This document shows positions 1 through 64,000 of a stretch of 64,000 bases of DNA, one piece after another. The notes beneath the pieces were generated by a model that was not told where the DNA came from, ran no database searches, and worked only from the letters and a program-made list of their open reading frames with translations. The DNA is taken from contig DASYAT010000066.1 of the NCBI GenBank assembly GCA_036501205.1, positions 42,745-106,744 on the forward strand. Direction: 5' to 3'. Both the position numbers and the translations under genes were made by a program. Source of the DNA: Streptosporangiaceae bacterium (GTDB lineage Bacteria; Actinomycetota; Actinomycetes; Streptosporangiales; Streptosporangiaceae). Position 1 is the first letter of the stretch; every line of letters starts with the position of its first letter.

Positions 1-714
1 GATCGCTTCGCCCACCTCGGCTCCGATCCTGGCGATGGCGTCAGTGCTGGATTCGCGGGTCAGGGTCAGGACTACGGCCAGATCCTGGTCGCCGTCGCCC
101 GGCTGCAGGTCGAACGAGGCGACATCCAGTTGGTTGGCTAGCGCGGCCGCGACGATCTCGTGAACGTCCGGATCGCGGTACGGCTCCGGGGCCTCCTCGC
201 CCCGGGCGAGCGCGGCCAGGCGGGCGCCTTCGACCGCGAACGGTACCGGCCCGGCGACGTCGATCACTACGGCGGAGGAATCGGCGCACGCCGTCTGCCA
301 CACCGAGTGGGCGGCGACCGGCACCGGGCGGGCGTCGGATTGCCAGCGGCTCATCGACAGCAGGCTGGTGAAGGCCGGGACGGCTCGCCTGCCGTCGAGC
401 CCGATCAGCGTCGGCATGGCCATGTCGCTTGCCTTCTCACCCCGGATGGCCGCCCGGAGCGCGGGCTCAGCCGCCGCCAGGTCAACATCGATGCCAGTGT
501 CTTGAGCGGGTGCGCTCACCGCTTCAGCGGGCTCAGGTCCCTCGGCCAGCACGGCGACGACGGGAACCAGCAGCCGACCGGCGGCCAGCGCCGCCAGCAC
601 CGCTTGCTCGCTGCCCCGGCCCGAAGCGAACTCGGTCAACGCGGCGACCACGTCGGGGTGCGCCGAACCATCATCGCTGCGGAACGCCGGGTCGCCGCCG
701 CTGATCCCAAGCAC
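1..714 (-). CDS. SseB family protein (C-terminal end lies beyond window start)
   Basis: Absent from the ORF track because it has no stop inside the window. Manual minus-strand translation from GTG 712-714 gives VLGISGGDPAFRSDDGSAHPDVVAALTEF..GRLLVPVV..PTLIGLDGRRAVPAFTSLLSMSRW..AVVIDVAGPVPFAV, which fits the SseB N-terminal domain pattern as I remember it. An in-frame stop lies just upstream at 736-738. Plus-strand ORF 160..897 is its antisense shadow. Confidence 0.5.
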   Translation of the reverse strand, partial: MLGISGGDPAFRSDDGSAHPDVVAALTEFASGRGSEQAVLAALAAGRLLVPVVAVLAEGPEPAEAVSAPAQDTGIDVDLAAAEPALRAAIRGEKASDMAMPTLIGLDGRRAVPAFTSLLSMSRWQSDARPVPVAAHSVWQTACADSSAVVIDVAGPVPFAVEGARLAALARGEEAPEPYRDPDVHEIVAAALANQLDVASFDLQPGDGDQDLAVVLTLTRESSTDAIARIGAEVGEAI

Positions 715-926
715 AGGGCAACTGTAGTGAAGATGTCATCAGGGCACTCCAGGCAGGACGGCCACCTGACGGCATTCAGGCATCTTAATCTAGTCGCCAC
801 GGCCCGGACGTATCCGGCACTAGTACTCTGGCGCCCGAGTACCCCCTCCGATGTGGCTGGTCAGGCAGAAGCAATGCTGGTTCTCGTCGGAACTTAAGTA
901 CGCAACTTGCGATTTGAGAGTTTCAT

Positions 927-959
927 AGAACTGCACGCAGTCAGAGAACTACACGCAGT
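927..959 (+). repeat. 17-nt tandem direct repeat AGAACT(G/A)CACGCAGTC x2 upstream of ORF 978
   Basis: agaactgcacgcagtc at 927-942 and agaactacacgcagtc at 944-959. They lie in the divergent intergenic region just 5' of the GGGGAG ribosome-binding site. Confidence 0.6.
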
Positions 960-977
960 CGGATCACAGGGGAGCGA

Positions 978-1463
978 GTGCGCCACATCCGTCAGGCACC
1001 GCCGATCATCCAGGCTGGTACCACCATGCACAAGCCGATCCCGCCTCGGCTTGTGGAGCCCTACCTGACTGGCCGCCGCGCCGTTATAGCCGGATTTGTC
1101 TACCGGCTGGCCGACAGCTCCTTCACCGATCCCGCGGACATCTACCACGCCCTCGATCTGGGCTACGAAGGCTCCGAGTTCCGTTCGGACATGCCCGAGG
1201 TCTACGTCCTGCGTTGGACCGCATCCATCCCGGAAGCCTACGAAGTGCCCTACTCTGTCGAAAGAGGCGGAGACTGGACCGGCAAGCCGCCGTTCACCGG
1301 TACCGGTTACACGTCATGGCCAAGCCATCCGATCCCTGAGTTCTACGTCGATCTAATGCCGATTCCGGTCGGGACAGAGATCTACCGAATCACCCCTGGT
1401 AACGAGGAGTTCATCGCTCGCTACGACGGCCAGGTGTGGTTGCGGCCTGCAGAGGGGAACTGA
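978..1463 (+). CDS. hypothetical protein (161 aa; alternative ATG start at 1026)
   Basis: The ORF has normal high-GC3 codon usage and GGGGAG just upstream. Its TGA stop (1461-1463) lies 2 nt before the ATG of the next gene, which suggests translational coupling. I did not recognise a family with confidence. Confidence 0.6.
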   Translation: MRHIRQAPPIIQAGTTMHKPIPPRLVEPYLTGRRAVIAGFVYRLADSSFTDPADIYHALDLGYEGSEFRSDMPEVYVLRWTASIPEAYEVPYSVERGGDWTGKPPFTGTGYTSWPSHPIPEFYVDLMPIPVGTEIYRITPGNEEFIARYDGQVWLRPAEGN

Positions 1464-1465
1464 CG

Positions 1466-4400
1466 ATGCGATACCGACTCCTTGCCACCTTTCAAGGGGC
1501 GCCGTACGAGGCCGGAGTCGGCCCTGACGATTCCGATGTCGTGCTTTTCGCGGCCTGCCCGCCGCCGGAGGAACTGAAGTTCGAGCCGGCCACCGGGCAC
1601 TGGCGCAAGCAGGTCAGCCGCACCGCAGTGCAGACGCTTTACGAGTCGCGCCCGATCGGAATGTTCCGTGGCGAGCGTTGCGTCGTCCTCGACGACCTGA
1701 CCGACCGGCTGCATATCGTCTATCTCGGCCACGACGCCATCCGAGCGGCGCAACTCGGTTACTGGGAAGTGGACCGGGGCGTGTTCGAGCTGATCACGCC
1801 GCGCCACGAAGTCGCCGACATCGTCGAACAGCGGATGCCCCTGTCCACCCGCGACGACAGCGGCCCGCACAGCAGGCCGCTCCCCCGGGTTCCGCTCTCC
1901 GACGGCGAAGAGGAGTCAAGCCGCTCTCAGCCGGGCGGCTATGACCAGTTGCCTAGAGTCGACGGGCTTAGCGGGTACGAGCCGGACTCCGCGCTGACCG
2001 GGCCGTCACACTCTGGCCGGTCGGGGCGTTCTGACCAGGACATCTTGCGGTCGGGCGATCAGTCCAGCATCTCGATTCCGGCCGTCGACGAACCGCCTCT
2101 GCCGCTAGAGGCCCAGGCGCTGCGAGCTGCCTCGACAGCGGCGCGCCGGGGTCAGAAAGGGCAGTCTCGCCAGACCCAGGAGACCCGGTCAGGCAGGCGT
2201 TCTCAGGCCGCCATCCCGAGCCAGCCGGATCCGCGCGGCCAGTCAGGACCGCACACTCAGCCGGGCGTGCCTAGCCAGCCCGGGCAGCACGGCCAGACCG
2301 GCCAGCACAGCCAGCACGGCCAGACCGGCCAGACCGGCCAGCACAGCCAGTCCGGGCGGCACTCGCAGCCAGCCGCACCCGGCCAGTCGACGGCACCGAA
2401 CCAAGCCCCGGAGCAGGGCCAGACCAGCCCGTACGGCCAGCCGGGTCAGCCAGGTCAGGCCGATTTGTACGGCCCGGACTTGTACGGCCCAGGCTCGCCC
2501 AGCCGGCCCGGCGTGCATGCCCAAACCAGTCCGCTGGCCCAGGGCAACCCTCTTGCCCAGGGCAACCTGATCACGATGACGGATCAGCCGCCAAACGCGC
2601 TGAGCCAGCCGGCGGTCGCGCCGGTGCACGCGGCCGCGCCGGTTCATCCAGTCGCGCCTGGCCAGCCAGTCGCGTCTCCGCCGGCCCAGACCCTGCTGCC
2701 CTCCACCTCGACGGAGGCACTGAGTCAGCAGGCCGCCCAGCCGATGACGGCCACGCCTCCTGGCCTTCCCGGCGCGCCAACCGAGCAGTCGATCTCGATC
2801 AGTCAGCCAGCGCACGCCGCCGGACCTTCCGCTGCGCCAGTCACCCACCCGGCCGGGCTCAGCCAGCCCGCTCATCCCCAAGCGCCGGGTCACCCGGGCC
2901 TAGGCGCCGACCAGACCGTGGCGCTCAGCCAGCCCGCCCACGCCGCGGCGCCGATGCCGAGCGAGGCCACGGCCGGTCTCAGCCAGCCCGCCCACGCCGC
3001 TCCCCCGGCATTGGCCGTACCCGACCAGCCCGCCGGGCTCAGCCAGCCAGCCCACGCCGCCCCGCACCGGCCGAGTCAGCCCGCCGACGAATCCGCTGGG
3101 CTCAGCCAGTCCACCGTGCTCAGCCAGTCCACAGGGCTCAGCCAGCCGCATGCCGTCGTGACGGCGCCCGTTCAGCCCGCTGGCCAGGTCAACGCGCTAA
3201 GCCAGCCCGCAGGCACGCCGGCCCAGCCGATCATGCCCGGACCGGCGGTCACCTCGCCAGGCTCAGCCCAACCCGGGCCCGTGCCGATCCAAGCCCAAAC
3301 CGCGCCGACCGACACGCCCGCTCAACCCGCCTCAGCGCCAGTGCCGGCCGCTCAGCCCGACTCGCCTCATCCAGCAGCCGTGCCAGCGACTCCGCCTGTC
3401 GAAAGTCAGGTCTCGTCGCCTAACGCGACCAACGTCCACAGCCGACCGTCCGACCCGGTCACGCAGGCCGAACCACCAGCGGTCCAAGCCCAGGTCGGTC
3501 AGGCCGCGATGCCAGTCCAGCCGCCAGTGGCTCCGCCAGCCGGCAGCCACGACGCGACGAACGTGCACAGCCGACCCACTGCTGAACCTCAGACTGAACC
3601 GGCCGCCGATCAGTCACACGCCCAACTCCAGACCGCCGGCCCAGCGCAGCCTGCGCCAGCCCAGCCCATGCCGGCCCGGGAGGCCCTGGCCCAGCCCGTG
3701 CCAGCCCAGCCCGGGCCAGCCCAGCCCGGCCCAGCCCAGCCCGGCCCAGCCCAGCCCGGGCCAGCCCAGCCCGGGCCAGCCCAGCCTGGGCCAGGACAAC
3801 AGCCGTCCGCTGGGCCGAAAGCCCCCAGCTCTGACGCGCCGAACATGCAAGCCTGGCCAGCGCCGATGCCCGCACCAATCAGCCCGGCCCCGGCCGGCGA
3901 TCAAGCCGCTGCCGCGTCGGTCGAAGCTGTCCCGACAAGTCCTCATCCGGCGCCACTGACTTCGTCGCAGCCGCAGGCCGACGCGTCGGTGACCACCGGA
4001 CCGCAGGCCGCACCGATGGCGTCGATGGCCCCCGCCGCTGCACCAGTCGCACCCAGCCACCCGGCGCCAGCTGACCAGGCAGCCGCGGCAGCCCCCGGAC
4101 CCGGTCATCCGGCGGCCCCAACCGCACAAACTCCGCAAACCGCGCCGATCGATCGCTCTGGCCTGCACGCCCAGCCCGCCACAGGCCAACCCGATCCCGG
4201 CTCCGCCGCAGGCCAGCACGCTCCCAGCCAGCATGCTCCGGGCCAGCACGCTCCCAGCCAGCCGACCACCGATCAGCCCGCGACTGCACCGCCCACGACG
4301 CCCATTGCGGCCCAGCCGCACCCGGCCGCCCAGCCGCACCCGGCCGTCTCGCCACACCCGGTCGCCCGGCACGCCCAGTCCGTGCCGTCATCCAGCCTGC

Positions 4401-5716
4401 CACCGGCCATGCCAGCCACACCGGCCGCGCCAATCGTGCCAGCCATACCGGCCGTGCCAGTCGTGCCTGGCCAGCCAACCGACGACCCGGCTCGACAGGC
4501 CCCAGCCGTACTGAGTCAGCCAGCCGCAGCCGCGCCAGCACCCGCCCGGCCAGAGGCGGCACCCGCCCCGCAGGCCCCAGCGGCCGAACTCGCACCATCC
4601 GAGCCGGCTTCGACCCAGCACGTCGCCGACCCCTCCTCGGCCCCCTACGGCCAGCCAGCACCGTTCCAGACCCCGGGGGCGCCCCACGCAGCGCCGCCCC
4701 ACGCAGCGCCGCCTCACCCAGCGCCGCCCCACCCAGCGTTGCCGAACCTGGCGACCCCGAACCCAGAGCCACCCCACTCCGAGCCGACGCACCAGGCTCA
4801 CCCGCACCAGGCTCAGCCCCACCAGGGCGGCATCTCCGACCCGACCACCCCGGCGCACCCGACCTCGGCGTCCGACCAACCGGTCCCGTCCTGGTCACCG
4901 CAAAACCACCCGCAGAACGAGTCCCATCCCCAGCCTCATGCCGAGCCCCCCTCAGCCGAGCCCCCCTCAGCCGAGCCCCTCTCAGCCGAGCCCCCGCCAG
5001 CCCAGCCCGCGCCCACAACGGCCGGACAGGGCCAGCCGCTCCGGTACGGGCCGTTCATCCCGGACGAGTCCGCCGTCCTCTCATCGAACGGCTCAGGCCT
5101 GGTGAACGGTATCTCGACGGCCCCGTACAACGGCATCTCACCGCCGCCGCTCAACGGCATCGCACCAGTGCCGCTCAATGGCTTCGCCTCGCACCACCCG
5201 CCGACCGTCCAGCTCCCGCTGCCGACCGAGCCCCCGCCGACCGAGCCCCCGCCGATCGAAGCCACCCGGCCGATCGAAGCCACCCGGCCAGTCAACGTCA
5301 CCCCGCCAGTCGACACCGCCCCGGCCGCACCGCCTGCTCCGTGGCCCATTCCACTTGAGCCCCAAACGGCCGCCACCGCCCAACCCGTCCCCCAAGCCGA
5401 CTCGATCCCGTCATCAGAACCAGCCGCGCCGCCCCGCCGCCGCCGCTCCACCAAGCGCCGCCTGCCGACCCAGAAGATCTTCTCCGACCTGGCCGCTCAG
5501 GCCGCGATCCCAGCCGCCGCCTACGCGATCGGCGAGGACGTGGACGGCGCGATGTGCCTGGTCCGCACCGACGAAGGCTTCGAGGTGTTCAACTCCATGG
5601 CGGGTTCGCGCCACGAAGTGAGGCTCTTCCAGGACGAGGAGTCGGCGTACTTCTACCTGTTCGGAGTCCTAGTCGCCGACGCGGTCAGGACCGGCGCATT
5701 GGCTCCCCGCGACTGA
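1466..5716 (+). CDS. very large Pro/Ala/Gln/Ser-rich low-complexity protein with small globular N- and C-terminal domains (hypothetical)
   Basis: Continuous ORF. The preferred start is ATG 1466 (MRYRLLATFQG), 7 nt after GAGGGGA. The N-terminal ~130 aa and C-terminal ~90 aa (..AYAIGEDVDGAMCLVRTDEGFEVFNSMAGSRHEVRLFQDEESAYFYLFGVLVADAVRTG..) have normal composition. The roughly 1200 residues in between are tandem peptide repeats: GLSQPAHAA, PGPAQ, QHAPS, AEPPS, PTEPP, NGIxPxPL. Confidence 0.7.
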   Translation: MRYRLLATFQGAPYEAGVGPDDSDVVLFAACPPPEELKFEPATGHWRKQVSRTAVQTLYESRPIGMFRGERCVVLDDLTDRLHIVYLGHDAIRAAQLGYWEVDRGVFELITPRHEVADIVEQRMPLSTRDDSGPHSRPLPRVPLSDGEEESSRSQPGGYDQLPRVDGLSGYEPDSALTGPSHSGRSGRSDQDILRSGDQSSISIPAVDEPPLPLEAQALRAASTAARRGQKGQSRQTQETRSGRRSQAAIPSQPDPRGQSGPHTQPGVPSQPGQHGQTGQHSQHGQTGQTGQHSQSGRHSQPAAPGQSTAPNQAPEQGQTSPYGQPGQPGQADLYGPDLYGPGSPSRPGVHAQTSPLAQGNPLAQGNLITMTDQPPNALSQPAVAPVHAAAPVHPVAPGQPVASPPAQTLLPSTSTEALSQQAAQPMTATPPGLPGAPTEQSISISQPAHAAGPSAAPVTHPAGLSQPAHPQAPGHPGLGADQTVALSQPAHAAAPMPSEATAGLSQPAHAAPPALAVPDQPAGLSQPAHAAPHRPSQPADESAGLSQSTVLSQSTGLSQPHAVVTAPVQPAGQVNALSQPAGTPAQPIMPGPAVTSPGSAQPGPVPIQAQTAPTDTPAQPASAPVPAAQPDSPHPAAVPATPPVESQVSSPNATNVHSRPSDPVTQAEPPAVQAQVGQAAMPVQPPVAPPAGSHDATNVHSRPTAEPQTEPAADQSHAQLQTAGPAQPAPAQPMPAREALAQPVPAQPGPAQPGPAQPGPAQPGPAQPGPAQPGPGQQPSAGPKAPSSDAPNMQAWPAPMPAPISPAPAGDQAAAASVEAVPTSPHPAPLTSSQPQADASVTTGPQAAPMASMAPAAAPVAPSHPAPADQAAAAAPGPGHPAAPTAQTPQTAPIDRSGLHAQPATGQPDPGSAAGQHAPSQHAPGQHAPSQPTTDQPATAPPTTPIAAQPHPAAQPHPAVSPHPVARHAQSVPSSSLPPAMPATPAAPIVPAIPAVPVVPGQPTDDPARQAPAVLSQPAAAAPAPARPEAAPAPQAPAAELAPSEPASTQHVADPSSAPYGQPAPFQTPGAPHAAPPHAAPPHPAPPHPALPNLATPNPEPPHSEPTHQAHPHQAQPHQGGISDPTTPAHPTSASDQPVPSWSPQNHPQNESHPQPHAEPPSAEPPSAEPLSAEPPPAQPAPTTAGQGQPLRYGPFIPDESAVLSSNGSGLVNGISTAPYNGISPPPLNGIAPVPLNGFASHHPPTVQLPLPTEPPPTEPPPIEATRPIEATRPVNVTPPVDTAPAAPPAPWPIPLEPQTAATAQPVPQADSIPSSEPAAPPRRRRSTKRRLPTQKIFSDLAAQAAIPAAAYAIGEDVDGAMCLVRTDEGFEVFNSMAGSRHEVRLFQDEESAYFYLFGVLVADAVRTGALAPRD
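3698..3795 (+). repeat. 15-nt in-frame tandem repeat (CCCAGCCCGG(G/C)CCAG, about 6-7 units) encoding (PGPAQ)n
   Basis: Read directly in the sequence. Similar codon-level tandem repeats occur at about 2796-3210 (GLSQPAHAA units), 4940-5005 (AEPPS) and 5222-5290 (PTEPP / IEATRP). Confidence 0.85.
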
Positions 5717-5764
5717 CCCGACCGGGCCGGAGCGTCGGCGCGCCAACCCTGGCTCGCGGACGCG

Positions 5765-6703
5765 ATGATTAGACCCATGAATAAGCCGAACACGATCCCG
5801 CTCACCGGAGCGCAGTACCAGATTCAGGCCGGCAGCTACCGAGCCACCCTGACCGAGCTAGGCGCCGGGCTGCGCCAGCTCAGTCACGAGGGCAGGCCGC
5901 TGATCACCGAGTTCGAGCAGGACCAGCTGCCGCCGCACGGCGCCGGCCAGTTGCTCGCGCCCTGGCCGAACCGGATCGATGGCGGCAAGTACTCCTTCGG
6001 CGGACGATCGTTCCAGCTCGACCACAGCGAGCCCGCGCGCGGCAACGCGATCCACGGCCTGACCCGCTGGGCCAACTGGAAGCCTGGCGCCCACATCGCC
6101 GATGAGATCACGCTGATCCACGTGCTGCTCGGCCGGCCAGGCTACCCGTTCTGCCTAGAATTGTCGGCCAACTACCGGTTGCACGAATCGGACGGCCTGA
6201 CCATCTCGATCACAGCCACGAACACCGGCTCCACCCCCGCCCCCTACGGCACCGGCTGTCATCCGTATGTCACCACGGGCGCGGCCACGATCGACGGCTG
6301 CGAGCTTGAGCTGCCGGCCGCGCAGTGGCTGTCTGCCGACAATCGCGGCATCCCGACCGGCGCGCCGAAGGATGTAACCGGCTCCCAGTTCGACTTCCGC
6401 ACGCCCAGGCCGATAGCCGACACCGAACTCGATCACGCCCTCACCGGCCTGGTCAGGGACGAGTCGGGCCGGGCCTGGACGCACCTGTCCGACGACGAAT
6501 TGTCGCTAGCTCTCTGGACGGGCCCCGGCTACGACTGGCTTCAGGTCTTCACCGGCGATGCGCTCGAACCCGAGCACCGGCGCCGCGCGCTGGCGATCGA
6601 GCCGATGACCTGCCCGCCGAATGCGTTCGTCACCGGAGATGACCTGCTGACGCTTGCCCCAGCCGACAGTGTTACTCACTCCTGGGGGATAAAAGTACTT
6701 TAA
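5765..6703 (+). CDS. aldose 1-epimerase family protein
   Basis: ..LLAPWPNRIDGGKYSFGGRSFQLDHSEPARGNAIHGLTRWANW.. and CHPYV motifs are typical of galactose mutarotase-like proteins. An alternative start is ATG 5777. Confidence 0.85.
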   Translation: MIRPMNKPNTIPLTGAQYQIQAGSYRATLTELGAGLRQLSHEGRPLITEFEQDQLPPHGAGQLLAPWPNRIDGGKYSFGGRSFQLDHSEPARGNAIHGLTRWANWKPGAHIADEITLIHVLLGRPGYPFCLELSANYRLHESDGLTISITATNTGSTPAPYGTGCHPYVTTGAATIDGCELELPAAQWLSADNRGIPTGAPKDVTGSQFDFRTPRPIADTELDHALTGLVRDESGRAWTHLSDDELSLALWTGPGYDWLQVFTGDALEPEHRRRALAIEPMTCPPNAFVTGDDLLTLAPADSVTHSWGIKVL

Positions 6704-6716
6704 AAGATTTAGCCCA

Positions 6717-7418
6717 TTATTTAGAAAATTTTGCCGGGGTCTTTAGCAGTTCGGCAATGCGCTCTAGATCCTCGGGAGTATCAAGATCGTCCGGGCGGCC
6801 GACGTCTCCGCATTCGACCAACGTGATCAGGTCCCGATGCGCCTGCAGGAACCCCCGCGCCCCGAGGTCAGCCTCGGCGGCAGCGGCCACGTCAGCCCAG
6901 TAGCGCCGTGCGAACAGCACCGGGTTGCGCCGCTTGCCGTCATAACTCGCCGCGACCAGCCCGGCGCCTGCGCCCTGACGAAAGGAGTCGATCAGCCGGG
7001 TGACCGCCTCGAAGCCGATCAGGGGCTGGTCAACGAGCGCAACGACCACGGCATCTCCGCTGTCGGGCCGGTCGCCAAGCGCGGCCAGACCGGCCCGCAG
7101 CGACGACCCCATCCCCGTAGCCCAGTCCGGGTTACGCACGGTCTGGACACCTGGGAGCTCGAGTTCGACGGCGCCGGTGACCATGAACACCGGGTCGGTC
7201 CCGCCGTCCCGAAGCAACTCGACCCCTCGAGAAGCAAGAGTCGTGCCGCCGATCGCGACCAGCGCCTTAGGGCGACCGAGTCTGCGCCCGGCGCCGGCCG
7301 CCAGCAGCAACCCAGCTACTCCTGAGCCTGGGCCGGCCTCTGCTCCCGATCTCTTAGCGGAAGACTTCGCGTCAAATAGCATCTCAAAGTCTTCACCTTG
7401 CGAGAACTCTCCGGTCAC
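6717..7418 (-). CDS. nucleotidyltransferase family protein (MobA/MocA-like molybdenum cofactor nucleotidyltransferase)
   Basis: The N-terminal GLLLAAGAGRRLGRPKAL motif and a DxP motif fit this family. There is a GTGA start/stop overlap with the upstream XdhC gene. Confidence 0.75.
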   Translation of the reverse strand: MTGEFSQGEDFEMLFDAKSSAKRSGAEAGPGSGVAGLLLAAGAGRRLGRPKALVAIGGTTLASRGVELLRDGGTDPVFMVTGAVELELPGVQTVRNPDWATGMGSSLRAGLAALGDRPDSGDAVVVALVDQPLIGFEAVTRLIDSFRQGAGAGLVAASYDGKRRNPVLFARRYWADVAAAAEADLGARGFLQAHRDLITLVECGDVGRPDDLDTPEDLERIAELLKTPAKFSK

Positions 7419-8596
7419 GCGCGTACGTCAGCGTCGCCGAGGGCAGGAGCGTCCGCCCCGCTCGCCTGCGGGTGGTGGATCCGCCCGTTGGTCACGGTCA
7501 GCGGCTGCCCGGAGCCGCCCCACCGGAGCTGAATCAGCTCGGCCGCGATCGCGACCGCAGTCTCTTCTGGGGTCCTAGCCCCGAGATCGAGCCCGACCGG
7601 TGACCTGAGCCGAGCCAGCTCGGACTCGGACATGCCGACCTCGCGCAGCCGGTCAAGCCGGTCGTCGTGGGTGCGCCGGCTGCCCATCGCCCCGATATAG
7701 GCGGCAGGAACTCGGAGCGCCACCTCAAGTACCGGCACGTCGAACTTCGGATCGTGGGTGAGTACGCAGATGACGGTGCGCTCGTCGGTGGTGATCCCGG
7801 CCAGGTACCGGTGCGGCCAGTCGGTCACGACCTCATCGGCCTCGGGGAACCGCGCGCTGGTCGCGAAGACCGGCCTGGCGTCGCATACGGTCACCCGGTA
7901 GCCAAGGAACTTGCCGATCCTCGCCACGGCCGCGGCGAAGTCGATCGCGCCGAACACCAGCATCCGCGGCGGGGGCGCGAACGACTGGACGAAGACCGAC
8001 AGGTCATCAAGCCGCCGCTCGCCGTCCGGGCCGTATCTGCGCACGCCGGTGAGGCCCTGCGCGAGCATGCCGCGCGCATCGTCGTCGACCGCCTGATCCA
8101 GCCGGTCGCCCGACCCGAGCGACTCGCCAGCAGGGGCGAACTCCCCCGTCGCACGCTCATGCCCAGCGGGCCAGATGATCCGCCGGGCGCCGACCCGGCC
8201 AGGCCCGGCGATCACCGTCGAGACCGCGACCGGCTGGCGCTCCCTGACTGCCGCTGCGATCTCGCCGAACTCCGGGTAACTGTCCTTGCCGATCCGCTCG
8301 ACGAAGATGTCGATGATTCCGCCGCAGGTCAGACCCACGCTGAAGGCCGTATCGTCGCTCACGCCATACCGCTGCAGCACACCCTGCCCGCTGGCCAGGA
8401 CCTCGCCGGACAGCTCATACACCGCGCCCTCGACACAGCCACCGGACACGCTCCCGACGACCTGGCCATCGCCGGAGACGGCAAGCGCGGCGCCAGGCTC
8501 CCTCGGCGCGCTGCTGAACGTCTGCACGACTGTGGCCAGCCCGAACGTCTCCCCGGCATCCCACCACCGGCCGATCTGGTCGAGGATGTCACGCAC
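7415..8596 (-). CDS. XdhC/CoxI family protein (molybdoenzyme maturation accessory factor)
   Basis: ..TFGLATVVQTFSSAPREPGAALAVSGDGQVVGSVSGGCVEGAVYE.. is the characteristic XdhC N-terminal motif, followed by a Rossmann-like C-terminal half. Confidence 0.85.
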   Translation of the reverse strand: MRDILDQIGRWWDAGETFGLATVVQTFSSAPREPGAALAVSGDGQVVGSVSGGCVEGAVYELSGEVLASGQGVLQRYGVSDDTAFSVGLTCGGIIDIFVERIGKDSYPEFGEIAAAVRERQPVAVSTVIAGPGRVGARRIIWPAGHERATGEFAPAGESLGSGDRLDQAVDDDARGMLAQGLTGVRRYGPDGERRLDDLSVFVQSFAPPPRMLVFGAIDFAAAVARIGKFLGYRVTVCDARPVFATSARFPEADEVVTDWPHRYLAGITTDERTVICVLTHDPKFDVPVLEVALRVPAAYIGAMGSRRTHDDRLDRLREVGMSESELARLRSPVGLDLGARTPEETAVAIAAELIQLRWGGSGQPLTVTNGRIHHPQASGADAPALGDADVRA

Positions 8597-8754
8597 GATC
8601 GGTCACCTCAGGCCCCTCGAACTCATCCGATACCCCCCACAGTACGACGCCGTACCCCGCTCCACCGCAGCCAGATAACGGATGGGTTAATCACCCAGGG
8701 CCGGATATATTCCCGCCGGCATCGCCGCTTAACCCAGCCCCCCGCCCCAAGAAG

Positions 8755-8773
8755 TTAGGTTAGCCTAAGCTAA
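8755..8773. promoter_or_regulatory. IdeR/DmdR-type iron box
   Basis: TTAGGTTAGCCTAAGCTAA matches the published IdeR consensus TTAGGTTAGGCTAACCTAA at 17 of 19 positions. It lies 48 nt upstream of the Fe(III) ABC substrate-binding gene. Confidence 0.7.
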
Positions 8774-8820
8774 GTTGTCCGGAGCCAACCACAACGCCGA
8801 CCCGGTGGGGACTACGACGA

Positions 8821-9873
8821 ATGACTGCCTCGATCAGACCACGTGCGCTTGCGAGCCGCATCGTCGCGGGTTTCGCCAGCATCGCCCTGACAGGTTTGCT
8901 CCTGACCGCCTGCGGCGGCTCGTCGGCCGGGTCGGACAACTCGATCACGCTTTTCAACGGCCAGCACGAGCAGACCACCAACGAACTGGTCGCCGCGTTC
9001 GAGAAGGCGACCGGAATTCACGTCAACGTGCGCAGCGCCGACGAGGACGAACTGGCCAGCCAGATCGCCTTGCAGGGCCAGAACTCCCCCGCCGACGTGT
9101 TCTTTACCGAGAATTCGCCGCCGCTTGAATTCCTCTCGGAAAAGCACCTGCTATCCGCGGTGCCGAGTTCGGTGTTCGGCGCGATTCCGTCGCAATACAG
9201 CTCACCGCAGAAGGACTGGATGGCGGTGTCGGGGCGGGTCAGCGTGCTGGTGTACGACCCGTCGCTGATTCCGGCCAGTCAGCTGCCAACCTCGATCATG
9301 GCTCTGGCCGATCCCAAGTACAAAGGCAAGCTCGCGCTGGCACCAGGCGAGACCGACTTCCAGCCGATCGTCACCTCCGTGCTGCGCGCCTACGGCGAGG
9401 CCAAGACACTGACGTGGCTCAAGGCGATCAAGGCCAACGCGGCCGGCCACACGCTGCCGGACAATGAAGTGCTCGTGTCCGACGTCAACCGCGGCCAGGT
9501 CGCATTCGGCGTGATCAACCAGTACTACTGGTACCGGCTGCGCTCCGAGATCGGCGCGTCGGCGACGCACTCCCAGATCACTCACCTCGCGCCGCACGAC
9601 CCCGGCTACGTGATCGACGTCTCCGGTGCGGCCGTGCTCAAGTCGAGCAAGCACCAGGCCGACGCGCGGCGATTCCTCGCCTTCCTGGCCAGCAAAAAGG
9701 GCCAGGAGATCATCGCGCATTCGAGCAGCTATGAGTACCCGCTGCTGGCCGGGGTAAAGGCATATCCGGCTGAGACGCCGTTCGATCAGCTGCAGCCGAA
9801 TCCGATCAACATCGATCAGCTCGGCGATGGGTCGACGGCTATCAAACTGCTACAGCGGGTAGGCCTGCTGTGA
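8821..9873 (+). CDS. Fe(III) ABC transporter substrate-binding lipoprotein (FbpA/AfuA-like)
   Basis: Signal peptide with lipobox LLTAC. The sequence has extracellular solute-binding family 1 character and is followed by a fused-duplicate permease and an ATPase. Confidence 0.8.
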   Translation: MTASIRPRALASRIVAGFASIALTGLLLTACGGSSAGSDNSITLFNGQHEQTTNELVAAFEKATGIHVNVRSADEDELASQIALQGQNSPADVFFTENSPPLEFLSEKHLLSAVPSSVFGAIPSQYSSPQKDWMAVSGRVSVLVYDPSLIPASQLPTSIMALADPKYKGKLALAPGETDFQPIVTSVLRAYGEAKTLTWLKAIKANAAGHTLPDNEVLVSDVNRGQVAFGVINQYYWYRLRSEIGASATHSQITHLAPHDPGYVIDVSGAAVLKSSKHQADARRFLAFLASKKGQEIIAHSSSYEYPLLAGVKAYPAETPFDQLQPNPINIDQLGDGSTAIKLLQRVGLL

Positions 9874-9886
9874 TCTACCCACTTGC

Positions 9887-11527
9887 TTGGAGTCAATGAT
9901 GACGTCACAGCTCGCGACCAGTGCGCGCGAGCAGCTTGAGGCTCGCGACCACGTCGCCGCGGCACCGCGATCCTGGCGGTCGCGGCGGCGTCGGCGCCCG
10001 GTCGTGCTGCTCACCTGCGCCGCGCTGGTAACGGCGGCGCTGCTCCTGCCCCTGGTCTTCTTGCTGATCGAGGCCAGGGGCGCCGGCGTTTCGACCATGG
10101 AGCACCTGATCTTCCGGCCGCTGACCGGCGAGCTGCTCTGGAACACGGTCCGGCTGACCGTCGCCGTCACAGCGCTATCCGCGGTCATCGGAACCGCGGC
10201 GGCTTGGTGCACCGAACGGACCGACCTGCCCGGCCGGAGCTGGTGGGCGGTGCTCGTGGTGGTGCCGCTCGCGATCCCTGACTTCGTGGTGAGCTTCGGC
10301 TGGTACTCGCTCTGGACCTGGATGCACGGGTTCAGGGGCGCGGTGATCGTGCTCACGCTCGCCGTCTACCCGCTGGTCTACCTGCCGGTCGCGGCCAGCC
10401 TGCGCAGCGCCGACCCTGGTCAAGAGGAGGTAGCCCGCAGCCTCGGCAACGGCCGGGTGCGCACGTTCGTGCGGATCACGCTGGCGCAGGCCCGCGGTGC
10501 GATCCTTGGCGGCTGCCTGCTGGTCGCGCTGGTACTGCTAGCCGAATACGGAGCGTTCGAGATCCTCGGCTACCAGACCTTCACCACCGAGATCTTCCCC
10601 GAGTTCAACTCACTGAACGGGTTCGCGGCCGCGTGCGCGCTCTCCCTGGTGCTGGTGCTGCTCAGCCTGCTCGTGCTGGCCGGCGAGGGCATGGCGCGCG
10701 GTCGGGGCAGCGTGGCCCGGTCGGGGCCGCTCGCCCAGCGCAAGGCGCCGCCGCACCGGCTCGGCCCCGCGCGCTGGCCGGTGCTAGCCGGATTCGCCGC
10801 GCTGGTGCTGCTCGCGCTCGGCGTGCCGGTCGGCGCCAGCCTGTACTGGATGTTCAGCCGCACCGCGCCCGCGATCACCAGCGGCGTACCGCTCCTCACA
10901 GCCGCTGCGGCTACAGCTGGCTACGGCGCGCTGGCGGCCGCGGTAGCTACCGTGGCGACGCTGCCGGTCGCGCTGCTGGCGGTGCGGCACACCGGCCGGA
11001 TCAGGCAGTTCCTTGAGCGGAGCAGCTACCTGGTGCTGGCAATGCCTGGCATCGTGATCGCGTTCGCGCTGACCTATTTCGTGGAGATCTACGCCCACGG
11101 GATCGGCTACGGCACCTCGACGCTTTTGATCATCTGCTACTCGATCATGTTCTTCCCGCTCTCGCTGGTCGGGGTCAAGGCCTCGCTGGCCAGGGCGCCG
11201 GTCAAGCTCGATGAGATGGCGAGGTCGCTCGGCGTAGGCCAGGTGGCCGTCCTGTGGCGGATCACGCTCAGGCTTGCAGGCCCTGGCCTGATGGCAGCTT
11301 TCTGCCTGGTATTTTTGTCCGTTGTTACCGAACTAACGGCAACATTGCTGCTTATCCCCACCGGAGTACAGACGCTCGCCACGCAATTCTGGGTGTACCA
11401 GACAAACCTTTCCTATGGCCAGGCCGCCCCGTTCGCGCTGGTCATGATCGGCGTGGCGGCCGTGCCGAGTTACGTGCTCGGCCGGTTCTTCAACCGCACG
11501 GCGAGCAGGGCGCGGACAACCCGATGA
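9887..11527 (+). CDS. iron ABC transporter permease (duplicated two-domain FbpB-like)
   Basis: 546 aa and strongly hydrophobic, organised as two tandem permease modules. It lies in an operon with the binding protein and the ATPase. Confidence 0.85.
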   Translation: MESMMTSQLATSAREQLEARDHVAAAPRSWRSRRRRRPVVLLTCAALVTAALLLPLVFLLIEARGAGVSTMEHLIFRPLTGELLWNTVRLTVAVTALSAVIGTAAAWCTERTDLPGRSWWAVLVVVPLAIPDFVVSFGWYSLWTWMHGFRGAVIVLTLAVYPLVYLPVAASLRSADPGQEEVARSLGNGRVRTFVRITLAQARGAILGGCLLVALVLLAEYGAFEILGYQTFTTEIFPEFNSLNGFAAACALSLVLVLLSLLVLAGEGMARGRGSVARSGPLAQRKAPPHRLGPARWPVLAGFAALVLLALGVPVGASLYWMFSRTAPAITSGVPLLTAAAATAGYGALAAAVATVATLPVALLAVRHTGRIRQFLERSSYLVLAMPGIVIAFALTYFVEIYAHGIGYGTSTLLIICYSIMFFPLSLVGVKASLARAPVKLDEMARSLGVGQVAVLWRITLRLAGPGLMAAFCLVFLSVVTELTATLLLIPTGVQTLATQFWVYQTNLSYGQAAPFALVMIGVAAVPSYVLGRFFNRTASRARTTR

Positions 11528-12636
11528 TGAAAGATCTTTCGCGCGGGTCGAAGGGGGTAGCCCCCCTTCGGGCAAAAATAGTCATTTCCGGGCTCTATAA
11601 GGCATTCGGCAGCCACTGCGTGCTCACCAGCCTCGACCTGGACGTGCCGGCCGGCTCGATCACCGCCATTCTGGGGCCTTCGGGCAGCGGCAAGACGACG
11701 TTGCTGCGGATCCTGGCCGGCTTCGAGCAGGCCGACGCCGGCTCGGTGCGGATCGGGGACGTGGTCGTCGACGGAGACGGCACGCACGTCGCGCCCGAGC
11801 GGCGCCGGATCGGCTACGTGCCGCAGGAAGGCAGCCTGTTCCCGCACCTGAACGTGGCCGCCAACGTCGGGTTCGGGCTGCCATCCAAGCAGCGGTCGAG
11901 CGGTCAGATCGCCGACCTGCTCGACGCCGTCGGCCTCACCGACCTGGGCAAGCGCTATCCGCACGAGCTGTCCGGCGGTCAGCAGCAGCGGGTGGCGCTG
12001 GCCCGCGCTCTGGCGATCCGGCCCGACGTGGTGCTGCTGGACGAGCCGTTCGCCTCGCTGGACGCGCACCTGCGGGCCAGCATCAGGACCGACGTGCAGC
12101 AGATCTTCCGCGCCGCCGGGACGACAGCCGTGCTGGTCACCCACGACCAGGACGAGGCGCTCGCGATCGCCGACCGGGTGGCCGTGCTGCGGGACGGCCA
12201 GATCGCGCAGTACTCGGCGCCGGCCGAACTGTACTCCCGGCCGGTCGACTCCGCGCTGGCCCGATTCGTCGGCGACGCCAACCTGCTCGACGGCATCCGT
12301 CGAGACGGACTCGTCGACACTGTGCTTGGCCGGTTGCCGGTCGAATCGGCTCAAGGGGACGCCGGACCCGGTCCCGGCCCGGTCACCGTGCTGATCCGGC
12401 CCGAGCATATTGAACTGCTAGCGACAGACAGCACTGACGGGGCGGACCCGGTCGGCCGGGTGATCGAGTCCGAGTACTACGGCCACGACGCCGTGCTGCG
12501 GATCAAGCTCGAATCAGCCGAAGGCGAGCCGATCGTCGTGCGCACCACCGGCGACCATCAGCTTCCGGCCGGGTCGCTGGTCGTGTTGCGGGCCAGAGGG
12601 CCAGTACTCACCTGGCCCGCTGACCCCCGTGCTTAA
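11524..12636 (+). CDS. ABC transporter ATP-binding protein (FbpC/PotA-like)
   Basis: Motifs: Walker A GPSGSGKTT, signature LSGGQQQRVALARAL, Walker B VVLLDEPF and H-loop THD. The start was chosen at ATG 11524 (ATGA overlap with the permease stop) rather than the track start at 11254, which runs inside the permease gene. Confidence 0.9.
   Translation: MMKDLSRGSKGVAPLRAKIVISGLYKAFGSHCVLTSLDLDVPAGSITAILGPSGSGKTTLLRILAGFEQADAGSVRIGDVVVDGDGTHVAPERRRIGYVPQEGSLFPHLNVAANVGFGLPSKQRSSGQIADLLDAVGLTDLGKRYPHELSGGQQQRVALARALAIRPDVVLLDEPFASLDAHLRASIRTDVQQIFRAAGTTAVLVTHDQDEALAIADRVAVLRDGQIAQYSAPAELYSRPVDSALARFVGDANLLDGIRRDGLVDTVLGRLPVESAQGDAGPGPGPVTVLIRPEHIELLATDSTDGADPVGRVIESEYYGHDAVLRIKLESAEGEPIVVRTTGDHQLPAGSLVVLRARGPVLTWPADPRA
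11549..11570 (+). repeat. perfect hairpin CGAAGGGGG-TAGC-CCCCCTTCG inside the ATPase N-terminus (variant of the G5/C5 hairpin family)
   Basis: Read directly. It has a 9-bp stem and a 4-nt loop and encodes SKGVAPLR ahead of the conserved ABC domain. Confidence 0.7.
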
Positions 12637-12644
12637 CGATGCTG

Positions 12645-13115
12645 CTAGCCGATGCCGCGCAGCACCAGCGCGGTGTCGAGAGCGGCGATCACTGCCTCCC
12701 AGCCCTTGTCTTCCTTGCTGTCGGCGCCCCCGCTTCGCTCGATCGCCTGCTCGATCGTGTCGCAGGTCAGCACTCCGTTGCCGACCGGGGTGCCGGTGTC
12801 AAGCGCCACCCGGGCCAGCCCGTAGGTGACCGCATCACAGACGTAGTCGAAGTGCGGGGTGCCGCCCCTGATCACGGCGCCGAGGCACGCCACCGCGTCG
12901 TGCTTGCGGGCCAGCGCGGCGGCGACCACCGGCAACTCGACCGCCCCGGCTACCCGCACCAGGGACGGCGAGTCAATGCCGCACGCTTTCGCCGCCGCCA
13001 GCGCCCGGTTCACCAGGGCGTCGGTGATCGCCGCGTTCCACCTGGTGGCCACGATGGCCACGGTCAGGCCGGCGGCCGCGACCGGCTCGGCGTCGGGCCG
13101 GCCGGTCCCGCTCAC
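12645..13115 (-). CDS. ribH: 6,7-dimethyl-8-ribityllumazine synthase
   Basis: ..[53 protein letters not shown].. are canonical RibH motifs. Confidence 0.95.
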
Positions 13116-14509
13116 CGGTTGCCTGCCCCGTTGCCAGCCGACCCGTTGCCAGTCGACCCGTTGCCAGTCGACGCTGGCTCGCCGGCCCCCGTGGTGGTGG
13201 CAGATTCGGTCAGCTCGATCAGGTGGCCAAGCCGGTCTCGCTTGGCGATCAGGTACCGCAGGTTGTGCGGCGTCGCGCTAACCGGCAACGAGACGGTGCC
13301 GGTCACGTCAAGGCCGAAGTCGGCCAGCCCCTTGATCTTGTCCGGGTTGTTGGTGAGCAGCCGCAGCGAGCTGACCCCGAGGTCGGCGAGCATCTGCGCG
13401 CCGGTCGAGTACTCGCGTGCGTCAACCGGGAAGCCGAGTTCGGTGTTGGCGTCGACGGTATCGGCCCCGGCGTCCTGCAGCTGGTACGCCCGCAGCTTGC
13501 TGAGCAGGCCGATCCCCCGGCCCTCGTGCCCGCGCAGGTAAAGCACGATGCCCGCGCCCTCGGCGGCGATGGCGGCCATCGCGGCGTTCAGCTGGGTACC
13601 GCAGTCACACCGTTGCGAGCCGAGCACGTCGCCGGTGAGGCACTCAGAGTGCATCCGCACCAGCACGTCGGGCCGTGATGGATCGCCGACCGCGCCGTGT
13701 TTGCCAGCACCGGTACGGTCGGCGGACGGCAGTCCGCCGACCGTACCTACATCGCCGAGCACGAGCGCGACGTGCTCGGTGCCGTCCAGGTTGTTGAGAT
13801 AGCCGACCGCGGTCCAGTGCCCGTACTCGTTGGGCACCATGGTCTGGACCACCCGGGTGACCATCTGCTCGCAGTGCCGCCGGTACTCGATCAGCTGCGC
13901 GATCGAGATCAGCGGCAGTCCGTGTTCGTCGGCGAACGCGCGTAGCCCTGGCAGCCTGGTCATCGTCCCGTCATCGTTGACCACCTCGGCGAGAACTCCG
14001 GCGGGCGACAGCCCGGCCAGCCGGGCCAGGTCGACCGCCGCCTCGGTGTGACCGGGCCGGCGAAGCACGCCGCCCGGCATGTAGCGGAGCGGGAAAACGT
14101 GACCTGGCCGCACCAGCTCGTAAGGCTCGGTCGCCGAGTCGACCAGTCGCCGTACCGTCTTGCTCCGGTCGGCGGCCGAGATCCCGGTGGTCACGCCATC
14201 GCGGGCGTCCACGCTGACCGTGAACGCGGTCCGCATCCGCTCGTTGTTCTGCGTGGTCATCAGCGGCAACTGGAGCCGGTCAAGCTCCTCGCCCAGCATC
14301 GGCACGCAGATGACCCCGCTGGTGTGCCTGATCATGAACGCCAGCAGCGCAGGAGTCGCCTTGCCGGCCGCGAAGATGATGTCGCCTTCGTTCTCCCGGT
14401 CGGCGTCATCGACCACCACGACGGCCCGTCCGGCCGCGATCTCCGCAACCGCGCGCTCCACCTCATCGAGCTGGACGCCGTCGACCACCGCCTGGCCTGG
14501 CCCGGTCAT
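13112..14509 (-). CDS. ribBA: bifunctional 3,4-dihydroxy-2-butanone-4-phosphate synthase / GTP cyclohydrolase II
   Basis: DRENEGD and HTEA motifs mark the RibB half. [16 protein letters not shown] marks the RibA half. The C-terminal tail is repetitive: [15 protein letters not shown]. Confidence 0.95.
13127..13171 (-). repeat. 3 x 15-nt in-frame tandem repeat in the ribBA 3' tail
   Basis: cccgttgccag(c/t)cga occurs three times in direct succession. Confidence 0.85.
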
Positions 14510-15126
14510 CGGGCATCCCTCGCCATCAGCCGCTCGACGTATTTGGCGATCACGTCGACCTCGATGTTCACCACGGCGCCGACTGCGCTGTGGCCGAGCG
14601 TGGTCCGCGCCAGGGTTTCCGGGATCAGGCTGACCTCGAACCAGCTGCCGCCATCATCGTCGAACACAGAATCACCGAGTTCGGAAACCGTAAGGCTGAC
14701 ACCGTCGACGGCCACCGAGCCCTTCTTCGCTATATAGCGCATGAGCGCCGGCATAGTAGAGATTCGCAAGACATGCCAGCGATCGGCCGGCCGGCTTTCG
14801 ATCACCACGCCGGTGCCGTCGACATGACCCTGGACGATGTGGCCGTCAAGCCGTCCGCCAGCGGCGACTGGGCGCTCGAGGTTGACCGGGCGGCCTGGCG
14901 CCAGGCCGCCGAGGCTGGTCCTGGCCAGCGTCTCGCCCATCACGTCAGCGGTGAACTCACCCTCGGCCAGGCTCGTCACGGTCACGCACACGCCGTTGAC
15001 AGCGATCGAACTACCTTGGGCGACGCCAGTCGTGGCGAGCGTGCCGCGCACGGCCAGCTTGGCTGAATCGCCCAGCCGGTCGATGCCAGTGACCTCGCCG
15101 AGTTCTTCTACGATTCCGGTGAACAT
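14506..15126 (-). CDS. ribE: riboflavin synthase
   Basis: [12 protein letters not shown].. is the canonical N-terminus. The start is set at ATG 15126 rather than the track start at 15201. Confidence 0.95.
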
Positions 15127-15271
15127 CTGCGCCTCTCCTCGAAACCTGTCCTGTCCTTCAGGCTCCGGGGATGCGCGATGAGACGCGCTATCGCGGCCCA
15201 AGGCGACCGCCGAAACGGGCGCGCCGCCGGGTGAGATCCCACCTTCTGGACCTTCCGGCGTGGCCTGCGAG

Positions 15272-15396
15272 CGTGCTACCTCCCATCCGGACTTTTACCG
15301 TCGGTACCGGAATTCCACCGGTTCAACCGGCCGATGGCCTCGGCCGGGTCGCGGACTATCACCGCCGGTTCGGAGTTTCACCGACCCCGGAGCACG
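15272..15396 (-). promoter_or_regulatory. FMN riboswitch (RFN element) aptamer
   Basis: The minus strand reads CGTGCTCCGGGGTCGGTGAAACTCCGAACCGGCGGTGATAGTCCGCGACCCG...GGTGGAATTCCGGTACCGACGGTAAAAGTCCGGATGGGAGGTAGCACG. All conserved RFN segments are present, and the P1 helix is CGTGCT/AGCACG. Confidence 0.9.
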
Positions 15397-15513
15397 CATA
15401 ACAGCTCTTACCAGTATGCCATGCCCGATGCGGGTCCTTGAGATGGGCGGCGGGCGGACGGTGTGGCATTACGCCCGCCCGCCACCGGTCCTAAGCCGGC
15501 GCGGCGCGACTGG

Positions 15514-16857
15514 TCATGCCTGGCGCGGCGCACCGCGGCGTGACAGGACATCGACGCCTGCTGCCGCTAGCAGTACCGCGGCGACCACGACATCAATCCA
15601 CTCGCTCGACACGCCTAGCAAGTAGAGGCCGTTGTAGATGCCACCGATCACCAGGCCGCCGAGTACACCGTGGATGGTCTTGCCCCGGCCGCCGAAGAGA
15701 CTGGTGCCACCGATGACGGCGGCGGCGATCGCGAGCAGCACGTAGCTGTTGGCGGACTTGATGATGTTGGTGGTCAGCGAGACCTGCCAGGAAGCGAACA
15801 GGACGCCAGCGATTCCGGAGGTCAGGCCGGCGAGAACGAAACCCAAGGTTCGGACGCCGGGCAAGCTGACTCCGGCTCGGCGGGCCGCCTCGGGGTTGCC
15901 GCCGATGGCGTACACATAGCGGCCGAAGCGGGTTCGCTGTAGCAGGACCGTCCAGCCAGCGAGCACGACCAGGACGATCACGATGATGTAGGGAACTCCC
16001 TCGATCGTCCCGGAGTGGGCTCGGTTGACGTTGCAGATGGCGACGAGCGCGACTCCCGCCACCGCCATGAGAACGATCTTCATCGCGGTGAGGCTGCGCG
16101 GCGGAGTCTCCAGGCCGTGGCGGCGCCTGCGGGCGGCCTGCGTCCAGAGCCCGGTGCCAGCGGCTCCGACCAGGACGACGAGCAAAACCCAGCTGGTCAC
16201 CGGGCCGATCTGTCCCCAGAAGATGTCATAGAGGACCACCTCGTTGGTGAACCGGGAGTTGCCGATCCCGGCCAGCGACCCGCCGAGGACGATGATCGAC
16301 ACTCCCTCCAGGATCAGCAACCCGCCGAGAGTGACTATGAACGAGGGCATCTTGAGCCGGGCCACGAGTGTGCCCTGAATGGCGCCCCAGGCGGAGCAGG
16401 CGAGCAAGGCCGCTATGATCGCCGCCCACCACGGCCAGTTCGCGCCGTTTGGCTGCACAAGCTCGACGACCACGACGCTGCCAAGCACCATGACCAGGCC
16501 AACGGAGAGGTCAACCTCCGCCAGGAGCAGCACGAAGATCTCGGCCATCGCCAGCACCATGTACACGGTGCTCTGCTCGAAGAGGTTGACCAGGTTCTGC
16601 GGCGACAGGAACTTCGAGTTCGTGATCTGGAAGCTGATGGCGACCACCACGATGGCCATGACCACGGGCAGTACACCGCTGTTGCCGCTGCGAACCCGGA
16701 GCCACCAGGCCCTGGCGTACTGGCCAAGCGACTGAGCGACGAGTTCGGGCGGGACGTCAGTCTCGGCGACCTCAGGGGCGGCGGTGAGGTCAATCGCCAT
16801 CCCGGCGTCCTGCGTCGCGCTCTCTTCCGAATCCGTCGTCACAGGGATGTCAGACAC
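15514..16857 (-). CDS. sugar ABC transporter permease (CUT2, XylH-like), copy 2
   Basis: 447 aa with multiple TM segments. The N-terminal cytosolic extension carries ..SLGQYARAWWLRVRSGNSGVLPV.., as in actinobacterial XylH-type permeases. Confidence 0.85.
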   Translation of the reverse strand: MSDIPVTTDSEESATQDAGMAIDLTAAPEVAETDVPPELVAQSLGQYARAWWLRVRSGNSGVLPVVMAIVVVAISFQITNSKFLSPQNLVNLFEQSTVYMVLAMAEIFVLLLAEVDLSVGLVMVLGSVVVVELVQPNGANWPWWAAIIAALLACSAWGAIQGTLVARLKMPSFIVTLGGLLILEGVSIIVLGGSLAGIGNSRFTNEVVLYDIFWGQIGPVTSWVLLVVLVGAAGTGLWTQAARRRRHGLETPPRSLTAMKIVLMAVAGVALVAICNVNRAHSGTIEGVPYIIVIVLVVLAGWTVLLQRTRFGRYVYAIGGNPEAARRAGVSLPGVRTLGFVLAGLTSGIAGVLFASWQVSLTTNIIKSANSYVLLAIAAAVIGGTSLFGGRGKTIHGVLGGLVIGGIYNGLYLLGVSSEWIDVVVAAVLLAAAGVDVLSRRGAPRQA

Positions 16858-18184
16858 GGGTCACGCTCCCACCTCCGCGCCGTGACAGCACGTCAACCAT
16901 CACTGCTCCCAGGAGCACACCTCCGGGCACGATGTATGCCAGCGGCGTGGACAGTTCTCCCAGGTTGAGAAGGGACACGCCGTAGGCTATGCCGCCGATG
17001 AGCAAGCCGCCGAGAACACCGTGGATCGCCTTGCCCCGGCCGCCGAAGAGGCTGACGCCGCCGATGACGGCAGCGGCCACCGCGTACAGGACGAGTTGGC
17101 CGGGGTCGGCCGTGTTAGTGCTGTACTCACCGAAGAAGAAGGAGCCGAGCAGAATTCCGCCGAGACCGGCGGTCGCGGAGCACAACGCGAAGGCCCAGGT
17201 ACGGATACCAGCGAGGCTGACGCCGGCTCGGCGGGCCGCTTCTGGATTGCCTCCGATGGCATAGAGATAGCGACCGAATCGGGTCCGCTGGAGCACGAGC
17301 GTCCAACCGCCGAGGACGGCCAGGACGATCGGGATCACCCAGGGAATCCCCTCGATCGCCACCAGTGCCCTTCCGCGGTTGATCGAGCAGATCAGTACCA
17401 CTGCCACCCCGACCAGCGCCACCAGCCCGATTCTGATTATCGTCAGGCTGACCGGAGGAGCCGCCAGGCCCTGGCGTCGCCTCGCGGCCGCGCGCAGCCA
17501 GAGCATCGCGCCCGCGATCGCGACCACCACCGCGAGGCCGACCCAGCCGACGACGGGGGCGATCAGCCCCTGGACCATGTCGTAGATGACGCGCTGGTTG
17601 GAGTCCGTAGAGCTGACGCTTACCGAGCCATCGGCTCCGCCGAGCATGACGATGAGAATCCCCGAGAACAGAAGAAACCCGCCCAAGGTCACGACGAACG
17701 ACGGGATCTTGAGCCGAGCAGTCAATGTCCCCTGGAGGGCACCGATGACACCGCAGGCAACGAGCGCGGCGAGCACCGCTGCCCACCACGGCCAGCCCGG
17801 CCCGGGCTGCTGGACGAGCTTGAAGGCGATCACTCCGCCGATCATCGCTACCGCGCCGACCGAGAGGTCGATCTCTCCGAGTAGAAGCACCACCGTCTCG
17901 GCCACCGCCAGCACCATGTACACGGTGCTCAGCCCGAAGACGTAGACGAGGTTGCTCGGACGCAGGAAGGCGTGCTCGGGGGTGATGATCTCGAAGACGA
18001 CGGCGACCAGCACCATGGCCAAGATGACAGGCAGGACACCGCTGTTGCCGCTGCGGACACCGGCCCATGAGGCCCGCACGTACCGGCCGAGCGACTGGGA
18101 GACGTACTCGGGCGGGACAAGGGCCGCTGCGGCCTGGGTGGCGTCGGGCGCCGCGGTTGGGGTCTGGGCGGGGTCCGCGGTCAC
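16850..18184 (-). CDS. sugar ABC transporter permease (CUT2, XylH-like), copy 1
   Basis: 444 aa, a paralogue of the downstream permease, which it overlaps by 8 nt. Confidence 0.85.
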   Translation of the reverse strand: MTADPAQTPTAAPDATQAAAALVPPEYVSQSLGRYVRASWAGVRSGNSGVLPVILAMVLVAVVFEIITPEHAFLRPSNLVYVFGLSTVYMVLAVAETVVLLLGEIDLSVGAVAMIGGVIAFKLVQQPGPGWPWWAAVLAALVACGVIGALQGTLTARLKIPSFVVTLGGFLLFSGILIVMLGGADGSVSVSSTDSNQRVIYDMVQGLIAPVVGWVGLAVVVAIAGAMLWLRAAARRRQGLAAPPVSLTIIRIGLVALVGVAVVLICSINRGRALVAIEGIPWVIPIVLAVLGGWTLVLQRTRFGRYLYAIGGNPEAARRAGVSLAGIRTWAFALCSATAGLGGILLGSFFFGEYSTNTADPGQLVLYAVAAAVIGGVSLFGGRGKAIHGVLGGLLIGGIAYGVSLLNLGELSTPLAYIVPGGVLLGAVMVDVLSRRGGGSVTRV

Positions 18185-18211
18185 AGGGCTCTCCCGGTCA
18201 AGGCCATAGAC

Positions 18212-19039
18212 TCAGCCCTCGCTACTGGCAGATCCGGCCGGCTCGAACGGCCGCCCGCTGAAGCTGCCCGTCGTCATGTACTCGACCACGCTTTGCCGGT
18301 CGAAGTCGGACGCCGGCCCTTGTGCCACCATTCTTCCCAGGTACAGTACCGCGATCCGGTCGGCGATCTCGAAGACGTCGTTCAGGTTGTGGGAGATCAC
18401 CATCACCGCCAGCCCGCGGTCCCTGAGCCGCTTGACCAGGTCAAGCACGGTCCGGGTCTGTACCACCCCGAGCGCGGCGGTGGGCTCGTCCAGCAGAACC
18501 AGCTTGGAGTTCCACATCACCGCCTTGGCCACCGCCACGGCCTGCCGCTGACCTCCGGATAGAGATGCCACTGGCTGCCGGATCGAACGGACCGTGGTCA
18601 CGTGGAGCGTGCTGAGGGTCTCGGCCGCCTCACCTTCCATCGAGTCCTCGTCGAGCAGGCCGCGACGCAGGCGCTCCCGGCCGAGAAACATGTTCTGGAC
18701 GATGTCCAGGTTGTCGGCCAGCGCCAGATCCTGGTAGACGGTCTCGATCCCCAGCGCTGAGGCGTCTCTGGTGCTGCGGATGTGTACCGGTCGTCCCTCG
18801 AAGTAGACCTGACCATGATCTGGCTGGTGCACGCCGGCGATGGTGCGGGTGAGCACCGACTTACCGGCGCCGTTGTCACCGCACAGGCCGGTCACCTGGC
18901 CAGCGGGCAGGTCCAGGTCCACGCCGTAGAGCGCCTGGACGGGTCCGAAATGTTTGTCGATGCCCCGCAGCTTCAGCAGAGGTTCTGCCTCTTCGCTGCC
19001 GCGACTCGCGCCCTCCAGGGCGTCATTAATCTCAGTCAT
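18212..19039 (-). CDS. sugar ABC transporter ATP-binding protein (single NBD, XylG-like)
   Basis: Motifs: Walker A GDNGAGKS, signature LSGGQRQAVAVAKA, Walker B LVLLDEPT and H-loop SHN. The likely start is ATG 19039 (MTEINDAL); the track start is 19126. Confidence 0.9.
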   Translation of the reverse strand: MTEINDALEGASRGSEEAEPLLKLRGIDKHFGPVQALYGVDLDLPAGQVTGLCGDNGAGKSVLTRTIAGVHQPDHGQVYFEGRPVHIRSTRDASALGIETVYQDLALADNLDIVQNMFLGRERLRRGLLDEDSMEGEAAETLSTLHVTTVRSIRQPVASLSGGQRQAVAVAKAVMWNSKLVLLDEPTAALGVVQTRTVLDLVKRLRDRGLAVMVISHNLNDVFEIADRIAVLYLGRMVAQGPASDFDRQSVVEYMTTGSFSGRPFEPAGSASSEG

Positions 19040-19212
19040 CGTGAAGACTCGTCCGTCGCCTTGCCTAGGTTGGGCTCTCGCCGCTCCAGCATCCCGGCAC
19101 CGCAGAGCATAGTTGTGCTCCTCCATTCCCGCCTTTGAGCCCGTCCGGGGTTCTCACCGTCCGCCCGAGAGCGGACGGTGAGAACCCGTTGGGATCTTTC
19201 AGGTCAGATGGG

Positions 19213-20538
19213 TTACTGGATCCCATCCTTGGTGCACAGAGTCGCACCCGCGATCGCGCAGATGGCCGAAGCGGGGTCGAAGCCGTCCTTGACGACCGTC
19301 GACTCCATGTTGGCCTCGTTCACCCACACCGGGGTCAGCAGGGACGCCGGCTCGGTGACGCTGGAGTCGGCCGGGTCAACGGTCTTCGCGTTCAGCAGGT
19401 CCGCCGGCGGCTTGTCGCCCGCCAGCAGGATCGTGGCCAGAGACACGGCGTCCTGTGCCTCCTTGTAAACGGCCTTGTAGACGGAACCGCACTGGTAACC
19501 CTCAAGGATCCAGGCCATGCCCTGAGCCGTGGCGTCCTGGCCGGTGGTCGGCACCTTGAAGGGCTTGATTCCGTCACCCTTGAGGTCGGTGATCACCGCA
19601 TTGGCGAGCCCGTCGTTGGCCTCGATGGTGGCGTTGATCGTCTTGTGAGCGGTGAATTCCTGCTGGAAGATGGTGCCGCCCTTGGTGTTGTCCCAGCCGG
19701 GGGCGAAGTTCTCGCCTACCAGCTTGGCACCGGTACTGCTGGTCGCGCCGGCGTTGACCGACTTGGCTTCCTGACCCCAGACAACCTTGTTGTAACCCTC
19801 GGCAAACGAGATGGCGTTGGGGTCGGTGTCCTCGCCGCCATTCAGGACGAAGACCTGAGGCTTGGAGACCTTCCATGACGACAGGCAGGTATTGAAGCCC
19901 TGGCCGATCAGCTCGCCAACGAGTTCGTTGTTGAAGCTGACGTAGTAGGTGCTGGAGCCCTCGAAGATGGCGCGGTCGTAGGCGATCACGGTGACGCCCT
20001 TGGACTCGGCCAGCTTCGCGATCGCTACGCCGGTGGGGCCATCAAGCGGGGTCACGAGGAGGATCTTCGCACCCAGGTTGATGTCGGCGGTGGCGTCGTC
20101 GAGCTCGGTCGCGTCGCTGCCCTGCGCGTTGTCGATGCGGTACTGCGCCTGCGTGTATCCGGCGTCGGCAAAGGCGTCGTTCAGGTACGGCTGGTCGAAA
20201 TCAACCCACCGCGTCGACGACGTCGTGTCGGGCAGGATCACTCCCACCTGCAGGCTGTTGTCACCCTTGGTTGCGAACTCCGTCAGCGGCTTGAACTGTG
20301 ACATCGTCGACGCGATGTCAACGGAAAATGAGCTGATGCCCAAGCCCGCCGGAACCTTGTTCGAACCCTTTGCCGCCGATCCCGACCCCGTTCCCGACGA
20401 CGAGTTCGACGAGCACGCCGCGGCCACTAGGCACACAGTCGCAGCCAGGCCAACCCAGCCCACTGCGCGGAAGCGACGAGACGTGCCGTGGCCGTGCGAA
20501 CGGGAGGGCTGACCTCCACTTCTGTTACTCAGTCCCAT
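19213..20538 (-). CDS. sugar ABC transporter substrate-binding lipoprotein (periplasmic-binding-protein type I, monosaccharide class)
   Basis: Lipobox LVAAAC, then ..GVILPDTTSSTRWVDFDQPYL..VTVIAYDRAI.., typical of XylF/ChvE-like binding proteins. Confidence 0.85.
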   Translation of the reverse strand: MGLSNRSGGQPSRSHGHGTSRRFRAVGWVGLAATVCLVAAACSSNSSSGTGSGSAAKGSNKVPAGLGISSFSVDIASTMSQFKPLTEFATKGDNSLQVGVILPDTTSSTRWVDFDQPYLNDAFADAGYTQAQYRIDNAQGSDATELDDATADINLGAKILLVTPLDGPTGVAIAKLAESKGVTVIAYDRAIFEGSSTYYVSFNNELVGELIGQGFNTCLSSWKVSKPQVFVLNGGEDTDPNAISFAEGYNKVVWGQEAKSVNAGATSSTGAKLVGENFAPGWDNTKGGTIFQQEFTAHKTINATIEANDGLANAVITDLKGDGIKPFKVPTTGQDATAQGMAWILEGYQCGSVYKAVYKEAQDAVSLATILLAGDKPPADLLNAKTVDPADSSVTEPASLLTPVWVNEANMESTVVKDGFDPASAICAIAGATLCTKDGIQ

Positions 20539-20644
20539 CTGATCACCTCAGTTAACGTGCTTGACTCCGCAGCCCGTGTCTGCGAGAGCCAAGCGTTCAC
20601 CCTGCTTGGCAGGTCAAACCCTAGGACTTAGCACGGAAACACGG

Positions 20645-20682
20645 CGTTAACGTTTGCCTGGCCCCGTTAATAAACCGTTAAC
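20645..20682. promoter_or_regulatory. CGTTAA(C/T) repeat cluster in the transporter promoter region (candidate response-regulator sites)
   Basis: CGTTAAC at 20645, CGTTAAT at 20665 and CGTTAAC at 20676 (spacings 20 and 11 nt). A further GTTAAC at 20551-20556 is next to the RBS of the binding-protein gene. Confidence 0.3.
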
Positions 20683-20750
20683 ATGCAAGGTCCGATTAGT
20701 CCGGTATAGGATAACTGACCCAGGCCGCGCAGAGAGCCGAAGAGGCCCAG

Positions 20751-21455
20751 CTAGTCAGATGCCAGCCGGTAGCCAGCTCGTGGCTGGGTCAGGATCAGCG
20801 GCGGTCCGCCATCATCTTCGAGCTTGGCGCGCAGCCTGCGCACGTAGACGCGGACGTACTCAGTCTCCGTCTCGTAGCCGTGACCCCATACCCGGCGCAA
20901 CAGGTGCGCGTGGGTCAGGAGCTTGCCCCGGTTCGTGACGAGCTCTCTCAGCAGCGCGAACTCAGTCGGCGTCAGGTGCACCCGTTCGCTTTGCCTGAAC
21001 ACCTCCTCCTTGGCCAGGTCGATCCGCAGTTCGCCGATCACGATCAGCTGCGGCGGCATGTCGCTCGGCGCCTGCGGCCTGGTGCGGCGCAGCGTGGCGC
21101 TGATCCTGGCGAGCAGTTCTTCGATGCTGAACGGCTTGGTCATGTAGTCGTCCGCGCCCATATTGAGCGCCGTCACCTTGTCACGCTCGCCGCCCCGGGC
21201 CGACACGACGATGATCGCGACGCCTGACCGCTCGCGCATCTGCCTGCACAGCTCGAAGCCGTCAACCTCGGGCAGCATCAAATCGAGCAGCACGATGTCG
21301 GGCGCTTCGGTGTCCAGCAGTTGCAGCGCGCGTGATCCGTCGGCGGAGACCACGGTGTCGAATCCGCGCACGGCCAGGTTGGACCTGATGAGGTCGACGA
21401 TGTTCAGATCGTCTTCGACTACGAGCGCGCGTGTCCTAGCGACGTGCTCGGCCAC
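20751..21455 (-). CDS. OmpR-family response regulator
   Basis: Receiver domain (..ALVVEDD..VLLDLMLPEVDG..ADDYMTKPF..) plus a winged-helix C-terminus (..VHLTPTEFALLREL..GYRL). The GTG start overlaps the end of the kinase ORF by 20 nt, with GGAGGAGG upstream. Confidence 0.9.
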   Translation of the reverse strand: MAEHVARTRALVVEDDLNIVDLIRSNLAVRGFDTVVSADGSRALQLLDTEAPDIVLLDLMLPEVDGFELCRQMRERSGVAIIVVSARGGERDKVTALNMGADDYMTKPFSIEELLARISATLRRTRPQAPSDMPPQLIVIGELRIDLAKEEVFRQSERVHLTPTEFALLRELVTNRGKLLTHAHLLRRVWGHGYETETEYVRVYVRRLRAKLEDDGGPPLILTQPRAGYRLASD

Positions 21456-23916
21456 GCTCGACCGCCTCCTCCTCGATTGGCAGCGTGACGGCGAAGCTCG
21501 CTCCCGCCGCTGATGGCTTCACCTCGAGTCGGCCGCCGTGCGCGGTCACGATACCGCGCGTGATCGACAAGCCGAGACCTGCGCCTCCGGTCTTGCTGCG
21601 GCGCAACCGCCTCGGTTCGAAGGGCGCGACGGCGACGTCGGCCGGCAAGCCGACCCCCTCGTCGGCGACCGTGATCGACACCTGAGCGCGTCGGGCCGGC
21701 TCGGCCCGCACGACGACCTCGGTACCGGGCGGGTTATGGCCGATGGCGTTCGCTAGCAGGTTAACGAACACCTGCTCAAGCCGGTCGTGGTCGGCCCAGA
21801 TCACCGGCAGGTCAGGCGCGCAGTCGATCTGCACCATGTGCCTTCCGTCCGGCGGCAGGCACGCCGCCGCCGCTTCCAGTACCAGCTTGATATCGCACCA
21901 GTCAGGCTGCAGCCGCAGGATGCCGAGTTCGATGGCGGAGAAATCGAGCAGGTCGTCAACAAGCCGGCCAAGCCGGGCCGACTCGGCCGCGATCCTGGTC
22001 AGGAAACGGTGCTGCGATTCGGCATCCCAGGTGACATCGGGCTGCAGCAGGCTGGAGGCGTAACCGCGGATAGCCGTCAGCGGCGTTCGCAGCTCGTGGC
22101 TGAGCCTGGACAAGAAGTCCCGCTGCAGCTCCTGTGACCGGCGCAGCGCCGTCGCTTCCTGCTGCGCGAGTGCGGTCTGCTCGCGTTCGAGCGCCAGCCT
22201 GAGCGAGTGGGCGGCGTCTTCGACCAGGACAGTTGCCGCCGCGGTCGGCGGTTCTGTACGCCAGCTGGCGAGCAGCGCGCTCCGCCCGCCGGCTGCGGTG
22301 AAGGTCACGGCGAGATTCTGCCGACCGTCATCGCAGCTGACCCATTGAGCCGTGCCGTGCTCCGCCCCGTCTGTCGCCGGCGGCGAGATCAGCCGGGCCG
22401 CACAGAGTTCGACCGCTTCCGCCCGGCCAGGACCGGCTGGCGAGGCGCTGCCGCGACATTGCGGTTCACCCCCGTCCGGGCAGGTCATCAACGTCACCTC
22501 GGAGGCCTGCAGCCCGCGGCACAGTGATTGAAGTGCCAGCGGTATCCCTTCGCTGACCGGGATGGGACCGGCCAGTATCTCGAGCACCTCCCTGATCGTC
22601 TCAAGCACCCGGTTGCGCTCGGTGACCTCGTTGAGCAACTGGTCTCGCTCGATCGCGCTCGCCGCATAGCCGGCGTAGACGGTAACCAGCTCAAGCTGGT
22701 CGCGCTCGGGCCGACCTGGCGTGGCACCGAACCCGGTGATGACGCCGGCCAGCCCGTCCCTCGTCAGCACGGGCACCGACCAGGAGCTCGCGATCCCGGT
22801 AACGGCCGCCAGCCCATTGATCAGCTTCCAGTCAGCCTGCGCGTTCTCGGCTATCACGGTCCGCTCGGTCGCGGCGGCCAGGCCAGCCGGACCGCCGCTG
22901 CTGCCGATCGGCAGCCTTTCCAGGCGGCTAAGCAGTGCGTCGGGCAGCCCAAGCGATGCCGCGCAGGCCAGCTCGCCGCCGACCGCGAGGTGCATGCACA
23001 ACCGCTCGGATCCAAGCGCCGCGCCCAGCGCGGACAAGATCAGCGACAGGCTCGACGACGGATCGGCCGACACCAGCTTGCCGGTCAGGCCGTGCAACCT
23101 GGTGAGCTGGCGTCGGGCCGAGGAGTCGACTTCCTGACCGGATAGCAGCGCTATGACCTCGTCAGGGTGGACCGCCGCCGGGCTGACCTCAGCCACGATC
23201 TGGCCGTGCCTGAGTATCACTATCCGGCTGGCCATCCGGAACATCAGGTCAAGATCGTGAGTTGCGATCACCACCGTGGTCTGGTTCCGCACCTCAGCGA
23301 TGAGTTCCTCGAACTGAATTGCGTGCTTGATGCTGAGCGATTTCGTCGGCTCGTCGAGCAGCAGCAGCGGTGGCCGGTCGGCCAACGCTCTGGCGATCGC
23401 CACGAGCTGGCGCTGCCCACCGGACAGTGACCGAATGCTGCGGGTAGTGTCAGTCAGCGGAATTCCGAGCCCGGACAGGACGGCCGACGCATCGGCGTGC
23501 AGCTTGACTTCGGAAAGCAGCTGGCGGCGACGCTCACGACCCAGCATCAAGTTCGATGCGATGTCGAGGTTGTCGCAGAGCGACAGGTCCTGCCAGACCA
23601 CGCCGACGCCGCACCTCGCGACCGCGAGCGGATCAGCGGGCAGCGGCCGGCCGCGAAATAGAATCTCACCGCGCGAGGGCTTGATGTCGCCGCCGAGCGT
23701 ACGCAGCAGGGTCGTCTTACCGACGCCGCTCTCCCCCGCCAGCGCGACGACCTCGCCCGGCATGATCTTGAGATCTACTCCGTCCAGCGCGCGCACCGAT
23801 CCGAAGCTGACGCCCAGGCGTGACACCGTAACGAGAGGCTCAGCGGGCGTCCGGTCCGCCAGCTCGGTCGGCGGAACATTTGCCAGCGCCAAGTCAGGCA
23901 ATGCGGTCATACCCAC
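21436..23916 (-). CDS. fusion protein: ABC-type ATPase domain - GAF region(s) - histidine kinase (HisKA + HATPase_c)
   Basis: One uninterrupted 826-codon ORF. NBD motifs: GESGVGKTT, LSGGQRQLVAIARAL, LLLLDEPT, ATHD. Then a GAF-like segment (..SLSLILSALGAALGSERLCMHLA..SWSVPVL..GVITGF..). Then the H-box SHELRTPLTAIRGY, the N-box NLLANAIGHN, and the G-boxes DEGVGLP and GGAGLGLSI. I saw no transmembrane segment. Confidence 0.8.
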   Translation of the reverse strand: MGMTALPDLALANVPPTELADRTPAEPLVTVSRLGVSFGSVRALDGVDLKIMPGEVVALAGESGVGKTTLLRTLGGDIKPSRGEILFRGRPLPADPLAVARCGVGVVWQDLSLCDNLDIASNLMLGRERRRQLLSEVKLHADASAVLSGLGIPLTDTTRSIRSLSGGQRQLVAIARALADRPPLLLLDEPTKSLSIKHAIQFEELIAEVRNQTTVVIATHDLDLMFRMASRIVILRHGQIVAEVSPAAVHPDEVIALLSGQEVDSSARRQLTRLHGLTGKLVSADPSSSLSLILSALGAALGSERLCMHLAVGGELACAASLGLPDALLSRLERLPIGSSGGPAGLAAATERTVIAENAQADWKLINGLAAVTGIASSWSVPVLTRDGLAGVITGFGATPGRPERDQLELVTVYAGYAASAIERDQLLNEVTERNRVLETIREVLEILAGPIPVSEGIPLALQSLCRGLQASEVTLMTCPDGGEPQCRGSASPAGPGRAEAVELCAARLISPPATDGAEHGTAQWVSCDDGRQNLAVTFTAAGGRSALLASWRTEPPTAAATVLVEDAAHSLRLALEREQTALAQQEATALRRSQELQRDFLSRLSHELRTPLTAIRGYASSLLQPDVTWDAESQHRFLTRIAAESARLGRLVDDLLDFSAIELGILRLQPDWCDIKLVLEAAAACLPPDGRHMVQIDCAPDLPVIWADHDRLEQVFVNLLANAIGHNPPGTEVVVRAEPARRAQVSITVADEGVGLPADVAVAPFEPRRLRRSKTGGAGLGLSITRGIVTAHGGRLEVKPSAAGASFAVTLPIEEEAVERGRARR

Positions 23917-23987
23917 ATTGTGCTACCTATCCCAAGGTCAGCGACCAGACCCGCCATCCCCAAGCAGCCAGACCAGCCCAACCGTAA

Positions 23988-24257
23988 GGAACCAGACCCA
24001 CCCCAACAACATTCAGCGCCCAAGCGCCGACAGCGGCCTCCGAGGCCCGGAAAGGAACCGGACCACCCCAAACAACATTCAGCACCCGAACCCGGCAGGG
24101 ACTCCGAGGATCGGAAAGGAACCAGACCCACCCCAACAACATTCGGCGCCCAAGCGCCGGCAGCGGCCTCCGGAAATCGGAACGGAACCGGACCCACCCC
24201 AAACTACATTCGGCGCCCAAGCGCCGGCGGGGGGCTCCGGGGGGTCGTCCCCCCGCG
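23988..24257. repeat. four tandem ~65-bp repeats (MIRU/VNTR-like) between ung and the kinase gene
   Basis: Units start at 23988, 24054, 24118 and 24184. Each begins GGAACC(A/G)GACC(C)ACCCCAA(A)C(A/T)ACATTC(A/G)GC. Three contain the mini-hairpin GGCGCCCAAGCGCC. The last unit ends in the GGGGGGTCGTCCCCCC hairpin. Confidence 0.85.
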
Positions 24258-24266
24258 ACAAAAAAA

Positions 24267-24944
24267 TCAGGGCAGCTTCCAGTCCACTTCGGTGCCGCCA
24301 ACTCGCTCCAGGGCGGTGCTGGCCTGGCTGAACGGCCGGGAGCCGAAGAAGCCGGAGTCGGCCGACATAGGGCTCGGGTGCGCCGATTCGATCCGCGGAA
24401 TGTCGCCGAGCAGGGGCGCAAGATTGCGGGCGTCCCGGCCCCACAAGATCGCTACCAGCGGGCCCTGGCGGGCCGCGAGGGCCTTGATCGCCTGCTCGGT
24501 CACCGCTTCCCAGCCCTTGCCTCGATGCGAGCCTGGCTTGCCCGGCTGCACGGTCAGCACCCGGTTGAGCATCAGCACGCCCCGCTCGGTCCACGGGGTG
24601 AGGTCACCATTTGATGGTGTCGGATGGCCGAGATCCGCGGTGTACTCGCGGAAGATGTTCTGCAAGCTGCGCGGTACGGGCCGCACGTCCGGCGCGACCG
24701 AGAAGCTCAGCCCGACCGGATGCCCTGGCGTCGGGTACGGGTCCTGGCCGACGATCAGGACCCGGACGTCATCGAACGGCTGCTTGAAAGCGCGCAGCAC
24801 ATTCTCGCCGGAGGGCAGGTACGCCCGGCCGGCCGCAATCTCGGCCCGCAGGAAATCACCCGCCTCGGCGATCTTGCCGGCCACCGGCTCGAGCGCTCGC
24901 GCCCAGCCTGGATCGATGATTTCTTCGAGCGGGCGTCGGGTCAC
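24267..24944 (-). CDS. ung: uracil-DNA glycosylase (family 1)
   Basis: ..[24 protein letters not shown].. and ..HPSPMS.. are canonical UNG motifs. Confidence 0.95.
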
Positions 24945-25005
24945 GGCAAATCACTGTAGTCCAATTCGTGCCTGCGGCACGGTCATCCGGACATGGAACC
25001 GATTG

Positions 25006-25045
25006 CTGCGGGGGATCCGGGGGGGTCGTCCCCCCGGGCCAGCAC
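25006..25045 (+). repeat. G/C hairpin element CTGCGGGGGATCCGGGGGGGTCGTCCCCCCGGGCCAGCAC (intergenic copy)
   Basis: Read directly. The 6-7 bp G:C stem has a TCGT loop. Flanks are shared with the copies at 61550-61591, 63940-63972 and 35255-35292 (reverse orientation). Confidence 0.75.
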
Positions 25046-25091
25046 TGCGCGAGGCGATCCGGGACATCGTCCCCGGCCGGCACCGCTCCGG

Positions 25092-26387
25092 CTAGCCGGA
25101 TACTTCTGCGATCCGCCTTCCAAGGAAGGCCCGCTCGGCCGGATTCTCGGTCAGCTCGTGCGCAGCCTGGTAGGCGCGCAGCGCCTCGGCCCGTCGCCCG
25201 AGTTGCCGCAGCAGGTCCGCCTTCGCGGCCGGGAGGTAGTGATAACCGTCCAGCCGCCCGTCCGCCTCAAGCCTGGCGAGATCGTCGAGCGCCGCCTGCG
25301 GCCCGCTGACCATGGAGGTCACCACGGCGCGGTTCAGCTCGACCACCGGTGACGGCCAGGCCACCAGCAACCGGTCGTACAGCATCAGCAACTGCGGCCA
25401 GTCCGTCGCCGCATAGCTCGGCGCCTCGCCGTGCACTGCCGCGATCGCGGCCTGCAGGGCGAACCGGCCAGGCCGGCCGCCGCAGCGCAGCGCCTCGGTC
25501 ACCAGTTTGGCGCCCTCGCCGATCTGGGCGGTGTCCCACTGCGACCGATCCTGCTGTTCGAGCAGCAGCAGGTTGCCCGCCGCGTCCGTCCTGGTGCGCC
25601 GCCGGGCGTCGGTGATCAGCATCAGCGCGAGCAGCCCGGCCGCCTCCGGCTCATCTGGCATCAGCTGCCTCAGCACCCTGGCCAGCGAGATCGCCCGGTC
25701 CACCAGGTCATCACGTACCAGCGCGGGCCCGCTCGGCGCGGTGTGACCGGTCGTGAACACCAGATGCATGACGGTCAGCACGGCATCGAGCCGGTCAGGC
25801 AGTTCGGCGACATCCGGTACCCGGTACGCGATCCTGGCCGCCGAGATCTTCTTCTTCGCCCGGGTGACCCTGGCGGCCATGGTCGGCTCAGTCACCAGGA
25901 ATGCCCGCGCGATGTCGCCGGTGGACAGTCCGCACACCAGCCGCAGCGTCAGCGCGACCTGAGCCTCCCTGGCCAGCGCCGGATGGCAGCAGGTGAAGAT
26001 CAGCCGCAACCGGTCATCGGCAATCCCGCTGTCATCACCCGTCTCGCCGACACCAGCCTCGCCAGCCTCCGGCTCGTCGAGCTGGTCAGGAACTAGCAGC
26101 GGCAGCTTCGACCGCAGGGTCCGGTCCCGGCGTAGGCCATCGAGGGCCCGGTGCCTGGCCGCAGTGGTCAGCCATGCCGCTGGGTTACGCGGCACGCCCT
26201 GCTTAGCCCAGGCATCGAGCGCGGCGACGTAGGCGTCCTGCACGCATTCCTCGGCCGCGTCCAGGTCACGGGTGATCCGGGCGGTCGCCGCGAGCACGAA
26301 ACCCCACTCGCGCCTGTGTGCCTCGGCGACGGCGGCGCGGATCGCGTTGCGATCGCGCGCCGACGCCGCCGTGCTGTCTGAGTTCAA
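25092..26387 (-). CDS. ECF-type RNA polymerase sigma factor with long C-terminal TPR-like extension (start uncertain)
   Basis: Sigma region 2 (..ECVQDAYVAALDAWAKQGVPRNPAAWLTT..) and region 4 (..GLSTGDIARAFLVTEPTMAARVTRAKKKI..) are followed by ~230 aa of extension. This type is typically paired with a YciI-family gene, as here. I favour the TTG start at 26387, just after the YciI stop; the track start is 26513. Confidence 0.8.
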   Translation of the reverse strand: MNSDSTAASARDRNAIRAAVAEAHRREWGFVLAATARITRDLDAAEECVQDAYVAALDAWAKQGVPRNPAAWLTTAARHRALDGLRRDRTLRSKLPLLVPDQLDEPEAGEAGVGETGDDSGIADDRLRLIFTCCHPALAREAQVALTLRLVCGLSTGDIARAFLVTEPTMAARVTRAKKKISAARIAYRVPDVAELPDRLDAVLTVMHLVFTTGHTAPSGPALVRDDLVDRAISLARVLRQLMPDEPEAAGLLALMLITDARRRTRTDAAGNLLLLEQQDRSQWDTAQIGEGAKLVTEALRCGGRPGRFALQAAIAAVHGEAPSYAATDWPQLLMLYDRLLVAWPSPVVELNRAVVTSMVSGPQAALDDLARLEADGRLDGYHYLPAAKADLLRQLGRRAEALRAYQAAHELTENPAERAFLGRRIAEVSG

Positions 26388-26409
26388 CGCAGGGCCACAA
26401 GCAAGCCAG

Positions 26410-26757
26410 TCACATACCCGAGGTGTCCATGATCGGACGGACCTCGACTCCGCCGAACCGAGCCGGGCAGAGCTTGGCGATCTCGATCGCGTGATCCAGA
26501 TCGCGAGCCTCAATCAGGTAGAAACCGCCGAGCGCTTCCTTGGTCTCAGCGAACGGGCCGTCGGTCACGACATCGGCCCTCACCGACGTCGCGGTCGCGG
26601 TCGGCTCGAGCGCGTCGCCACCGATGATCTTGCTGCCGTGCTCACCGACCTGCTGGGCGAACCGGGTGTGCGCCTCGCCGACTTCCTTCCAAACCTCCGG
26701 GCCGCCGTTCGCGTAGCCGCTCTCGGCCTCGTAAATCAAGATCGCGTACTGAGCCAT
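26410..26757 (-). CDS. YciI family protein
   Basis: MAQYAILIYE....DGPFAETKEALGGFYLIEARDLDHAIEIA.. is a typical YCII/DGPF domain. AAGGAG lies 7 nt before ATG 26757. Confidence 0.85.
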   Translation of the reverse strand: MAQYAILIYEAESGYANGGPEVWKEVGEAHTRFAQQVGEHGSKIIGGDALEPTATATSVRADVVTDGPFAETKEALGGFYLIEARDLDHAIEIAKLCPARFGGVEVRPIMDTSGM

Positions 26758-26861
26758 GATCATCTCCTTGAATTTCGGTTCTGTGCCCCCACGCCAGTTC
26801 CGACGAACGGGTTCGCCGCGATTCGACAACCCTCGCGGCGAATTTTCGCGGTCGTCAGGAA

Positions 26862-27533
26862 CTAGCCCGCAACGGCCGCCGCGCCGGCCTGTGCCCGCAA
26901 CTGCCTGATGGCCTTCACCGGGTCTTCGGAACCGAACACCGCCGTGCCGGCCACGAAAACGTCCGCGCCGGCCTCAGCGCAGCGTTCGATTGTCTCCTCG
27001 CTTACCCCGCCGTCGACCTGAAGCCAGATCTCACCGCCGTGCCTGGAAATCAGCTGGCGGGCCCTGGCTACCTTCGGCAGCACCAGGTCAAGGAAATGCT
27101 GCCCGCCGAACCCGGGCTCGACCGTCATCACCAGCAGCATGTCGACTTCACCGAGCAGGTCGGCGTAAGGCTCCACCGGCGTCGCCGGGTTAAACGCCAG
27201 CCCCGCCCGGGCGCCGGCCGACTTGATCATCCGCAGCGTCCTCACCGGCGCTGCCACCGCCTCGACGTGAACCGTCACATTCTGAACGCCCGCCTGCGCG
27301 TATTCCGGCGCCCAGTGATCGGGATCTGAGATCATCAGATGGCAGTCAAGCGGCACGCTTGTGTGCTTGAGAAGCGCGGTGACGACGGGCAGGCCGATCG
27401 TCAGATTCGGAACGAAATGCCCATCCATCACGTCGACGTGAAGCCAGTCAGCGACCTCGGCGACAGTGGCCACCTCTTCGGCAAGCCTGGCGTAGTCGGC
27501 GGCGAGGATGCTCGGCGCGATCTGAGTCGTCAT
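26862..27533 (-). CDS. rpe: ribulose-phosphate 3-epimerase
   Basis: ..[28 protein letters not shown].. is canonical. Confidence 0.95.
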
Positions 27534-27657
27534 AACAAGCGAAGTCTACGATTGCGCGCACCCGCCTGTCCGCGCGCCTGCCCAGCCGGGCTCCTGCTCA
27601 ACCGCGCGCCTACTCACCACTGTCATACCCCTGCGCTACGTTCGCCCCAATGTTCGG

Positions 27658-28461
27658 ATGCCCACTCAAGGAGGTTGTGTGCTACTGACCGATGCACCCG
27701 AGCGACTGCTTGACCGGGTACGCAAGCTACTGGCCCAGGCTGAGGACGACGCGGTCACCCCCGCCGAGGCGCAGGCCTTCACCGCCAAGGCAGCTGAGCT
27801 CATGGCCAAGTACGGCATCGACAGAGCGCTGCTCGCGGCTGATCAGCCAGAGACTGATCAGCCAGCCAACCGGATTCTTGATATCGACAACCCCTGGGCG
27901 AGGGAGAAGGCGCACCTGGTCTGCGGCCTCGCCTCCGCACTGCGCTGCCAGTGCATCCTGCTGAACGGCGCCCGCCCGGGAAGTCGGGTGCACATCTTCG
28001 GCTTTGGCTCTGACATCGAACGCACCGACCTCCTATACACCTCGGTGCTCATCCAGATGGCACACGGGCTGGCCGGAGCCCGGGTCCCCGACTGGAGCAG
28101 CAGCCCCCGCGCCTGGCGCCGCAGCTGGCTCCTGGGGTTCGCGACGGCTGTGATCGCCCGGGTACGGCAAGCCGAGCACGGCGCGGTGACCGTGGCTACC
28201 AGCGGCGCCAGCCACAACTCCGACCGCACCGCGATCGTGCTGGCCGACCGCTCCGTCGTAATCCGCCAGCAAGTCGAGCAGGCCTACCCGGTCACTAGAA
28301 AGGCCAGAGTCACCTACAGCGGCAGCGGCTACCGCGACGGCTACGAACGCGGCCAGCGCGCCGACCTCGGCGGCACTCGCCTCTCCCGCCAGCAAGGCCG
28401 GTCCCTGGCAGCCGCCAAGGGCACCACCCGACCGTCCGGCGGCCAGAGCCCCCTCTTCTAG
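27658..28461 (+). CDS. DUF2786 domain-containing protein
   Basis: ..LLDRVRKLLAQAEDDAVTPAEAQAFTAKAAELMAKYGID.. is the DUF2786 signature as I remember it. The start is uncertain. Confidence 0.6.
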   Translation: MPTQGGCVLLTDAPERLLDRVRKLLAQAEDDAVTPAEAQAFTAKAAELMAKYGIDRALLAADQPETDQPANRILDIDNPWAREKAHLVCGLASALRCQCILLNGARPGSRVHIFGFGSDIERTDLLYTSVLIQMAHGLAGARVPDWSSSPRAWRRSWLLGFATAVIARVRQAEHGAVTVATSGASHNSDRTAIVLADRSVVIRQQVEQAYPVTRKARVTYSGSGYRDGYERGQRADLGGTRLSRQQGRSLAAAKGTTRPSGGQSPLF

Positions 28462-28508
28462 CCCGCTCGCGGAGCCCACTGACCGAGCGCTACGCAGATC
28501 TCGTCCGC

Positions 28509-29951
28509 TCAGCGATGGGCTCCAGCTCGCAGTAGCGCTACGAAGATCGCGTCGGTGCCGTGCCGGTGCGGCCAGAACTGGGCGTATCTCGAGTATGGCT
28601 CCGGGCAGCGAAGGTCGGGGACGTCGCCGAGGACGGCCGGGGCGTCGAGCACCTCGATGCCGCTTCGCGCTGCAAGCACGCCCGCCAGCACCTGCCTGGT
28701 CTCCGCCAGATGCGGAGAACAGGTCACATATCCCACCACGCCGCCAGGACGGACGGCATCGATGGCGGCGGTGAGCAGGCCGCGCTGCAGCCCGCCGAGC
28801 GCGACAAGGTCATCGGGCTGGCGCCGCCACCTGACCTCTGGCCGACGCCGCAAACTGCCCAGCCCTGAGCAGGGAACGTCCGCGAGCACTCGATCAAAGG
28901 CGCCTGCCCGCCACGCGGACGCCGTCCCGTCAGCCACCACCACCCGCGCCATCGACTCATGCCTGTGACCAAGAGCAGCATCCAAGGCGTCGAACGCGGA
29001 CCGGACGAGATCGGCCCGGTGCTTGTGCACGTCAATGGCGAGCAGCCGCGCGCCTTGCTCGGCGGCTAGTCCGGCCAGAAGCCTGGCCTTGCCGCCAGGT
29101 CCCGCACACAGATCGAGCCAGCGCTGCCCATCACCCCGCGCACTGACCTTGGCGAGGGCGTAGGCGGCGAGTTGGCTGGCTTCGTCCTGCACTCCGGCCC
29201 GGCCGTCGGCCACGGCGGTGATCTCGCCTGGATCACCGTGGCTGAGGTAGGCGCCGAATGGTGACCACCGGGCCGCTGCCGCACCGGACGCGACGAGTTC
29301 GGCTGGCTCGGCGAGTCCTGGCACTGTCGCCAGGTGCACGATCGGGCGGCTGGAGTCGGCCGCTAGCGCGGCCTCGGTCTGCTCAGTGCCGGCTGACCCA
29401 GGCCCGCCCGCACCGGTCAGGTCCTCTCCCAGCGCGTCCGCGATCGCGGTGACCATCCAGCGCGGATGGCTATACCTGACCGACAGGTGCCCGGTCAGGT
29501 CCTTCGACCGGTCAGGGGCCGCGATCTGGATCCAGGACTCGAGGTCGCGCGGCGCGATCCGGCGCAGCACCGCGTTCGCGAAACCCGAGGGCCGCCGGCC
29601 GACCACCTCGATCACCAGATCCACCGTGGTCGCGACGGCCGCGTGCGATTTGATCCGCATGCCGAGCAACTGATGCGCGCCAAGCCGCAGAGCGTCGAGT
29701 ACGGCCGGATCGATCTGATCGATCGGCCGGTCCGCGCACAGGCTGATGATCGCGTCATAGCAACCCCGGTTCCGCAGCGTGCCGTAGACCAGCTCGGTCG
29801 CCAGAGCCGCGTCCTTACCGTGCAGGTCCGCGTCGCGCAGGGCCGAGGTGAGCAGCAGGTTGGCGTAGGCGTCCCGGCTGCTCACGGCCGACAGCACCGA
29901 GTAGGCGGTCAGCCTGACCCGGTCGGTGCGCTGGCGCACAGCGTTAGCCAT
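28509..29951 (-). CDS. rsmB: 16S rRNA (cytosine967-C5)-methyltransferase
   Basis: NusB-like N-terminal domain plus a SAM methyltransferase domain (..LDLCAGPGGK..DRVLADVPCSGLG..TCS..). It is positioned after fmt. Confidence 0.9.
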   Translation of the reverse strand: MANAVRQRTDRVRLTAYSVLSAVSSRDAYANLLLTSALRDADLHGKDAALATELVYGTLRNRGCYDAIISLCADRPIDQIDPAVLDALRLGAHQLLGMRIKSHAAVATTVDLVIEVVGRRPSGFANAVLRRIAPRDLESWIQIAAPDRSKDLTGHLSVRYSHPRWMVTAIADALGEDLTGAGGPGSAGTEQTEAALAADSSRPIVHLATVPGLAEPAELVASGAAAARWSPFGAYLSHGDPGEITAVADGRAGVQDEASQLAAYALAKVSARGDGQRWLDLCAGPGGKARLLAGLAAEQGARLLAIDVHKHRADLVRSAFDALDAALGHRHESMARVVVADGTASAWRAGAFDRVLADVPCSGLGSLRRRPEVRWRRQPDDLVALGGLQRGLLTAAIDAVRPGGVVGYVTCSPHLAETRQVLAGVLAARSGIEVLDAPAVLGDVPDLRCPEPYSRYAQFWPHRHGTDAIFVALLRAGAHR

Positions 29952-29990
29952 CAGCGTCCACCACCAGCGTCAGCCACATAGGTGACCACA

Positions 29991-30959
29991 TCAGTCGACG
30001 ATCAGCGGGCGGCCGGTGTTCGCGATCCCGCGAGCCCAGTCGACGGCGGGCATCCGCCGCTTGCCCTCTAGCTGGACGTCGGACAGTTCGACCGGCACCG
30101 TCCCTGTCCCGACCAGCACCCGGGAACCGGCCACCGCGATCTCCCCCGGCCCGCAGTGCCCGGGCCCGCAGTCCCCCGGCCCGGACTGCGGCGCACCGGA
30201 TCCGCCGGCGACCGGCTTGACCGGCCAGATCTTCAGGTTCGCGCCGTGGAACGTCGTCCACGCCCCTGGCGCCGGGGTGCAGGCCCGGATCAGGCGGTCG
30301 ACCGCGAGCGCGGGCAGTTTCCAGGCGACCCTGGCGTCGGACTTGACCAGCTTGGGAGCCATCGAGATCCCGTCACTCGGCTGCTCCCTGGCCGCCAGCT
30401 CGCCTGACTCGATCCCGTCGAGCGTGGCGACCAGCAGCTCGGCGCCGGATACGCTCAGCCGCTCAAGCAGGTCACCGGCCGTGTCGACCGGCCCGATCGG
30501 CTCGGTGAGCACCCCGTAGACCGGACCGGCGTCGAGCTCGGCGACCAGGCTGAAGGTGGTCGCGCCGGTGATCTCGTCGCCGTGCAGGATCGCGTGCGGC
30601 ACCGGGGCGGCTCCCCGCCAAGCGGGCAGCACCGAGAAATGCAGGTTCACCCAGCCGTGCGGCGGGATCGCCAGCGCCTTGCCGGGGATCAGCGCGCCGT
30701 AGGCGACCACCGGGCAGCAGTCGGGAGCGAGTTCGGCCAGCCGCGCCAGAAACTCGGGCTCCGACGGCCGGCCAGGTCGCAGCACCTCGATCCCGGCGTC
30801 GGCGGCGTGCCGGGCGATCGGGCTCGCAGAGACCCGCCGGCCGCGCCCAGCCGGAGCGTCCGGCCTGGACACGACCGCGACCACTTCGTGCTTGGAGTTG
30901 AGCAGGGCGGTCAGCGAAGGCACGGCCGTCGCGGGGGTGCCGGCGAACACTAGGCGCAT
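29991..30959 (-). CDS. fmt: methionyl-tRNA formyltransferase
   Basis: MRLVFAGTP...[17 protein letters not shown].. is canonical. Confidence 0.95.
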
Positions 30960-30962
30960 CAG

Positions 30963-31514
30963 CTACAGGGCCTTGCCGTGCATCAGGTGCGGCGAGACCT
31001 TCACGGCGGGCAGCGGCTCGCCCCACCATTCGGACGCCCGGACCTCTTTCATCGCCAGCTTGCGCTGGTCGGCATCGAGCCGGTCGATGAAGAGCACGCC
31101 GTCCAGGTGATCGGTCTCATGCTGCACGCACCGGGCCAGCAGGCCGCTGCCCTCGATCGTCACCGGCTCGCCGTGCATGTTGAAGCCGCGCGCCACCACG
31201 CCGAACGAGCGCTTGGTCGGGAAGGCCAGACCGGGAAACGACAGGCACCCCTCGTCGTCGGTCTCCTCATCACCGGACAGGTCGAGGTCGGGGTTGATCA
31301 GGTGGCCCAGCTCATCGTCGACGAAGTAGGTGAACACCCGGAGCCCGACTCCGAGCTGCGGAGCCGCGAGCCCGAGGCCGGGCGCGTCCTGCATGGTGTC
31401 GGTGAGGTCGGCGACCAGCTTGCGCAACTCCGCGTCGAACACCGTGACGGGATCGGCGGCCGTGCGGAGCACGGGATCCCCGAACAAGCGGATCGGCTTA
31501 ATACTCACCGGCAT
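30963..31514 (-). CDS. def: peptide deformylase
   Basis: Motifs GLAAPQLG, EGCLSFPG and QHETDHLDG. The start is set at ATG 31514 (MPVSIKPIRLFGDPVL), preceded by GGAGGA; the track start is 31565. Confidence 0.93.
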   Translation of the reverse strand: MPVSIKPIRLFGDPVLRTAADPVTVFDAELRKLVADLTDTMQDAPGLGLAAPQLGVGLRVFTYFVDDELGHLINPDLDLSGDEETDDEGCLSFPGLAFPTKRSFGVVARGFNMHGEPVTIEGSGLLARCVQHETDHLDGVLFIDRLDADQRKLAMKEVRASEWWGEPLPAVKVSPHLMHGKAL

Positions 31515-31545
31515 TCCTCCAGATAGCTCACCGGCATTCCTCCAG
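31504..31545 (-). repeat. 19-nt direct duplication of the def RBS/start region
   Basis: ctcaccggcattcctccag occurs at 31504-31522 and again at 31527-31545. On the coding strand this is CTGGAGGAATGCCGGTGAG twice. Confidence 0.85.
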
Positions 31546-31666
31546 GCACTCGACCCCGAGCGCAAGGCGCGCGATCGGGAATACTTCAGTCTACGAAGCC
31601 GAACCGGCCGCCTGGCTCAGTTAGCCAGCCGGCCCTGGTCTACTCGGCACTGACTTGGGCGCGGCC

Positions 31667-33151
31667 TCAGTCCGTGCTGGCGGCCGGCGAGCGCGCCTTG
31701 AACGCCGCCTTCCTAGCCGCCCTGGCCACGCTGGGGTCTGGATGGTGATCGCTCAGCGCGGTCAGCAGGTCGGTCACGCCTGGATGGTTCACCTGCCACA
31801 GCCCGGACACGATCTCGACCTGGTCCTCGGGCGGCAAGCTAGGCAGCAACTCGGCGACGACATCGGCCGGGTTGGCCTCCTCGAGCAGGCCGGCCCCGAG
31901 GTCGACCAGCAGCCAGGTGCGATCCGCCGCGTCAAGCCGCACGTCCTCACCATGTTCGAGCAGCCAGACGGCGGCGTGCGCGCGCAGCAGCGGATCCGAC
32001 TGCGCCTGCTTGACCTCCTCGAGCGCGGCCACGCCGACCCGGTCGAGCACCGCGAACGCCGCCCCGCGCTGACCAGGTGAGCCGGCCGCGGCGGCCGCGA
32101 TCAGCTCGGCCGCCGCCGTCGCCGGATCCCTGGCGGCCAGCCAGGTCGTGATCTCGGCTTCGCCGTCTTCGGCGTCGCAGTCCGCGAGCGCGGCGAGCAG
32201 CCCGCTGGCGTCGAACTTGGCCGCCGCACCGAGCACCGGCACGTGCCAGCCCTGAGCCCGAAGCCGGCGGTGCACGCCCCAGGTACCCAGCGGGGACAGC
32301 GCCACCGTGAGGCTGCCGTCCGAGTCCTCGGTACCCAGCTCGACGACCGCGAGGTCGGCCAGAGTCTCCAGGGCCAGCGAAAGCGCGGCGCTCTGATCGC
32401 GAACAGACCAGTCAGAATCGGCGTCCTGACCAGCTCCGCCGCTGGCGGCCTCCGGCGCGGCCGCGCTCCGGCCGCTCGCCCCCGTCCCGGCCGCTGAGGT
32501 GTAGGCGTCAAATAGCCCGTCGATGCCGACCGGGCCGCCGACCGTGTAGAGGGCGGTCGCGATTCCGTCGAGCTCCTCCGAGGCCAGGATCACCGCGAGA
32601 GCGGTGTCCCAGACATTGAGCACCGCCTCTGACGACCCGTGTCCGAGCACGCCTGACAGCCCAGAACCGGGCTTGATCTTCCCCGCCTTGGTCTTCTCCT
32701 GGCCCTTCTCCGGCTCCTTCTCAGGCTGAGCTTTCTCCTGGCCGGTAGCGCTCCTGGCGGCCAGTACGACCTGCCAGGCCGCGACCACCTCGCGCGGCGC
32801 CAGGTCAAGCTCAGACGCGGCCACCGCCGTCATCGACGGCTCCAGCTCGCTGGCAGCGTCCACGCTGCGCTGACCGGCGACCCATTCGTCCAGGTCGCGG
32901 GCAGCCCGCAGCAGCGGAGCGACCCTTGCTAGCCCGGCGAGGTCGTCCCTGGGTGCCAGCCGCACCGAGGGCAGTCTTCTGGCCCGTTCGACGCGATCAC
33001 CGCCCCAGCTGATTAGGTCGGCAGGCTGCACGGTCGCCGCGCCACCGACTTGCGTGTGGGGGTCTGCGCCGGAGGAACCACGCTGCGCGCCCGCGCCGTG
33101 CTGACTCCCAGCACCGCGCGGCGGGCCCGGCCTCTGCGTTGAACTTGCCAC
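31667..33151 (-). CDS. hypothetical protein (Ala-rich, acidic, 494 aa)
   Basis: Long ORF with coding-like GC3, co-directional between priA and def. I did not recognise a family. Confidence 0.6.
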   Translation of the reverse strand: MASSTQRPGPPRGAGSQHGAGAQRGSSGADPHTQVGGAATVQPADLISWGGDRVERARRLPSVRLAPRDDLAGLARVAPLLRAARDLDEWVAGQRSVDAASELEPSMTAVAASELDLAPREVVAAWQVVLAARSATGQEKAQPEKEPEKGQEKTKAGKIKPGSGLSGVLGHGSSEAVLNVWDTALAVILASEELDGIATALYTVGGPVGIDGLFDAYTSAAGTGASGRSAAAPEAASGGAGQDADSDWSVRDQSAALSLALETLADLAVVELGTEDSDGSLTVALSPLGTWGVHRRLRAQGWHVPVLGAAAKFDASGLLAALADCDAEDGEAEITTWLAARDPATAAAELIAAAAAGSPGQRGAAFAVLDRVGVAALEEVKQAQSDPLLRAHAAVWLLEHGEDVRLDAADRTWLLVDLGAGLLEEANPADVVAELLPSLPPEDQVEIVSGLWQVNHPGVTDLLTALSDHHPDPSVARAARKAAFKARSPAASTD

Positions 33152-33182
33152 TCAAGCACCTTATGGCCTGGGCGGCAGTACG

Positions 33183-35306
33183 TCAGATCAGCTCGGCCGG
33201 GTCAAGCTGAACTCGCACCGTTCCTGCCTCCTTGCGCGCGCTCCGATCGGCCAGTCCGGCCCGCAGCGCGATCGCCAGCTCAGTACCGGCTGACCAGGGC
33301 GCCCTGACCAGGTAGCGCACGGTCGGCGAGGACTCGTCAGCCTCATCCAAAGCCACGTCAACCGGGCCGAGAACCTCGCTATCTGACGGCAGGCAAACGG
33401 CGCCGAGCAAGCCAGTTACCGCGCCGGCGGGCCCGGACAGCGCCGCCATCCTGACCGCCGGCGGGAACCGCAGCTGGGTCCGCTCCGCCAGTTCCCGGTC
33501 GGCGTGGGTGGCCGCGTCCCACCGGATCATCGCCTGCACCGCGAGCACGGCCGGGTCAGCCATCAGCACGACCTTGCCCCCGGCTGGCCCGGGGCGAACC
33601 AGAGCGGCCGCGTTCATCCACCGGCGCAGCGCCTCCTGCGCCGCACGCAGGCTCGGGCGGCCGAGCAGCGCCCAGCCGTCAAGCAGCACCGCCGCTGCGT
33701 AGCCGTCCGGCGCGGGCGGCTCGGCACCGGGTGTCGCGATGACCAGCGCTGGCTCGGCCCCGACCCGGCGCAGCACGTTCGCCCCGCTTGAAGTCAGCAC
33801 CGGCACACCGGGAAACGCCCGGCCGAGCTCCTCAGCGGTCCGCCGAGCACCGGTGACCAGCGCCCGCAGCCCAGCGTTCCCGCAGGTCACGCACGTCTGC
33901 TGCCATGCGGCCTGCGGATTGCCGTCCGCAGACCGCACGGCCGGTGCTTGCCCGCCCAGGGTCAGCCCGCACCAGCCGCAGCGCAAAGGCTGCCCTGGCC
34001 CTGGCAGCGCCACCGGCCCGGCACAGGTACCGCACCTGATCCGCTCACCGCAGCGCCGGCAGGCCACCGCGGCCAGGTAGCCGCGCCGCGGCACCTGGAC
34101 CAGCACCGGCCCGGCCCCCAGCGCGTCCCTGGCGGTCCGCAGCGCCAACCCGGGAATCCGCGCCGTCCGCGCCGCTTCGTCCCTGGCCAGTTCGGAATCA
34201 TCACCGGCGGTGCGGACGGCAGGCGCGAGTTGCCTGATCGTTTCCCGCGAGGCCACCAGCGGCCGAGCCCAGTCACTGGCCACCAGCGCCGCGGCCTCGG
34301 CGGTGCGGGCGAACCCGCCGATCAGCATCGCCGCCGCTTGCCGGTGCGCCCTGAGCAGCAAGACGTCCCTGGCGTGCGGATAAGGCGCCCGAGGCTCAGC
34401 GTGCAGATCGTCGCCATCGTCCCAGATCACTGCGAGCCCCAGCTCGGCTACCGGGGCGAACATGGCCGACCGGGCGCCGACGACGACGCTCACCTGCCCG
34501 CGCAGCACGGACAGCCAGCGGCGATACCGCTCGGCCGGTCCGAGCTGGGCGGCGAGGCTGACGAACGCTTTCTCCCCCAGGACCGCCGTCATCGCGTCGG
34601 AGACCAGCTCCAGATCGCGGGCGTCGGGCACTACGACGAGCGTTCCGCGCCCGGCGGCGAGCGTAGCGGCGGCCGCCTGAGCGATCTCGACGGGCCAGTC
34701 CTGGCCGGGCAGCGCCGCCCAGACGCCGTGCGGCGTCCGGCCGGCCGCGACCGCGGCCAGGAACGACGGCCCGGTCGGATAGCGCCCCCACAGCCCGGGT
34801 CCATCGCCAGCCGGGGCCGGGCCCGGCGGCGAGTCCGGCTGGCCGCCGGAGCCATCCTCAGCGGCCGCGGCCGCCCCCTCAGCCTCGGCCTTAGCGTGCC
34901 GAGGCGGAATCGCCAGCCGCAGCACGTCGGCAACGGTCCCCCCGTACCGGTCCGCGACCGCGCGGGCAAGCCCGGCGATCTCCGGGGTCAGGACGGGTTC
35001 GCTGGAGACGACCCGGTCAAGGAAGGCGATGCGACCCTGGTGGTTGCTTTCTCCCACTCGCTCGATCAGAAAGCCAGCGGTAAGCCGACCAGAAAACCTG
35101 ACCTTAACCCGGCATCCGGGCTTTGCCTGGTCAGTCAGGCCCTCAGGGACCAGGTAGTCGAAAAACCGGTCAAGGTGCGGCAGCGCGACATCGACGGCAA
35201 CCCGGGCGACCGGCAACTCGGCCGCCGCAACCGGCTCGGCCTTGCGTGCCCGCGGTGCTTGCCCGGGGGGACGACCCCCCGCAGCCCCCCGCGATGCCGA
35301 TGTCAC
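33183..35306 (-). CDS. priA: primosomal protein N' (PriA), actinobacterial type
   Basis: Length, position upstream of metK, and the Cys-rich zinc region (CRRCGERIRCGTCAG...CGWCG...CVTCGN) fit PriA. Classical helicase motifs I and II are not evident. Confidence 0.85.
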   Translation of the reverse strand: MTSASRGAAGGRPPGQAPRARKAEPVAAAELPVARVAVDVALPHLDRFFDYLVPEGLTDQAKPGCRVKVRFSGRLTAGFLIERVGESNHQGRIAFLDRVVSSEPVLTPEIAGLARAVADRYGGTVADVLRLAIPPRHAKAEAEGAAAAAEDGSGGQPDSPPGPAPAGDGPGLWGRYPTGPSFLAAVAAGRTPHGVWAALPGQDWPVEIAQAAAATLAAGRGTLVVVPDARDLELVSDAMTAVLGEKAFVSLAAQLGPAERYRRWLSVLRGQVSVVVGARSAMFAPVAELGLAVIWDDGDDLHAEPRAPYPHARDVLLLRAHRQAAAMLIGGFARTAEAAALVASDWARPLVASRETIRQLAPAVRTAGDDSELARDEAARTARIPGLALRTARDALGAGPVLVQVPRRGYLAAVACRRCGERIRCGTCAGPVALPGPGQPLRCGWCGLTLGGQAPAVRSADGNPQAAWQQTCVTCGNAGLRALVTGARRTAEELGRAFPGVPVLTSSGANVLRRVGAEPALVIATPGAEPPAPDGYAAAVLLDGWALLGRPSLRAAQEALRRWMNAAALVRPGPAGGKVVLMADPAVLAVQAMIRWDAATHADRELAERTQLRFPPAVRMAALSGPAGAVTGLLGAVCLPSDSEVLGPVDVALDEADESSPTVRYLVRAPWSAGTELAIALRAGLADRSARKEAGTVRVQLDPAELI
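35255..35292 (-). repeat. G/C hairpin element copy (reverse orientation) overlapping the priA 5' end
   Basis: gtgcttgcccggggggacgaccccccgcagccccccgc. On the priA coding strand it encodes ..RGAAGGRPPGQAP... Confidence 0.7.
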
Positions 35307-35315
35307 CGTCTGACG

Positions 35316-36509
35316 TTACAACCCGGCAGCCACCCTGAGCGCCTCGGTCTTCTCGATGCGCTCCCAGGGGAACTCGACGTCGTCCCGACCGAAATGCCCG
35401 TAACTGGCGGTCTGCGCGTAGATCGGCTTGAGCAGCTCAAGGTCGCGGATGATCGCGGCCGGCCGCAGGTCGAACACCTCGAGCACCGCGTCCTGGATCC
35501 GCTCGATCGGGACGATCTCGGTGCCGAAGCACTCGACGAACAGGCCGACCGGCTTGGCCTTGCCGATCGCGTACGCGACCTGGGTCTCGCACCGCTCGGC
35601 CAGACCAGCCGCGACCACGTTCTTCGCGACCCAGCGCATGGCGTAGGCACCGCTGCGGTCGACCTTGGACGGGTCCTTGCCAGAGAACGCGCCGCCGCCG
35701 TGCCTGGCCATGCCACCGTAGGTGTCGATGATGATCTTCCGGCCGGTCAGGCCCGCGTCTCCCATCGGGCCGCCGACCTCGAACCGGCCGGTGGGGTTGA
35801 CCAGCAGCCGGTAGTTCGAGCAGTCCAGCTCAAGTGCCGCGACGACCGGCTTGACCACGCGTTCCTCGATGTCGGGTTGCAGCAGCGCCTTAAGGTCGAT
35901 CGCGGGCGCGTGCTGGGTGGAGACGACGATCGTGTCGAGCCTGACCGGCTCGTTGCCGGCGTACTCGATCGTCACCTGGGTCTTGCCGTCCGGCCTGATG
36001 TAGGGGATGTCGCCGTTCTTGCGTACCTCGGCCAGCCGCCTGGACAGCCGGTGCGCCAGCGTGATCGGCAGCGGCATCAGCTCGGCCGTCTCCCGGCACG
36101 CGTAGCCGAACATCAGCCCCTGGTCACCGGCACCCTGCCGGTCGAGCTCGTCGTCGCCTTCGCCTTCGCGGTGCTCGTAGGCGTGGGTGACGCCCTGGGC
36201 GATGTCGGGTGACTGCGACCCGATCGATACGGAAACGCCGCAGGACGCGCCATCAAATCCCTTGGCCGACGAGTCGTACCCGATCTCCAGGATCTTCGCC
36301 CTGATCAGGCCGGGGATGTCGACGTAAGTGTCGGTGGTGACCTCGCCCGCGACGTGCACCTGGCCCGTTGTGATGAGCGTCTCGACCGCTACCCGGCTGC
36401 GCGGGTCTCCGCCGATCATCGCGTCGAGGATGGTGTCACTGATCTGGTCGGCGATCTTGTCGGGATGGCCTTCTGTGACTGACTCAGAAGTGAACAGGCG
36501 ACGAGCCAC
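35316..36509 (-). CDS. metK: S-adenosylmethionine synthetase
   Basis: ..[42 protein letters not shown].. is canonical. Confidence 0.97.
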
Positions 36510-36620
36510 GTGGCTACCTTCCTCGAAGTGGGACTTCGCCGAAGTTTAACGGCGCGTCCGTTGTGTCCGGCGCTATGGCCGGTCCGCGGCCCCGTGGCGC
36601 GCGATTAGCAACACGGCGGC

Positions 36621-37817
36621 TCACCCGAGCCTGCCCGCAACGAGGTCCCAGATCACCTCGGCGAGCTGTTCCTTGGGCCCGAGCGGCACCGAAGTCTGCT
36701 GGCCGTCTGAAGCCAGGATCTCGGCCGCGTTGTCGGCCGTGCCGAACGCCCGGCCGTCGCCGACCTGGTTCATCACGATCAGGTCGCAGCCCTTGGCCGC
36801 GAGCTTGGCCCGACCGTTCGCGATCAGGTCACCGGTCTCGGCGCCGAACCCCACGATCACCTGACCCGCCCGCCTCCGGCCCGTCGACAGCTCGCGGAGA
36901 ATGTCGGGATTCTCGGTCAGCTCGATCGGACCGGGCGAGCCGGCGTTCTTCTTCAGCTTGACCTCGCTCCTGACCGACGGCCGGTAGTCAGCGACCGCTG
37001 CCGCCATCACGATCGCGTCGGCGTCGGGCGCGGCGGCGAGCATCGCCTCGCGGAGCTGGCGGGCCGACCGGACCTGGACCACCGCGACGCCGGCCGGGTC
37101 GGGCAGCCCGGTGTTGGCCGCCACCAGCGTGACCCGCGCGCCCCGAGCCGCCGCGACCGCCGCCAGCGCGTAGCCCTGCAGCCCGGAAGACCAGTTGCCG
37201 ATGAAGCGGACCGGATCGATTTCTTCTCTGGTCCCGCCGGCCGAGACCGCCACCTCGCGCCCGGCCAGGTCCGGCGTTAGCGCGGCGCTGCCCCGGTTAA
37301 GCACTCTTTTTACGGTGAGAAAAATTTGCGCGGGCTCTGGCAGCCGGCCAGGACCACTGTCGGCTCCGGTCAGTCGCCCGGAGGCCGGCTCGAGCACGAT
37401 CGCCCCGCGCGACCGCAGCGTTGCGACGTTCGCCACCGTGGCCGGGTGCCGCCACATCTCGGTGTGCATGGCGGGCACGAACATGACCGGGCACCGCGCG
37501 GTCAGCAGCACGTTGGTGAGCAGATCGGGGGCGAGTCCGGTCGCGGCCCGCGCCAGCAGGTCAGCGGTGGCCGGCGCGACCAGCACTAGGTCGGCCTCCT
37601 GCCCGAGCCGCACATGCTGCACCTGCGAGACCTGCTCCCACGCGCTGGTGCTAACCGGGTGGCCGGACAGGGCTTCCCAGGTCGCGGCGCCGACGAAGTG
37701 CAGCGAATCGGGCGTAGGGACGACGAGGACCTGATGACCAGACTCAGTGAGCAGCCTGAGCAGCTCACAGACCTTGTAGGCGGCGATTCCAGCGCCTACC
37801 CCAAGTACAACGCGCAT
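36621..37817 (-). CDS. coaBC: bifunctional phosphopantothenoylcysteine decarboxylase / phosphopantothenate-cysteine ligase
   Basis: The flavoprotein N-terminal half (MRVVLGVGAGIAAYK) and the CoaB C-terminal half (..SSGLQG..AAVADY..) are both present. Confidence 0.95.
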   Translation of the reverse strand: MRVVLGVGAGIAAYKVCELLRLLTESGHQVLVVPTPDSLHFVGAATWEALSGHPVSTSAWEQVSQVQHVRLGQEADLVLVAPATADLLARAATGLAPDLLTNVLLTARCPVMFVPAMHTEMWRHPATVANVATLRSRGAIVLEPASGRLTGADSGPGRLPEPAQIFLTVKRVLNRGSAALTPDLAGREVAVSAGGTREEIDPVRFIGNWSSGLQGYALAAVAAARGARVTLVAANTGLPDPAGVAVVQVRSARQLREAMLAAAPDADAIVMAAAVADYRPSVRSEVKLKKNAGSPGPIELTENPDILRELSTGRRRAGQVIVGFGAETGDLIANGRAKLAAKGCDLIVMNQVGDGRAFGTADNAAEILASDGQQTSVPLGPKEQLAEVIWDLVAGRLG

Positions 37818-37842
37818 CAGGGACCCGCCGGAGCGAGGGGCG

Positions 37843-38112
37843 TCAGGTGGTCGGGATTTCCGTCGCCTCAGCGCTCAGCATGCCCTCGCTGATTTCGCGC
37901 AGCGCGATCGACAGCGGCTTCTCCTGCACGCGGGTCTCGACCAGCGGGCCAACGTACTCAAGCAGGCCCTCACCGAGCTGCGCGTAGTACGCGTTGATCT
38001 GCCTGGCCCGCTTCGAAGCCATGATCACCAGACCGTACTTGCTGTCCACCACGTCGAGCAGCTCGTCGATCGGCGGGTTGATGATTCCCTCGAGCCCCGG
38101 AGTACCTGCCAC
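37843..38112 (-). CDS. rpoZ: DNA-directed RNA polymerase subunit omega
   Basis: ..[47 protein letters not shown].. is very close to actinomycete RpoZ. Confidence 0.95.
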
Positions 38113-38924
38113 CGTCTACCCTTCTGATTGCTTGCCCAGTGTCTGTTGCAAACACTGCGCCTGTTGCGGCACCGCTGGTTGCCCGCTAGCGCATGTTCGC
38201 GGCGCCAGCAACCGCATGCCGGTAACCTGACCGGCTGGGCCGTCAACAAGGCTACCAGTTGCGCGCAGACGTCAAGGACCGATGTATTGACGAGCGTGAT
38301 ATCGAACTCGTGCTCGGCCTGCAACTCGTCCTTAGCGGCCTCGAGCCGCTTGCTGATTACGTCCGCCGATTCAGTTCCGCGCTCGGTAAGCCGGCGCACT
38401 AGTTCGTCCCAAGAAGGCGGCGCGAGAAAAACCAGCAATGCGCCGGGCACGGCGGCGCGAACTTGCCTGGCGCCCACGACATCAACTTCAAGCAGACTCG
38501 GCAAGCCGACCGCGAGTCGTTCCGCTACTGGCGCTTTAGGCGTCCCGTAGAAATTGCCGGCATAATGCGCCCATTCGAGCAACTGGCCTTCGTCGGCCAT
38601 TTGCTTGAATTCGTCTTCGCTGACAAAGAAATACTCTCGGCCGTGAACCTCGCCGGGGCGCGGCGCACGCGTCGTAACCGAGATTGAAAGCCAAACTTCC
38701 GGATTGCGCCGCCTGATTGTCTCGACCACCGTGCTTTTGCCAACCGCTGATGGTCCAGAGAGCACGGTAAGCCGGGTAGAAGCAGGCCGGACTAGACCAC
38801 CAGCACCGCCCCTACGGGCGCTCTGAACAGGCCCGGTGCCATTACCTGACGTCTTCGCTGAAGCGGGGCGCGCGGGGACGAAGTCACCACTCTCCGTTTC
38901 TGGCCGAGGTGTCGGATCAGTCAC
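38025..38924 (-). CDS. gmk: guanylate kinase (ORF carries an atypical ~65-aa C-terminal extension overlapping rpoZ)
   Basis: ..[15 protein letters not shown].. P-loop and a GMP-binding core. After ..[13 protein letters not shown] the frame continues with no stop for ~200 nt, giving a Cys/Arg/Trp-rich tail, and ends 88 nt inside rpoZ. Confidence 0.85.
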
Positions 38925-38970
38925 GAAGGTGCTTCCCCCGTCCCCGCGCGTTAGCGCCTGCCGTCAGGAG

Positions 38971-39288
38971 TCAAACCCCACGGAACTCGTTCTCGAGCGC
39001 CATCCGCTGGTTAGCGCCGAGTCCGCGAACGCGCCGCGACTCTGCGATGCCGAGCCGCTCCATGATCTGCTTGGCGCGGACCTTACCGACGCCGGGCATC
39101 GACTCAAGCAGAGCGGACACCTTCATCTTGCCAACAACATCATCAGTCTGGCCCTCTTTGAGGACTTCAGGCAAGGATGTTGACGCGTGCTTGAGCCTGT
39201 TCTTGATCTCTGCACGCTCCTTGCGAGCCTTAGCCGCCTTCTCGAGAGCGGCCGCCCTCTGCTCAGGGGTCAGGGGAGGAAGAGCCAC
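38971..39288 (-). CDS. mihF: integration host factor, actinobacterial type (mIHF/sIHF)
   Basis: MALPPLTPEQRAAALEKAAKARKERAEIKNRLK...VSALLESMPGVGKVRAKQIMERLGIAESRRVRGLG.. is highly characteristic. Confidence 0.95.
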   Translation of the reverse strand: MALPPLTPEQRAAALEKAAKARKERAEIKNRLKHASTSLPEVLKEGQTDDVVGKMKVSALLESMPGVGKVRAKQIMERLGIAESRRVRGLGANQRMALENEFRGV

Positions 39289-40340
39289 GCGTGGTCACCT
39301 CGGGTTTCGTATCGAAAAACTCTGTTCGCGAGGGGAAACTAGCGAGTTCGGACGGCCACGACAACACAAACCCCCGTTTGGCACGTCACAATTTATCCAG
39401 TATTACCTAGCGAACACGTGCGGGTACTTACCGTAAGTTTTCTATGGTTAGCCGCCTTGCGAAAATGATCACCGTCGCACCATCAGCCACACTTCCGAAT
39501 CTAGCCCCGTAAGCCCCAATTGCCCCCTTAGTAACATTAGCACCGCGTCGCAGGTAGGCGCCTTGGAGCCGCCGCGCGGCCAGTCACGCGGGCGCGGCCC
39601 TCGCGGGCGCCTGCAGCCGGACTCCGCCAAGGATCCCAGTGACGCCCCCGGGAGGTACCCAAGTTGCGTCCTGAGGTCCCGGCGCGGCGCCTCGCGGGCG
39701 GGCCGTCCTGGCGTCCTGGAGGCGTTCGGCTGGGGCGCCAGGGAGGTCCGCCAGGCAGCGACGGCGGCCGGGTTGCTGCGGCGGATTCACAGCCGTCCCT
39801 CGCCGTTGCCGCCCGCAGTTCCCGCGCCGTCGTCACTTTCCGGACACGAGCTACAACGGCTAAGGGCCAGCGCCGCCACCCCTGCGGCTGCCGGGGGTCA
39901 GCGCCGCTACGACGACCCGGCGGGCGGCAACCGCTGCGGGCCAGCGTCGCGGTGCGGGCTGGCGCACTATGCCGGTTGACCGGCCCCGCCGCGGCGGATC
40001 ACGGCTGCGACGGCCTCTTTCGGTCGCCGATGAGACAGCGAGTTCTTGATTCAGTATCGCGGCGGCAGGCCTGGACAGCCGAGATGCAGCGTTTGCCCAG
40101 GTACGTCAATGGGAGGGGTGAAATCAGTGCCGCTTATTTCATCGCAAACTGCGTCTTGATGACCAATCGAGGCCGACCGAAGCCGACCAGTTGCCCGAGC
40201 AGGGCCAGGTTAGCCGCGTTCAGCGGCACGAGCGGATGCGCCGGCCGCCGGTCGCGGCGCCACTTCTCCCCGGCGCGCTACGGGCATCAAAGATCTGATC
40301 GCGGACACAACTTCAGTCACACGAGTCACACAGATTCAGG

Positions 40341-40476
40341 TGAATGTGCGTATTCATCTGACCGCCGAAGCAGGCCCCAAACAATGAATGCGCATATTCA
40401 CCGCCCTGAAATCCAGGTGAATCCGCATATTCACCTGATCGCCATCCCAGACCAGCCCGATGAATGCGCACATTCA
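40341..40476. promoter_or_regulatory. array of four TGAAT-N6-ATTCA palindromes (operator-like)
   Basis: Sites are at 40341-40356, 40385-40400, 40418-40433 and 40461-40476. The third extends to the perfect AGGTGAAT-N6-ATTCACCT. Start-to-start spacings are 44, 33 and 43 nt. Confidence 0.5.
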
Positions 40477-40613
40477 CCAGCTCGAATGGCCGCTTTCGCT
40501 CAGGAAATGGCGTCCGCGCAGGCCACGCGCATCCCGACGGCCGCCAGCAACCGACAGCGAAGCCCAGCTAGCCGCCAATCCGCAACCGCCAACCCGCAGG
40601 CGGGCGGGCACCG

Positions 40614-41420
40614 TCATCGGGGCTGGCGCGCTGGTTCCGGCGGGATCTTCCTGATGACGAACATGGGGTACCTGGCTAGCGGCAGGAGGCGGCGCGGGAG
40701 CACTGACTCCGCCCACGACACGAGTAACAAGACCGCCTTGCCGAGGATGTTGTCCGGAATGGCGACTCTGGTCACATCGTTCTCGAGTACGGCCCAGGTA
40801 CGCAGCTGCAGATCCATGTGCTCGCCTGAGACCCGCTGGAGCTCGGCGCAGTCGAGGGGCGTGTAGGGCAGCTCAGGCCGGTCAGGGACGATCGCCTTGC
40901 TGCTTCGGCGCGCGCGCAGGCGCTCGGTGAGCCGGAACAGCGGAGCTGACTGGCGGGTGTAGACGACAAATCCGGCACCGCCATCGGCGAGCACCCGGTG
41001 GATCTCGGCCATGGCGCGGAACTGCCGGCGCCGCGGCAGGTGATACAGGACATGAGCGCAGTGAACGCGAGTGATGGAACCTGACCTGAACGGCAGCATG
41101 GAGGCGTCAGCCTGGATATAAGCCGACGTGGTGCCGAGGGCGGAGCGGGCACCTTGCAGCGCCGCTGCCGTGACGTCAATGCAGACCCGGCGCGAACCAG
41201 AGTCTGGCACCCGAATCGGGTTACCGCCGCAGCCGACGTCAAGCAGCGTCCCCCCGGCCGCCGCTAGCTGCCTGGCCACCCGGCGATCCCGGCGACGGTA
41301 GTACCCGCGCATGACCGGCCGAAGGTCAACGAAGTGCTCCGCGTCACGGTAGCTGCCTGAGGAACCGACCTGCCACCCGTAAGTCTCGTAGAACTCACGC
41401 ACTAACTCTTGCTCGCTCAC
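40614..41420 (-). CDS. class I SAM-dependent methyltransferase
   Basis: The LLDVGCGGNP motif I and downstream motifs are present. The start was chosen at GTG 41420 (MSEQELVREFYE), 9 nt after GGGAGG; the track start is 41507. Confidence 0.75.
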   Translation of the reverse strand: MSEQELVREFYETYGWQVGSSGSYRDAEHFVDLRPVMRGYYRRRDRRVARQLAAAGGTLLDVGCGGNPIRVPDSGSRRVCIDVTAAALQGARSALGTTSAYIQADASMLPFRSGSITRVHCAHVLYHLPRRRQFRAMAEIHRVLADGGAGFVVYTRQSAPLFRLTERLRARRSSKAIVPDRPELPYTPLDCAELQRVSGEHMDLQLRTWAVLENDVTRVAIPDNILGKAVLLLVSWAESVLPRRLLPLARYPMFVIRKIPPEPARQPR

Positions 41421-41718
41421 GACCCGCACCCTCCCTGACCGATGGCGGCGACGCCCAGGCAGCCGACCTCCCAATTTGATATTCGCATCAGGACAAGCCG
41501 TCAGCAATGACGCGGCCGGACCCCGCGGAAGCGGATACGCGGAACGCCGGCCTGCAGTACGCCGACCAGCGAGGACTGGGGCAGGCGCGGGGGGCGTTGG
41601 GCGCTAGCTCCAGTTGGCGTCGGCCTCGCGGACGACGACGCCGACGACATCAGCCAGTCATACTCGTAGGTGAAGGACGCGATCAGAACAGCTGCGGGAA
41701 ATCTCAGACTCGGCCGAA

Positions 41719-42342
41719 TTGCGGGCCCAGCTCCAGCACGTGCACTGGATCGGCGGCGGCAGTGGCGGTGGTAAGTCGACGATCGCCCGACGGCTGGCGG
41801 AGGCACACAGCCTGACCGTCTACTCGACCGACGCGGTGATGTCAGACCACGCCAGCCGGAGCACGGCGCAGGACGCACCGTACCTGAGCGAGTTCAAGAC
41901 CATGACGATGGACGAGCGGTGGGTGACCCGGTCCCCGCGGACCATGCTGGACACCTTCCACTGGTTCAGGGGCGAGGGTTTCGAGCTGATCGTCGAGGAC
42001 CTGCTGCGGCTGCCGGCCAAGCCAGGCGTGATCGTCGACGGCTTCAGGCTGCTGCCGCACCTGGTGAATCCGCTCCTGAGAGATTCAGGACAGGCCGTCT
42101 GGCTACTGCCCACACCAGAGTTCAGGTTCGCGGCGTTCGGCAGCCGCGGATCTCTCTGGGAGATCGCCAGGAAGACAACCGACCCCGAGACCGCACAGCG
42201 CAACTTGCTCGAGCGCGACGCGATGTTCACCGATCGGCTCAGCGGGGAAACCAAGCGTCTTGGCCTGCCAGCGATCGAGGTTCGTCTCGGAATTACCGAA
42301 GATGAGCTGGCCGACCGCGTAGCTGACATCTTCCGGCTATGA
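41719..42342 (+). CDS. P-loop NTPase / nucleotide-kinase-like protein (hypothetical)
   Basis: Walker A GGSGGGKST lies near the N-terminus. The size (~200 aa) fits small kinase-fold proteins. The GTG at 41740 may be the true start. Confidence 0.6.
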   Translation: MRAQLQHVHWIGGGSGGGKSTIARRLAEAHSLTVYSTDAVMSDHASRSTAQDAPYLSEFKTMTMDERWVTRSPRTMLDTFHWFRGEGFELIVEDLLRLPAKPGVIVDGFRLLPHLVNPLLRDSGQAVWLLPTPEFRFAAFGSRGSLWEIARKTTDPETAQRNLLERDAMFTDRLSGETKRLGLPAIEVRLGITEDELADRVADIFRL

Positions 42343-42485
42343 CCGAACCACGGGACTCCGCCGAGCTCAAGCTGTGCGGCATCTGGCGGTCTGCGTTCCC
42401 CCGAGGTTGGCGATGAAATGTCCCGATTGGGCGGTCAGGAGACGTGGGCCTGGCAGCGCAGTGACGCCCGGCCAGCCGCCCGGGC

Positions 42486-42705
42486 ACTTTGTCACCGGCT
42501 AGACGCGACCTCTCATCGGTTGGAGCGGACTTCTCATCGGTTGTCGGCCACTTCCCATCGGTTAGACCGAAAACTTATCCGATATGCGGCATTTGCAACC
42601 GGGGTAATCATAGGGAAGTGCTCGCAACCGATGAGAAGTGGCGTCTAACCGATGAGAAGTGGGCTGGCGGGACCGCCGCAAACCCGGCGAAACACCCATC
42701 GGCCC
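42486..42705. repeat. iteron/inverted-repeat element, copy A
   Basis: Direct 21-nt units ACTTC(T/C)CATCGGTT.. are at 42486, 42508, 42529 and 42550. Inverted units (C/T)AACCGATGAGAAGT are at 42625 and 42646, plus a degenerate one at 42604. The core is ttatccgatatgcggcatttgcaaccggggtaatcat. Copy B is at 59008-59245. Confidence 0.8.
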
Positions 42706-42851
42706 GGGCATCCCACCCGGCCCGCCAGGCCACCGCACCCACCCCGTCCAGCCAGGCCACCGCCCAGAGCGGCCTGGCGGGCTGAAACACCTCTGCGGCG
42801 ACGTGGGCTGGGTTACATCACCCCAGCCGGAACGGACGCGGGCGGTGGCTG

Positions 42852-43568
42852 CTAGCTCGGGTTGGCTTGGCGGCGGAGGTCGGCGCCTAGGGCGGCGGCG
42901 GCGGCGCCGGGGTCGGCCGCGCCGGTGATCGGGCGGCCTATGACCAGGAGGTCGGCGCCGGCGCGGAGAGCTGCTTGCGGGGACGCGACTCTGGCCTGAT
43001 CGTTGTTGTCCTGGCCGACCGGGCGGATTCCGGGCGTGACCAGCGTGATGTCAGGACCGACTTCGGCCCGGACAGCGGCTACCTCCCTGGGAGAGCAGAC
43101 CAGGCCGCGAGCGCCGGCCTGCACGGCGAGCGTCGCCAGGCGGCAGGCCGCGTCGCTGACCGGGCCGGCCAGGCCGATCTCGTCCAGGTCAGCGTCGCAG
43201 AGCGAGGTGAGCACGGTCACCCCGATGATCTTGGTATCGGGCAGGGCCCGGACCGCCGCTGCGATCGCGGCCTGGCCGGCCGCCGCGTGGACGGTCAGCA
43301 GGTCTGGGCGGAGCTTGGCCACCGAGCGAGCGGCGCCGCCGACCGTTGCGGGGATGTCGTGCAGTTTCAGGTCCAGGAAGACGTCCACGCCTCGAGCGCC
43401 GCGCACCGAGGCGACCACGTCCGGGCCGTAACGCAGGTAGAGCTCCAGGCCGATCTTGAGCGTGCTGACGTGCGGGGTGACCAGGGCAGCCCATTCGGCC
43501 GCGGTGTCGAGATCAGGTGCGTCGAGCGCGACGGCGATCGGGGCGCGGCCTGTCATGTTTGGCTCCAT
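42852..43568 (-). CDS. pyrF: orotidine 5'-phosphate decarboxylase
   Basis: ..IAVALD..LKIGLEL..VFLDLKLHDIP.. is canonical. Confidence 0.93.
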   Translation of the reverse strand: MEPNMTGRAPIAVALDAPDLDTAAEWAALVTPHVSTLKIGLELYLRYGPDVVASVRGARGVDVFLDLKLHDIPATVGGAARSVAKLRPDLLTVHAAAGQAAIAAAVRALPDTKIIGVTVLTSLCDADLDEIGLAGPVSDAACRLATLAVQAGARGLVCSPREVAAVRAEVGPDITLVTPGIRPVGQDNNDQARVASPQAALRAGADLLVIGRPITGAADPGAAAAALGADLRRQANPS

Positions 43569-43592
43569 CCCTCAGTGCTCCCTCCGGCTCTG

Positions 43593-44564
43593 TCATAGCT
43601 CCCTCCGGATGGCATCTCTTCGCAGGCCAGCAGAGCCGCGGAGGTCGTGCGCCGCGCCGATCACTTCGCTCACTCGCCCGATGCCGTGCTTGAGCAGCTC
43701 GTCGTCGAGTTCGCGCAAGATCCTGGCGCAGGCTGAAGGGTCGTGGAAGAGCGCCGTGCCCACGGCAATCATCGACGCCCCGGCGAGCATCAGCTCAAGA
43801 GCGTCCCGGCCGGTCAGCACGCCGCCCATGCCGATGATCGGCACATCGGGCAGCGCGGCCCTGACCTGGTAGATGCACCGGACCGCGACCGGCCTGATCG
43901 CCGGACCGGAAAGGCCGCCGGTCAGGCCGGCGAGCACCGGCCGCATCGTGCCGGTATCGATCACCATGCCGAGCATCGTGTTGATCATCGAAAGCCCGTC
44001 CGCGCCTGCTGACACGCACGCGCGGGCGATCGCCACGATATCGGTGACGTCGGGCGAGAGCTTGGCGAAGACCGGCAGGTCGTGCCGGGTCCTGGCGCGC
44101 ACCGCCTCGATCACCGCGGCCGCGTCAACCGGGTCGCAGGCGAACACCTGGCCGCGATGCTCTACGTTCGGGCAGGAGATATTCACCTCGACCGCGGTCA
44201 CCCCGGCCGCGTCGGACAGCCGGGCGGCCAACTCGGCGTACTCATCGACCGTGCTGCCCGCGATCGACACCACGGCTCTGGCCCCTCGCGACAGCAGCCA
44301 GGGCAGGTCGCGCTGCAGGAACGAGTCGATGCCGGGCCCCTGCAGGCCGATGGAGTTCAGCATCCCGCTGCTGGTCTCGGCCATTCTCGGGGTCGGCCGG
44401 CCGGCCCGCGGCGCGAGCATGACCGACTTGGTCACGATCGCGCCGATCTTGGAAACGTCGATGAACTGAGCCAGTTCCCGGCCCGAGCTAGCGCAGCCGG
44501 AGGCGGTCATGATCGGGTTCGGCAGCTCGGTGTTCCCGAGCCGCACCCGCAGGTCAGGCGCCAT
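43593..44564 (-). CDS. pyrD: dihydroorotate dehydrogenase, class 1B catalytic subunit
   Basis: ..NPIMTASGC..GAIVTKS..NSIGLQGPG..VNISCPN.. has the Cys active site of class 1 enzymes. Confidence 0.9.
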   Translation of the reverse strand: MAPDLRVRLGNTELPNPIMTASGCASSGRELAQFIDVSKIGAIVTKSVMLAPRAGRPTPRMAETSSGMLNSIGLQGPGIDSFLQRDLPWLLSRGARAVVSIAGSTVDEYAELAARLSDAAGVTAVEVNISCPNVEHRGQVFACDPVDAAAVIEAVRARTRHDLPVFAKLSPDVTDIVAIARACVSAGADGLSMINTMLGMVIDTGTMRPVLAGLTGGLSGPAIRPVAVRCIYQVRAALPDVPIIGMGGVLTGRDALELMLAGASMIAVGTALFHDPSACARILRELDDELLKHGIGRVSEVIGAAHDLRGSAGLRRDAIRREL

Positions 44565-45557
44565 GGCTCGGCTTCTTCGCCGATTCCCTGGCGGCCGTTG
44601 GCCCCTGGGTGGCCGTTGACCCGCGGGAGGCCGGAGACCGGTCGGACCCGCCCGCCGCGCCCGCCGCTCCCGGCCCGCGCTTTACCTTCGGCTCCCAGCC
44701 GGGCGCACCGAACGCGTCGAACGGGATCGTGCCGACCTCATCCCACCTGACCTGCTCGCCGCGGAAAACCGGGCCGTCCACGCAGGACCTGACCATCCTG
44801 GTGATGCCGTCCGAGCCGACCACCGGCAGCACGCAGGTCATGCAGACGCCGATCCCGCAGGCCATCGCCTCTTCGACGGCAACTTGCACAGGCAGGTCAT
44901 AGCGGCGGGCCAGCGCGGTCACCTGGCGCAGCATCGGCATCGGGCCGCAGGCGTAGATGACATCGGTGCGTGCCTCGTGGATGACCTGGCCGAGCATGTC
45001 GGTCACGATGCCGCGCACTCCCAGCGAGCCGTCGACCGTGGTGATCGTCGCCGACCGGCCGGTACGGCGGGCCGTGAGCGCGCCGAATACCTTGTCGCCG
45101 CTGGCCGCTCCCAGCAGGAAGTCGACCGAGCAGCGGCGCTCGCGCAGCCGGTCGGCCAGTGCGAACAGGGCCGCGCTGCCATACCCGCCGCCGACCAGCA
45201 GGCAGCTCACCGGGTCTCTGGGCACCGGGAACGGGCGGCCGAGCGGTCCGGTCAGGTCAAGGACGTCCCTGGCCCGGCGCGCGGCCAGCCACCGGGTGCC
45301 GCGCCCGCCCGCCGAGAACACGAACTCGACCGTGCCGCCGTGGTCCGGCCGGACATCGTGGATCGAGAACGCTCGCCGCAGCAGCATCGAGGTGTCGGCC
45401 CCGCCCACGGCGATGGCCACGAACTGGCCTGGCTTGAACCGGGCCGCGATCCCCGGAGCGACGATCGTGATCGCGTGGTAAGCGTCGATCTGGCGGACCG
45501 TCAGCACTGTTCCGCGCACCTGCATCGGGCCTATCTCGGCCTCGGGCTGCCCCGCCG

Positions 45558-45561
<4 letters not shown>
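44554..45561 (-). CDS. pyrK: dihydroorotate dehydrogenase electron-transfer subunit
   Basis: FAD/NAD-binding fold plus the 2Fe-2S Cys cluster [11 protein letters not shown]...C. The C-terminal tail is Gly/Ala/Ser-rich and overlaps pyrD by 11 nt. Confidence 0.85.
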
Positions 45562-48922
<3,361 letters not shown>

Positions 48923-48923
<1 letters not shown>

Positions 48924-50053
48924 CAGGCAACTCGCTTCATCAGCGCGCAGAAGTCGGCGAACAGGCCGCAGGCGTCGTGCGGGCCTGGCGCGGCCTCCGG
49001 GTGGTACTGCACGGCGAACGCGGGCCAGTCGACCAGCGCCAGGCCCTCGACCACGTCGTCGTTCAGGTTGACGTGCGTGACCCGCGCCGGGCCGAAGTCG
49101 GTCTCGAACGCCCGGCCGGGGCCGGCCCCCGGCATCGCGATCGCGAACCCGTGGTTGTGACTGGTGATGTGCACCCGGCCGCTGCTGACCTCCTGGACTG
49201 GCTGATTCAGCCCTCGGTGACCGAACCGGAGCTTGTAGGTGCCGAGCCCGAGCGCCCGGCCCAGCACCTGGCTGCCCAGGCAGATCCCGAACAGCGGCAC
49301 CTTGGCCAAAAGGACGCCGCGCATCGATTCCACCGCGTAACCGCAGGCGGCCGGGTCGCCTGGCCCGTTGGAGAAGAACACGCCGTCGGGGTCGAGCGCC
49401 AGGATCTGCTCCGCGGTGCTCGCGGCCGGGAGCACGTGGACCTCGCAGCCCAGGCTCGCCATGGCCGCCGGGGTCGCCGCCTTGATGCCGAGGTCGACGG
49501 CCGCGACCCGGTACCTGACCGGCGTCCCAGAAGGCGGCCGCACGATATACGGTTCTGGCGTGCTGACCACGCTGGCCAGGTCGGCTCCGATCATGGACGG
49601 GCTGGCCTGGACGCGCTCAAGCAGTTCATCCTGGTGGGTGGTGGCCGTGCTGATCGCGGCCCGCATCGCGCCGCGTTCGCGCAGGTGCAAGGTGAGCGCC
49701 CGGGTGCCGGTGATCGCTATCGCGGTGATGCCGCTGGCCGCCAGCTCGGCGTCGAGCGTCCTGGCCGACCGCCAGTTCGACGCGATCGGTGATGGGTCCC
49801 TGATGACGAAGCCGCTGACCCAGATCGCCCGCGATTCGTTGTCCTCGTCGTTGATCCCGGTGTTGCCGATGTGCGGCGCGGTCATCGCGACGATCTGGCG
49901 GCAGTAGGACGGGTCGGTCAGCGTCTCCTGGTAGCCGGTCATGCCGGTGTTGAAGACCGCCTCACCGAACGTCTCGCCGTCGGCGCCGTAGCCGGTGCCC
50001 CCGAACGTGGTGCCATCCTCGAGTACGAGCAGCGCGGGCGGGCCGGGCGTCAT
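48923..50053 (-). CDS. carA: carbamoyl-phosphate synthase small (glutaminase) subunit
   Basis: ..GICLGSQ..HNHGF.. glutamine amidotransferase triad region. Adjacent to carB. Confidence 0.96.
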
Positions 50054-51383
50054 CGGGCCAGCCTGCCGTCGAGCACGGTCGGCTCGCCGCGCAGGAAGGT
50101 CGCGACCACCCGGCCGGGAAGTTTCATCCCGGCGAACGGCGAGTTCTTGCTGCGCGAGACGTGGCTGGCCGTATCGACCGCGCCGACCGGCGCCGGATCG
50201 TAGAGCACCAGGTTCGCCGGCGAGCCGGCCGCCAGCGGGCAGCCGTGCCGCAGCTCGGCCCGCGAGCTGGCGTCGAGCCGGCCGATCGCGGCCGGCCGCG
50301 CCGACATCCGGTCGGCGACACCTGCCCAGTCGAGCAGGCCGGTGCTGACCATCGCCTCATGTACGACCCGCAGCGCCGTTTCCAACCCGGTCATGCCGAA
50401 CGCCGCGATCGACCATTCGGTGTCCTTGGCCTCAGCCGGATGCGGGGCATGGTCGGTAGCCACGCAGTCGATCGTCCCGTCCGCGAGAGCCTCGCGCAGC
50501 GCGGCCACATCGGCGGCCGTGCGCAGCGGCGGGTTGACCTTGTAGACCGGGTCATAGCCGGTGGCGAGTTCGTCGGTCAGCAGCAGATGATGCGGGGTGA
50601 CCTCGGCGCTCACCCGCCAGCCCTTGGACTTGGCCCAGCGGATGATCTCGACCGAACCGGCCGTCGAGACGTGGCAGACGTGCAGCGCCGAGCCGACGTG
50701 CGCGGCGAGCAGGCAGTCCCTGGCCACGATCGCTTCCTCGGCGACCGCCGGCCAGCCGGCCAGGCCGAGCTTCGCCGAGATCTCGCCCTCGTTGACCTGA
50801 GCTCCTTCGGTGAGCCTGGGTTCCTGGGCGTGCTGGGCGATCACCCCGTCGAATGCCTTCACGTACTCAAGCGCCCGGCGCATGAGCGTCGCGTCGGCGA
50901 CGCAGTGCCCGTCGTCGGAGAAGATCCGGACGCCGGCGGCTGAGTCGGCCATCGCGCCGAGTTCGGCGAGCCGGGCGCCGGCCAGATTCGCGGTGACCGC
51001 GCCGACCGGCTGGACATCGCACCGGCCTGCTTCCCGGCCGAGCCGCCAGACCTGCTCCACGACGCCGGCCGTGTCGGCGACCGGATCGGTGTTGGCCATG
51101 GCGTGCACGACCGTGTATCCGCCCACGGCCGCGGCGGCGGTGCCGCTGGCGACGGTCTCGGCGTCCTCGCGGCCCGGCTCGCGCAGGTGAGTGTGCAGGT
51201 CGACCAGTCCGGGCAAGGCGATCAGCCCGTCCGCATCGAAGCGGCGCAGGCCGGCCGCCGCGCCTGAGCCCGAGCCGCCTGGCTCGGTCACCTTGGTGAT
51301 GGTCGAGCCGGTGATCAGCAGGTCAGCGGGTTCGCGGCCGAGCAGCCTGGCGCCAGCGATCAGCCAGCCCGTCCCCGCCCCGC

Positions 51384-51387
<4 letters not shown>
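50050..51387 (-). CDS. pyrC: dihydroorotase
   Basis: ..[10 protein letters not shown].. metal-binding motif and ..CVATDHAPH... Confidence 0.93.
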
Positions 51388-52965
<1,578 letters not shown>

Positions 52966-53220
52966 GACGTCGAACGCGGCTAACTTACCAGCAGGACCGA
53001 CCGGACGGCAGGACCGAACCGGGCGTGGCGGACGGTGTGATGTTAGTTACACGAATCCGGCTAAATCTGGCCGACGGCCGTGGAGTTCGGGACGGCGGGT
53101 TCGTGATCTGACCAAGCCGGCGTGGACACGCCTGGATTCGCTGCGTTCTGTGATCTAGTAGGTAGGCTGTCTCCGAGTTGCGATAGCACGCGTAAGTTGA
53201 ACCAGTTTTTGCCGTTCGGC

Positions 53221-53261
53221 TTGACCTTGTCGTGCTCTCGGCCTACCGTCACTGTCCGTAA
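53221..53261 (+). promoter_or_regulatory. putative bldD promoter (-35 TTGACC, -10 TACCGT) with overlapping BldD box
   Basis: TTGACC at 53221-53226 is separated by 17 nt from TACCGT at 53244-53249. TCACTGTCCGTAA at 53249-53261 fits the BldD-box palindrome core TNAC-N5-GTNA. Confidence 0.4.
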
Positions 53262-53302
53262 CCATCTCTCCCCCCCACTGTGTAAGGCCAGGAACCGGAC
53301 CA

Positions 53303-53797
53303 ATGCCATCTGATTACGCGAAGACTCTGGGCGCCCGGCTGCGCGCCATTCGCACCCAGCAAGGCTTGTCCTTGCACGGCGTGGAAGAGAAGTCACGGGG
53401 CCGCTGGAAGGCGGTAGTGGTTGGGTCCTACGAGCGGGGCGACCGCTCAGTCACGGTTCAGAAGCTTGCCGAACTAGCCGAGTTCTATGGAGTGCCTGTC
53501 TCGGAATTGCTTCCCGGCGACGCCTCGCCCGGACTGATTGCACCCACCCCCAAGCTCGTCATCGACCTCGAACGCATGGCCCAGCTGCCCAGAGAGCAGG
53601 CTGGCCCGCTTGCACGCTACGTCGCGACCATCCAGAGCCAGCGCGGCGACTACAACGGCCGGGTCCTGTCGATCCGCCAGGAGGACCTGCGCTCGCTCGC
53701 GGTGATCTACGACAAGTCACCAACCGACCTGACCGAGGAACTCATCAGCTGGGGCATCCTCGATTCCGCCGCCCGCGGGGCCATCGACCAGACTTGA
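53303..53797 (+). CDS. bldD: developmental transcriptional regulator BldD (c-di-GMP responsive)
   Basis: MPSDYAKTLGARLRAIRTQQGLSLHGVEEKSRGRWKAVVVGSYERGDRSVTVQKLAELAEFYGVPVSELLPG is nearly identical to the Streptomyces BldD N-terminal domain as I remember it. The C-terminal domain carries RGD-X8-RQED, the RXD-X8-RXXD c-di-GMP signature. Confidence 0.93.
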   Translation: MPSDYAKTLGARLRAIRTQQGLSLHGVEEKSRGRWKAVVVGSYERGDRSVTVQKLAELAEFYGVPVSELLPGDASPGLIAPTPKLVIDLERMAQLPREQAGPLARYVATIQSQRGDYNGRVLSIRQEDLRSLAVIYDKSPTDLTEELISWGILDSAARGAIDQT

Positions 53798-53860
53798 AGA
53801 GCGGAGCCGGCTGCGACGTGGCCGGGTACTCCGGCAGTCCCTGCCGCCGCTGCGCGCTGG

Positions 53861-54322
53861 TTACATCGCGACGGGCAGCGGAAGCAGGGACTGCGCGGGT
53901 ACGCCGAGCGCGCTCTCGGCCAGCGACACGAAGGTAGCCGCATCGCGCAGCAACTCATCGGCCTCCCGCGCCGTCACGGCTCGCGGCAGGCCGGCCTCGG
54001 CTGCGGCACGCTTGCCAGCGCCAGCGGCAAAGAACGCGGCCCACTCGCTGAGCGTCGGCTCGACTCGCGGCAGCAGTTCCCAGACGCTCTGCGGACGCTT
54101 CTTCCGCGGCGACGTCGGCTCAGCCCTGGCGGCGACGATCGCCGCCGCCGCGCGCAGCGCGGCTAGGTGCGCTCCGACGTACCGGCCGCCCGCGGATGGG
54201 TCGCACTCAGCAGCGGCAAGCCCCTGGCGCGCCGATTCAAGCAGCGCGAGCGCCGACGGGGCCACCCTGCACCGCAACCGATCCGGCCGGATCGGTGTGC
54301 TCGTGCCCGGACTCGTGCTCAT
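53861..54322 (-). CDS. HEPN-like domain protein (resembles the SAV_6107 family)
   Basis: ..LLESARQGLAAAE..RYVGAHLAALRAAAAIVAARA..RPQSVWELLPRVEPTLSEWAAFFAAGAGKRAAAEAG.. The start is set at ATG 54322, 6 nt after GGAGGA; the track start is 54523. The family assignment is from memory. Confidence 0.55.
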   Translation of the reverse strand: MSTSPGTSTPIRPDRLRCRVAPSALALLESARQGLAAAECDPSAGGRYVGAHLAALRAAAAIVAARAEPTSPRKKRPQSVWELLPRVEPTLSEWAAFFAAGAGKRAAAEAGLPRAVTAREADELLRDAATFVSLAESALGVPAQSLLPLPVAM

Positions 54323-54451
54323 GTCAGTTCCTCCAATTCGCTGCGGGGCCGGCCAGGCGGGGCGCTTCCCCACGCCGCACCTGGCCGAAGCCTGGTAGCC
54401 CGAGGGGGTTGGGCTACCCGGCTGTCCCACATCAGTATTCGAACATAGATT

Positions 54452-54515
54452 CGGTTCACTGTCCATTCGTTTGCTGCTGTGTTCGAAGGTATCGAATGGG
54501 TCTGACAGTGAACCG
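54452..54515. repeat. long inverted repeat in the divergent intergenic region
   Basis: CGGTTCACTGTCCATTCG at 54452-54469 pairs with CGAATGG(GTCT)GACAGTGAACCG at 54493-54515. The arms are 18 bp with a 4-nt bulge and a ~23-nt spacer. Confidence 0.7.
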
Positions 54516-54608
54516 ACAGACAAGCCTGACCAGCCTTTCCTTGCCGTTACCGGCCCCTACCGGGCGGCCAGCCGCGAGAACTTCGTGCCGGTCGCGTACG
54601 CTCGATAG

Positions 54609-55400
54609 ATGGCGACCGGCCCGACCCTGAGCGAGCTCACCGCCAGGCAGTTCCTCGGTCAGCTCGAGACCTCGCTCGCGATCTACGCTGATGCGATGGA
54701 TGCCGAGCCGCTGACGCTGCCCGGTCGGCGCGAGCTCATGCGCAGGCACGCGGGCTACCCCGCTTTCCGTGCGTTTCAGGCGCGGAACCTTTCCGACGGC
54801 CGCTCAGCTGGCCGCCCAGCTAGCCGCCCAGCCGATCAGCTCCCAGACCGGCCCGCGGACCAGCCAGACCAGCCACACCAGCCGCCAGCCCAGGCCAGAA
54901 CCGGTTTCAGGGACCTGGTGCGCCCCAAGAGCGGCAAGAACGTCTCAGTGCCCGCCCCGGCCCTTGCCCCGGCCACTGACAGCCAGGTCGTCGGCTTCGC
55001 CTACGGCTTCCACGGCCAGGCGGGCCAGTGGTGGTACGACGCCGTCTGGCATGCGACCTCAAGGTCCCTGGGCGCGGGCCGGGCCGCCGTCTGGCTGGCC
55101 GACTCATTCGAAATCGCCGAGGTGCACGTCCGCAAGGAGTTTCAGCGCGGCGGTATCGGCACCGCGATGCTGCTGAGCCTGACCGCCGACCGCCCGGAGC
55201 GCACGGCGGTGCTCTCCACCCCGGACCGGGACAGCACCGCCCGCCGCCTGTACCGCAGGCTCGGCTTCACCGAGCTGCTCACCGGCTACAGCTTCCCCGG
55301 CGGCAGCCCGCCCTACATCGTGATGGGCGCCGAGCTTCCGCTCCGAACCGAGGCCGGCGAGCTGACCCGCTCACCTGAGGCGAGCCCGAGCATCTCGTAG
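54609..55400 (+). CDS. GNAT family N-acetyltransferase
   Basis: ..IAEVHVRKEFQRGGIGTAMLLSL..ARRLYRRLGF.. is the acetyl-CoA-binding motif A. A Pro/Gln-rich internal insertion is present. The position next to metF matches Mtb Rv2170. Confidence 0.8.
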   Translation: MATGPTLSELTARQFLGQLETSLAIYADAMDAEPLTLPGRRELMRRHAGYPAFRAFQARNLSDGRSAGRPASRPADQLPDRPADQPDQPHQPPAQARTGFRDLVRPKSGKNVSVPAPALAPATDSQVVGFAYGFHGQAGQWWYDAVWHATSRSLGAGRAAVWLADSFEIAEVHVRKEFQRGGIGTAMLLSLTADRPERTAVLSTPDRDSTARRLYRRLGFTELLTGYSFPGGSPPYIVMGAELPLRTEAGELTRSPEASPSIS

Positions 55401-56287
55401 ATCTCGATGCTCGCCTTCGACCAGTTCAGCGTATAGAAGTGCAGCCCGGGGACGCCTTCATCGAGCAGCCGCTGGCACATCCCGGCCGCGTACTCCACGC
55501 CGATCTTGCGCACCGCCGCCCGGTCGTCGGCATGCTCCCGCAGCCGCGCCGCCAAATCGGCAGGGAACTTGCATCCGGAAAGCATCACGGCCCGCTCGAT
55601 CATCGACACGCTGATGATCGGCATGATCCCGGCGATCACCGGTACCCTGCAGCCCCGCCGGGCGACCGCGTCAGCGAACCGCAGGTAGTCCTCGACGTCA
55701 AAGAACATGTTGGTCACCGCGAAGTCCGCGCCGCCCGCGCACTTCTCGACGAAGAAGTCCAAGTCGGCTTCGAGGCTCTCGGCCTGGGGATGCCCTTCCG
55801 GAGCCGCCGCCACCCCGACGCAGAACGCCCCCGACTCCCTGACCAGCCGAACCAGCTCAACCGCGTGCCGCAGTCCATCAGGATGCTGCCGCCACTCGCC
55901 GTTCGGATCGCCCGGCGGGTCACCACGCAGCGCGAGTACGTTCTGCACCCCCACGCCCGCATAGGAGCCGATCACGTGCCGCAACTCGGTCACCGAGTGG
56001 TTAACCGCGGTCAGGTGGCCGACCGGCGTCAGCGTGGTCTCCTCAGCGATCCGGCCGGTCACCCGCACAGTCCTGTCCCTGGTGCTTCCGCCGGCCCCAT
56101 AGGTAACGGAGACGAACGTCGGCTTCAACGGCTCCAGCCGCCTGATCGCCAGCCAGAGCTGGGCTTCGTCGGCGTCGGTCTTGGGCGCCATGAACTCGAA
56201 CGAGATCGATCTGGCGCCGGAGGAGAGCAGGTCCCTGATCAGTGCCGGCCGGCTCTGAGACGCGCGGCCAGGCTGGGGTACGACCAT
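55313..56287 (-). CDS. metF: methylenetetrahydrofolate reductase
   Basis: ..SFEFMAPKTDADE..FVSVTYGAGGSTRDRT.. is canonical. Its 3' end overlaps the convergent GNAT gene by 88 nt. Confidence 0.9.
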   Translation of the reverse strand: MVVPQPGRASQSRPALIRDLLSSGARSISFEFMAPKTDADEAQLWLAIRRLEPLKPTFVSVTYGAGGSTRDRTVRVTGRIAEETTLTPVGHLTAVNHSVTELRHVIGSYAGVGVQNVLALRGDPPGDPNGEWRQHPDGLRHAVELVRLVRESGAFCVGVAAAPEGHPQAESLEADLDFFVEKCAGGADFAVTNMFFDVEDYLRFADAVARRGCRVPVIAGIMPIISVSMIERAVMLSGCKFPADLAARLREHADDRAAVRKIGVEYAAGMCQRLLDEGVPGLHFYTLNWSKASIEIYEMLGLASGERVSSPASVRSGSSAPITM

Positions 56288-56311
56288 CCGCCTAGGTTAT
56301 CGTCTAGGGCC

Positions 56312-57433
56312 ATGCCAACTAGCCCAGGTGACCTGATCAGGATCCGATCCGAGATCAGCCGCGCGCTCGATGACTTCATCGCGCGCCAGCGGGCGGTCCT
56401 GGCCGACATCAGCGACGACCTGACCCCGTGCGCGGACGCCATCGCCGACCTGCTGGCCGGCGGCAAGCGGCTCAGGGCGGCGTTCTGCTACTGGGGCTGG
56501 CGGGCCTGCGGCGGGCCGGACGGGCCGCCGATCATGACCGCGGCCGCCGCCCTGGAGCTGCTCCACGCGAGCGCCCTGGTGCATGACGACGTGATGGACG
56601 ACAGCGACACCAGGCGCGGCCAGCCGTCGGTGCACAAGCGGTTCGAAGCCAGGCACGCGGCCGGCCAGTGGCTCGGCCAGCCGGCCAGATTCGGCGCCGG
56701 CGCCGCGATCCTGATCGGCGACCTGCTGCTCGCCTGGACCGATGAGATGCTGCGCACCAGCGGCCTGCCCGCCGACTCGGTCTGGCAGGGCCTGTCGGTA
56801 CTGGACTCGATGCGCACCGAGGTGCTGGCGGGCCAGTTCCTCGACCTGGCGGCGCAATGTGGCCCCGGGGGACGACCCGCAGGAACCCCCCGCGAGGCCT
56901 CCGGCAGCTCGGAGCTCAGCATCGCGCTGCGCGTGGTCACCTATAAGTCAGCCAAATACACGGTCGAACGCCCGCTCCAGCTTGGCGCTGCCCTGCACTC
57001 CGGTCAGCCCGCCGACCTCAACCAGGCCGTTCGGGAGGCCTTCACCAGCTACGGCATCCCGCTTGGCATCGCGTTCCAGCTCCGCGACGACGTACTCGGC
57101 GTGTTCGGCGACCCCGAGCAGACCGGCAAGCCGGTCATCGACGATCTGCGAGAAGGCAAGCGGACCGTGCTGCTGGCCCTGGCCAGGGAGCGGTCTGACG
57201 CGGAGCAGGCCGCCGTGCTTGACCGCTGCGTCGGCGACCCCGCCCTCACCGAACAGGCCGCGGGTCAGGTCAGGGAGGTCATCACGGACACCGGGGCGCT
57301 GGCCGAATGCGAGCAGATGATCAGCGTGAACCTCAAGGAGGCGCTGTCAGCCCTGGACGGCGCGCCGATCACCTCGGAAGCGAAATCCGCGCTCGCCGAC
57401 CTCGCCGTCGCCGCCACCGCCCGCGCAGGCTGA
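56312..57433 (+). CDS. polyprenyl (geranylgeranyl) diphosphate synthase
   Basis: First DDxxD motif LVHDDVMDDSDTRRG and second motif FQLRDDVLG. The start is ATG 56312; the upstream part of track ORF 55439..57433 is antisense to metF. Position-equivalent to Mtb idsA2. Confidence 0.9.
   Translation: MPTSPGDLIRIRSEISRALDDFIARQRAVLADISDDLTPCADAIADLLAGGKRLRAAFCYWGWRACGGPDGPPIMTAAAALELLHASALVHDDVMDDSDTRRGQPSVHKRFEARHAAGQWLGQPARFGAGAAILIGDLLLAWTDEMLRTSGLPADSVWQGLSVLDSMRTEVLAGQFLDLAAQCGPGGRPAGTPREASGSSELSIALRVVTYKSAKYTVERPLQLGAALHSGQPADLNQAVREAFTSYGIPLGIAFQLRDDVLGVFGDPEQTGKPVIDDLREGKRTVLLALARERSDAEQAAVLDRCVGDPALTEQAAGQVREVITDTGALAECEQMISVNLKEALSALDGAPITSEAKSALADLAVAATARAG
56861..56894 (+). repeat. 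G/C hairpin element copy (reverse orientation, degenerate) inside the polyprenyl synthase gene
   Basis: ggccccgggggacgacccgcaggaaccccccgcg. It encodes GPGGRPAGTPRE. Confidence 0.55.
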
Positions 57434-57489
57434 GCTGGAAAGCACCGGCCGGCCGCTAAAGATTTCAACCCGGTGGGAGAAAGCATTGC

Positions 57490-58149
57490 TCAGCGCTTCG
57501 CCGCCAGCCGCGAGGCCAGCCTGGCGGCCGCCGCTCCGGGATTACCGGCTTCCGTGATCGCCCGGACGACGACGACCCGGCGCGCCCCGGCCTCCAGCAC
57601 GTCGTCGAGCCTGCCCTCATCGATCCCGCCGATCGCGAACCACGGCCTCGTCGCGGCCAGTCCGGCGACATAGCTCACCAAGTGCAGGCCCGTCGAGGGC
57701 CGTCCCGGCTTGGTCGGCGTGGTCCAGACCGGCCCGGCGCAGAAGTAGTCGACCTCGGTGTCCGCGACCGCTGCGTCGGCCTGGTCCCGCGAGTGCGTGG
57801 ACAGGCCGATGACCGGCTCTGGCCCGACCAGGTGCCTGGCGACGGCGACCGGCAGATCGTCCTGCCCGAGGTGCAGCACGTCGGCGCCGGCCGCGTAGGC
57901 GACGTCGGCCCGGTCGTTGACCGCGAGCAGGGCGCCGTGCTTGTCGCACGCCCGCCGGAAGACCTCGAGCAGCGCGAGCTCGTCGCCCGCCTCAAGGCCC
58001 TTCTCCCGCAACTGCACGATGTCCACGCCGGACCCGAGCACCTGGTCAAGAAACCCGGCCAGGTCACCCTGGCGCTGCCGGGCGTCAGTGCACAGGTAGA
58101 GCCGAGCGGCCGCGACCCGGCCGGCCTGAGTGTTCTGCACGCAGGCCAT
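57490..58149 (-). CDS. thiE: thiamine-phosphate synthase
   Basis: ..[41 protein letters not shown].. Confidence 0.92.
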
Positions 58150-58267
58150 CTAACCATCCGGCGCCGGGCCGCTGACGCGGTAGCACCGACTGGGGAGTCG
58201 GCTCACGAACACTCTGGGCGAACTGAGCGCTGGGTTCGGTTGTGTGCTGGCTAGAGATCGACGTTGA

Positions 58268-58636
58268 TCAGTAGGCCAGTGCCTGGGCGCGCCGGTTGAC
58301 CTCGCTGCACCGGTGAGCGGCGATCGCCTCAATCGGACTGCCGGGCAGCGAGTCGTCCGAGGTGAACAGCCAGCGCATCGCTTCGACGTCGGTGAAGCCG
58401 CAGTCGAGCAGCAGGGTCAGGGTGCCGTGCAGGCCCCGGACGACTTGGTCGCCGACCAGGAACGCGGCCGGGACGCCGAAAGAGCCGTCCGGCCGCTGCA
58501 CCCCGAGCAGTTTTCGGTCGCGCAGCAGCTGCTTAACCCGGTTCACGGGCAGGTCAAGCCGCTGAGCGACATCCGGCAGGGTAAGCCATTGGCCGACGGT
58601 GGCGTCGGCCTGGGGGTCAATCTGAGCCACGTCCAA
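58268..58636 (-). CDS. Rv2175c-family DNA-binding protein
   Basis: ..WLTLPDVAQRLDLPVNRVKQLLRDRKLLGV..VPAAFL..LLDCGFTDVEAMRWLFTSDDSLPGSPIEAI.. matches the Rv2175c family as I remember it. The TTG start at 58636 follows AGGGGA; the track start is 58735. Confidence 0.75.
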   Translation of the reverse strand: MDVAQIDPQADATVGQWLTLPDVAQRLDLPVNRVKQLLRDRKLLGVQRPDGSFGVPAAFLVGDQVVRGLHGTLTLLLDCGFTDVEAMRWLFTSDDSLPGSPIEAIAAHRCSEVNRRAQALAY

Positions 58637-59007
58637 ATCTTTTCCCCTGTACCGCCGTTTGCCAAACCAGGGAAAATTCCTGTTCGCCAACGGGTGTCCG
58701 GATAGTTGCGCCGGCCGGTCAGCGACAGCAACCAACTCGCCCCCGGCTAGTCGAGGAGCCGCTCAGCCAACTGGTTCCTGGCTCGGGTTATGCCGCCCGG
58801 CCGGCGGAGCGTGAAGCTGCAGCGCTGCGCGTCAGCGTTGTTGTGGCTGGCCCGAGGGGAAAGCGGCGCCGGCCCGCCGGCGTTGCTCCGGAGCTGTGCT
58901 GTCGCGGGACATGTGTCGCCGGTTTGTCACTGGTGGAATGTCGCGGTCGGATGGTTAGCGTGCGGTGGTCCTAGTGGCGCGGCTGGCGCGAGGCCAGGTA
59001 CCCGGGC

Positions 59008-59245
59008 ACTTGTCATCGGTTGGACGCGACTTCCCATCGGTTGGACGGGACTTCCCATCGGTTGGACGGGACTTCTCATCGGTTGCGGCGTCTTCTCACT
59101 GGTTAGACTGAATTTTTATCCGGTATGCGGTATTTGTGACCGGGGTAATCATGGAGAAGTCGCCGCAACCAGCGAGAAGTCACGTCCAACCGATGAGAAG
59201 TGGGCTAACGGAACCGCCGCAAACCCGGCGAAACGCCCATCGACT
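59008..59245. repeat. iteron/inverted-repeat element, copy B
   Basis: Five direct 21-nt units start at 59008, 59029, 59050, 59071 and 59092. Inverted units CAACC(A/G)..GAGAAGT are at 59166 and 59187, plus a degenerate one at ~59146. The core ttatccggtatgcggtatttgtgaccggggtaatcat and the right flank gggct..accgccgcaaacccggcgaaac.cccatcg are shared with copy A. Confidence 0.8.
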
Positions 59246-59381
59246 AACCCGGCGCCGTGTCTGGCCCGCCTGGTCGTCTGTCTGGCCCGCCTGGCCGGCC
59301 CCAGCTGCTGCGCCCAGGCGCCCCGGCGCGAAGCGCATTCCGGCAACCGGATTCGGGTCCAGGAAGCCGCATTCTCCTGAG

Positions 59382-60554
59382 TCACAGGGCGGCGGAGCGC
59401 AGCGGCACCGCCGGGTCCGCGACCTTCCCGGCATCGACCAGGGCGCCTGCCTCGATCAGCCGGCGTCCCTGCATGAGGTCTTTCGGCAGGTCAACGGTGA
59501 GCACCGCCAGTAGTCGCTGCCCAGCCAGCCAGCAGACCGCCCACTTGTCCTGCTCGGGCTCGCCGCGCCAGATCAGCCGATCGGCCCCAGCGTGATGCCC
59601 AACGTACTGCAGCATCCGGCCGAACTGCTCAGACCAGAAGTACGGCACCGGGTCGTACCGCTCGCTGCCGCCGGCCAGGTTCACCGCCAGCGTCGAGGGC
59701 GCCCGCAACGCGCCGTCCCAGTGCTCGGTGCGCAGCCGCCGGCCGAACCGGGCCGACCAGAAAGCCGCGCAGTCTCCCACCGCGTACACCCCGGGCATCG
59801 AGGACCGCAGGTGCTCATCCACCGCGACGCCGTTGTCGAGCGCGACCCCTGAGGACTCGAGCCAGCCCACCTCGGGCCTGACCCCGACCGCGGTCACGAT
59901 CGCATCGGCTGCCAGCCAGCCGCCGCCGGCCAGGCTGAGCCCGTCGTCCTGAACCGACTCGACGCGCTGGTCCGTCAAAAGCTCGACGCCGGCCGCCGCG
60001 TACCAGCCGCCCGTTCTGCCGCCGACCTCAGCGCCGATCGCCACCGCGAGCGGCGCGGGCCCGGCCTCGACGACGTGCACGGAACAGCCCTTGGCGGCCG
60101 CGGCGGTGGCGAGCTCGGCTCCGATCCAGCCGGCTCCGATGATCGCCAGCCGAAGTCCGGGCTTCAACCGCTCGCGGAGCTCGAGCGCGTCCTCGATCGA
60201 CCGCAGGAACCGCTGCCGGCCCGGCCCTGGCAGCGCGATCGGCCGCGCTCCGGTCGCGATCGCCAGCCGGTCGAACCGGTACTCACCCTGGTCAGTGCGT
60301 ACGAACCCGGCCGAAAGCTGCTCGGCTCGCTCCCCCAGCCTGACCTGGGCACCGAGTGAGTCGAGCTCGGCCCGCAGCGAGGTGTCATCGACCCTGCCGG
60401 CCATCAGCTGCTTGGACAGCGGCGGGCGATCGTACGGCGGCCTGCTCTCGGCGCCGATCATCGTGATCTGCCCGGTGAACCCGCCCGACCGCAACTCCTC
60501 GACAGTGCGCAACCCGGCCAAGCCTGCGCCGACTACGACGATCTGATCTGGCAC
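59382..60554 (-). CDS. NAD(P)/FAD-dependent oxidoreductase (ferredoxin-reductase-like)
   Basis: Two dinucleotide-binding motifs, VVVGAGLAG and AIIGAGWIGAE, plus ..YAVGDCA... The GTG start at 60554 follows GAGAGGG; the track start is 60584. Confidence 0.85.
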   Translation of the reverse strand: MPDQIVVVGAGLAGLRTVEELRSGGFTGQITMIGAESRPPYDRPPLSKQLMAGRVDDTSLRAELDSLGAQVRLGERAEQLSAGFVRTDQGEYRFDRLAIATGARPIALPGPGRQRFLRSIEDALELRERLKPGLRLAIIGAGWIGAELATAAAAKGCSVHVVEAGPAPLAVAIGAEVGGRTGGWYAAAGVELLTDQRVESVQDDGLSLAGGGWLAADAIVTAVGVRPEVGWLESSGVALDNGVAVDEHLRSSMPGVYAVGDCAAFWSARFGRRLRTEHWDGALRAPSTLAVNLAGGSERYDPVPYFWSEQFGRMLQYVGHHAGADRLIWRGEPEQDKWAVCWLAGQRLLAVLTVDLPKDLMQGRRLIEAGALVDAGKVADPAVPLRSAAL

Positions 60555-60679
60555 TCCGCACCCTCTCGCTGCGTACCTAACCACATCTTGACCACGAACA
60601 TTAACGCCAAGTCACTCGCGGCCGACCAGGCAGCAAACGCGCAATCGAGAACCGGGCGCGATCAGGCTAAACTAGGAGT

Positions 60680-60780
60680 CAGACGCGCGGGAGTCCGGTG
60701 CCGACCGGGCTGAGAGGGCGACTTAGGAGCCGCCGACCGCAGAACCTGATCCGGGTCATGCCGGCGAAGGGAGCGCACGG
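60680..60780 (+). promoter_or_regulatory. TPP (THI-box) riboswitch
   Basis: ..GGGAGUCCGGUGCCGACCGGGCUGAGAGGG....GAACCUGAUCCGGGUCAUGCCGGCGAAGGGAGC.. contains the conserved CUGAGA and ACCUGAUCCGG..AUGCCGGCG.AGGGA segments. It lies directly upstream of thiO. Confidence 0.9.
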
Positions 60781-60784
60781 GTTC

Positions 60785-62032
60785 GTGAATAGCGCCAGTA
60801 GCGCGAGCACAGCGGTCGCGCACACCGACGTACTGATCATCGGCGGCGGGGTAATCGGCCTCGCCATCGGCTGGCGGGCCGCCCAGCGCGGCCTGAAGGT
60901 CATCGTTGCCGACCCAGCCCCCGGTTACGGCGCCTCGCACGCGGCCGCCGGCATGCTGACGCCGGTCGCCGAGGCCGCCTACGCCGAGCGGGAGCTGTTC
61001 GAGCTCGGCAGCCAGTCACTGCGCCAGTATCCGGAGTTCGCGGCCGAGCTGACCGAGATCACCGGAGCCAGCGTCGGCTTCCGCCGCACCGGCACCCTGC
61101 TGGTGGGCTACGACGCCGACGACATGGCGATGGTCGCCGAGCACGCACAGCTGCGCGAGTCCTTCGGGGTGGCTAGCCAGCGGCTCTCGGCCCGGGAATG
61201 CCGCCGGGCTGAGCCGCTGCTCGGCCCGGCGATCGGCGGCGGACTGCTGATCGAAGACGACGCTTCGATCGACCCCAGGCAGCTCACCAGCGCCCTGCTC
61301 ACGGCGCTGAAGGCAGCGGGCGGCACGCACCGGCCGCAGTCAGCGACGAAGCTGCTCACCCTGGCCGACCGCGCGACCGGGGCCGAGCTCACCGACGGCA
61401 GCAAGATCACCGCGGACCAGATCGTCCTCAGCGCCGGCTGGGCGTCGGCCTCGCTGGACGGGCTCCCGCCCGGCATCGCTCCCCCGCTGCGCCCGGTCAA
61501 GGGCCAGATACTCCGTCTTAGACCAACTCCTGCGACAGTCTCGGCTGGCCTGCGGGGGATTCCGGGTGGTCGTTCCCCTTGGCCAGCACAGTCCCCGGCG
61601 CTCATAGGCCGGACCGTGCGCGGGCTGGTCCAGGGCAGCTCGGTTTACCTGGTGCCGAGAGAGGAAGGCGAACTTGTGATCGGCGCGACCCAGGAGGAGC
61701 TGGGCGCCGACACCACGGTGACGGCCGGGGGTGTCTGGCAGCTGCTGCGTGACGCGCGAGCAATCGTGCCCGGCATCACCGAGCTCGAACTCGCCGAGGC
61801 GGTGGCGGGCCTGCGCCCCGGCACCCCGGACAACGCCCCGGTGCTCGGTCCGTCCGCGCTGCCAGGACTCGTGCTGGCGGCCGGTCATTTCCGCAGCGGC
61901 GTGCTGCTTACCCCGGTCACGGCCGAGCTGATCGCGGAGTTCCTGGCCACAGGGAAGCTCGGGCCGGCCGCGGCCGCCTTTGACCCGCGGCGCTTCGCGC
62001 CCGCCGACCGGGAGCCCGCATGGAAGTCATGA
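60785..62032 (+). CDS. thiO: glycine oxidase
   Basis: ..DVLIIGGGVIGLAIGW.. FAD motif and ..VKGQILRLR.., followed by thiS and thiG. The GTG start at 60785 was chosen after the riboswitch; the track start at 60698 lies inside the riboswitch. Confidence 0.88.
   Translation: MNSASSASTAVAHTDVLIIGGGVIGLAIGWRAAQRGLKVIVADPAPGYGASHAAAGMLTPVAEAAYAERELFELGSQSLRQYPEFAAELTEITGASVGFRRTGTLLVGYDADDMAMVAEHAQLRESFGVASQRLSARECRRAEPLLGPAIGGGLLIEDDASIDPRQLTSALLTALKAAGGTHRPQSATKLLTLADRATGAELTDGSKITADQIVLSAGWASASLDGLPPGIAPPLRPVKGQILRLRPTPATVSAGLRGIPGGRSPWPAQSPALIGRTVRGLVQGSSVYLVPREEGELVIGATQEELGADTTVTAGGVWQLLRDARAIVPGITELELAEAVAGLRPGTPDNAPVLGPSALPGLVLAAGHFRSGVLLTPVTAELIAEFLATGKLGPAAAAFDPRRFAPADREPAWKS
61550..61591 (+). 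repeat. degenerate G/C hairpin element copy inside thiO
   Basis: ctgcgggggattccgggtggtcgttccccttggccagcacag aligns almost base for base with the intergenic copy at 25006-25045. Confidence 0.65.
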
Positions 62033-62220
62033 TCAACGGCACGCCTCGGCAGGTGCCGGAGCAGACGTCGCTGGACCGAGCCGTCTCGCTGATCTCAAGC
62101 TCGGTGACCGGAATCGCGGTGGCCGTCAACGGCGAGGTCGTCCGCCGCGCGTCCTGGCCGGGACATCAGCTGTCACCAGGAGATGAGATCGAAGTGCTCA
62201 CCGCGGTTCAGGGAGGTTGA
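62020..62220 (+). CDS. thiS: sulfur carrier protein ThiS
   Basis: 66 aa ending ..VLTAVQGG (C-terminal GG). Confidence 0.9.
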   Translation: MEVMINGTPRQVPEQTSLDRAVSLISSSVTGIAVAVNGEVVRRASWPGHQLSPGDEIEVLTAVQGG

Positions 62221-62224
62221 GTAG

Positions 62225-63010
<786 letters not shown>

Positions 63011-63085
63011 TACCCTCCGCTTGGCACGGGGTTGGCCATCGCGTAACCCGGTCGGGACAGGCCGGCTCGCTCTACACTGTTGCCG

Positions 63086-64000
63086 ATGGATACCGCCCTT
63101 TCGCCACCTGTGGGCCAGCTGCTCGGCGGCCGGTACCACGTTGGATCGCGGATCGCGCGCGGTGGCATGGCAACGGTGTATATGGGCACCGATACCCGGC
63201 TCGACCGCGTCGTCGCGCTGAAGATCGCTCATCCAGATTTCTCCGATGACGTGGAGTTTGTCCGCCGGTTCATTGGCGAGGCCCGGTCAGCGGCCAGGCT
63301 GACCAGCCCGAACGTTGTCGCGATCTACGACCAGGGCTCCGATGGACGGCTGCACTACATCGCGATGGAGTACGTCGCGGGCCGGACGCTGCGTCAGCTG
63401 CTGACCGAGCGGGGCACGCTGGGCGCGCGCGAGGCGCTGGACATCATGACCGGGGTACTGACCGGATTGGCCGCGGCCCACCAGGCCGGACTGGCGCATC
63501 GCGACGTCAAGCCTGAGAACGTGCTGCTGACCAACTCCGGCGAGGTCAAGGTCGCCGACTTCGGGCTGGCCAGGTCAGTCGCCGGGGCCGTGCAGACCAA
63601 GGGCGGCATGCTGATCGGTACCGCCGCCTATCTCGCCCCTGAGCAGGTCTCAGGTGGCGTTTCCGACGCCCGCACCGACGTCTACGCGGCCGGGATCATG
63701 CTGTTCGAGCTGCTCACCGGCAGGCAGCCGCATACGGGCGAGAGCCCGCTCGCGATCGCCTACAAGCACGTGAACGAGATCGTCCCGGCACCGTCGAGTC
63801 AGCTGCCAGGTCTCGCCCCGGCGCTCGACGCGCTGGTGGCCATGGCCACCAGCCGCGATCCCGAGCTGCGGCCGATGCACGCGGGCCAGTTCCTGCGGGC
63901 GATCGATGAGGTGCGGGACGGCGACGGCCTCAACGGGAGTTCAAGGGGGTCGTCCCCCTCCGGCCAGCACAGCGGGGGTTCAAGGGGGTCGTCCCCCTCA
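63086..64000 (+). CDS. Ser/Thr protein kinase (PknL-like by context), C-terminus beyond window end
   Basis: Not in the ORF track because it has no stop inside the window. Manual translation from ATG 63086 gives MDTALSPPVGQLLGGRYHVGSRIARGGMATVYMG..VALKI..HRDVKPENVLL..VADFGLA..GTAAYLAPEQ.. The 915 nt to the window end stay in frame. Confidence 0.88.
   Translation, partial: MDTALSPPVGQLLGGRYHVGSRIARGGMATVYMGTDTRLDRVVALKIAHPDFSDDVEFVRRFIGEARSAARLTSPNVVAIYDQGSDGRLHYIAMEYVAGRTLRQLLTERGTLGAREALDIMTGVLTGLAAAHQAGLAHRDVKPENVLLTNSGEVKVADFGLARSVAGAVQTKGGMLIGTAAYLAPEQVSGGVSDARTDVYAAGIMLFELLTGRQPHTGESPLAIAYKHVNEIVPAPSSQLPGLAPALDALVAMATSRDPELRPMHAGQFLRAIDEVRDGDGLNGSSRGSSPSGQHSGGSRGSSPS
63940..64000 (+). 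repeat. two tandem copies of the G/C hairpin element inside the kinase gene
   Basis: ttcaagggggtcgtccccctccggccagcacag at 63940-63972 and ttcaagggggtcgtccccctca at 63979-64000, the second cut by the window end. They encode SRGSSPSGQHSGGSRGSSPS. Confidence 0.75.

Follow-up and report, generated by a model that had tools for sequence, protein, structure and literature searches.

A soluble histidine kinase with an N-terminal ABC-importer ATPase domain, encoded beside CUT2 sugar importers in Actinomycetota

The window analyzed here, a 64-kb stretch of DNA (64,000 nucleotides) from a Streptosporangiaceae bacterium, encodes a genuine, conserved, cytoplasmic sensor histidine kinase that carries an ABC-importer ATPase domain as its probable input module. 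Judged by its motifs, this nucleotide-binding domain (NBD) appears to be catalytically competent and of the CUT2 (monosaccharide importer, TC 3.A.1.2) class. The kinase and an overlapping OmpR-type regulator are best read as a two-component system dedicated to the CUT2 importer encoded downstream. The kinase family is large and appears entirely uncharacterized: full-text literature searching found no published description of the NBD-kinase architecture, in line with an earlier sequence-only reading of this DNA, which knew of no characterized fusion of this kind.

Domain layout of the kinase and its operon

The kinase gene occupies positions 21436-23916 on the minus strand, where the ORF list and translation give 826 codons with a GTG start and no interruption; the sequence-only reading had reported the same ORF but omitted its strand. 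The true start is probably the ATG at 23910, two codons inside the GTG, as the family consensus opens with MTA. From the N terminus, and all on the minus strand, the protein consists of the NBD (aa 25-262, 23131-23844), a strongly conserved helical linker leading to the first GAF domain (aa 263-284, 23065-23130), GAF domain 1 (aa 285-423, 22648-23064; Pfam and AlphaFold2), a second GAF/PHY-like alpha/beta domain (aa ~450-556, 22249-22569; AlphaFold2 and Foldseek), a HisKA (DHp) domain with the phospho-acceptor His607 (aa 598-664, 21925-22125) and a HATPase_c catalytic domain with N, G1, F and G2 boxes (aa 709-815, 21472-21792). The four Pfam families suggested for checking the domain borders all matched: ABC_tran (PF00005) at aa 44-191 (1.6e-31, 110.1 bits against a cut-off of 25), GAF_2 over the whole of GAF domain 1 (1.3e-10, 42 bits against 28.6), where the GAF model also exceeded its cut-off (30.9 bits against 22.4), HisKA (6.7e-19, 68 bits) and HATPase_c (2e-20, 74 bits).

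The motifs picked out by the sequence-only reading were recovered in the translation, both those of the NBD (GESGVGKTT, VVWQDLSL, LSGGQRQ, LLLLDEPT and ATHD) and those of the kinase core (SHELRTPLTAIRGY, NLLANAIGHN, DEGVGLP and GGAGLGLSI). The landmarks of the NBD are the A-loop F38, Walker A G61-T69, Q109, LSGGQ at 164-168, D188-E189 and H220. About 560 residues of GAF-GAF-kinase are covalently C-terminal to this domain, and the protein is hence not a free-standing CUT2 ATPase subunit. No transmembrane segment was detected in the kinase, as had been noted before: the best 19-residue Kyte-Doolittle window scored 1.51 and lies within a GAF fold. External sugar is therefore not directly accessible to the kinase as a signal.

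In the AlphaFold2 model, the region at aa ~450-556, previously described as poorly defined and sensory, folds as the second GAF/PHY-like domain and is bordered by long helices that continue into DHp. GAF domain 1 was modeled with pLDDT 80-93, and a linker helix was predicted at 267-283 with pLDDT < 50. Confidence in the arrangement of the domains was low (pTM 0.37), as was that in segment 111-136 of the NBD's helical subdomain (pLDDT < 50). The top whole-chain Foldseek matches were bacteriophytochrome kinases, at 17-19% identity and with a similar helical spine.

The order of the genes is kinase, OmpR-type regulator, binding protein, ATPase, permease and permease, as first described, all on the minus strand. 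The OmpR/PhoB-family response regulator (20751-21455, 234 aa; Pfam Response_reg and Trans_reg_C) overlaps the kinase gene by 20 nt (21436-21455). It is followed by a sugar-binding lipoprotein (19213-20538; Peripla_BP_4) that is XylF/ChvE-like with scores under the equivalog cut-offs, and by a stand-alone single-NBD CUT2 ATPase (18212-19126) with a maximal ORF of 304 aa, whose start is likely Met30 at 19039, giving 275 aa as in the related locus L001. Two GguB/XylH-like permeases of the BPD_transp_2 family, of 444 aa (16850-18184) and 447 aa (15514-16857), complete the set, and the second of them ends the unit. The next operon opens with an FMN riboswitch at 15269-15399.

Candidate regulator boxes were predicted in the 212-nt gap ahead of the binding-protein gene (20632-20682, minus strand) as two direct-repeat pairs with 11 bp spacing, GTTAACGgttt / ATTAACGgggc and GTTAACGccgt / GTTTCCGtg. 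The pattern DTTAACG is expected 2.5 times in the whole 64-kb window and was observed 8 times; five of these matches, counted on both strands, fall within 20551-20682, two of them overlapping as one palindromic site. The repeat block is conserved in seven close loci, a related block occurs in a more distant clade, and the regulator presumably binds these 11-bp-spaced repeats. A scan for sigma-70 promoters gave no match, a result that is little informative for a high-GC actinobacterium.

Conservation, origin and genomic linkage of the fusion

The fusion is conserved in many uncultured soil actinobacteria. Among the 120 best homologues, 117 are 780-920 aa long and nearly all have the same domains. 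About 25 representatives taken at the 50% clustering level, with identities as low as 35-36%, keep the architecture as well. Hundreds of homologues from independent assemblies, different projects and different taxa are continuous in this way, with named sources in Streptosporangiaceae, Acidimicrobiales, Nitriliruptoraceae and other Actinomycetota MAGs. A scan of genome contigs with the single protein recovered 13 family loci, close relatives only, and a metagenome profile scan, for which the chosen patterns (H-box, Walker B) were generic, recovered 3 family loci among 80. One relative, P0167 (L040), appears to be a real NBD-less protein with the same GAF-GAF-kinase core, on a short contig; a second candidate, P0134, was rejected as a fragment at a contig end. 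Broken ORFs were seen in a few long-read MAG loci, affecting the kinase in L011 and the binding protein and ATPase in L002. Automated annotation labels the family only 'ATP-binding cassette domain-containing protein', and one literature mention of ABC_tran turned out to be merely a domain-count table.

Across 117 close and 15 distant members there is no variation at the Walker A Lys, Q-loop Gln, Walker B Asp-Glu or H-loop His and almost none in LSGGQ, so that selection appears to maintain ATP binding, sandwich dimerization and hydrolysis. The SHELRTP motif of the kinase is invariant (n=118 sequences). The linker at aa 263-284 has a mean column conservation of 0.88-0.93, the junction at aa 251-300 ranks among the most conserved parts of the protein, and the second GAF/PHY-like domain is its least conserved part (0.48-0.7). 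Within the NBD, the best conserved stretch is the Q-loop with the first helical subdomain, VVWQDLxLCDNLDxxxNLxLGRE (0.90).

The fused NBD shares 42% identity with the operon's stand-alone ATPase over 226 residues (E = 9e-51). This similarity, together with a neighbor-joining tree, bears out the earlier suggestion that it is a paralogue of that ATPase class. In the tree, the fused NBDs cluster together, with one (L034) just outside, and adjoin the clade of single-NBD CUT2 partner ATPases, which points to an old duplication. Three of the five best NCBIfam matches to the fused NBD were the N-halves of YtfR, AraG and XylG, each with a score well short of its equivalog cut-off. A CUT2-type segment, QDLxLCDNLDxxxNLxLGRE, is common to the fused NBDs and the single-NBD partners, and by hand count ~14 of 23 segment positions are conserved with the same residue in the two paralogue clades, compared with about a quarter across the NBD as a whole. 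The fused NBDs also evolve faster: kinases are 35-47% identical to that of the window where the partner ATPases are 57-66% identical, and their tree branches are longer. Gene conversion or special similarity to the partner at the same locus was considered and rejected, as the tree brings the fused NBD no nearer to the partner at its locus than to those elsewhere.

At each of the 25 related loci where the downstream sequence was available, an OmpR-type regulator and a CUT2 importer come after the kinase gene. It had been asked whether the fusion always neighbors a CUT2 transporter with a single-NBD ATPase; the CUT2 part of this expectation held throughout, but the ATPase is of single-NBD type in 20 of the 23 loci where its type could be determined and is tandem in three. 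These three loci, L034, L038 and L042, encode a canonical tandem-NBD ATPase with an RbsC-size permease, so that the kinase NBD cannot be a 'missing half' that the transporter always needs. A single permease is present in the more distant clade, and with the three tandem loci this led us to reject the idea that the kinase supplies a missing second NBD or a match for two permeases. The importer's own ATPase is encoded at every locus where the ATPase gene is visible. Position 118 of the kinase is G, T or S rather than D in the three tandem-type loci, resembling their partners. The prediction that S/G/T at 118 would go with a tandem partner failed for P0077, P0362 and P0335, whose partners are single-NBD and keep NLD.

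Possible modes of action

The reading we favor, tentatively and at somewhat less than an even chance, is a transporter-coupled two-component system in which the NBD pair of the kinase docks on the permease. The kinase would form a parallel dimer through its helical spine of GAF, GAF/PHY-like and DHp domains, placing the two N-terminal NBDs side by side as in an importer ATPase with a C-terminal regulatory domain (MalK-like geometry), and this pair would take the place of the free ATPase dimer on the permease dimer. On the outer face, the sugar-loaded binding protein would dock and so promote ATP-dependent closure of the NBD pair, whose closing and opening would travel down the helical spine and switch the balance of kinase and phosphatase activities. 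The phosphorylated regulator, acting at the direct repeats before the binding-protein gene, would set importer expression. The transporter would thus act as receptor on behalf of a kinase that itself lacks any membrane or extracellular part. In this scheme the dimer geometry, the permease docking, the direction in which expression is regulated and the sugar concerned are inferred.

It is also possible, if rather doubtful, that the kinase acts as an alternative ATPase subunit of the importer, capping the permease dimer, hydrolyzing ATP and maybe driving transport, with closure converted into kinase output. If true, this would be a covalently wired flux sensor, with an ABC importer as the receptor of a two-component system. 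Under the favored reading too, the kinase would have to compete for the permease, since the importers already encode their own ATPase, in three cases a tandem one. The faster evolution of the fused NBD, its lack of excess similarity to its own partner and the failed prediction for position 118 speak against docking, and the conserved N..LG.E helix, which is found in many importer NBDs, may reflect the fold rather than docking. In favor of docking, Arg72 is shared by every member of the close family, and 15 of 17 diverse members have Arg or Lys at this position. It lies five residues past the Walker A Lys, a position that we take to be that of Arg47 in E. coli MalK. A conserved Arg of MalK, for which the source gives no residue number, forms a salt bridge with the EAA Glu (PMC6906923).

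A GAF ligand could instead be the real signal, and the kinase might then be a free-standing ATP switch whose paired NBDs close on ATP and reopen after hydrolysis with no transporter contact, which we consider unlikely. Such a switch would be an energy-charge sensor or timer gating the GAF signal, for example an intracellular sugar metabolite, and its link to the importer would be purely regulatory, through the target operon, and historical, through an NBD copied from the importer. Conservation of every ATP-site and dimer-interface motif and the presence of two GAF-type ligand-binding folds are compatible with this, and the NBD-less relative P0167 suggests that the GAF-GAF-kinase core can work alone. 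The rapid evolution of the fused NBD relative to the partner ATPases, the lack of covariation with the transporter and the importers' possession of their own ATPases, some tandem, also fit. However, a switch without transporter contact leaves unexplained why conservation within the NBD peaks in the Q-loop and helical-subdomain segment, which the partner clade shares, and why an importer-type NBD sits beside a CUT2 importer at 25 of 25 loci in several actinobacterial classes.

Still less probable are ATP-sandwich heterodimers between the kinase NBD and the operon's free ATPase, on or off the permease, through which the kinase would gauge idle versus engaged ATPase or mixed transporter complexes would form. 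The two proteins, paralogues within one CUT2 sub-clade, agree in their signature, Walker and loop motifs, and the single-NBD partners at 20 of 23 loci are obliged to dimerize. Yet at the three loci with a tandem ATPase both NBDs are already paired in one chain, the HisKA/DHp architecture leads us to expect a kinase homodimer joining two identical NBDs, and the fused NBD does not resemble its own partner more than it does others. Finally, an assembly or sequencing artefact, by which a frameshift or mis-join would have united an ATPase gene with a GAF-kinase gene, can be set aside with near certainty, as this comparative check found the same continuous architecture, with its highly conserved junction, in hundreds of independent assemblies down to 35% identity, confirming the fusion first proposed from the sequence. 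The broken ORFs of L011 and L002 are errors in the opposite sense.

Comparison with known systems

The favored arrangement, with the NBD pair docked on the permease, resembles that of MalK in E. coli (MalFGK2, control of MalT), where an importer NBD carries a C-terminal regulatory extension beneath the NBD pair and the conformational state of the transporter is reported to a transcription regulator. In MalFGK2, binding-protein docking drives NBD closure (PMC6906923). MalK differs in that it sequesters a separate activator non-covalently, has no kinase, is the sole ATPase of its transporter and belongs to another importer family, with MalF/MalG-type permeases; in the window's kinase the 'regulatory domain' is a whole GAF-GAF-histidine kinase, and the operon has a separate ATPase gene as well.

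The proteins of Bce modules are separate and in contact within the membrane, in which BceS is embedded, and the permease BceB, of the FtsX type, handles peptide antibiotics. In these modules (BceAB with BceS/BceR), a kinase that lacks its own sensing domain monitors how active its cognate ABC transporter is and controls the expression of that transporter (bioRxiv 10.1101/2020.02.28.969956). No NBD is fused to the Bce kinase, whereas the kinase described here is soluble, with a sugar importer as its partner; its lack of a transmembrane segment and the BPD_transp_2 permeases place it outside the Bce type.

PhoR, the kinase of the phosphate system, is membrane-anchored. In PstSCAB-PhoU-PhoR signaling, information on the state of an ABC importer reaches a kinase lacking an external sensor from within the cytoplasm (PMC9239213, PMC13577022). 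Coupling there runs through the adaptor PhoU and the PAS domain of PhoR, not through a fused NBD. The window's kinase core scored best against the PnpS and PhoR models, but fell far short of the equivalog cut-off for PhoR (TIGR02966, 137 bits against 334) and below that for PnpS (159 against 400), and is thus not assigned to PhoR.

KdpD is likewise membrane-anchored, its N-terminal domain is a nucleotide-binding P-loop domain, a GAF domain precedes its DHp, and its transporter is a P-type ATPase. KdpD/KdpE is presented as a histidine kinase with an extra N-terminal serine kinase and an OmpR-family regulator, with the transporter both controlled transcriptionally and acted on directly (PMC11018627). 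The window's kinase is not a KdpD: it has no transmembrane segment, and Pfam detected no KdpD N-terminal, Usp or membrane-domain family in it.

ChvE-VirA, XylFII-LytS and related 'three-component' systems share with the present operon the two-component control of a monosaccharide ABC importer of the same class, and the window encodes a ChvE/XylF-like binding protein and GguB-like permeases (sugar sensing based on binding proteins is reviewed in PMC8050422). In those systems, membrane kinases meet the binding protein outside the cell; here, in contrast, a soluble kinase carries a transporter-derived domain that corresponds to the cytoplasmic ATPase. Bacteriophytochrome kinases, the best whole-chain structural matches, have a comparable helical spine of GAF, PHY, DHp and CA domains. 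The likeness is at the level of fold only, with no PAS-GAF bilin pocket and no PHY or PAS match in Pfam, and the window's kinase carries an NBD as its N-terminal module.

Sensing through transporters is thus well established in Bce modules, PhoR-PhoU-Pst, MalK-MalT and DctA-DcuS. To our knowledge, the transporter and the signaling protein are separate in all of these, which makes the coupling step hard to isolate; here the engine domain of a transporter and a kinase form a single soluble protein. Provided that the NBD does bind the permease in this way, the fusion would offer a compact system for studying how ATP-driven NBD closing and opening becomes a signal, would add the ABC ATPase domain to the input domains of histidine kinases, and would explain how abundant soil actinobacteria can sense external sugar with a kinase that has no membrane part.

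The fused kinase gene and its operon

We establish here a cytoplasmic two-component system that is dedicated to a CUT2 sugar importer (the monosaccharide class of ABC importers) and uses an intact importer-type ATPase domain (NBD) as its input domain. One uninterrupted ORF of 826 codons (21436-23916) encodes the fused kinase, as the sequence-only reading had claimed; it lies on the minus strand. Translation begins at a GTG, and the consensus of the homologue family begins MTA, so that the true start is probably an ATG at 23910, two codons further in. All NBD and kinase motifs quoted in that reading were found in the translation, and Pfam matched the proposed domains: ABC_tran (aa 44-191, 1.6e-31), GAF_2 (aa 285-423, 1.3e-10), HisKA (aa 598-664) and HATPase_c (aa 709-815). 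The predicted lack of a transmembrane segment also held, since the top 19-residue hydropathy window (1.51) lies within the GAF fold; the kinase is therefore soluble.

ORFs and profile matches confirmed the co-directional gene order kinase, regulator, binding protein, ATPase, permease, permease. The kinase gene overlaps by 20 nt that of an OmpR-type regulator (20751-21455), followed, also on the minus strand, by genes for a Peripla_BP_4 sugar-binding lipoprotein (19213-20538), a single-NBD ATPase (18212-19126, likely start 19039) and two GguB/XylH-like BPD_transp_2 permeases (16850-18184 and 15514-16857). Immediately 3' of the last permease gene, an FMN riboswitch (RF00050, 15269-15399, minus strand; 97 bits vs a gathering score of 66) heads a riboflavin operon, with riboflavin synthase (14506-15201), RibBA (13112-14509) and lumazine synthase (12645-13115) named from sequence only. 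The riboswitch is the start of this next operon and the downstream boundary of the kinase-importer unit.

Ahead of the binding-protein gene, a gap of 212 nt contains two pairs of direct repeats with 11-bp spacing (GTTAACGgttt / ATTAACGgggc and GTTAACGccgt / GTTTCCGtg, 20632-20682). Tandem repeats with this spacing are the usual site type of OmpR/PhoB-family regulators, and these are candidate sites at which the regulator may bind. The motif DTTAACG, counted on both strands, occurs eight times in the 64-kb window (2.5 expected), with five matches in 20551-20682, two of them overlapping at one palindromic site. Seven close loci retain the repeat block, and a clade of 72% identity has a related one (GTTTACAGAAT / TTTCATGG ... 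GTTAACGACCGC / GTTCATGA). Between the candidate boxes and the ribosome-binding site, the 5' UTR of the binding-protein gene carries a hairpin (GCCAAGC-AGGGTGAAC-GCTTGGC, 20588-20610, minus strand), which the close loci L001-L004 and L012 retain with minor changes and L010 less well; it matched no Rfam family.

The kinase is separated by 350 nt from an upstream minus-strand ORF (24267-24944), called uracil-DNA glycosylase-like through the Pfam UDG match of its counterpart in a related locus (L121, 471-1148). The kinase of L121 is 66% identical to the one in the window, and the common glycosylase gene points to some synteny beyond the transporter unit. Between the kinase start and this ORF (23986-24239) is a 66-bp tandem repeat of 3.9 copies with 83% match. 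Three of its units have a GC hairpin (CGGCGC-TTGG-GCGCCG) and a T-rich tail, flagged as terminator-like, and the 12-nt hairpin core was found nowhere else in the window and was absent from 11 related loci. These repeats might serve the upstream gene as a stack of terminators.

The kinase family and its partner importers

In a search of 5.8 billion proteins, the best 120 matches had identities of 63-93%, and 117 of them were 780-920 aa long. Nearly all of these 120 have the same Pfam domains as the fused kinase, under the sole NCBI label 'ATP-binding cassette domain-containing protein'. Of the 50%-cluster representatives, about 25 gave one continuous match over ~aa 20-818 with identity down to 35-36%, and ABC_tran, GAF, HisKA and HATPase_c were all present in each of the ten scanned. 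With a profile of 15 distant members, 4148 proteins reached E <= 1e-50, and full-length fusions made up the best 120. Source names were those of MAGs of Streptosporangiaceae, Acidimicrobiales, 'Actinomycetes' and Nitriliruptoraceae; no cultured isolate was seen among those of the matches listed.

The expectation that this architecture always neighbors a CUT2 importer with a single-NBD ATPase stood in its first half: kinase and regulator are followed by a CUT2 importer in all 25 related loci with downstream context. The partner ATPase (the importer's stand-alone ATPase) has a single NBD in 20 loci, one fragmentary, alongside GguB/XylH-size permease(s) of 406-450 aa. It has tandem NBDs in three (L034, L038 and L042), and lies out of view in two whose contigs end after the binding-protein gene. 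The permease is RbsC-size (~350 aa) in L034 and L038, while L042 gave an RbsC-like match only. The CUT2 link is thus strict in this sample, but the single-NBD link is not. Every locus whose ATPase gene could be seen has a separate ATPase, so the kinase NBD is not the sole motor of the importer.

Paralogous permease genes, ~55% identical to each other, lie in a tandem pair in the window (15514-18184) and in the seven closest loci (L001-L004, L010-L012). All more distant loci of the single-NBD type (L006-L009, L013, L031, L033, L036, L122 and L123) have a single permease gene, which makes the duplication recent and specific to the window's sub-clade. In the distant loci L031 (16479-18134) and L033 (16185-18452), an FG-GAP/UnbV_ASPIC-domain protein is encoded after the importer and may offer a clue to the physiological setting in which the sugar is taken up.

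Domain ancestry and possible mechanism

The fused NBD is indeed a paralogue of the operon's stand-alone ATPase (42% identity over 226 residues, E = 9e-51). Its five best NCBIfam matches include the N-terminal halves of three CUT2 ATPases, YtfR, AraG and XylG, far under the equivalog cut-offs. In a neighbor-joining tree, the fused NBDs of 17 loci clustered together, with that of L034 just outside, and adjoined the clade of single-NBD partner ATPases, both within CUT2; branches were longer in the fused NBDs than in the partners. Identity of the fused NBD to its own partner (36-50%) was no higher than to the partners of other loci, which indicates an old duplication and led us to reject recent copying or gene conversion.

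AlphaFold2 predicted (mean pLDDT 75) the order NBD, helix, GAF (285-423), long helix, a second GAF/PHY-like alpha/beta domain (~450-556), and a long helix leading into DHp and CA; with a pTM of 0.37, the inter-domain geometry is unreliable. Foldseek ranked full-length bacteriophytochrome kinases first among the whole-chain matches, with an integrative WalK-YycH model and ABC NBDs next, and no PDB sequence or fold match among those listed spanned both NBD and kinase core. The homologous protein P0167 (L040, 827-2584; 585 aa) has a GAF-GAF-HisKA-HATPase core without an NBD, 46% identical over aa 262-816 of the fused kinase. The gene upstream of it is not an NBD and is unrelated to ABC ATPases, and its short contig ends before any transporter could show. 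The GAF-GAF-kinase core is therefore a module, and the NBD an addition to it.

We tentatively prefer a model in which the kinase is an importer ATPase carrying GAF-GAF-kinase as a C-terminal 'regulatory domain', a geometry that matches MalK, where the regulatory domains are suspended beneath the NBDs (PMC6906923). The two NBDs of a kinase dimer would dock on the permease dimer, competing with the free ATPase; the sequence-only reading had proposed docking of the kinase as an NBD subunit or in competition with one. Sugar-loaded binding protein would promote ATP-dependent closure of the two NBDs, and the movement would be relayed along the helical spine to the kinase and set its output. The Walker A Lys, Q-loop Gln, Walker B Asp-Glu and H-loop His do not vary among 117 close and 15 distant members. 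The LSGGQ signature is nearly invariant in these, as is the A-loop Phe38 in the close family. Arg72, five residues past the Walker A Lys, is invariant in the close family, and 15 of 17 diverse members have Arg or Lys there; by residue numbering we take it to be the likely equivalent of a conserved MalK Arg that forms a salt bridge with the EAA Glu (PMC6906923). Conservation within the NBD peaks (0.90) in VVWQDLxLCDNLDxxxNLxLGRE, where ~14 of 23 positions, by hand count, are conserved with the same residue in the two paralogue clades vs roughly a quarter over the whole NBD. Many importer NBDs share the N..LG.E part of this segment, and its conservation is supportive of docking and not decisive. 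At kinase residue 118 the three tandem-type loci have G, T or S and not D, as do their partners; in three further kinases with S, G or T there, all partners were single-NBD and kept D. The covariation prediction thus failed, residue 118 was discarded as evidence, and docking remains unproven.

Rather unlikely, in our estimate, is a free-standing role in which the NBDs form an ATP-driven dimerization switch or timer gating a GAF-sensed metabolite, and pairing of the kinase NBD with a free ATPase subunit appears more doubtful still. An artefact, by a frameshift or mis-join of two genes, can be dismissed on comparative grounds, given the full-length homologues and a junction (aa 251-300) among the best conserved parts of the protein (column conservation 0.88-0.93), the opposite of what a mis-join should give. 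Overlapping ORFs split the kinase of L011 (10001-12404) and the binding-protein and ATPase genes of L002 (13379-15757), both in long-read MAGs with record names starting MFD; these are most likely indel errors and not real pseudogenes.

Relation to known systems

A full-text literature search, with most subscription journals outside its coverage, found no paper on an NBD-histidine-kinase fusion, which is absence of evidence only. The functionally closest systems are MalK-MalT (PMC6906923), Bce modules (bioRxiv 10.1101/2020.02.28.969956), PstSCAB-PhoU-PhoR (PMC9239213, PMC13577022), KdpD (PMC11018627) and binding-protein-dependent sugar kinases of the XylFII-LytS type (PMC8050422). The fused kinase lacks the defining features of each of these families, and its only true memberships are in the generic ABC-NBD, GAF and HisKA-kinase families. 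We regard it as a variation on an established theme, transporter-coupled two-component sensing.

Follow-up and report, generated by a model that had tools for sequence, protein, structure and literature searches.

What are the short G-run/C-run hairpins that stand on either side of ung in this window, by which I mean the whole 64-kb stretch of a Streptosporangiaceae MAG that was analysed? The first-pass annotation had taken them for members of a dispersed, copy-pasted family. The same letters could also be read as the borders of a mobile cassette, as riboswitches, as selected 3'-end hairpins, or as the outcome of slippage at high G+C.

The repeat unit and its copies in the window

The window holds 8-9 copies of the motif, against approximately 0 expected by chance. 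The string GGGGGNNNNNNCCCCC has 4 matches (0.26 expected), and GGGGGTCGTCCCCC with at most 2 mismatches has 13 strand-matches against 2.3 expected, a number reached in 0 of 100 shuffles. The extended flanks that had been claimed for the copies are borne out as well: two flank patterns, GCGGGGGN{3,7}GGGGGTCGTCCCCC and TCGTYCCCN{2,8}GSCMAGCAC, each occur 4 times in the window against 0.00 expected, which establishes that the copies do have their flanks in common. A profile HMM trained on copies from other genomes finds seven in the window, at 24225-24263, 25008-25047, 35254-35294 (reverse), 56858-56893 (reverse), 61552-61591, 63935-63958 and 63970-63997. Every copy listed in the first-pass annotation is present, at most a few bases from where it had been placed. 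The copies are as follows.

11538 to 11577, plus strand: hairpin with a TAGC loop, probably a diverged member, GCGCGGGTCGAAGGGGGTAGCCCCCCTTCGGGCAAAAATAG; in the spacer after an ABC permease stop (11527)
24226 to 24257, plus strand: copy A, GGC-GGGGGG-CTCC-GGGGGG-TCGT-CCCCCC-GCG; intergenic; HMM score 29.2 bits
25006 to 25048, plus strand: copy B, full unit CTGCGGGGGATCCGGGGGGGTCGTCCCCCCGGGCCAGCACTGC; intergenic, flanked by the stop of the ECF sigma factor gene (25092) and the start of ung (24944)
25049 to 25090, plus strand: copy B', a degenerate unit in tandem with copy B, GCGAGGCGATCCGGGACATCGTCCCCGGCCGGCACCGC; starts 4 nt past the sigma-factor stop
35251 to 35294, minus strand: copy C, CGCGGGGGGCTGCGGGGGGTCGTCCCCCCGGGCAAGCACCGCG; with the metK stop (35316) on one side and the conserved core of PriA on the other
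56850 to 56893, minus strand: copy D, degenerate and reverse; a 39-bp in-frame insertion in a polyprenyl synthase gene (56309-57433, plus strand)
61550 to 61588, plus strand: copy E, degenerate, CTGCGGGGGATTCCGGGTGGTCGTTCCCCTTGGCCAGCA; adds 39 bp in frame (LRGIPGGRSPWPA) to thiO (60758-62032)
63931 to 63969, plus strand: copy F1, first of two tandem 39-bp units in a PknB-like Ser/Thr kinase gene (start ~63087, plus strand)
63970 to 64000, plus strand: copy F2, second tandem unit in the kinase gene; cut by the window end, expected end ~64008

Copy A adjoins a 66-bp tandem repeat and lacks the GGCCAGCAC tail. Copy B' is absent from the list in the first-pass annotation. Copy C lies either in the metK-priA spacer or, if the start is the GTG at 35306, within the variable N-terminal tail of PriA, where it would account for 13 aa. 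Among the copies in genes, copy D encodes the 13 aa G-P-G-G-R-P-A-G-T-P-R-E-A between the GQFLDL and YKSAKY motifs, copy E sits in a thiO gene downstream of a TPP riboswitch, and copy F1 encodes part of the juxtamembrane linker of the kinase (SRGSSPSGQHSGG). Copy F2 is complete in L001 (2201-2239), a contig that is 99.6% identical. The hairpin with the TAGC loop, which had been offered as a variant at 11549, is missed by the profile HMM, but its layout is a near base-for-base match to the unit of the 'TCGAA' subfamily of L049, GGCGGGGGGTCGAAGGGGGGTCGTCCCCCCTGGGCAAGTAG, and its place in the family probably holds on that likeness.

The unit is G/C-rich and measures 39-42 bp, slightly less than the 40-45 bp first proposed. 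Its consensus is approximately (N)GC-G6-TTCC-G6-TCGT-C6-GGGCCAGCAC-(N)GC, that is, an (N)GC, a G-run, about 4 nt, the G6-TCGT-C6 hairpin and then the GGGCCAGCAC(N)GC tail. The hairpin consists of a 6-9 bp G:C stem and a 4-nt loop. The 5' end of the unit is (N)GCGGGGGG, not GTAG, and there is no complementarity between its two ends (GCGGGGGG... versus ...GGCCAGCAC), the palindrome being central only. The TCGT loop and its flanks are strongly conserved, and the tail GGGC(C/T)AGCAC is kept across unrelated MAGs though the search pattern did not demand it. The stem reaches past the G:C run via differing compensating pairs (1.07 extra, against 0.57 +/- 0.06 with flanks shuffled), a signal that could be inflated by relatedness within subfamilies. 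Folding energies of the copies do not differ significantly from those of dinucleotide shuffles (z between -2.8 and +1.2) and are uninformative here because any G-run/C-run sequence folds well at this base composition; the signal of the family is its recurring sequence, not the stability of its hairpin. Read by hand, the consensus has zero stop codons in all six frames, and copies of 39 bp (or n x 39 bp) can therefore persist in genes as 13-aa insertions.

Distribution across genomes and among relatives

A wider search for the unit, run with an exact pattern on a single genome for each species, returned the same unit with the same flanks at at least 120 loci in many Actinomycetota genomes; among the matches listed, almost all are Actinomycetota. 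The repeat was found in Streptosporangiales, Propionibacteriales, Acidimicrobiia and others, and the isolates that carry it, again among the matches listed, are Trebonia kvetii, Actinomadura spp., Nocardiopsis, Spirillospora, Enemella and Microlunatus. Assembly artefacts are an unlikely source of the copies because isolate genomes contain them, as do independent assemblies of both the Illumina and the long-read kind. Searches for carriage by phages gave 0 matches in IMG/VR and those for carriage by plasmids no match in PLSDB, the latter with a sensitivity that the BLAST low-complexity filter may have lowered. A literature search found no description of the repeat; it did bring up the RNIE paper (PMC3152330) with an analogous motif, TRIT (Tuberculosis Rho-independent terminator).

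As had been noted for the window, copies occur on both strands and both between and inside genes, and the same is true across approximately 180 copies. Between 63 and 77 of these (~35-45%) lie inside ORFs of high third-codon-position G+C (GC3); intragenic copies show no preferred orientation (33 vs 30), use all six frames and give six observed peptide versions, including GGRPP, GSSP, GVVPP, GTTP and GDDPP. Intragenic location was confirmed by orthologs or Pfam in nine cases. The in-gene copies that were checked occupy linkers, loops and protein termini, and Pfam puts five of them at interdomain positions, in a UvrD-like helicase, NadE, two molybdenum hydroxylases and FbiC. Enzymes and kinases acquire small peptide insertions from the repeat. 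Elsewhere than in the window, 36 of 175 copies follow a stop codon at a distance of no more than 60 nt and show no bias in orientation (19 vs 17). Neighbouring copies less than 200 bp apart are direct in 54 cases and inverted in 0, with periods that cluster at 39-44 bp, and head-to-tail arrays reach 9 units (in L049).

Could such a family arise with no mobility at all, either as G-run/C-run minisatellites born of independent slippage at 70% G+C or as a selected Gly/Pro-rich peptide? Direct tandem arrays of variable copy number do exist, the junctions of the insertion sites share short homology with the unit ends, and other short tandem repeats abound in the genome. However, the same 40-nt sequence, including the non-repetitive TCGT loop and the tail, is found at unrelated loci and in many genomes, its chance expectation in the window is 0.00, and the six frames give different peptides, so that no one peptide has been selected. 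An origin of this kind is very improbable.

Comparison with syntenic relatives at 85-92% nucleotide identity answers the possibility, raised in the first-pass annotation, that the copies are ancestral sequence: close relatives are empty at the exact sites in ThiO, the PknB-like kinase, the polyprenyl synthase and PyrR, and at both flanks of ung. Together with the recurrence of unit and flanks elsewhere, these empty sites uphold the copying that had been proposed for the family. Presence and absence differ by a clean 39 bp at the four coding sites (ThiO, the PknB-like kinase, the polyprenyl synthase and the PyrR C-terminus). The ThiO insertion is absent from the nearest ortholog, L123 (91% aa identity), and from 22 further orthologs, and is found at the identical site in L124 and L125. 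In the PknB-like kinase, the unit is missing from L123 (0 copies), single in L124 and L125, and double in the window and L001. The polyprenyl synthase copy is present in the window and L126 and missing from L127, and the PyrR C-terminus has 0 or 2 copies (2 x 39 bp) between relatives, the ATGA junction of pyrR and pyrB (overlapping stop and start codons) being preserved in L127 despite the repeats. Such 0/1/2-copy alleles in conserved genes offer natural strain-typing markers. L123/L126 lack the ThiO and PknB copies and have the synthase copy, and L125/L127 show the reverse; these incongruent patterns point to repeated gain or loss. The closest relative lacks two old-looking insertions, those of ThiO and PknB, and precise loss or allele replacement by recombination is therefore needed.

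What, then, do the two copies beside ung signify? That they share one orientation is correct, but the special meaning attached to their bracketing of the gene does not survive, the gene order being kept in relatives without either copy. Direct copies so close to both ends of the gene (the hairpin of copy A ends 12 nt from the ung stop codon at 24267-24269, minus strand, the copy itself being placed 10 nt past the 3' end of ung, and copy B lies ~60 nt before the 5' end) might be thought to delimit a mobile cassette or composite element carrying ung. However, the order YCII, ECF sigma, ung, ABC/GAF/histidine kinase is kept in three relatives whose Ung is 85-92% identical and in which both spacers are empty of the repeat (L128-L130; the sigma-ung spacer of L128 is 32 bp, with no element), and the remaining window copies flank nothing particular. 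The chance of a cassette is vanishingly small, and a composite element around ung is ruled out by relatives that hold the gene order without the repeats. The ung-flanking copies are shown to be independent lineage-specific insertions in two intergenic spacers, and they neither regulate nor mobilise ung.

Resemblance to riboswitches and to 3'-end hairpins

On its opposite strand, the core reads GGGGGG-ACGA-CCCCCC, a G:C stem with an ACGA tetraloop, and this reverse complement contains GGGGACGACCCC, the hairpin sequence printed in guanidine-II structure papers. Tandem pairs therefore pass the Rfam threshold for Guanidine-II: copies F1 and F2 together, on the minus strand at 63945-64000, score 34.6 bits with RF01068 (gathering score 32), and tandem pairs in four other loci (L086, L009, L045 and L025) score 34.8-39 bits. 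Copies B and B', on the minus strand, reach a sub-threshold 19.8 bits.

Are the hairpins, then, guanidine-II (mini-ykkC) riboswitches, with paired minus-strand ACGR loops that dimerise on guanidine and control a downstream gene such as ung? The published hairpin within the core and the scores above the gathering threshold speak for it. The genomic context, however, does not, for a guanidine-II element is to be sought in a 5' UTR, beside the ribosome-binding site of a guanidine-related gene (PMC1950547). The best match in the window is antisense within the coding sequence of the PknB-like kinase; the low-scoring pair upstream of ung stands upstream of the conserved -10 box and the leaderless GTG start and is absent in relatives; the other above-threshold pairs are found at the 3' ends of genes, in the interval separating convergent genes, or within ORFs; orientation relative to genes is random; and no copy has a SugE/Gdx homolog, or any guanidine-related gene, nearby. 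Context thus rules the riboswitch out despite the covariance-model score, and I regard it as highly improbable. The likeness comes from two repeat units 39-42 nt apart, which fit the covariance model end to end, and the difference is that the stems of the repeat are invariant G and C runs that do not covary. The repeat is a guanidine-II mimic and will yield false riboswitch annotations, which are to be expected systematically in high-G+C genomes because tandem copies exceed the Rfam curated threshold.

Another functional reading sees selected hairpins, either factor-recognised terminators or mRNA 3'-end stabilisers in the manner of REP stabilisers or TRIT, kept by a stem-loop-binding protein. 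It draws on the three clearly intergenic copies of the window, all 4-40 nt past the stop codons of co-oriented genes, on the 36 of 175 copies that closely follow stop codons elsewhere, on the strong conservation of loop and flanks, on compensating pairs that maintain the stem, and on the precedent of TRIT in Mycobacterium (PMC3152330). However, at least one third of copies are intragenic and use either orientation and every frame, and copies are dispensable, being missing from close relatives. There is no U-tract, the T-run of copy A is on the wrong side, and in-gene copies decay, the hairpin of the ThiO copy having lost its ability to fold. As an account of the family this reading is unlikely, and it does not exclude, and is compatible with, a selfish origin followed by occasional co-option.

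Proposed routes of spread and comparison with known systems

The explanation that I favour, and consider reasonably probable, is one family of short dispersed repeats of 39-42 bp, non-coding and non-autonomous, spread in trans, copied to new sites and then gained or lost in tandem. Copying of the unit to new chromosomal sites is shown, and so is the later local duplication or loss of head-to-tail units, which gives copy-number variation of the VNTR type (variable-number tandem repeat). The copying would depend on an activity supplied in trans, for which the hairpin together with its conserved loop and flanks would be the recognition site, probably on single-stranded DNA at replication, as in REP/RAYT or IS200/IS605-type systems. 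Slippage during replication, at the short homology C-N-G-C-G-G of the unit ends, would provide both tandem gain and precise loss. Other copies pile up in spacers just 3' of stop codons. The elements would be mainly selfish or neutral passengers, and intergenic copies may secondarily serve as 3'-end hairpins.

In tblastn searches of ~1.1 Mb around the copies with IS200 TnpA and E. coli RAYT queries, no match to a Y1 (single-tyrosine, IS200/RAYT-type) transposase fell below E = 0.26. All-against-all clustering of 883 ORFs from the 120 loci listed revealed, as recurrent neighbours, only common paralogs (ABC ATPases, aldehyde dehydrogenases, short-chain dehydrogenases and acyl-CoA dehydrogenases). 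A MITE is ruled out, since the unit has no terminal inverted repeats and the test for target-site duplication is not significant (flanks match at 2.32 of 4 positions, vs 2.21 +/- 0.06 when shuffled; left/right C-N-G-C, ~1.8 sd above shuffled). Organisation as REPINs or BIMEs is ruled out by the 0 of 54 neighbouring pairs that are inverted. A loose likeness of C-run-GCCAGC-G-run to type I-E repeats might suggest origin from a CRISPR repeat, but this is not supported, as there are no spacers and no Rfam CRISPR-DR match.

A different proposal would do without a dedicated transposase: an active phylum-wide module, spread by a mechanism so far undescribed in bacteria and copied for instance by template switching or capture at replication forks or breaks, writing 13-residue linkers, with an RNA that is a working guanidine-II-type hairpin. 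I consider this quite improbable. If it were true, guanidine could bring about loop-loop dimers among hundreds of transcripts in each cell, and riboswitch and repeat would share an origin.

Under the favoured explanation of dispersed repeats spread in trans, the element is apparently an undescribed selfish repeat of the REP/RPE/MIRU kind. The first-pass annotation had called it REP/MITE-like and compared it above all with the Rickettsia palindromic elements (RPEs). The RPE-like behaviour stands (in-frame insertion, all frames open), but formal membership of REP/REPIN or MITE does not: a GTAG motif, inverted pairs, terminal inverted repeats, a demonstrable target-site duplication and, in the ~1.1 Mb around the copies, a transposase are all lacking. 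REPs carry a 5' GTAG/GTGG motif and are typically found as inverted pairs beside a RAYT gene. The repeat resembles REPs and REPINs as a short (20-40 bp) G+C-rich imperfect palindrome in many copies, often 3' of stops and with compensating stem changes, and differs in having neither GTAG nor GTGG and no inverted pairs. Many of its copies are moreover intragenic, whereas REPs seldom overlap coding regions (PMC12306157).

TRIT is a highly conserved palindrome with ~150 copies in an actinobacterial genome, concentrated at gene ends, partly overlapping coding ends and effectively bidirectional; it is reported from Mycobacterium only, tightly placed at ~ -8 from stop codons (PMC3152330). The repeat is likewise a highly conserved palindrome that is frequent at gene ends, but it extends beyond Mycobacterium, lies deep in genes as well and forms tandem arrays. 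MIRUs are minisatellites of Mycobacterium with units of 40-100 bp, dispersed, arranged in direct arrays and variable in copy number between strains. They are described as intergenic within operons, can lie at gene junctions and leave overlapping stop and start codons intact, and are not known to be built on a conserved perfect hairpin. The repeat is like MIRUs and other VNTRs in its head-to-tail arrays and copy-number polymorphism (PknB 0/1/2, PyrR 0/2), but its substantial intragenic share and its core G6-N4-C6 stem-loop set it apart from the description of MIRUs.

RPEs are dispersed palindromic repeats that lie between and inside genes, in frame and with every frame open, encoding a tolerated peptide and present or absent among orthologs. 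They are ~100-150 bp long and known only from Rickettsia, AT-rich intracellular Alphaproteobacteria, and are not known to have a transposase associated with them. The repeat shares with RPEs its positions between and inside genes, its in-frame insertion, its open frames and its absence from some orthologs. Length and host set the two apart, the repeat being 39-42 bp, extremely G+C-rich, arranged in tandem arrays and carried by free-living Actinomycetota, of which the cultured Trebonia kvetii and Actinomadura offer systems for studying the mechanism. Selfish DNA in protein-coding genes, classically a feature of Rickettsia, would thereby be extended to abundant free-living soil Actinomycetota.

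Repeat copies in the window

The core GGGGG(G)TCGTCCCCC(C) was found everywhere the first-pass annotation had placed it. In this DNA of ~69% G+C, GGGGGN6CCCCC matches four times (0.26 expected) and the 14-mer core with at most two mismatches gives 13 strand-matches (2.3 expected). The shared flanks are also real, since two longer patterns, which include the left or the right flank, match four times each against 0.00 expected. Alignment of the window copies and 180 copies in other genomes yields the unit (N)GC-G5-7-(TTCC-like, 3-6 nt)-G5-7-TCGT-C5-7-GGGC(C/T)AGCAC-(N)GC. This confirms a short copy-pasted unit, but one of ~39-42 bp rather than the ~40-45 bp first claimed. As originally described, copies occupy both strands and lie between and within genes, for example in the ung spacers, thiO, polyprenyl synthase and kinase genes:

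21436-23916, minus: ABC/GAF/histidine-kinase gene
24226-24257, plus: copy A, between the ung stop and the ABC/GAF/histidine-kinase gene
24267-24944, minus: ung, flanked by the ECF sigma factor and ABC/GAF/histidine-kinase genes
25049-25090: additional degenerate copy, in tandem with the 25006 copy
25092-26513, minus: ECF sigma factor gene
35255: copy between the metK stop and the conserved PriA core, in a spacer or the variable N-terminal tail of PriA
56861: copy within the polyprenyl synthase gene
61550: copy within thiO, 3' of a TPP riboswitch
63940 and 63979: copies within a PknB-like Ser/Thr kinase gene, directly after the kinase domain, encoding two 13-residue repeats, SRGSSPSGQHSGG

The hairpin at 11549, with a TAGC loop, went unseen by the profile HMM; because it equals the "TCGAA" subfamily of another MAG almost base for base, I take it as probably a diverged family member. 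The window's ThiO and Ung have counterparts of 100% identity in a Streptosporangiaceae MAG. The window also matches two JGI metagenome contigs at 99.6-99.8% identity; one of them, L001, continues beyond the window end.

The window holds other repetition. Two ~210-bp loci (42489-42701 and 58989-59242), 16.5 kb apart and ~80% alike, each combine 21-bp direct repeats (CATCGGTTGGACGGGACTTCC, 2.5-3.4 copies) with an inverted block made of those repeats opposite them (arms of 56 nt, 84% complementary). They may represent a further repeat family or an array of operators. A 1426-codon ORF (1436-5716), dense in 9-, 15-, 18- and 27-bp tandem repeats (e.g. CCGGGCCAGCCCAGC x 10.6), with G+C up to 73% and strong negative GC skew, looks as if it encodes a low-complexity Pro/Ala/Gln-rich protein. 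At 15514-18184, downstream of the FMN riboswitch region, two adjoining ORFs on the minus strand (447 and 444 aa; DNA 70-79% identical, offset 1351-1363 bp) are a tandem gene duplication.

Empty and filled sites among relatives

The question of insertion was addressed with syntenic contigs of relatives: L123/L126 (92.5% nucleotide identity), L124 (~85%) and L125/L127 (~85%).

Repeat copies at orthologous sites
Site; window; L123/L126; L124; L125/L127
thiO; 1 (decayed); 0; 1; 1 (decayed, partly expanded)
PknB-like kinase linker; 2; 0; 1; 1
Polyprenyl synthase; 1; 1; site outside contig; 0
PyrR C-terminus; 0; 0; site outside contig; 2

Orthologous loci bear out insertion: there are relatives without the repeat at the identical thiO, kinase, synthase, PyrR and ung-spacer sites. 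In thiO the window has exactly 39 extra bases, absent from L123 and 22 other orthologues; a 39-bp insertion in polyprenyl synthase is present in the window and L126 and missing from L127; and PyrR of L127 carries 2 x 39 bp directly 5' of its stop codon, with the ATGA overlap with pyrB preserved. Each of the four empty/filled comparisons shows an insert of 39 bp or a multiple thereof. Since the presence patterns disagree between sites, gain or loss has recurred over a short evolutionary time. L123, the closest relative, lacks two old-looking insertions, which fits precise loss or allele replacement.

In these four comparisons a short, imperfect C-N-G-C-G-G-like direct repeat borders the blocks. 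The thiO junction is GGC|TTGCC when empty and GGC[CTGC]GGGG...CCAGCA[CTGC]C when filled; that of the kinase is CC[CAACGG]CTCGG and [CAACGG]...[CAGCGG]...[CAGCGG]CTCGG, respectively. No statistically clear target-site duplication emerged: the left/right C-N-G-C match is 2.32 positions versus 2.21 +/- 0.06 when shuffled (50 single copies), a marginal difference. Because this barely exceeds shuffled pairs, the end motif mostly belongs to the repeat's own termini.

The claim that two copies bracket ung holds for their positions but not for a special unit. In three relatives, whose Ung is 85-92% identical, the order YCII, sigma, ung, ABC/GAF/kinase persists with both spacers free of the repeat, the sigma-ung spacer being 32 bp in L128 versus 147 bp in the window. 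Since gene order is conserved where the repeat is lacking, the "bracketing" amounts to two independent spacer insertions. The relatives L128-L130 share the block ACTACAGTGATTTGCCGTG (24925-24965), which runs directly up to the GTG start of ung and takes it in, and which resembles a -10 box for a leaderless ung transcript; a comparable block, GGTAGCACAATGTG, is conserved ahead of the next gene. The window's ung-upstream copies are positioned 5' of this block, and so are probably outside the ung leader.

Other repeats occur in these spacers. A 66-bp tandem repeat (23986-24239; 3.9 copies, 83% match; a GGCGC-CCAA-GCGCC hairpin in each unit) occupies most of the 350-bp ung-ABC/GAF/kinase spacer and leads straight into copy A. 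In relatives this spacer is 49-147 bp and lacks the 66-bp repeat, with a different 21-bp repeat in L130. The sigma-ung spacer of L129 (1748-2501) is 752 bp, full of another palindromic repeat (CCCCGGCTGTGGCACATCACCGGGG variants) and short tandem repeats. This spacer seems prone to invasion by several small repeat families.

Distribution, coding tolerance and spread

A wider search with the exact pattern GCGGGGGN{3,7}GGGGGTCGTCCCCC, one genome per species, located the same unit at at least 120 loci beyond the window. Nearly all matches listed are Actinomycetota, with Streptosporangiaceae and Trebonia MAGs numerous; other hosts among them are Trebonia kvetii 15TR583, five Actinomadura isolates, Spirillospora, Nocardiopsis, Propionibacteriaceae (Enemella, Microlunatus), Acidimicrobiia and one Streptomyces. 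Because the repeat turns up in isolates and across independent Illumina and long-read assemblies, an assembly artefact is unlikely. The pattern was not found in 2.9 million viral contigs, nor did BLAST with a two-unit consensus match any PLSDB plasmid.

Subfamilies are apparent. MAG MFD09779.bin.1.245 has its own (spacer TCGAA, tail TGGGCA), in intergenic arrays where as many as nine units alternate with higher-order repeats of 120-150 bp (L049 2200-2815, L079 6447-7052, L092 6307-6797), which suggests genome-specific bursts. Six loci (L007, L055, L065, L069, L082, L090) have an extra upstream C-run, CCCCCC-AGGAGC-GGGGGGG-TCT-GGGGGGG-TCGT-CCCCCC, giving two adjoining hairpins of opposite polarity, and other subfamilies carry GAGCGGAGCGA-like or GCCGAGCGGNCGGATG extensions.

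Properties were compared across 180 profile-HMM matches (E < 0.01) from the window and the 120 loci listed. Of the 180, 63-77 fall inside long ORFs whose third-codon-position G+C (GC3) is high, in about equal orientations (33 vs 30). All six frames are translated (GGRPP, G(S)SSP, GVVPP, GGTTP, GDDPP, GGRPP(Q)), so that no particular peptide is under selection, and the consensus, read directly, has zero stop codons in six frames. By Pfam, copies in five repeat-bearing ORFs lie between domains of a UvrD-like helicase, NadE, two molybdenum hydroxylases and FbiC. Outside ORFs, 36 copies lie at most 60 nt past a stop codon, unbiased in orientation (19 vs 17). Neighbours less than 200 bp apart invariably share their orientation (54 vs 0), spacings cluster at 39-44 bp, and arrays reach nine units, some inside 120-150 bp higher-order repeats. 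Beyond the G:C run the stem usually gains 1-4 pairs of varying identity (CC/GG, CAA/TTG, TGT/ACA, GTTTGA/TCAAAC), on average 1.07 versus 0.57 +/- 0.06 with shuffled flanks; minimum free energies were not unusual for base composition. Leaving out one pattern-forced TCGT copy per source (121 sources, the 120 loci and the window), the TCGT loop recurs in ~49 further copies and about nine are single-base variants.

The repeat has thus dispersed by copy-paste to unrelated sites, with local gain and loss in direct tandem. It is tolerated in coding DNA because its length is frame-neutral and its frames are open, and persists chiefly in linkers, at termini and in the spacers that follow stop codons. 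A mobilising transposase did not appear: ~1.1 Mb around copies yielded no Y1 transposase homologue with approximate query sequences, and no recurrent neighbouring gene family beyond common paralogues; the unit has no terminal inverted repeats. A trans-acting activity might recognise the conserved hairpin and flanks, probably on single-stranded DNA, and slippage at the short end homology would produce tandem copies and precise deletions. REPs have been proposed to act as 3'-end hairpins. The same role is proposed for the mycobacterial TRIT motif (PMC3152330). Intergenic copies of the present repeat may possibly be put to such use secondarily.

Riboswitch mimicry and known repeats

On the opposite strand the unit reads GGGGGG-ACGA-CCCCCC and contains GGGGACGACCCC, the hairpin sequence printed in guanidine-II structure papers. 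The Rfam Guanidine-II model aligns over its full length with the window tandem pair (63945-64000, minus), which scores 34.6 bits where the gathering score is 32; four other tandem pairs, in other genomes, score 34.8-39 bits (L086 2452-2507, L009 93-145, L045 5210-5261, L025 769-824). Yet the context is wrong for this riboswitch: the window pair is on the strand opposite the kinase coding sequence, the one near ung (19.8 bits) is upstream of the promoter, the rest occur at the 3' ends of genes, in gaps between convergent genes or within ORFs, and no SugE/Gdx homologue was found near any copy. Because these are not 5' UTRs and SugE/Gdx is lacking nearby, I treat the matches as false positives caused by the repeat; tandem copies in high-G+C Actinomycetota will probably be mislabelled Guanidine-II by automated annotation. 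The window does hold two genuine riboswitches, an FMN riboswitch (15269-15399, minus, 97 bits) and a TPP riboswitch (60677-60789, plus, 55.9 bits) directly 5' of thiO-thiS-thiG.

A full-text search of part of the journal literature found no description of this repeat. It belongs with the short dispersed palindromic repeats. The REP/MITE-like resemblance first suggested holds for a G+C hairpin close to gene ends, as in REP/TRIT elements, but extragenic location and inverted pairs separate REP/REPIN from it, as do terminal inverted repeats and target-site duplication for MITEs; its 5' end is not the GTAG of REPs. Its direct arrays and copy-number polymorphism recall MIRU-type minisatellites. The likeness to Rickettsia palindromic elements was well founded: 39-bp insertions are in frame and all six frames are open. 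What sets this repeat apart is such gene invasion in free-living Actinomycetota, together with its mimicry of a riboswitch model.

Follow-up and report, generated by a model that had tools for sequence, protein, structure and literature searches.

Genomic context of the repeat elements

The window analyzed here (the whole stretch of DNA, 64 kb in length) has a G+C content of 68.9%, and originates from an uncultured soil actinobacterium, the nearest named proteins being those of "Streptosporangiaceae bacterium" MAGs. The genes in the window are housekeeping genes that include, among others, the pyr operon, mihF-rpoZ-dfp-metK-priA, the rib operon, thiE, and thiOSG. Riboswitches were observed upstream of the rib operon (FMN, 15269-15399, minus strand), upstream of thiO/thiOSG (TPP, 60677-60789, plus strand), and at the very end of the window (guanidine-II, 63945-64000, minus strand).

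Two copies of a repeat element, copy A and copy B, lie in the intergenic DNA of this window. Copy A is located between the convergent 3′ ends of a 207-aa P-loop ORF (plus strand) and pyrF (minus strand), and it is part of a 3.3-kb islet (39566-42868) that also contains the P-loop ORF, a SAM methyltransferase, and non-coding DNA. Copy B is flanked by two minus-strand genes: it is downstream of one that is ferredoxin-reductase-like and upstream of one that encodes an Rv2175c-like DNA-binding protein. A scan of the predicted proteins across the 64-kb window revealed no rep, par, transposase, integrase, or conjugation genes. The neighboring genes were also considered as partners of the element (the P-loop ORF, the methyltransferases, and the Rv2175c-like gene), and no support was found for any of them.

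Anatomy of copies A and B

The features of copy A are listed below. Two further copies, one in a metagenome soil contig (L006) and one in the closest relative of the window (L016), are referred to by these handles throughout.

42414-42701, extended to about 42727 with the third copy as a guide: copy A as a whole, delimited by A/B homology
42414-42485, plus strand: left arm, moderately conserved (about 72% against copy B), with the start of homology at 42414
42486-42564, plus strand: direct array, consisting of a degenerate unit at 42486 and good units (ACTTCYCATCGGTTR) at 42508, 42529, and 42550
42565-42604, no strand: core (GACCGAAAACTTATCCGATATGCGGCATTTGCAACCGGGG), 40 nt, A/T-richer, with the dyad center of the whole element near 42584
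42605-42660, minus strand: inverted array, consisting of a degenerate unit at 42605-42619 and good units at 42625-42639 and 42646-42660
42661-42727, plus strand: right arm (GGGCT..ACCGCCGCAAACCCGGCGAAACACCCATCGG..CCCGGCCCGCCAGG), which has its own hairpin and is kept in A, B, L006, and L016
42712-42763, no strand: GC-rich 27-nt tandem repeat that abuts the right end of copy A, lineage-specific and strain-variable

A scan of the 64-kb window for the 15-mer unit ACTTCYCATCGGTTR, with up to 2 mismatches allowed, gave 10 matches as compared to 0.08 expected, and none of 100 shuffles reached 10. Every one of these matches falls within copies A and B, and Tandem Repeats Finder reported a period of 21 in both copies. 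The unit positions and the 21-nt period claimed in the earlier note were thus confirmed by the 15-mer scan and by Tandem Repeats Finder, with one direct and one inverted unit being degenerate: the direct units at 42508, 42529, and 42550 follow an exact 21-nt period, and the degenerate unit at 42486 starts 22 nt before the first of them. The inverted-repeat pairs of copy A (I1-I4) are 83-95% complementary. The AT-rich 33-nt core was likewise found as described, since the core stretch at 42571-42603 is about 48% G+C compared to 69% for the window, and a 200-nt interval across the core is the local G+C minimum (0.565). When the spacers are read in unit orientation, their order is the same on both arms (GGACGNG outside, and CGGCG or CGCCG beside the innermost unit), and the element is therefore one large imperfect palindrome centered near 42584.

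The second copy, which had been placed 16.5 kb away, is present in the same orientation as copy A, with five direct and three inverted units that start at 59008. Its features are as follows:

58934-59242, extended to about 59275-59296: copy B as a whole, same orientation as A and about 80% identical to it
58934-59007, plus strand: left arm, delimited by A/B homology
59008-59105, plus strand: direct array of five units at 59008, 59029, 59050, 59071, and 59091 (the last one degenerate)
59106-59145, no strand: core, from the alignment of the copies
59146-59201, minus strand: inverted array with units at 59146-59160 (degenerate), 59166-59180, and 59187-59201
59202-59296, plus strand: right arm together with a 21-nt tandem duplication of the arm end, identified by homology

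Two units in the direct array of copy B are identical 21-mers, which points to recent slippage. In terms of the extent of the element, the arrays lie where the earlier note had placed them, but the homologous unit is larger and covers 42414-42701 (or to about 42727) in copy A and 58934-59242 (or to about 59275) in copy B. The order of the parts is common to the copies: a left arm of ~70 nt, the direct array, the core, three inverted units, and the right arm. The right arm starts in each copy with GGGCT..ACCGCCGCAAACCCGGCGAAAC.CCCATCG and is hairpin-capable, and the conserved right flank that had been noticed for copy A proved to be common to all four family members. The innermost inverted unit is degenerate in each case. 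The number of direct units varies, with two in L016 and four or five in the remaining copies (four in A and five in B). Tandem duplications were also observed to abut the right ends of the element, both in the window (42712-42763 and 59261-59300) and in L016 (L016:10760-10920).

Occurrence in other assemblies and sequence collections

The element was recovered in independent assemblies that belong to the species of the window. Copy A was found to be 99.6% identical in contigs from two other samples (L002 and L003), which differ from the window by a 54-nt indel in the 27-nt array and a 20-nt indel at about 42352-42371. Copy B recurs in a contig from a third sample (L032), inside a 3.3-kb stretch that is 98.6% identical to the window. 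Because both copies were recovered from other samples, the element is not an assembly artefact. The full architecture was also present in L006, with 77% identity to both A and B. This copy follows a Methyltransf_19 gene and lies between convergent genes, in a setting that is unrelated to the A and B sites. The element thus occupies three independent contexts, namely the P-loop ORF/pyrF interval (A), the reductase/Rv2175c-like gene interval (B), and the position after the Methyltransf_19 gene (L006). The earlier note had allowed that the two copies might be the only ones and simply a local segmental duplication. The third copy in an unrelated context, and a plan whose period and order are conserved in every copy, indicate instead that this is a dispersed family.

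Larger collections were searched with a strict pattern of two perfect adjacent units. This two-unit pattern found no further copy in 185,579 species genomes, where the one match (L001) was due to chance, and in the metagenome collection L006 was its only true relative, the other matches being five 21-nt tandem repeats that are unrelated. Viral contigs contained no match to the two-unit or core patterns, and a looser three-unit pattern found 20 unrelated tandem repeats in them. Only one of these 20 matches was on a high-G+C contig, L044 (IMG/VR, 69% G+C), in which a 21-nt tandem repeat TTTTCACCATCGGTTGTCGGC at L044:4425-4540 is superficially like the unit and spacer of copy A. That repeat is unrelated, as it lies inside a 351-aa minus-strand ORF in which it is read as a PTTDGEK heptad. 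No similarity to the element was found in 72,556 plasmids and 50,697 phages. In the genome, metagenome, and viral collections, in which the source genome was represented by the window only, the strict two-unit pattern revealed no autonomous relative, i.e., no DDE transposase gene bordered by such end sites. When all fetched loci and the window were scanned with a profile HMM built from the four copies, no additional or partial copy was found. No described family matches the element, which is distinguished by its opposed 21-bp-periodic arrays and its sequence-conserved, length-invariant core. We tentatively regard the family as a previously undescribed one that resides in uncultured Streptosporangiaceae-like soil actinobacteria.

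Conservation among the four copies

The alignment of the four copies (A, B, L006, and L016), which represent only three independent lineages, showed zero indels in all four copies over the 158 aligned columns that run from the inner units through the right arm, despite about 20% substitution. The core was as well conserved as the units in all four copies, and its length was maintained with no indel. The lone variable patch in the core remains A/T-rich (AAAAC, ATTTT, GAAAT, and AACAT). The 15-mer was far better conserved than the 6-nt spacers, and the period, the unit order, and the core were kept in every copy. Taken together, the conservation of the 15-mer over the spacers and of the core at the level of the units, the invariant spacing, and the phasing of the sites on one face of the helix point to recognition by a protein rather than to a hairpin alone.

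Folding, coding, and promoter tests

Single-strand folding of copies A and B resulted in a long hairpin that was much more stable than the folds of shuffles (z values of -5.3 and -6.2, respectively). In the four-sequence alignment, 93% of cells were paired, as compared to about 40% when the structure or the partner was slid, and six pairs were changed on both sides, as compared to 2.8 +/- 1.1 in shuffles. The compensatory changes include spacer positions (CGGCG in B versus CGCCG in L006, on both arms) and the right-arm hairpin (helices 6-7), in which 2 pairs were altered on both sides. With only three independent lineages, these changes are suggestive, rather than proof, of arm complementarity that is maintained. 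Such a pattern could also arise from quasi-palindrome correction, without selection. No consistent asymmetry between the strands was observed in folding energy or in G-U pairs. The element is therefore a DNA-level palindrome, and nothing points to an RNA of one strand. A search of Rfam gave nothing at the gathering threshold, and at E<=1 it gave just spurious matches to miRNA-precursor hairpins.

A coding function was considered because an open frame runs through the core and the right arm in A, B, and L016, where it could specify a heptad repeat or a small protein. This reading was rejected, as L006 contains stops, 1-nt indels between copies break the frame, the GC3 value is 63% compared to 83-92% for real genes, and the amino-acid identity (76%) is lower than the nucleotide identity (85%). 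An ATG-started 196-aa ORF at 58790-59380 (plus strand) covers all of copy B. Given that the element is non-coding by the comparison of the copies, this ORF is almost certainly spurious, and gene callers could annotate it.

Promoter and terminator scans of both copies revealed no sigma-70-type promoter and no intrinsic terminator (a hairpin followed by a T-run). The earlier note had proposed a promoter-like core on the minus strand, TTGCAA-N15-TAAGTT. Both hexamers are present in copy A, but they are separated by a 15-nt spacer, the TANNNT form is kept in two of the four copies, and the scan was empty. The proposed promoter is off-consensus and not conserved, and it is not supported. The accompanying remark that no gene lies downstream holds for copy A but not for copy B, where the minus strand leads to the Rv2175c-like gene. 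Inspection of the core gave no fit to a sigma-28/WhiG-type or DnaA-box reading either. In terms of the DnaA box, a TTATCCGRT sequence occurs without the CACA half, and the A/T-rich patch is only 5-9 nt long.

Orthologous sites in relatives

The gene order around the A and B sites was kept in all of the relatives that were fetched. At the B site, the element is absent from L010, L011, and L013-15 (92%, 87%, and 84% protein identity), in which there are 0-160 nt between the genes, and it is also absent from L020-L029 (91-93% protein identity), in which the genes are separated by 420-990 nt of other repeat-rich DNA. The absence of copy B from all other relatives examined (84-93%), despite perfect gene synteny, suggests either a gain in the lineage of the window or a loss everywhere else. 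The empty B sites are too diverged for a base-exact junction or a target duplication to be defined.

In the closest relative, L016 (PyrF 97%), copy A is found at the same place with about 91% identity and with no indels in the aligned part. The intergenic DNA to the right of this copy is scrambled by tandem repeats. L016 lacks exactly the segment that corresponds to 42414-42527, and the breakpoint of this deletion coincides with the A/B homology boundary. The location of copy A in a non-syntenic islet, as had been claimed, agrees with the finding that, among more distant relatives, the whole 3.3-kb islet is missing in L017-19 and is partly deleted in L053, where only the 3′ third of the methyltransferase gene is left. 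As this methyltransferase remnant indicates, the absence of copy A from L053 and L017-19 is due, at least partly, to deletion, and only copy B appears to document a gain.

The same two intergenic spots contain a different repeat in each relative. These include four CTACACC..GGTGTAG hairpins (L053:5259-5475), a hairpin made of AACTCTTCCC units (L024:700-870), a 16-nt tandem array of five copies (L010:9841-9980), and a 74-nt tandem repeat of two copies (L020:9539-9686). The A and B intergenic spots appear to be hot spots of repeat gain and turnover in this lineage. The B site of L024 has a hairpin element of its own, for which homology with the element described here is not claimed, as the likeness is at the level of motifs only (CTTCCC and CCGCAAACCCG).

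Comparison with known systems

Tn7 has four overlapping 22-bp sites on its right end and three on its left, and the sites of Tn7 TnsB/MuA-type transposases are asymmetric and are arranged head to tail with a 21-22-bp period (PMC9308760). The element shares with Tn7/Mu/Tn5053-type ends, and with the MITEs derived from them, the head-to-tail arrays of asymmetric ~20-22-bp sites that are in opposite orientation on the two arms. Similar to Tn7/Mu-derived MITEs, it is small and carries no genes, and its dispersed copies are found at some orthologous sites and not at others. In contrast to Tn7/Mu ends, the element has neither the 8-bp TGT..ACA end sequence nor a target duplication: TGT is found in the outermost left unit only, a mirrored ACA is missing from the outermost right unit, and the boundaries are not flanked by direct repeats. 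Conserved sequence also extends 40-70 nt beyond the outermost sites on both sides, unlike in a simple MITE of collapsed ends, and the cargo consists of the 40-nt core only. No TnsB/MuA-like gene was found in the proteins or collections searched.

Rep iterons are asymmetric sites of ~15-21 bp that are repeated head to tail every 21-22 bp, and iteron origins such as those of pSC101, pPS10, R6K, and P1 combine a two-turn period with inverted partial copies and a neighboring A/T-rich segment. The repeat pattern of such origins (17-22 bp, two turns) was found here as a 15-bp unit with a 21-nt period in 4-5 copies, and the element is similar to them in its unit length, its two-helical-turn period, its head-to-tail and inverted partial copies, and its A/T-rich neighbor. 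The iteron-like anatomy described in the earlier note, with asymmetric 15-bp sites at a two-turn period in opposed arrays around an A/T-richer core, is real. However, the element differs from iteron origins in having no adjacent rep gene, no DnaA box, and no real unwinding element, and also in being chromosomal, multi-copy, and intergenic among housekeeping genes, with arrays that form one large palindrome.

BOX elements of Streptococcus pneumoniae, ERIC, and Correia/NEMIS are modular non-coding intergenic repeats that have variable internal units and conserved end modules. The element shares with BOX-type repeats a variable number of units between conserved modules, a strong hairpin potential, and a location that is often by 3′ ends. 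It differs from BOX in its unit of 21 nt instead of 45 nt and in its opposed arrays around a sequence-conserved core, and it occurs in a different phylum with no sequence similarity.

The parC site of R1 has 11-bp repeats that are all direct, and its core functions as a genuine promoter for parMR, with the par genes lying downstream. The element is similar in that two clusters of short repeats flank a core with promoter-like hexamers, but it has no 11-bp all-direct repeats, no real promoter, and no downstream par genes. The attP sites of heterobivalent tyrosine integrases (lambda, mycobacteriophage L5, and pSAM2) contain opposed arm-type sites of about 10 bp. These sites have in common with the element a size of about 250-350 bp, arm sites in opposite orientation around a central core, and the need for bends between them. 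Unlike at attP, genes for an integrase or excisionase are missing from the vicinity of the element, as is a tRNA or any other identity segment, and its sites are longer (15 bp, with a 21-bp period) than the arm-type sites of about 10 bp. A chromosome would also not be expected to contain an attP-like site in intact form.

Proposed interpretation of the element as a gene-less mobile repeat

The best explanation for our data is that A and B are two old copies of a gene-less family of ~300-bp, MITE/BOX-like dispersed palindromic repeats, the units of which are putative protein-binding sites. We assign this reading a probability of about 0.4. It is based on the gene-less and dispersed nature of the element, the variable number of units, the gain at one orthologous site, the deletion of one end in a relative, and the hypervariability of the two spots. 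In agreement with a MITE, the element is small and non-coding, occurs in three unrelated contexts, and has filled and empty orthologous sites in the case of copy B. The probability is held to this level by the absence of terminal features, of a partner gene, and of further copies, and by the age of the copies. The inverted arms are internal, and the ends at 42414/about 42727 and 58934/about 59275-96 show no convincing inverted repeat or duplication, with the empty sites being diverged; at the boundaries of homology, neither terminal inverted repeats nor TG..CA termini nor a target-site duplication could be identified. As the copies are only about 80% alike, they bear no sign of recent activity. 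Among the three ideas put forward in the earlier note, collapsed multi-site ends of a transposon in the form of a MITE is the one that fares best, but the TG..CA ends, terminal inverted repeats, target duplication, and partner transposase that would belong to it were not found.

If this reading is correct, each element would be a platform for protein assembly, with 4-5 head-to-tail 15-bp sites on one arm and three inverted sites on the other. The 21-bp spacing would place all of the sites on the same face of the helix, and the length-invariant core with its A/T tracts would let the arms fold back on each other. The sites would most likely be bound by a bipartite DNA-binding protein that is encoded elsewhere in the genome, and the leading candidate for this protein is a multi-site-end transposase or recombinase that would mobilize the element in trans. 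At its present places, the element would have no role in replication or segregation. A likely side effect would be that the neighboring genes have a highly stable hairpin at their 3′ ends.

The stability of the fold and the compensatory changes at spacer positions outside the 15-mer are also what a REP/BOX-like structural palindrome with no dedicated protein would display. Such a palindrome would act as a DNA or RNA hairpin that terminates, insulates, or stabilizes 3′ ends, or it would merely persist. Slippage, together with quasi-palindrome correction that maintains the similarity of the arms, would have produced its 21-nt units incidentally. In each of the three contexts, the gene opposite the right arm (pyrF, the reductase gene, and the L006 ORF) is transcribed toward the element, with its 3′ end facing that arm, which fits this explanation, as do the other hairpin and tandem repeats at the same spots in relatives and the strain-variable tandem duplications that abut the right end. 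However, the loop/core is conserved like the stems and the 15-mer is conserved much more than the 6-nt spacers, neither of which is needed by a pure hairpin. The terminator-like combination of a hairpin and a T-run is lacking, neither folding energy nor G-U pairs show a consistent strand preference, and the orientation rule is derived from three cases only. A hairpin alone is considered unlikely. The possibility of an operator array for a chromosomal transcription factor, perhaps with a small transcript from the core, is smaller still and must be regarded as very unlikely. The conserved core, the hexamers in A and L006 (TTGCAA/TTACAA and TAAGTT/TAAATT), and the fact that the minus strand of copy B leads to the gene for the Rv2175c-like DNA-binding protein are in its favor, but the spacer is 15 nt, the TANNNT form of the -10 hexamer is lost in B and L016, the promoter scan was empty in both copies, and there was no Rfam match. 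In addition, A and L006 lie between convergent genes and so have no gene to regulate, and the relatives retain a native conserved region upstream of the Rv2175c-like gene where the element is absent.

A site of the iteron or centromere type would be in keeping with the head-to-tail asymmetric sites of ~15-21 bp, the two-turn period, the inverted partial copies, the adjacent A/T-richer segment, and the strictly conserved spacing. The element would then be an orphan site for a Rep initiator, or for a partition/segregation adaptor, of a plasmid, AICE, or prophage elsewhere, and the chromosomal copies would be titration/handcuffing sites or relics of integrated replicons. This is quite unlikely, since no rep, par, tra, or int gene adjoins any of the three contexts or was found among the scanned window proteins, nothing was found in the 72,556 plasmids, the 50,697 phages, or the viral contigs, the A/T patch is limited to 5-9 nt with no DnaA box, and the surroundings are core housekeeping genes that are syntenic across relatives. 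The earlier note had found the arrays reminiscent of plasmid or phage iteron origins and of parC-type centromeres. A functioning origin or centromere of this kind at the A and B sites is not supported: the window proteins that were scanned include no rep, par, or mobile-element gene, there is no similarity to plasmids or phages, no canonical promoter was found, and A and L006 lie between convergent genes.

With regard to the gene-less mobile repeat that we favor, the phased and opposed 15-bp sites, the core of invariant length, and the second hairpin module predict a specific binding protein. The identity of this binder would show either that multi-site-end transposases leave MITE-like offspring in actinobacteria or that plasmid-type iteron logic operates on chromosomes. 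It is a rather remote prospect that the element is a gene-less protein-assembly cassette of a kind new to Actinobacteria, be it a non-autonomous element mobilized in trans or a set of chromosomal iterons that pair with, or titrate, an initiator or partition protein supplied by a resident plasmid or AICE. If this were true, the 15-mer would co-evolve with its protein, and different repeat families would be expected at the same spots in related genomes. Catalogues of small dispersed repeats are good for proteobacteria and firmicutes but poor for high-G+C actinobacteria, and they scarcely exist for uncultured lineages. Elements of this kind are markers of hypervariable intergenic DNA, can serve as terminators or insulators, and can mislead annotation.

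Other repeats in the window

Four 16-bp palindromes of the form TGAAT-N6-ATTCA were observed at 40341-40476, 33-44 nt apart (4 matches compared to 0.29 expected). They lie in a gene-poor stretch of ~1.3 kb upstream of mihF that is about 88% conserved in L053, L017, and L019, and the motif occurs once at the B site of L024. This array looks like an operator array for some regulator. A link between these palindromes and the core of the element was considered and judged unproven, as just ATATGCGG is in common. A dense set of GC-rich tandem repeats with periods of 9, 15, 18, and 27 nt covers 3 kb (2274-5450) within a 1426-aa open frame (1436-5716), and a 66-nt tandem repeat of 3.9 copies (23986-24239) adjoins a UDG-family gene.

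Follow-up and report, generated by a model that had tools for sequence, protein, structure and literature searches.

A foldback repeat with phased 21-nt units, dispersed among gene-end spacers of a Streptosporangiaceae lineage

Anatomy of the repeat upstream of the Rv2175c-like gene

The window analysed here is a whole stretch of 64,000 nucleotides of Streptosporangiaceae DNA, and proteins homologous to those it encodes carry the name "Streptosporangiaceae bacterium" and were derived from metagenome-assembled genomes and soil metagenomes. At the locus of interest, the gene at 58268-58636 on the minus strand had been assigned by the initial annotation to the Rv2175c family, and this assignment is supported by Pfam (PF21531, PF18367). 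The species-specific portion of the spacer between this gene and a reductase gene is taken up by a repeat, hereafter copy B, whose right end adjoins the reductase stop at 59382. Copy B had been regarded as a second copy of a composite element that occurs elsewhere in the window as copy A, and our analysis agrees, as the layout and the core are common to both and the alignment is collinear beyond the arrays. The features of the two copies are listed in Table 1.

Table 1. Coordinates in the window of copies A and B and of the parts of copy B
Feature	Position	Strand	Remarks
Copy A, approximate full extent	42356..42822	+	foldback 42486-42662, core 42569-42612
Copy B, whole element	58880..59378	+	from A/B/C/D alignments; extent approximate, outer limits fuzzy
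Distal degenerate direct unit (TTTGTCACTGGTGGAATG)	58921..58940	+	repeat search, 78% to unit 5
Five direct units, starts 59008, 59029, 59050, 59071, 59091	59008..59111	+	
Core, forming the hairpin loop	59106..59150	.	45 bp, 44% G+C vs 69% in the window; contains TTATCCGGTATGCGGTATTTGTGACCGGGGTAATC
Three inverted units: i1 degenerate a-type, i2 b-type, i3 a-type	59141..59202	-	
Conserved right flank	59203..59250	+	~89% identity A vs B; includes unit-like CCCATCGACTAAC
Secondary tandem repeat, 2 x 21 nt (TGTCTGGCCCGCCTGGYCG)	59258..59297	+	repeat search; right part of the element

On the whole, phased 21-nt units converge on an A+T-richer core that is common to A and B; in copy B, the direct units, core and inverted units together span 59008-59205. 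The consensus of the unit, taken over 23 units in the four copies described below, is GACTTCYCATCGGTTRGACGG. In copy B, units 1-3 and 5 are of the a-type (..GGTTRGAC) and unit 4 is of the b-type (..GGTTGCGGC). Five direct units had been reported before with an exact 21-nt period; their number is confirmed, and the period is not exact, for the step from the fourth to the fifth unit measures 20 nt (motif starts 59072 and 59092). Units 2 and 3 (59029-59049 and 59050-59070) are identical, as reported, both reading ACTTCCCATCGGTTGGACGGG. Tandem Repeats Finder gives a period of 21 at 59014-59085 with 3.4 copies, 96% matches and a score of 130, and the repeat search finds three 39-nt copies spaced 21 nt in the direct array, together with a 56-nt inverted repeat (59050-59105 and 59146-59201, 84% complementary) that corresponds to direct units 3-5 against the three inverted units. 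The three inverted units of the earlier description are also present, with their positions corrected to about 59141-59161, 59161-59181 and 59182-59202, and i1, i2 and i3 pair with direct units 5, 4 and 3, respectively. With at most two mismatches, CATCGGTTGGAC occurs 13 times in the window against 5.6 ± 2.3 times in shuffles, and its seven matches with no or one mismatch all lie inside copies A and B.

Outside the arrays, the similarity of the two copies continues approximately over 42356-42822 in A and 58880-59378 in B. At the left end it extends (AGCTGTGC) to ~58880, and the left end (ATCATGCCGGTT...) of a further insertion of the family in a relative, L042, aligns to ~58909 of copy B. The distal unit lies ~88 bp to the left of the arrays in both copies, at 42395-42412 in A. 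The core is kept in A, B and C (the last from a metagenome contig) and more loosely in copy D, from L042. The right flank contains a small G+C hairpin, CGCCG at 59215-59219 with CGGCG at 59226-59230, which is found in another register in copy C.

Several other readings of the units and the core were tried and dropped. Coding of a heptapeptide repeat fails since the 20-nt spacing of one unit breaks the frame, and resemblances to DnaA boxes, CRP sites and TraB-clt, seen by eye, are weak, with 6/9 or half-site matches only. A short minus-strand ORF (MITPV..), said at first to be partly conserved between A and B, has no ATG in copy C and reads MFTRVTNAAYRI.. in the orthologue of copy A in L030, where most changes from A alter the amino acid; because the ORF is not conserved, the small-ORF reading was abandoned. 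An invertible promoter is rejected as well, the orientation of the core relative to the flanks being identical in every copy and strain.

Copies at four loci and their gain and loss among relatives

The family is found at four unrelated loci, namely the 3' end of pyrF (A), the reductase/Rv2175c spacer (B), a spacer between a Methyltransf_19 gene and a gene without family assignment (C), and a spacer between an oxidoreductase gene and a PknL-like kinase gene (D). Copy C, on the 1.5-kb metagenome contig L025, has the same core, 4-5 direct and 3 inverted units and similar flanks, and it fills a 384-bp spacer between two convergent genes, of which the Methyltransf_19 gene is named by the gene layout of an 87% orthologue; in P0247 the spacer at this locus measures 378 bp by gene positions. 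Copy D is diverged, with 3 + 3 units (ACTTCCC.. and ..GGTAAGTC) and a core with AACCGGGGCAAAT, and lies between the convergent molybdopterin-oxidoreductase and PknL-like kinase genes. Altogether, three of the four copies are located between convergent genes, and in all four a stop codon is found 0-30 nt from the right end of the element.

Among the four loci, ~300 bp of sequence is collinear, including the non-repetitive core and the flanks. Each arm of every copy reads, from the outside to the core, a-type (..GGTTRGAC), b-type (..GGTTGCGNC) and a-type, extra units are always a-type and on the left side only, and the number of direct units ranges from 2 to 5. A member of the family is accordingly described as a ~350-500-bp non-coding repeat with a central foldback, in which two ~60-bp arms of three 21-nt units each (a-b-a) enclose a ~40-bp A+T-richer loop, and outside of which 0-2 extra direct units and one distal unit lie on the left and a variable tandem-repeat tail on the right. 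In copy A, the right part carries a 27-nt repeat with two copies in the window (42712-42763). The same repeat has three copies in L031 (~3950-4070), whose pyrF is identical, and L031 also shows a 20-bp tandem duplication to the left of A, so that repeat number varies at the level of strains.

To find further members, a strict two-unit pattern was scanned in one representative genome per species and in metagenome contigs. The representative genomes gave 19 stretches, all of them unrelated tandem repeats or chance matches, and the metagenomes gave one extra contig, L025. In addition, ~250 kb of the window and related loci were searched by nhmmer, with profiles for the entire element and for the foldback, and only A, B, C, D and their orthologues were detected. 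Three of the four loci came to light through the sampling of this one neighbourhood, and the four do not represent a genome-wide copy count.

The comparison of relatives shows that the family inserts in gene-end spacers and that its insertion sites are polymorphic among close relatives. At the D site, L042 reads CTGTAGCCGCTAG, then ~355 bp, then CTGCCCGCCCC, and in L022, which belongs to the window's own species, the two flanks are contiguous (CTGTAGCCGCTAG followed directly by CTGCCCGCCCC). The site is empty in four relatives (L022, L027, L028 and L046), with a spacer of 0-23 bp. The filled site has CCGCTAG as its left flank and, ahead of the shared CTGCCCGCCCC, GCGCTTCCC at its right junction, in a possibly error-prone sequence, as L042 may contain errors in view of its many split genes; GCGCTTCCC may be a decayed duplicate of CCGCTAG. 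A clean target-site duplication is not found at D, the degenerate CGCT.. alone being repeated. Copy B is present in L026, with a Rv2175c protein of 99% identity, and absent from the same spacer in L027, L028, L034/L039, L042 and L046, whose Rv2175c proteins are 89-93% identical; the spacers without B are either short or occupied by other, unrelated repeats. The older copy is A: L031 and L032, both of the window's species, have it, and so does L030 (~92% nucleotide identity), where recombination between two units, the distal one and unit 2, has removed 116 bp, comprising the left flank and two units, at a GGTTGG that they share.

The whole segment that bears copy A is itself accessory: 2.3 kb (40530-42850), between pyrF and the upstream region of mihF, are present in L030-L032 and missing from L043-L045, and contain, besides the element, a SAM-methyltransferase gene (40614-41507, minus strand) and a P-loop/AAA_33-like gene (41719-42342, plus strand). 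The reductase/Rv2175c spacer is a hot spot where the repeats change from one relative to the next: a 16-nt tandem array occurs there in L027 (9841-9980), 74-nt and alternating inverted repeats in L028 (9539-9720), and a ~900-bp insert in L036 (365-1260), which is bounded by a duplicated 25-bp piece of the reductase 3' end and contains a 52-nt x 3 array and a AACTCTTCCC foldback.

Pairing and divergence of the arms

A single long hairpin forms in every copy and folds much more stably than shuffled sequences do (z-scores -6.8, -8.0 and -8.1). In an alignment of six sequences, 7 of the 54 arm pairs are changed on both sides with pairing kept, compared with 3.0 ± 1.3 in shuffles (2 of 500 shuffles reach 7), and the covariation score is 0.135 versus 0.082 in shuffles (0 of 500), these statistics resting on four independent copies. 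Slid controls give 0-2 compensatory pairs. Some of the covariation falls in the variable stretch of the b-type unit, which reads GCGGCG in both arms of B and GCGCCG in both arms of C. A hand count over the copies, which are not independent of each other, gives ~17 G-U cells on the plus strand versus 9 on the minus strand and favours no strand. Since no strand is singled out by the wobble counts, pairing at the DNA level fits as well as pairing of RNA. The covarying arms suggest that the hairpin matters, or that the arms copy-correct each other.

The divergence between copy A of the window and that of L030 distinguishes the parts of the element. The arms differ at 4 of 95 positions (4%), against 9-17% (~12%) at the four-fold degenerate sites of pyrF, pyrD, carB and the methyltransferase gene, 13% in the core, which is about the neutral rate, and 19-31% in the flanks and the spacer, the counts for arms versus other sites being small numbers. 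The arms are clearly the conserved part, evolving more slowly than neutral sites (~3-fold relative to four-fold sites), and unpaired units on the left-hand side still keep the motif. The slow divergence of the arms could possibly point to a host function at each locus and not to a selfish element.

A probable mobile repeat and its alternatives

It is of interest to discuss first the relation of copy B to the Rv2175c-like gene, for which the initial annotation had suggested regulation through the repeat. As a regulated gene it does not hold up: iterons upstream of Rv2175c orthologues were looked for and are absent in L027, L028, L034/L039, L042 and L046. The hexamers GTCACA-N16-TAAAAA, taken as a minus-strand promoter toward the gene, do exist as a string; as a promoter they fall below the consensus scan, which gives 0 promoter-like sites, they are not positionally conserved in D, and in A and C they would face the 3' end of a convergent gene. 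In the literature consulted on Rv2175c (PMC4601284), no DNA-binding motif or target is given, and the Rv2175c-like protein as a binder of the units would be a conjecture to which the present comparisons lend no support. Directly upstream of the Rv2175c start there is a ~115-nt non-coding block (58637-58760) that hardly varies among seven related loci. It is unlikely to be coding, since L026, although 99% identical, differs from the window by 1 nt in a T-run. Beyond it the sequence is species-specific, and copy B starts ~370 bp further upstream. The block is a likely candidate for the native promoter, leader or operator of the Rv2175c-family gene, likelier than copy B. Because the family occurs at four unrelated loci, is absent in five relatives that keep the gene, and leaves a proximal block that is kept, copy B is not a conserved part of the control region of Rv2175c.

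Our preferred interpretation is that copy B is probably a non-autonomous dispersed foldback repeat, MITE/BOX-like, with the units as sites for a trans-acting protein. The element would be moved by a protein encoded elsewhere. Recognition of the units by such a protein is suggested by their 21-bp phasing, about two helical turns, and by the conservation of those that are unpaired, and as the binding sites of the mobilising protein they may be compared with multi-site transposon ends. The hairpin would be needed for the mobilising step, or be maintained by copying from arm to arm. If Rv2175c were affected at all, for instance by transcription reading through from the reductase gene or by a weak promoter directed outward, this would follow incidentally from the landing place. 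Several properties agree with a MITE, namely the size of 350-500 bp without conserved coding capacity, the dispersal over four loci in unrelated contexts, and the filled and empty sites in close relatives, for B and D. On other points the agreement stops. Alignment of the left end with the reverse-complemented right end yields short G+C-rich matches only and no outer terminal inverted repeats, the long inverted repeat being internal and flanking the core; a search for flanking direct repeats at the element ends gives nothing convincing; no transposase or autonomous partner is seen in the window or near copies C and D; and a tRNA scan for an integration target gives none. As outer repeats, a clean duplication and a partner element are not established, we state that the element works like a MITE/foldback element and do not count it as a proven member.

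Among known bacterial repeats, the pneumococcal BOX element seems to be the nearest analogue in form. BOX of S. pneumoniae, boxA-(boxB)n-boxC, which like RUP, Correia and ERIC is MITE-like, shares with the family the small size, the lack of coding, the modular build with variable tandem units and the long stem-loop, and both show enrichment between convergent genes and presence or absence among strains (PMC3049150). Location between convergent genes is reported for BOX, RUP and SPRITE repeats alike (PMC3049150). Unlike in BOX, the paired arms of the family are built from the tandem units, with a 21-bp phasing; moreover, the family has a high-G+C actinobacterial host, and the searches revealed neither terminal inverted repeats at its outer ends nor a clean target duplication or a partner insertion sequence. 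The likeness is of form only and no sequence similarity is expected, and an Rfam scan at gathering and E-value thresholds gives no family match for the element.

In overall shape, the nearest analogue would be the eukaryotic foldback transposon. Foldback (FB) transposons of Drosophila and other eukaryotes have long inverted arms made of short tandem sub-repeats around a central loop, with the length of the arms set by the repeat number. The family shares this form of arms from tandem sub-repeats plus a loop; FB transposons, unlike it, are eukaryotic and kilobase-sized, with coding sequence in some copies, and the analogy again concerns form only. Multi-site transposon ends, as of Tn7 (TnsB sites), Mu, Tn402/Tn5053 and the IS21 family, carry several transposase sites of ~20 bp, direct within an end and inverted between the ends. 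The family resembles Tn7/Mu-type ends in the unequal numbers of units on the two sides, here 5 versus 3, and differs from them in that its arrays are not at the outer ends and that no 5'-TG..CA-3' termini, 5-bp duplication or linked transposase are seen. REP, BIME and REPIN repeats, mobilised by RAYT, are intergenic hairpins without target duplication, with compensatory stems and a frequent location between convergent genes, and the REP units are palindromes of 20-40 nt with a conserved GTAG head. In comparison, the unit of the family is not palindromic and stands head-to-tail within an arm, and no RAYT gene is seen.

A bolder form of the mobile-element interpretation, which we consider rather doubtful, is that the family represents a type of foldback transposon not yet described in bacteria, or a domesticated descendant of one, whose arms are phased 21-bp protein-binding units, which would move through a hairpin or single-strand intermediate without regular target duplication, and which would belong to wider ACTTYTC-type hairpin repeats of the gene-end spacers in this lineage. 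Repeats resembling ACTTYTC-type hairpins are seen in L033 and L036. The one in L033 (1400-1560, a 91% orthologue of the C locus) is a distinct hairpin repeat in which four GAGACTTYTCG motifs alternate in orientation, and may be distantly related to the unit motif.

For annotation, recognising the family keeps a mobile or dispersed repeat from being taken for a regulatory region of Rv2175c or for a replication origin. It would also be a compact bacterial foldback element with arms of phased tandem units, a form well known in eukaryotes and paralleled only loosely by BOX, and the arms appear to be preserved across speciation. If the mobilising or binding protein is found, the cooperation of multi-site ends and hairpins, in transposition or in exaptation by the host, could be tested directly in this system. 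The family could also be useful as a strain marker, by unit number and by presence or absence, in an uncultured soil lineage.

The alternative that survives best, unlikely in our judgement, is an array of host binding sites, in which the units would be operators or landing pads for a chromosomal protein that binds DNA and regulates or organises it nearby, perhaps a nucleoid-associated protein or the wHTH protein of the Rv2175c family, the array having spread because the host uses it. A 21-bp phasing would set the bound proteins on one face of the helix, the motif is conserved even where the units are unpaired, the arms evolve ~3-fold more slowly than four-fold sites, and copy B lies upstream of the gene for a DNA-binding protein. 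Yet the five relatives that lack the element upstream of Rv2175c retain both the gene and its proximal block, three of the four copies have gene 3' ends on both sides and hence no promoter at hand for regulation, the neighbouring genes have no common function, and the copy number at a given site differs between species.

Quite unlikely, too, is an RNA element, that is, a hairpin transcribed from the neighbours that serves as a terminator, an insulator or an mRNA-stabilising 3' structure between convergent genes, or else a small RNA gene. The strong folding and the compensatory changes in the arms would fit with it, as would the right ends abutting a stop codon in all four copies (0-30 nt) and the two paired-arm substitutions between the window and L030 in copy A, both of which yield G-U on the plus strand. 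Against this, there is no U-tract, the consensus scans for terminators and promoters find 0 sites in both copies, Rfam gives sub-threshold hits to microRNA precursors only (31 bits versus a gathering score of 97), and the wobble counts favour no strand. Furthermore, a hairpin leaves the unpaired extra units and the tandem tail unexplained, and a terminator role does not explain the spread to new sites. A host-array or RNA role could, moreover, be secondary to an inserted element.

A local minisatellite, in which slippage and the formation of palindromes would have produced the arrays on the spot, in spacers prone to repeats and without transposition, is very unlikely. The number of direct units does vary from 2 to 5, the copy number of the right-hand tail does vary between strains, and the reductase/Rv2175c spacer has unrelated tandem repeats in L027, L028 and L036; slippage accounts for such variation within a copy, not for the dispersal of copies. 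This reading is largely refuted by the common core and flanks at unlinked loci, with the ~300 bp collinear across all four, and D is a single block of ~355 bp at a site of ~20 bp.

Iteron origins, such as those of pSC101, R6K, P1 and lambda ori, have phased direct repeats of 17-22 bp by an A+T-rich segment, with inverted copies, and the rep genes of iteron plasmids have autoregulatory sites made of inverted iteron copies. The family shares with them the phased repeats, the A+T-richer segment and the inverted units. An iteron-type origin or partition site, remnant or active, belonging to a plasmid, phage or satellite that has integrated, in which a Rep/ParR-type protein would bind the iterons beside an A+T-rich unwinding region, is nevertheless hardly credible: five phased direct repeats of iteron-like length do lie next to a core of 44% G+C in a genome of 69% G+C, and the inverted copies do resemble the autoregulatory sites of rep genes, but no rep, helicase, primase, par or integrase gene is found within 10 kb of A, B and D or on the 1.5-kb contig of C, the neighbours being pyrF and genes for a P-loop protein, methyltransferase, FAD reductase, Rv2175c, thiE, oxidoreductase and kinase, several copies lie in one chromosome region in the spacers of core genes (pyr operon, thiamine genes) and are inserted or absent between relatives, and the core diverges at about the neutral rate between orthologous A copies. 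Searches with blastn of B, C and D against 72,556 plasmids (PLSDB) and 50,697 phages (INPHARED) gave no matches or chance matches of ~40 bp, and pattern scans of IMG/VR with the units and with the core gave nothing real.

Apart from the family, the window contains other features of note. Four 18-bp palindromes GTGAATnnGCnnATTCAC are located at 40330-40480, in the spacer upstream of the mihF-like gene, and palindromes of this form are conserved with three copies in the pyrF-mihF spacer of L044 (10780-10880) and occur once in the insert of L036; from its sequence, the set looks like a conserved operator cluster for a putative dimeric regulator. Positions 23986-24239 hold 3.9 copies of a 66-nt tandem repeat, and the region 2270-5450 is dense in G+C-rich tandem repeats of 9-27 nt, possibly a gene for a repetitive protein. 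In addition, three riboswitches match above the Rfam gathering scores, namely FMN at 15269-15399 (minus strand), guanidine-II at 63945-64000 (minus strand) and TPP at 60677-60789 (plus strand), the last of which lies upstream of thiO-thiS-thiG.
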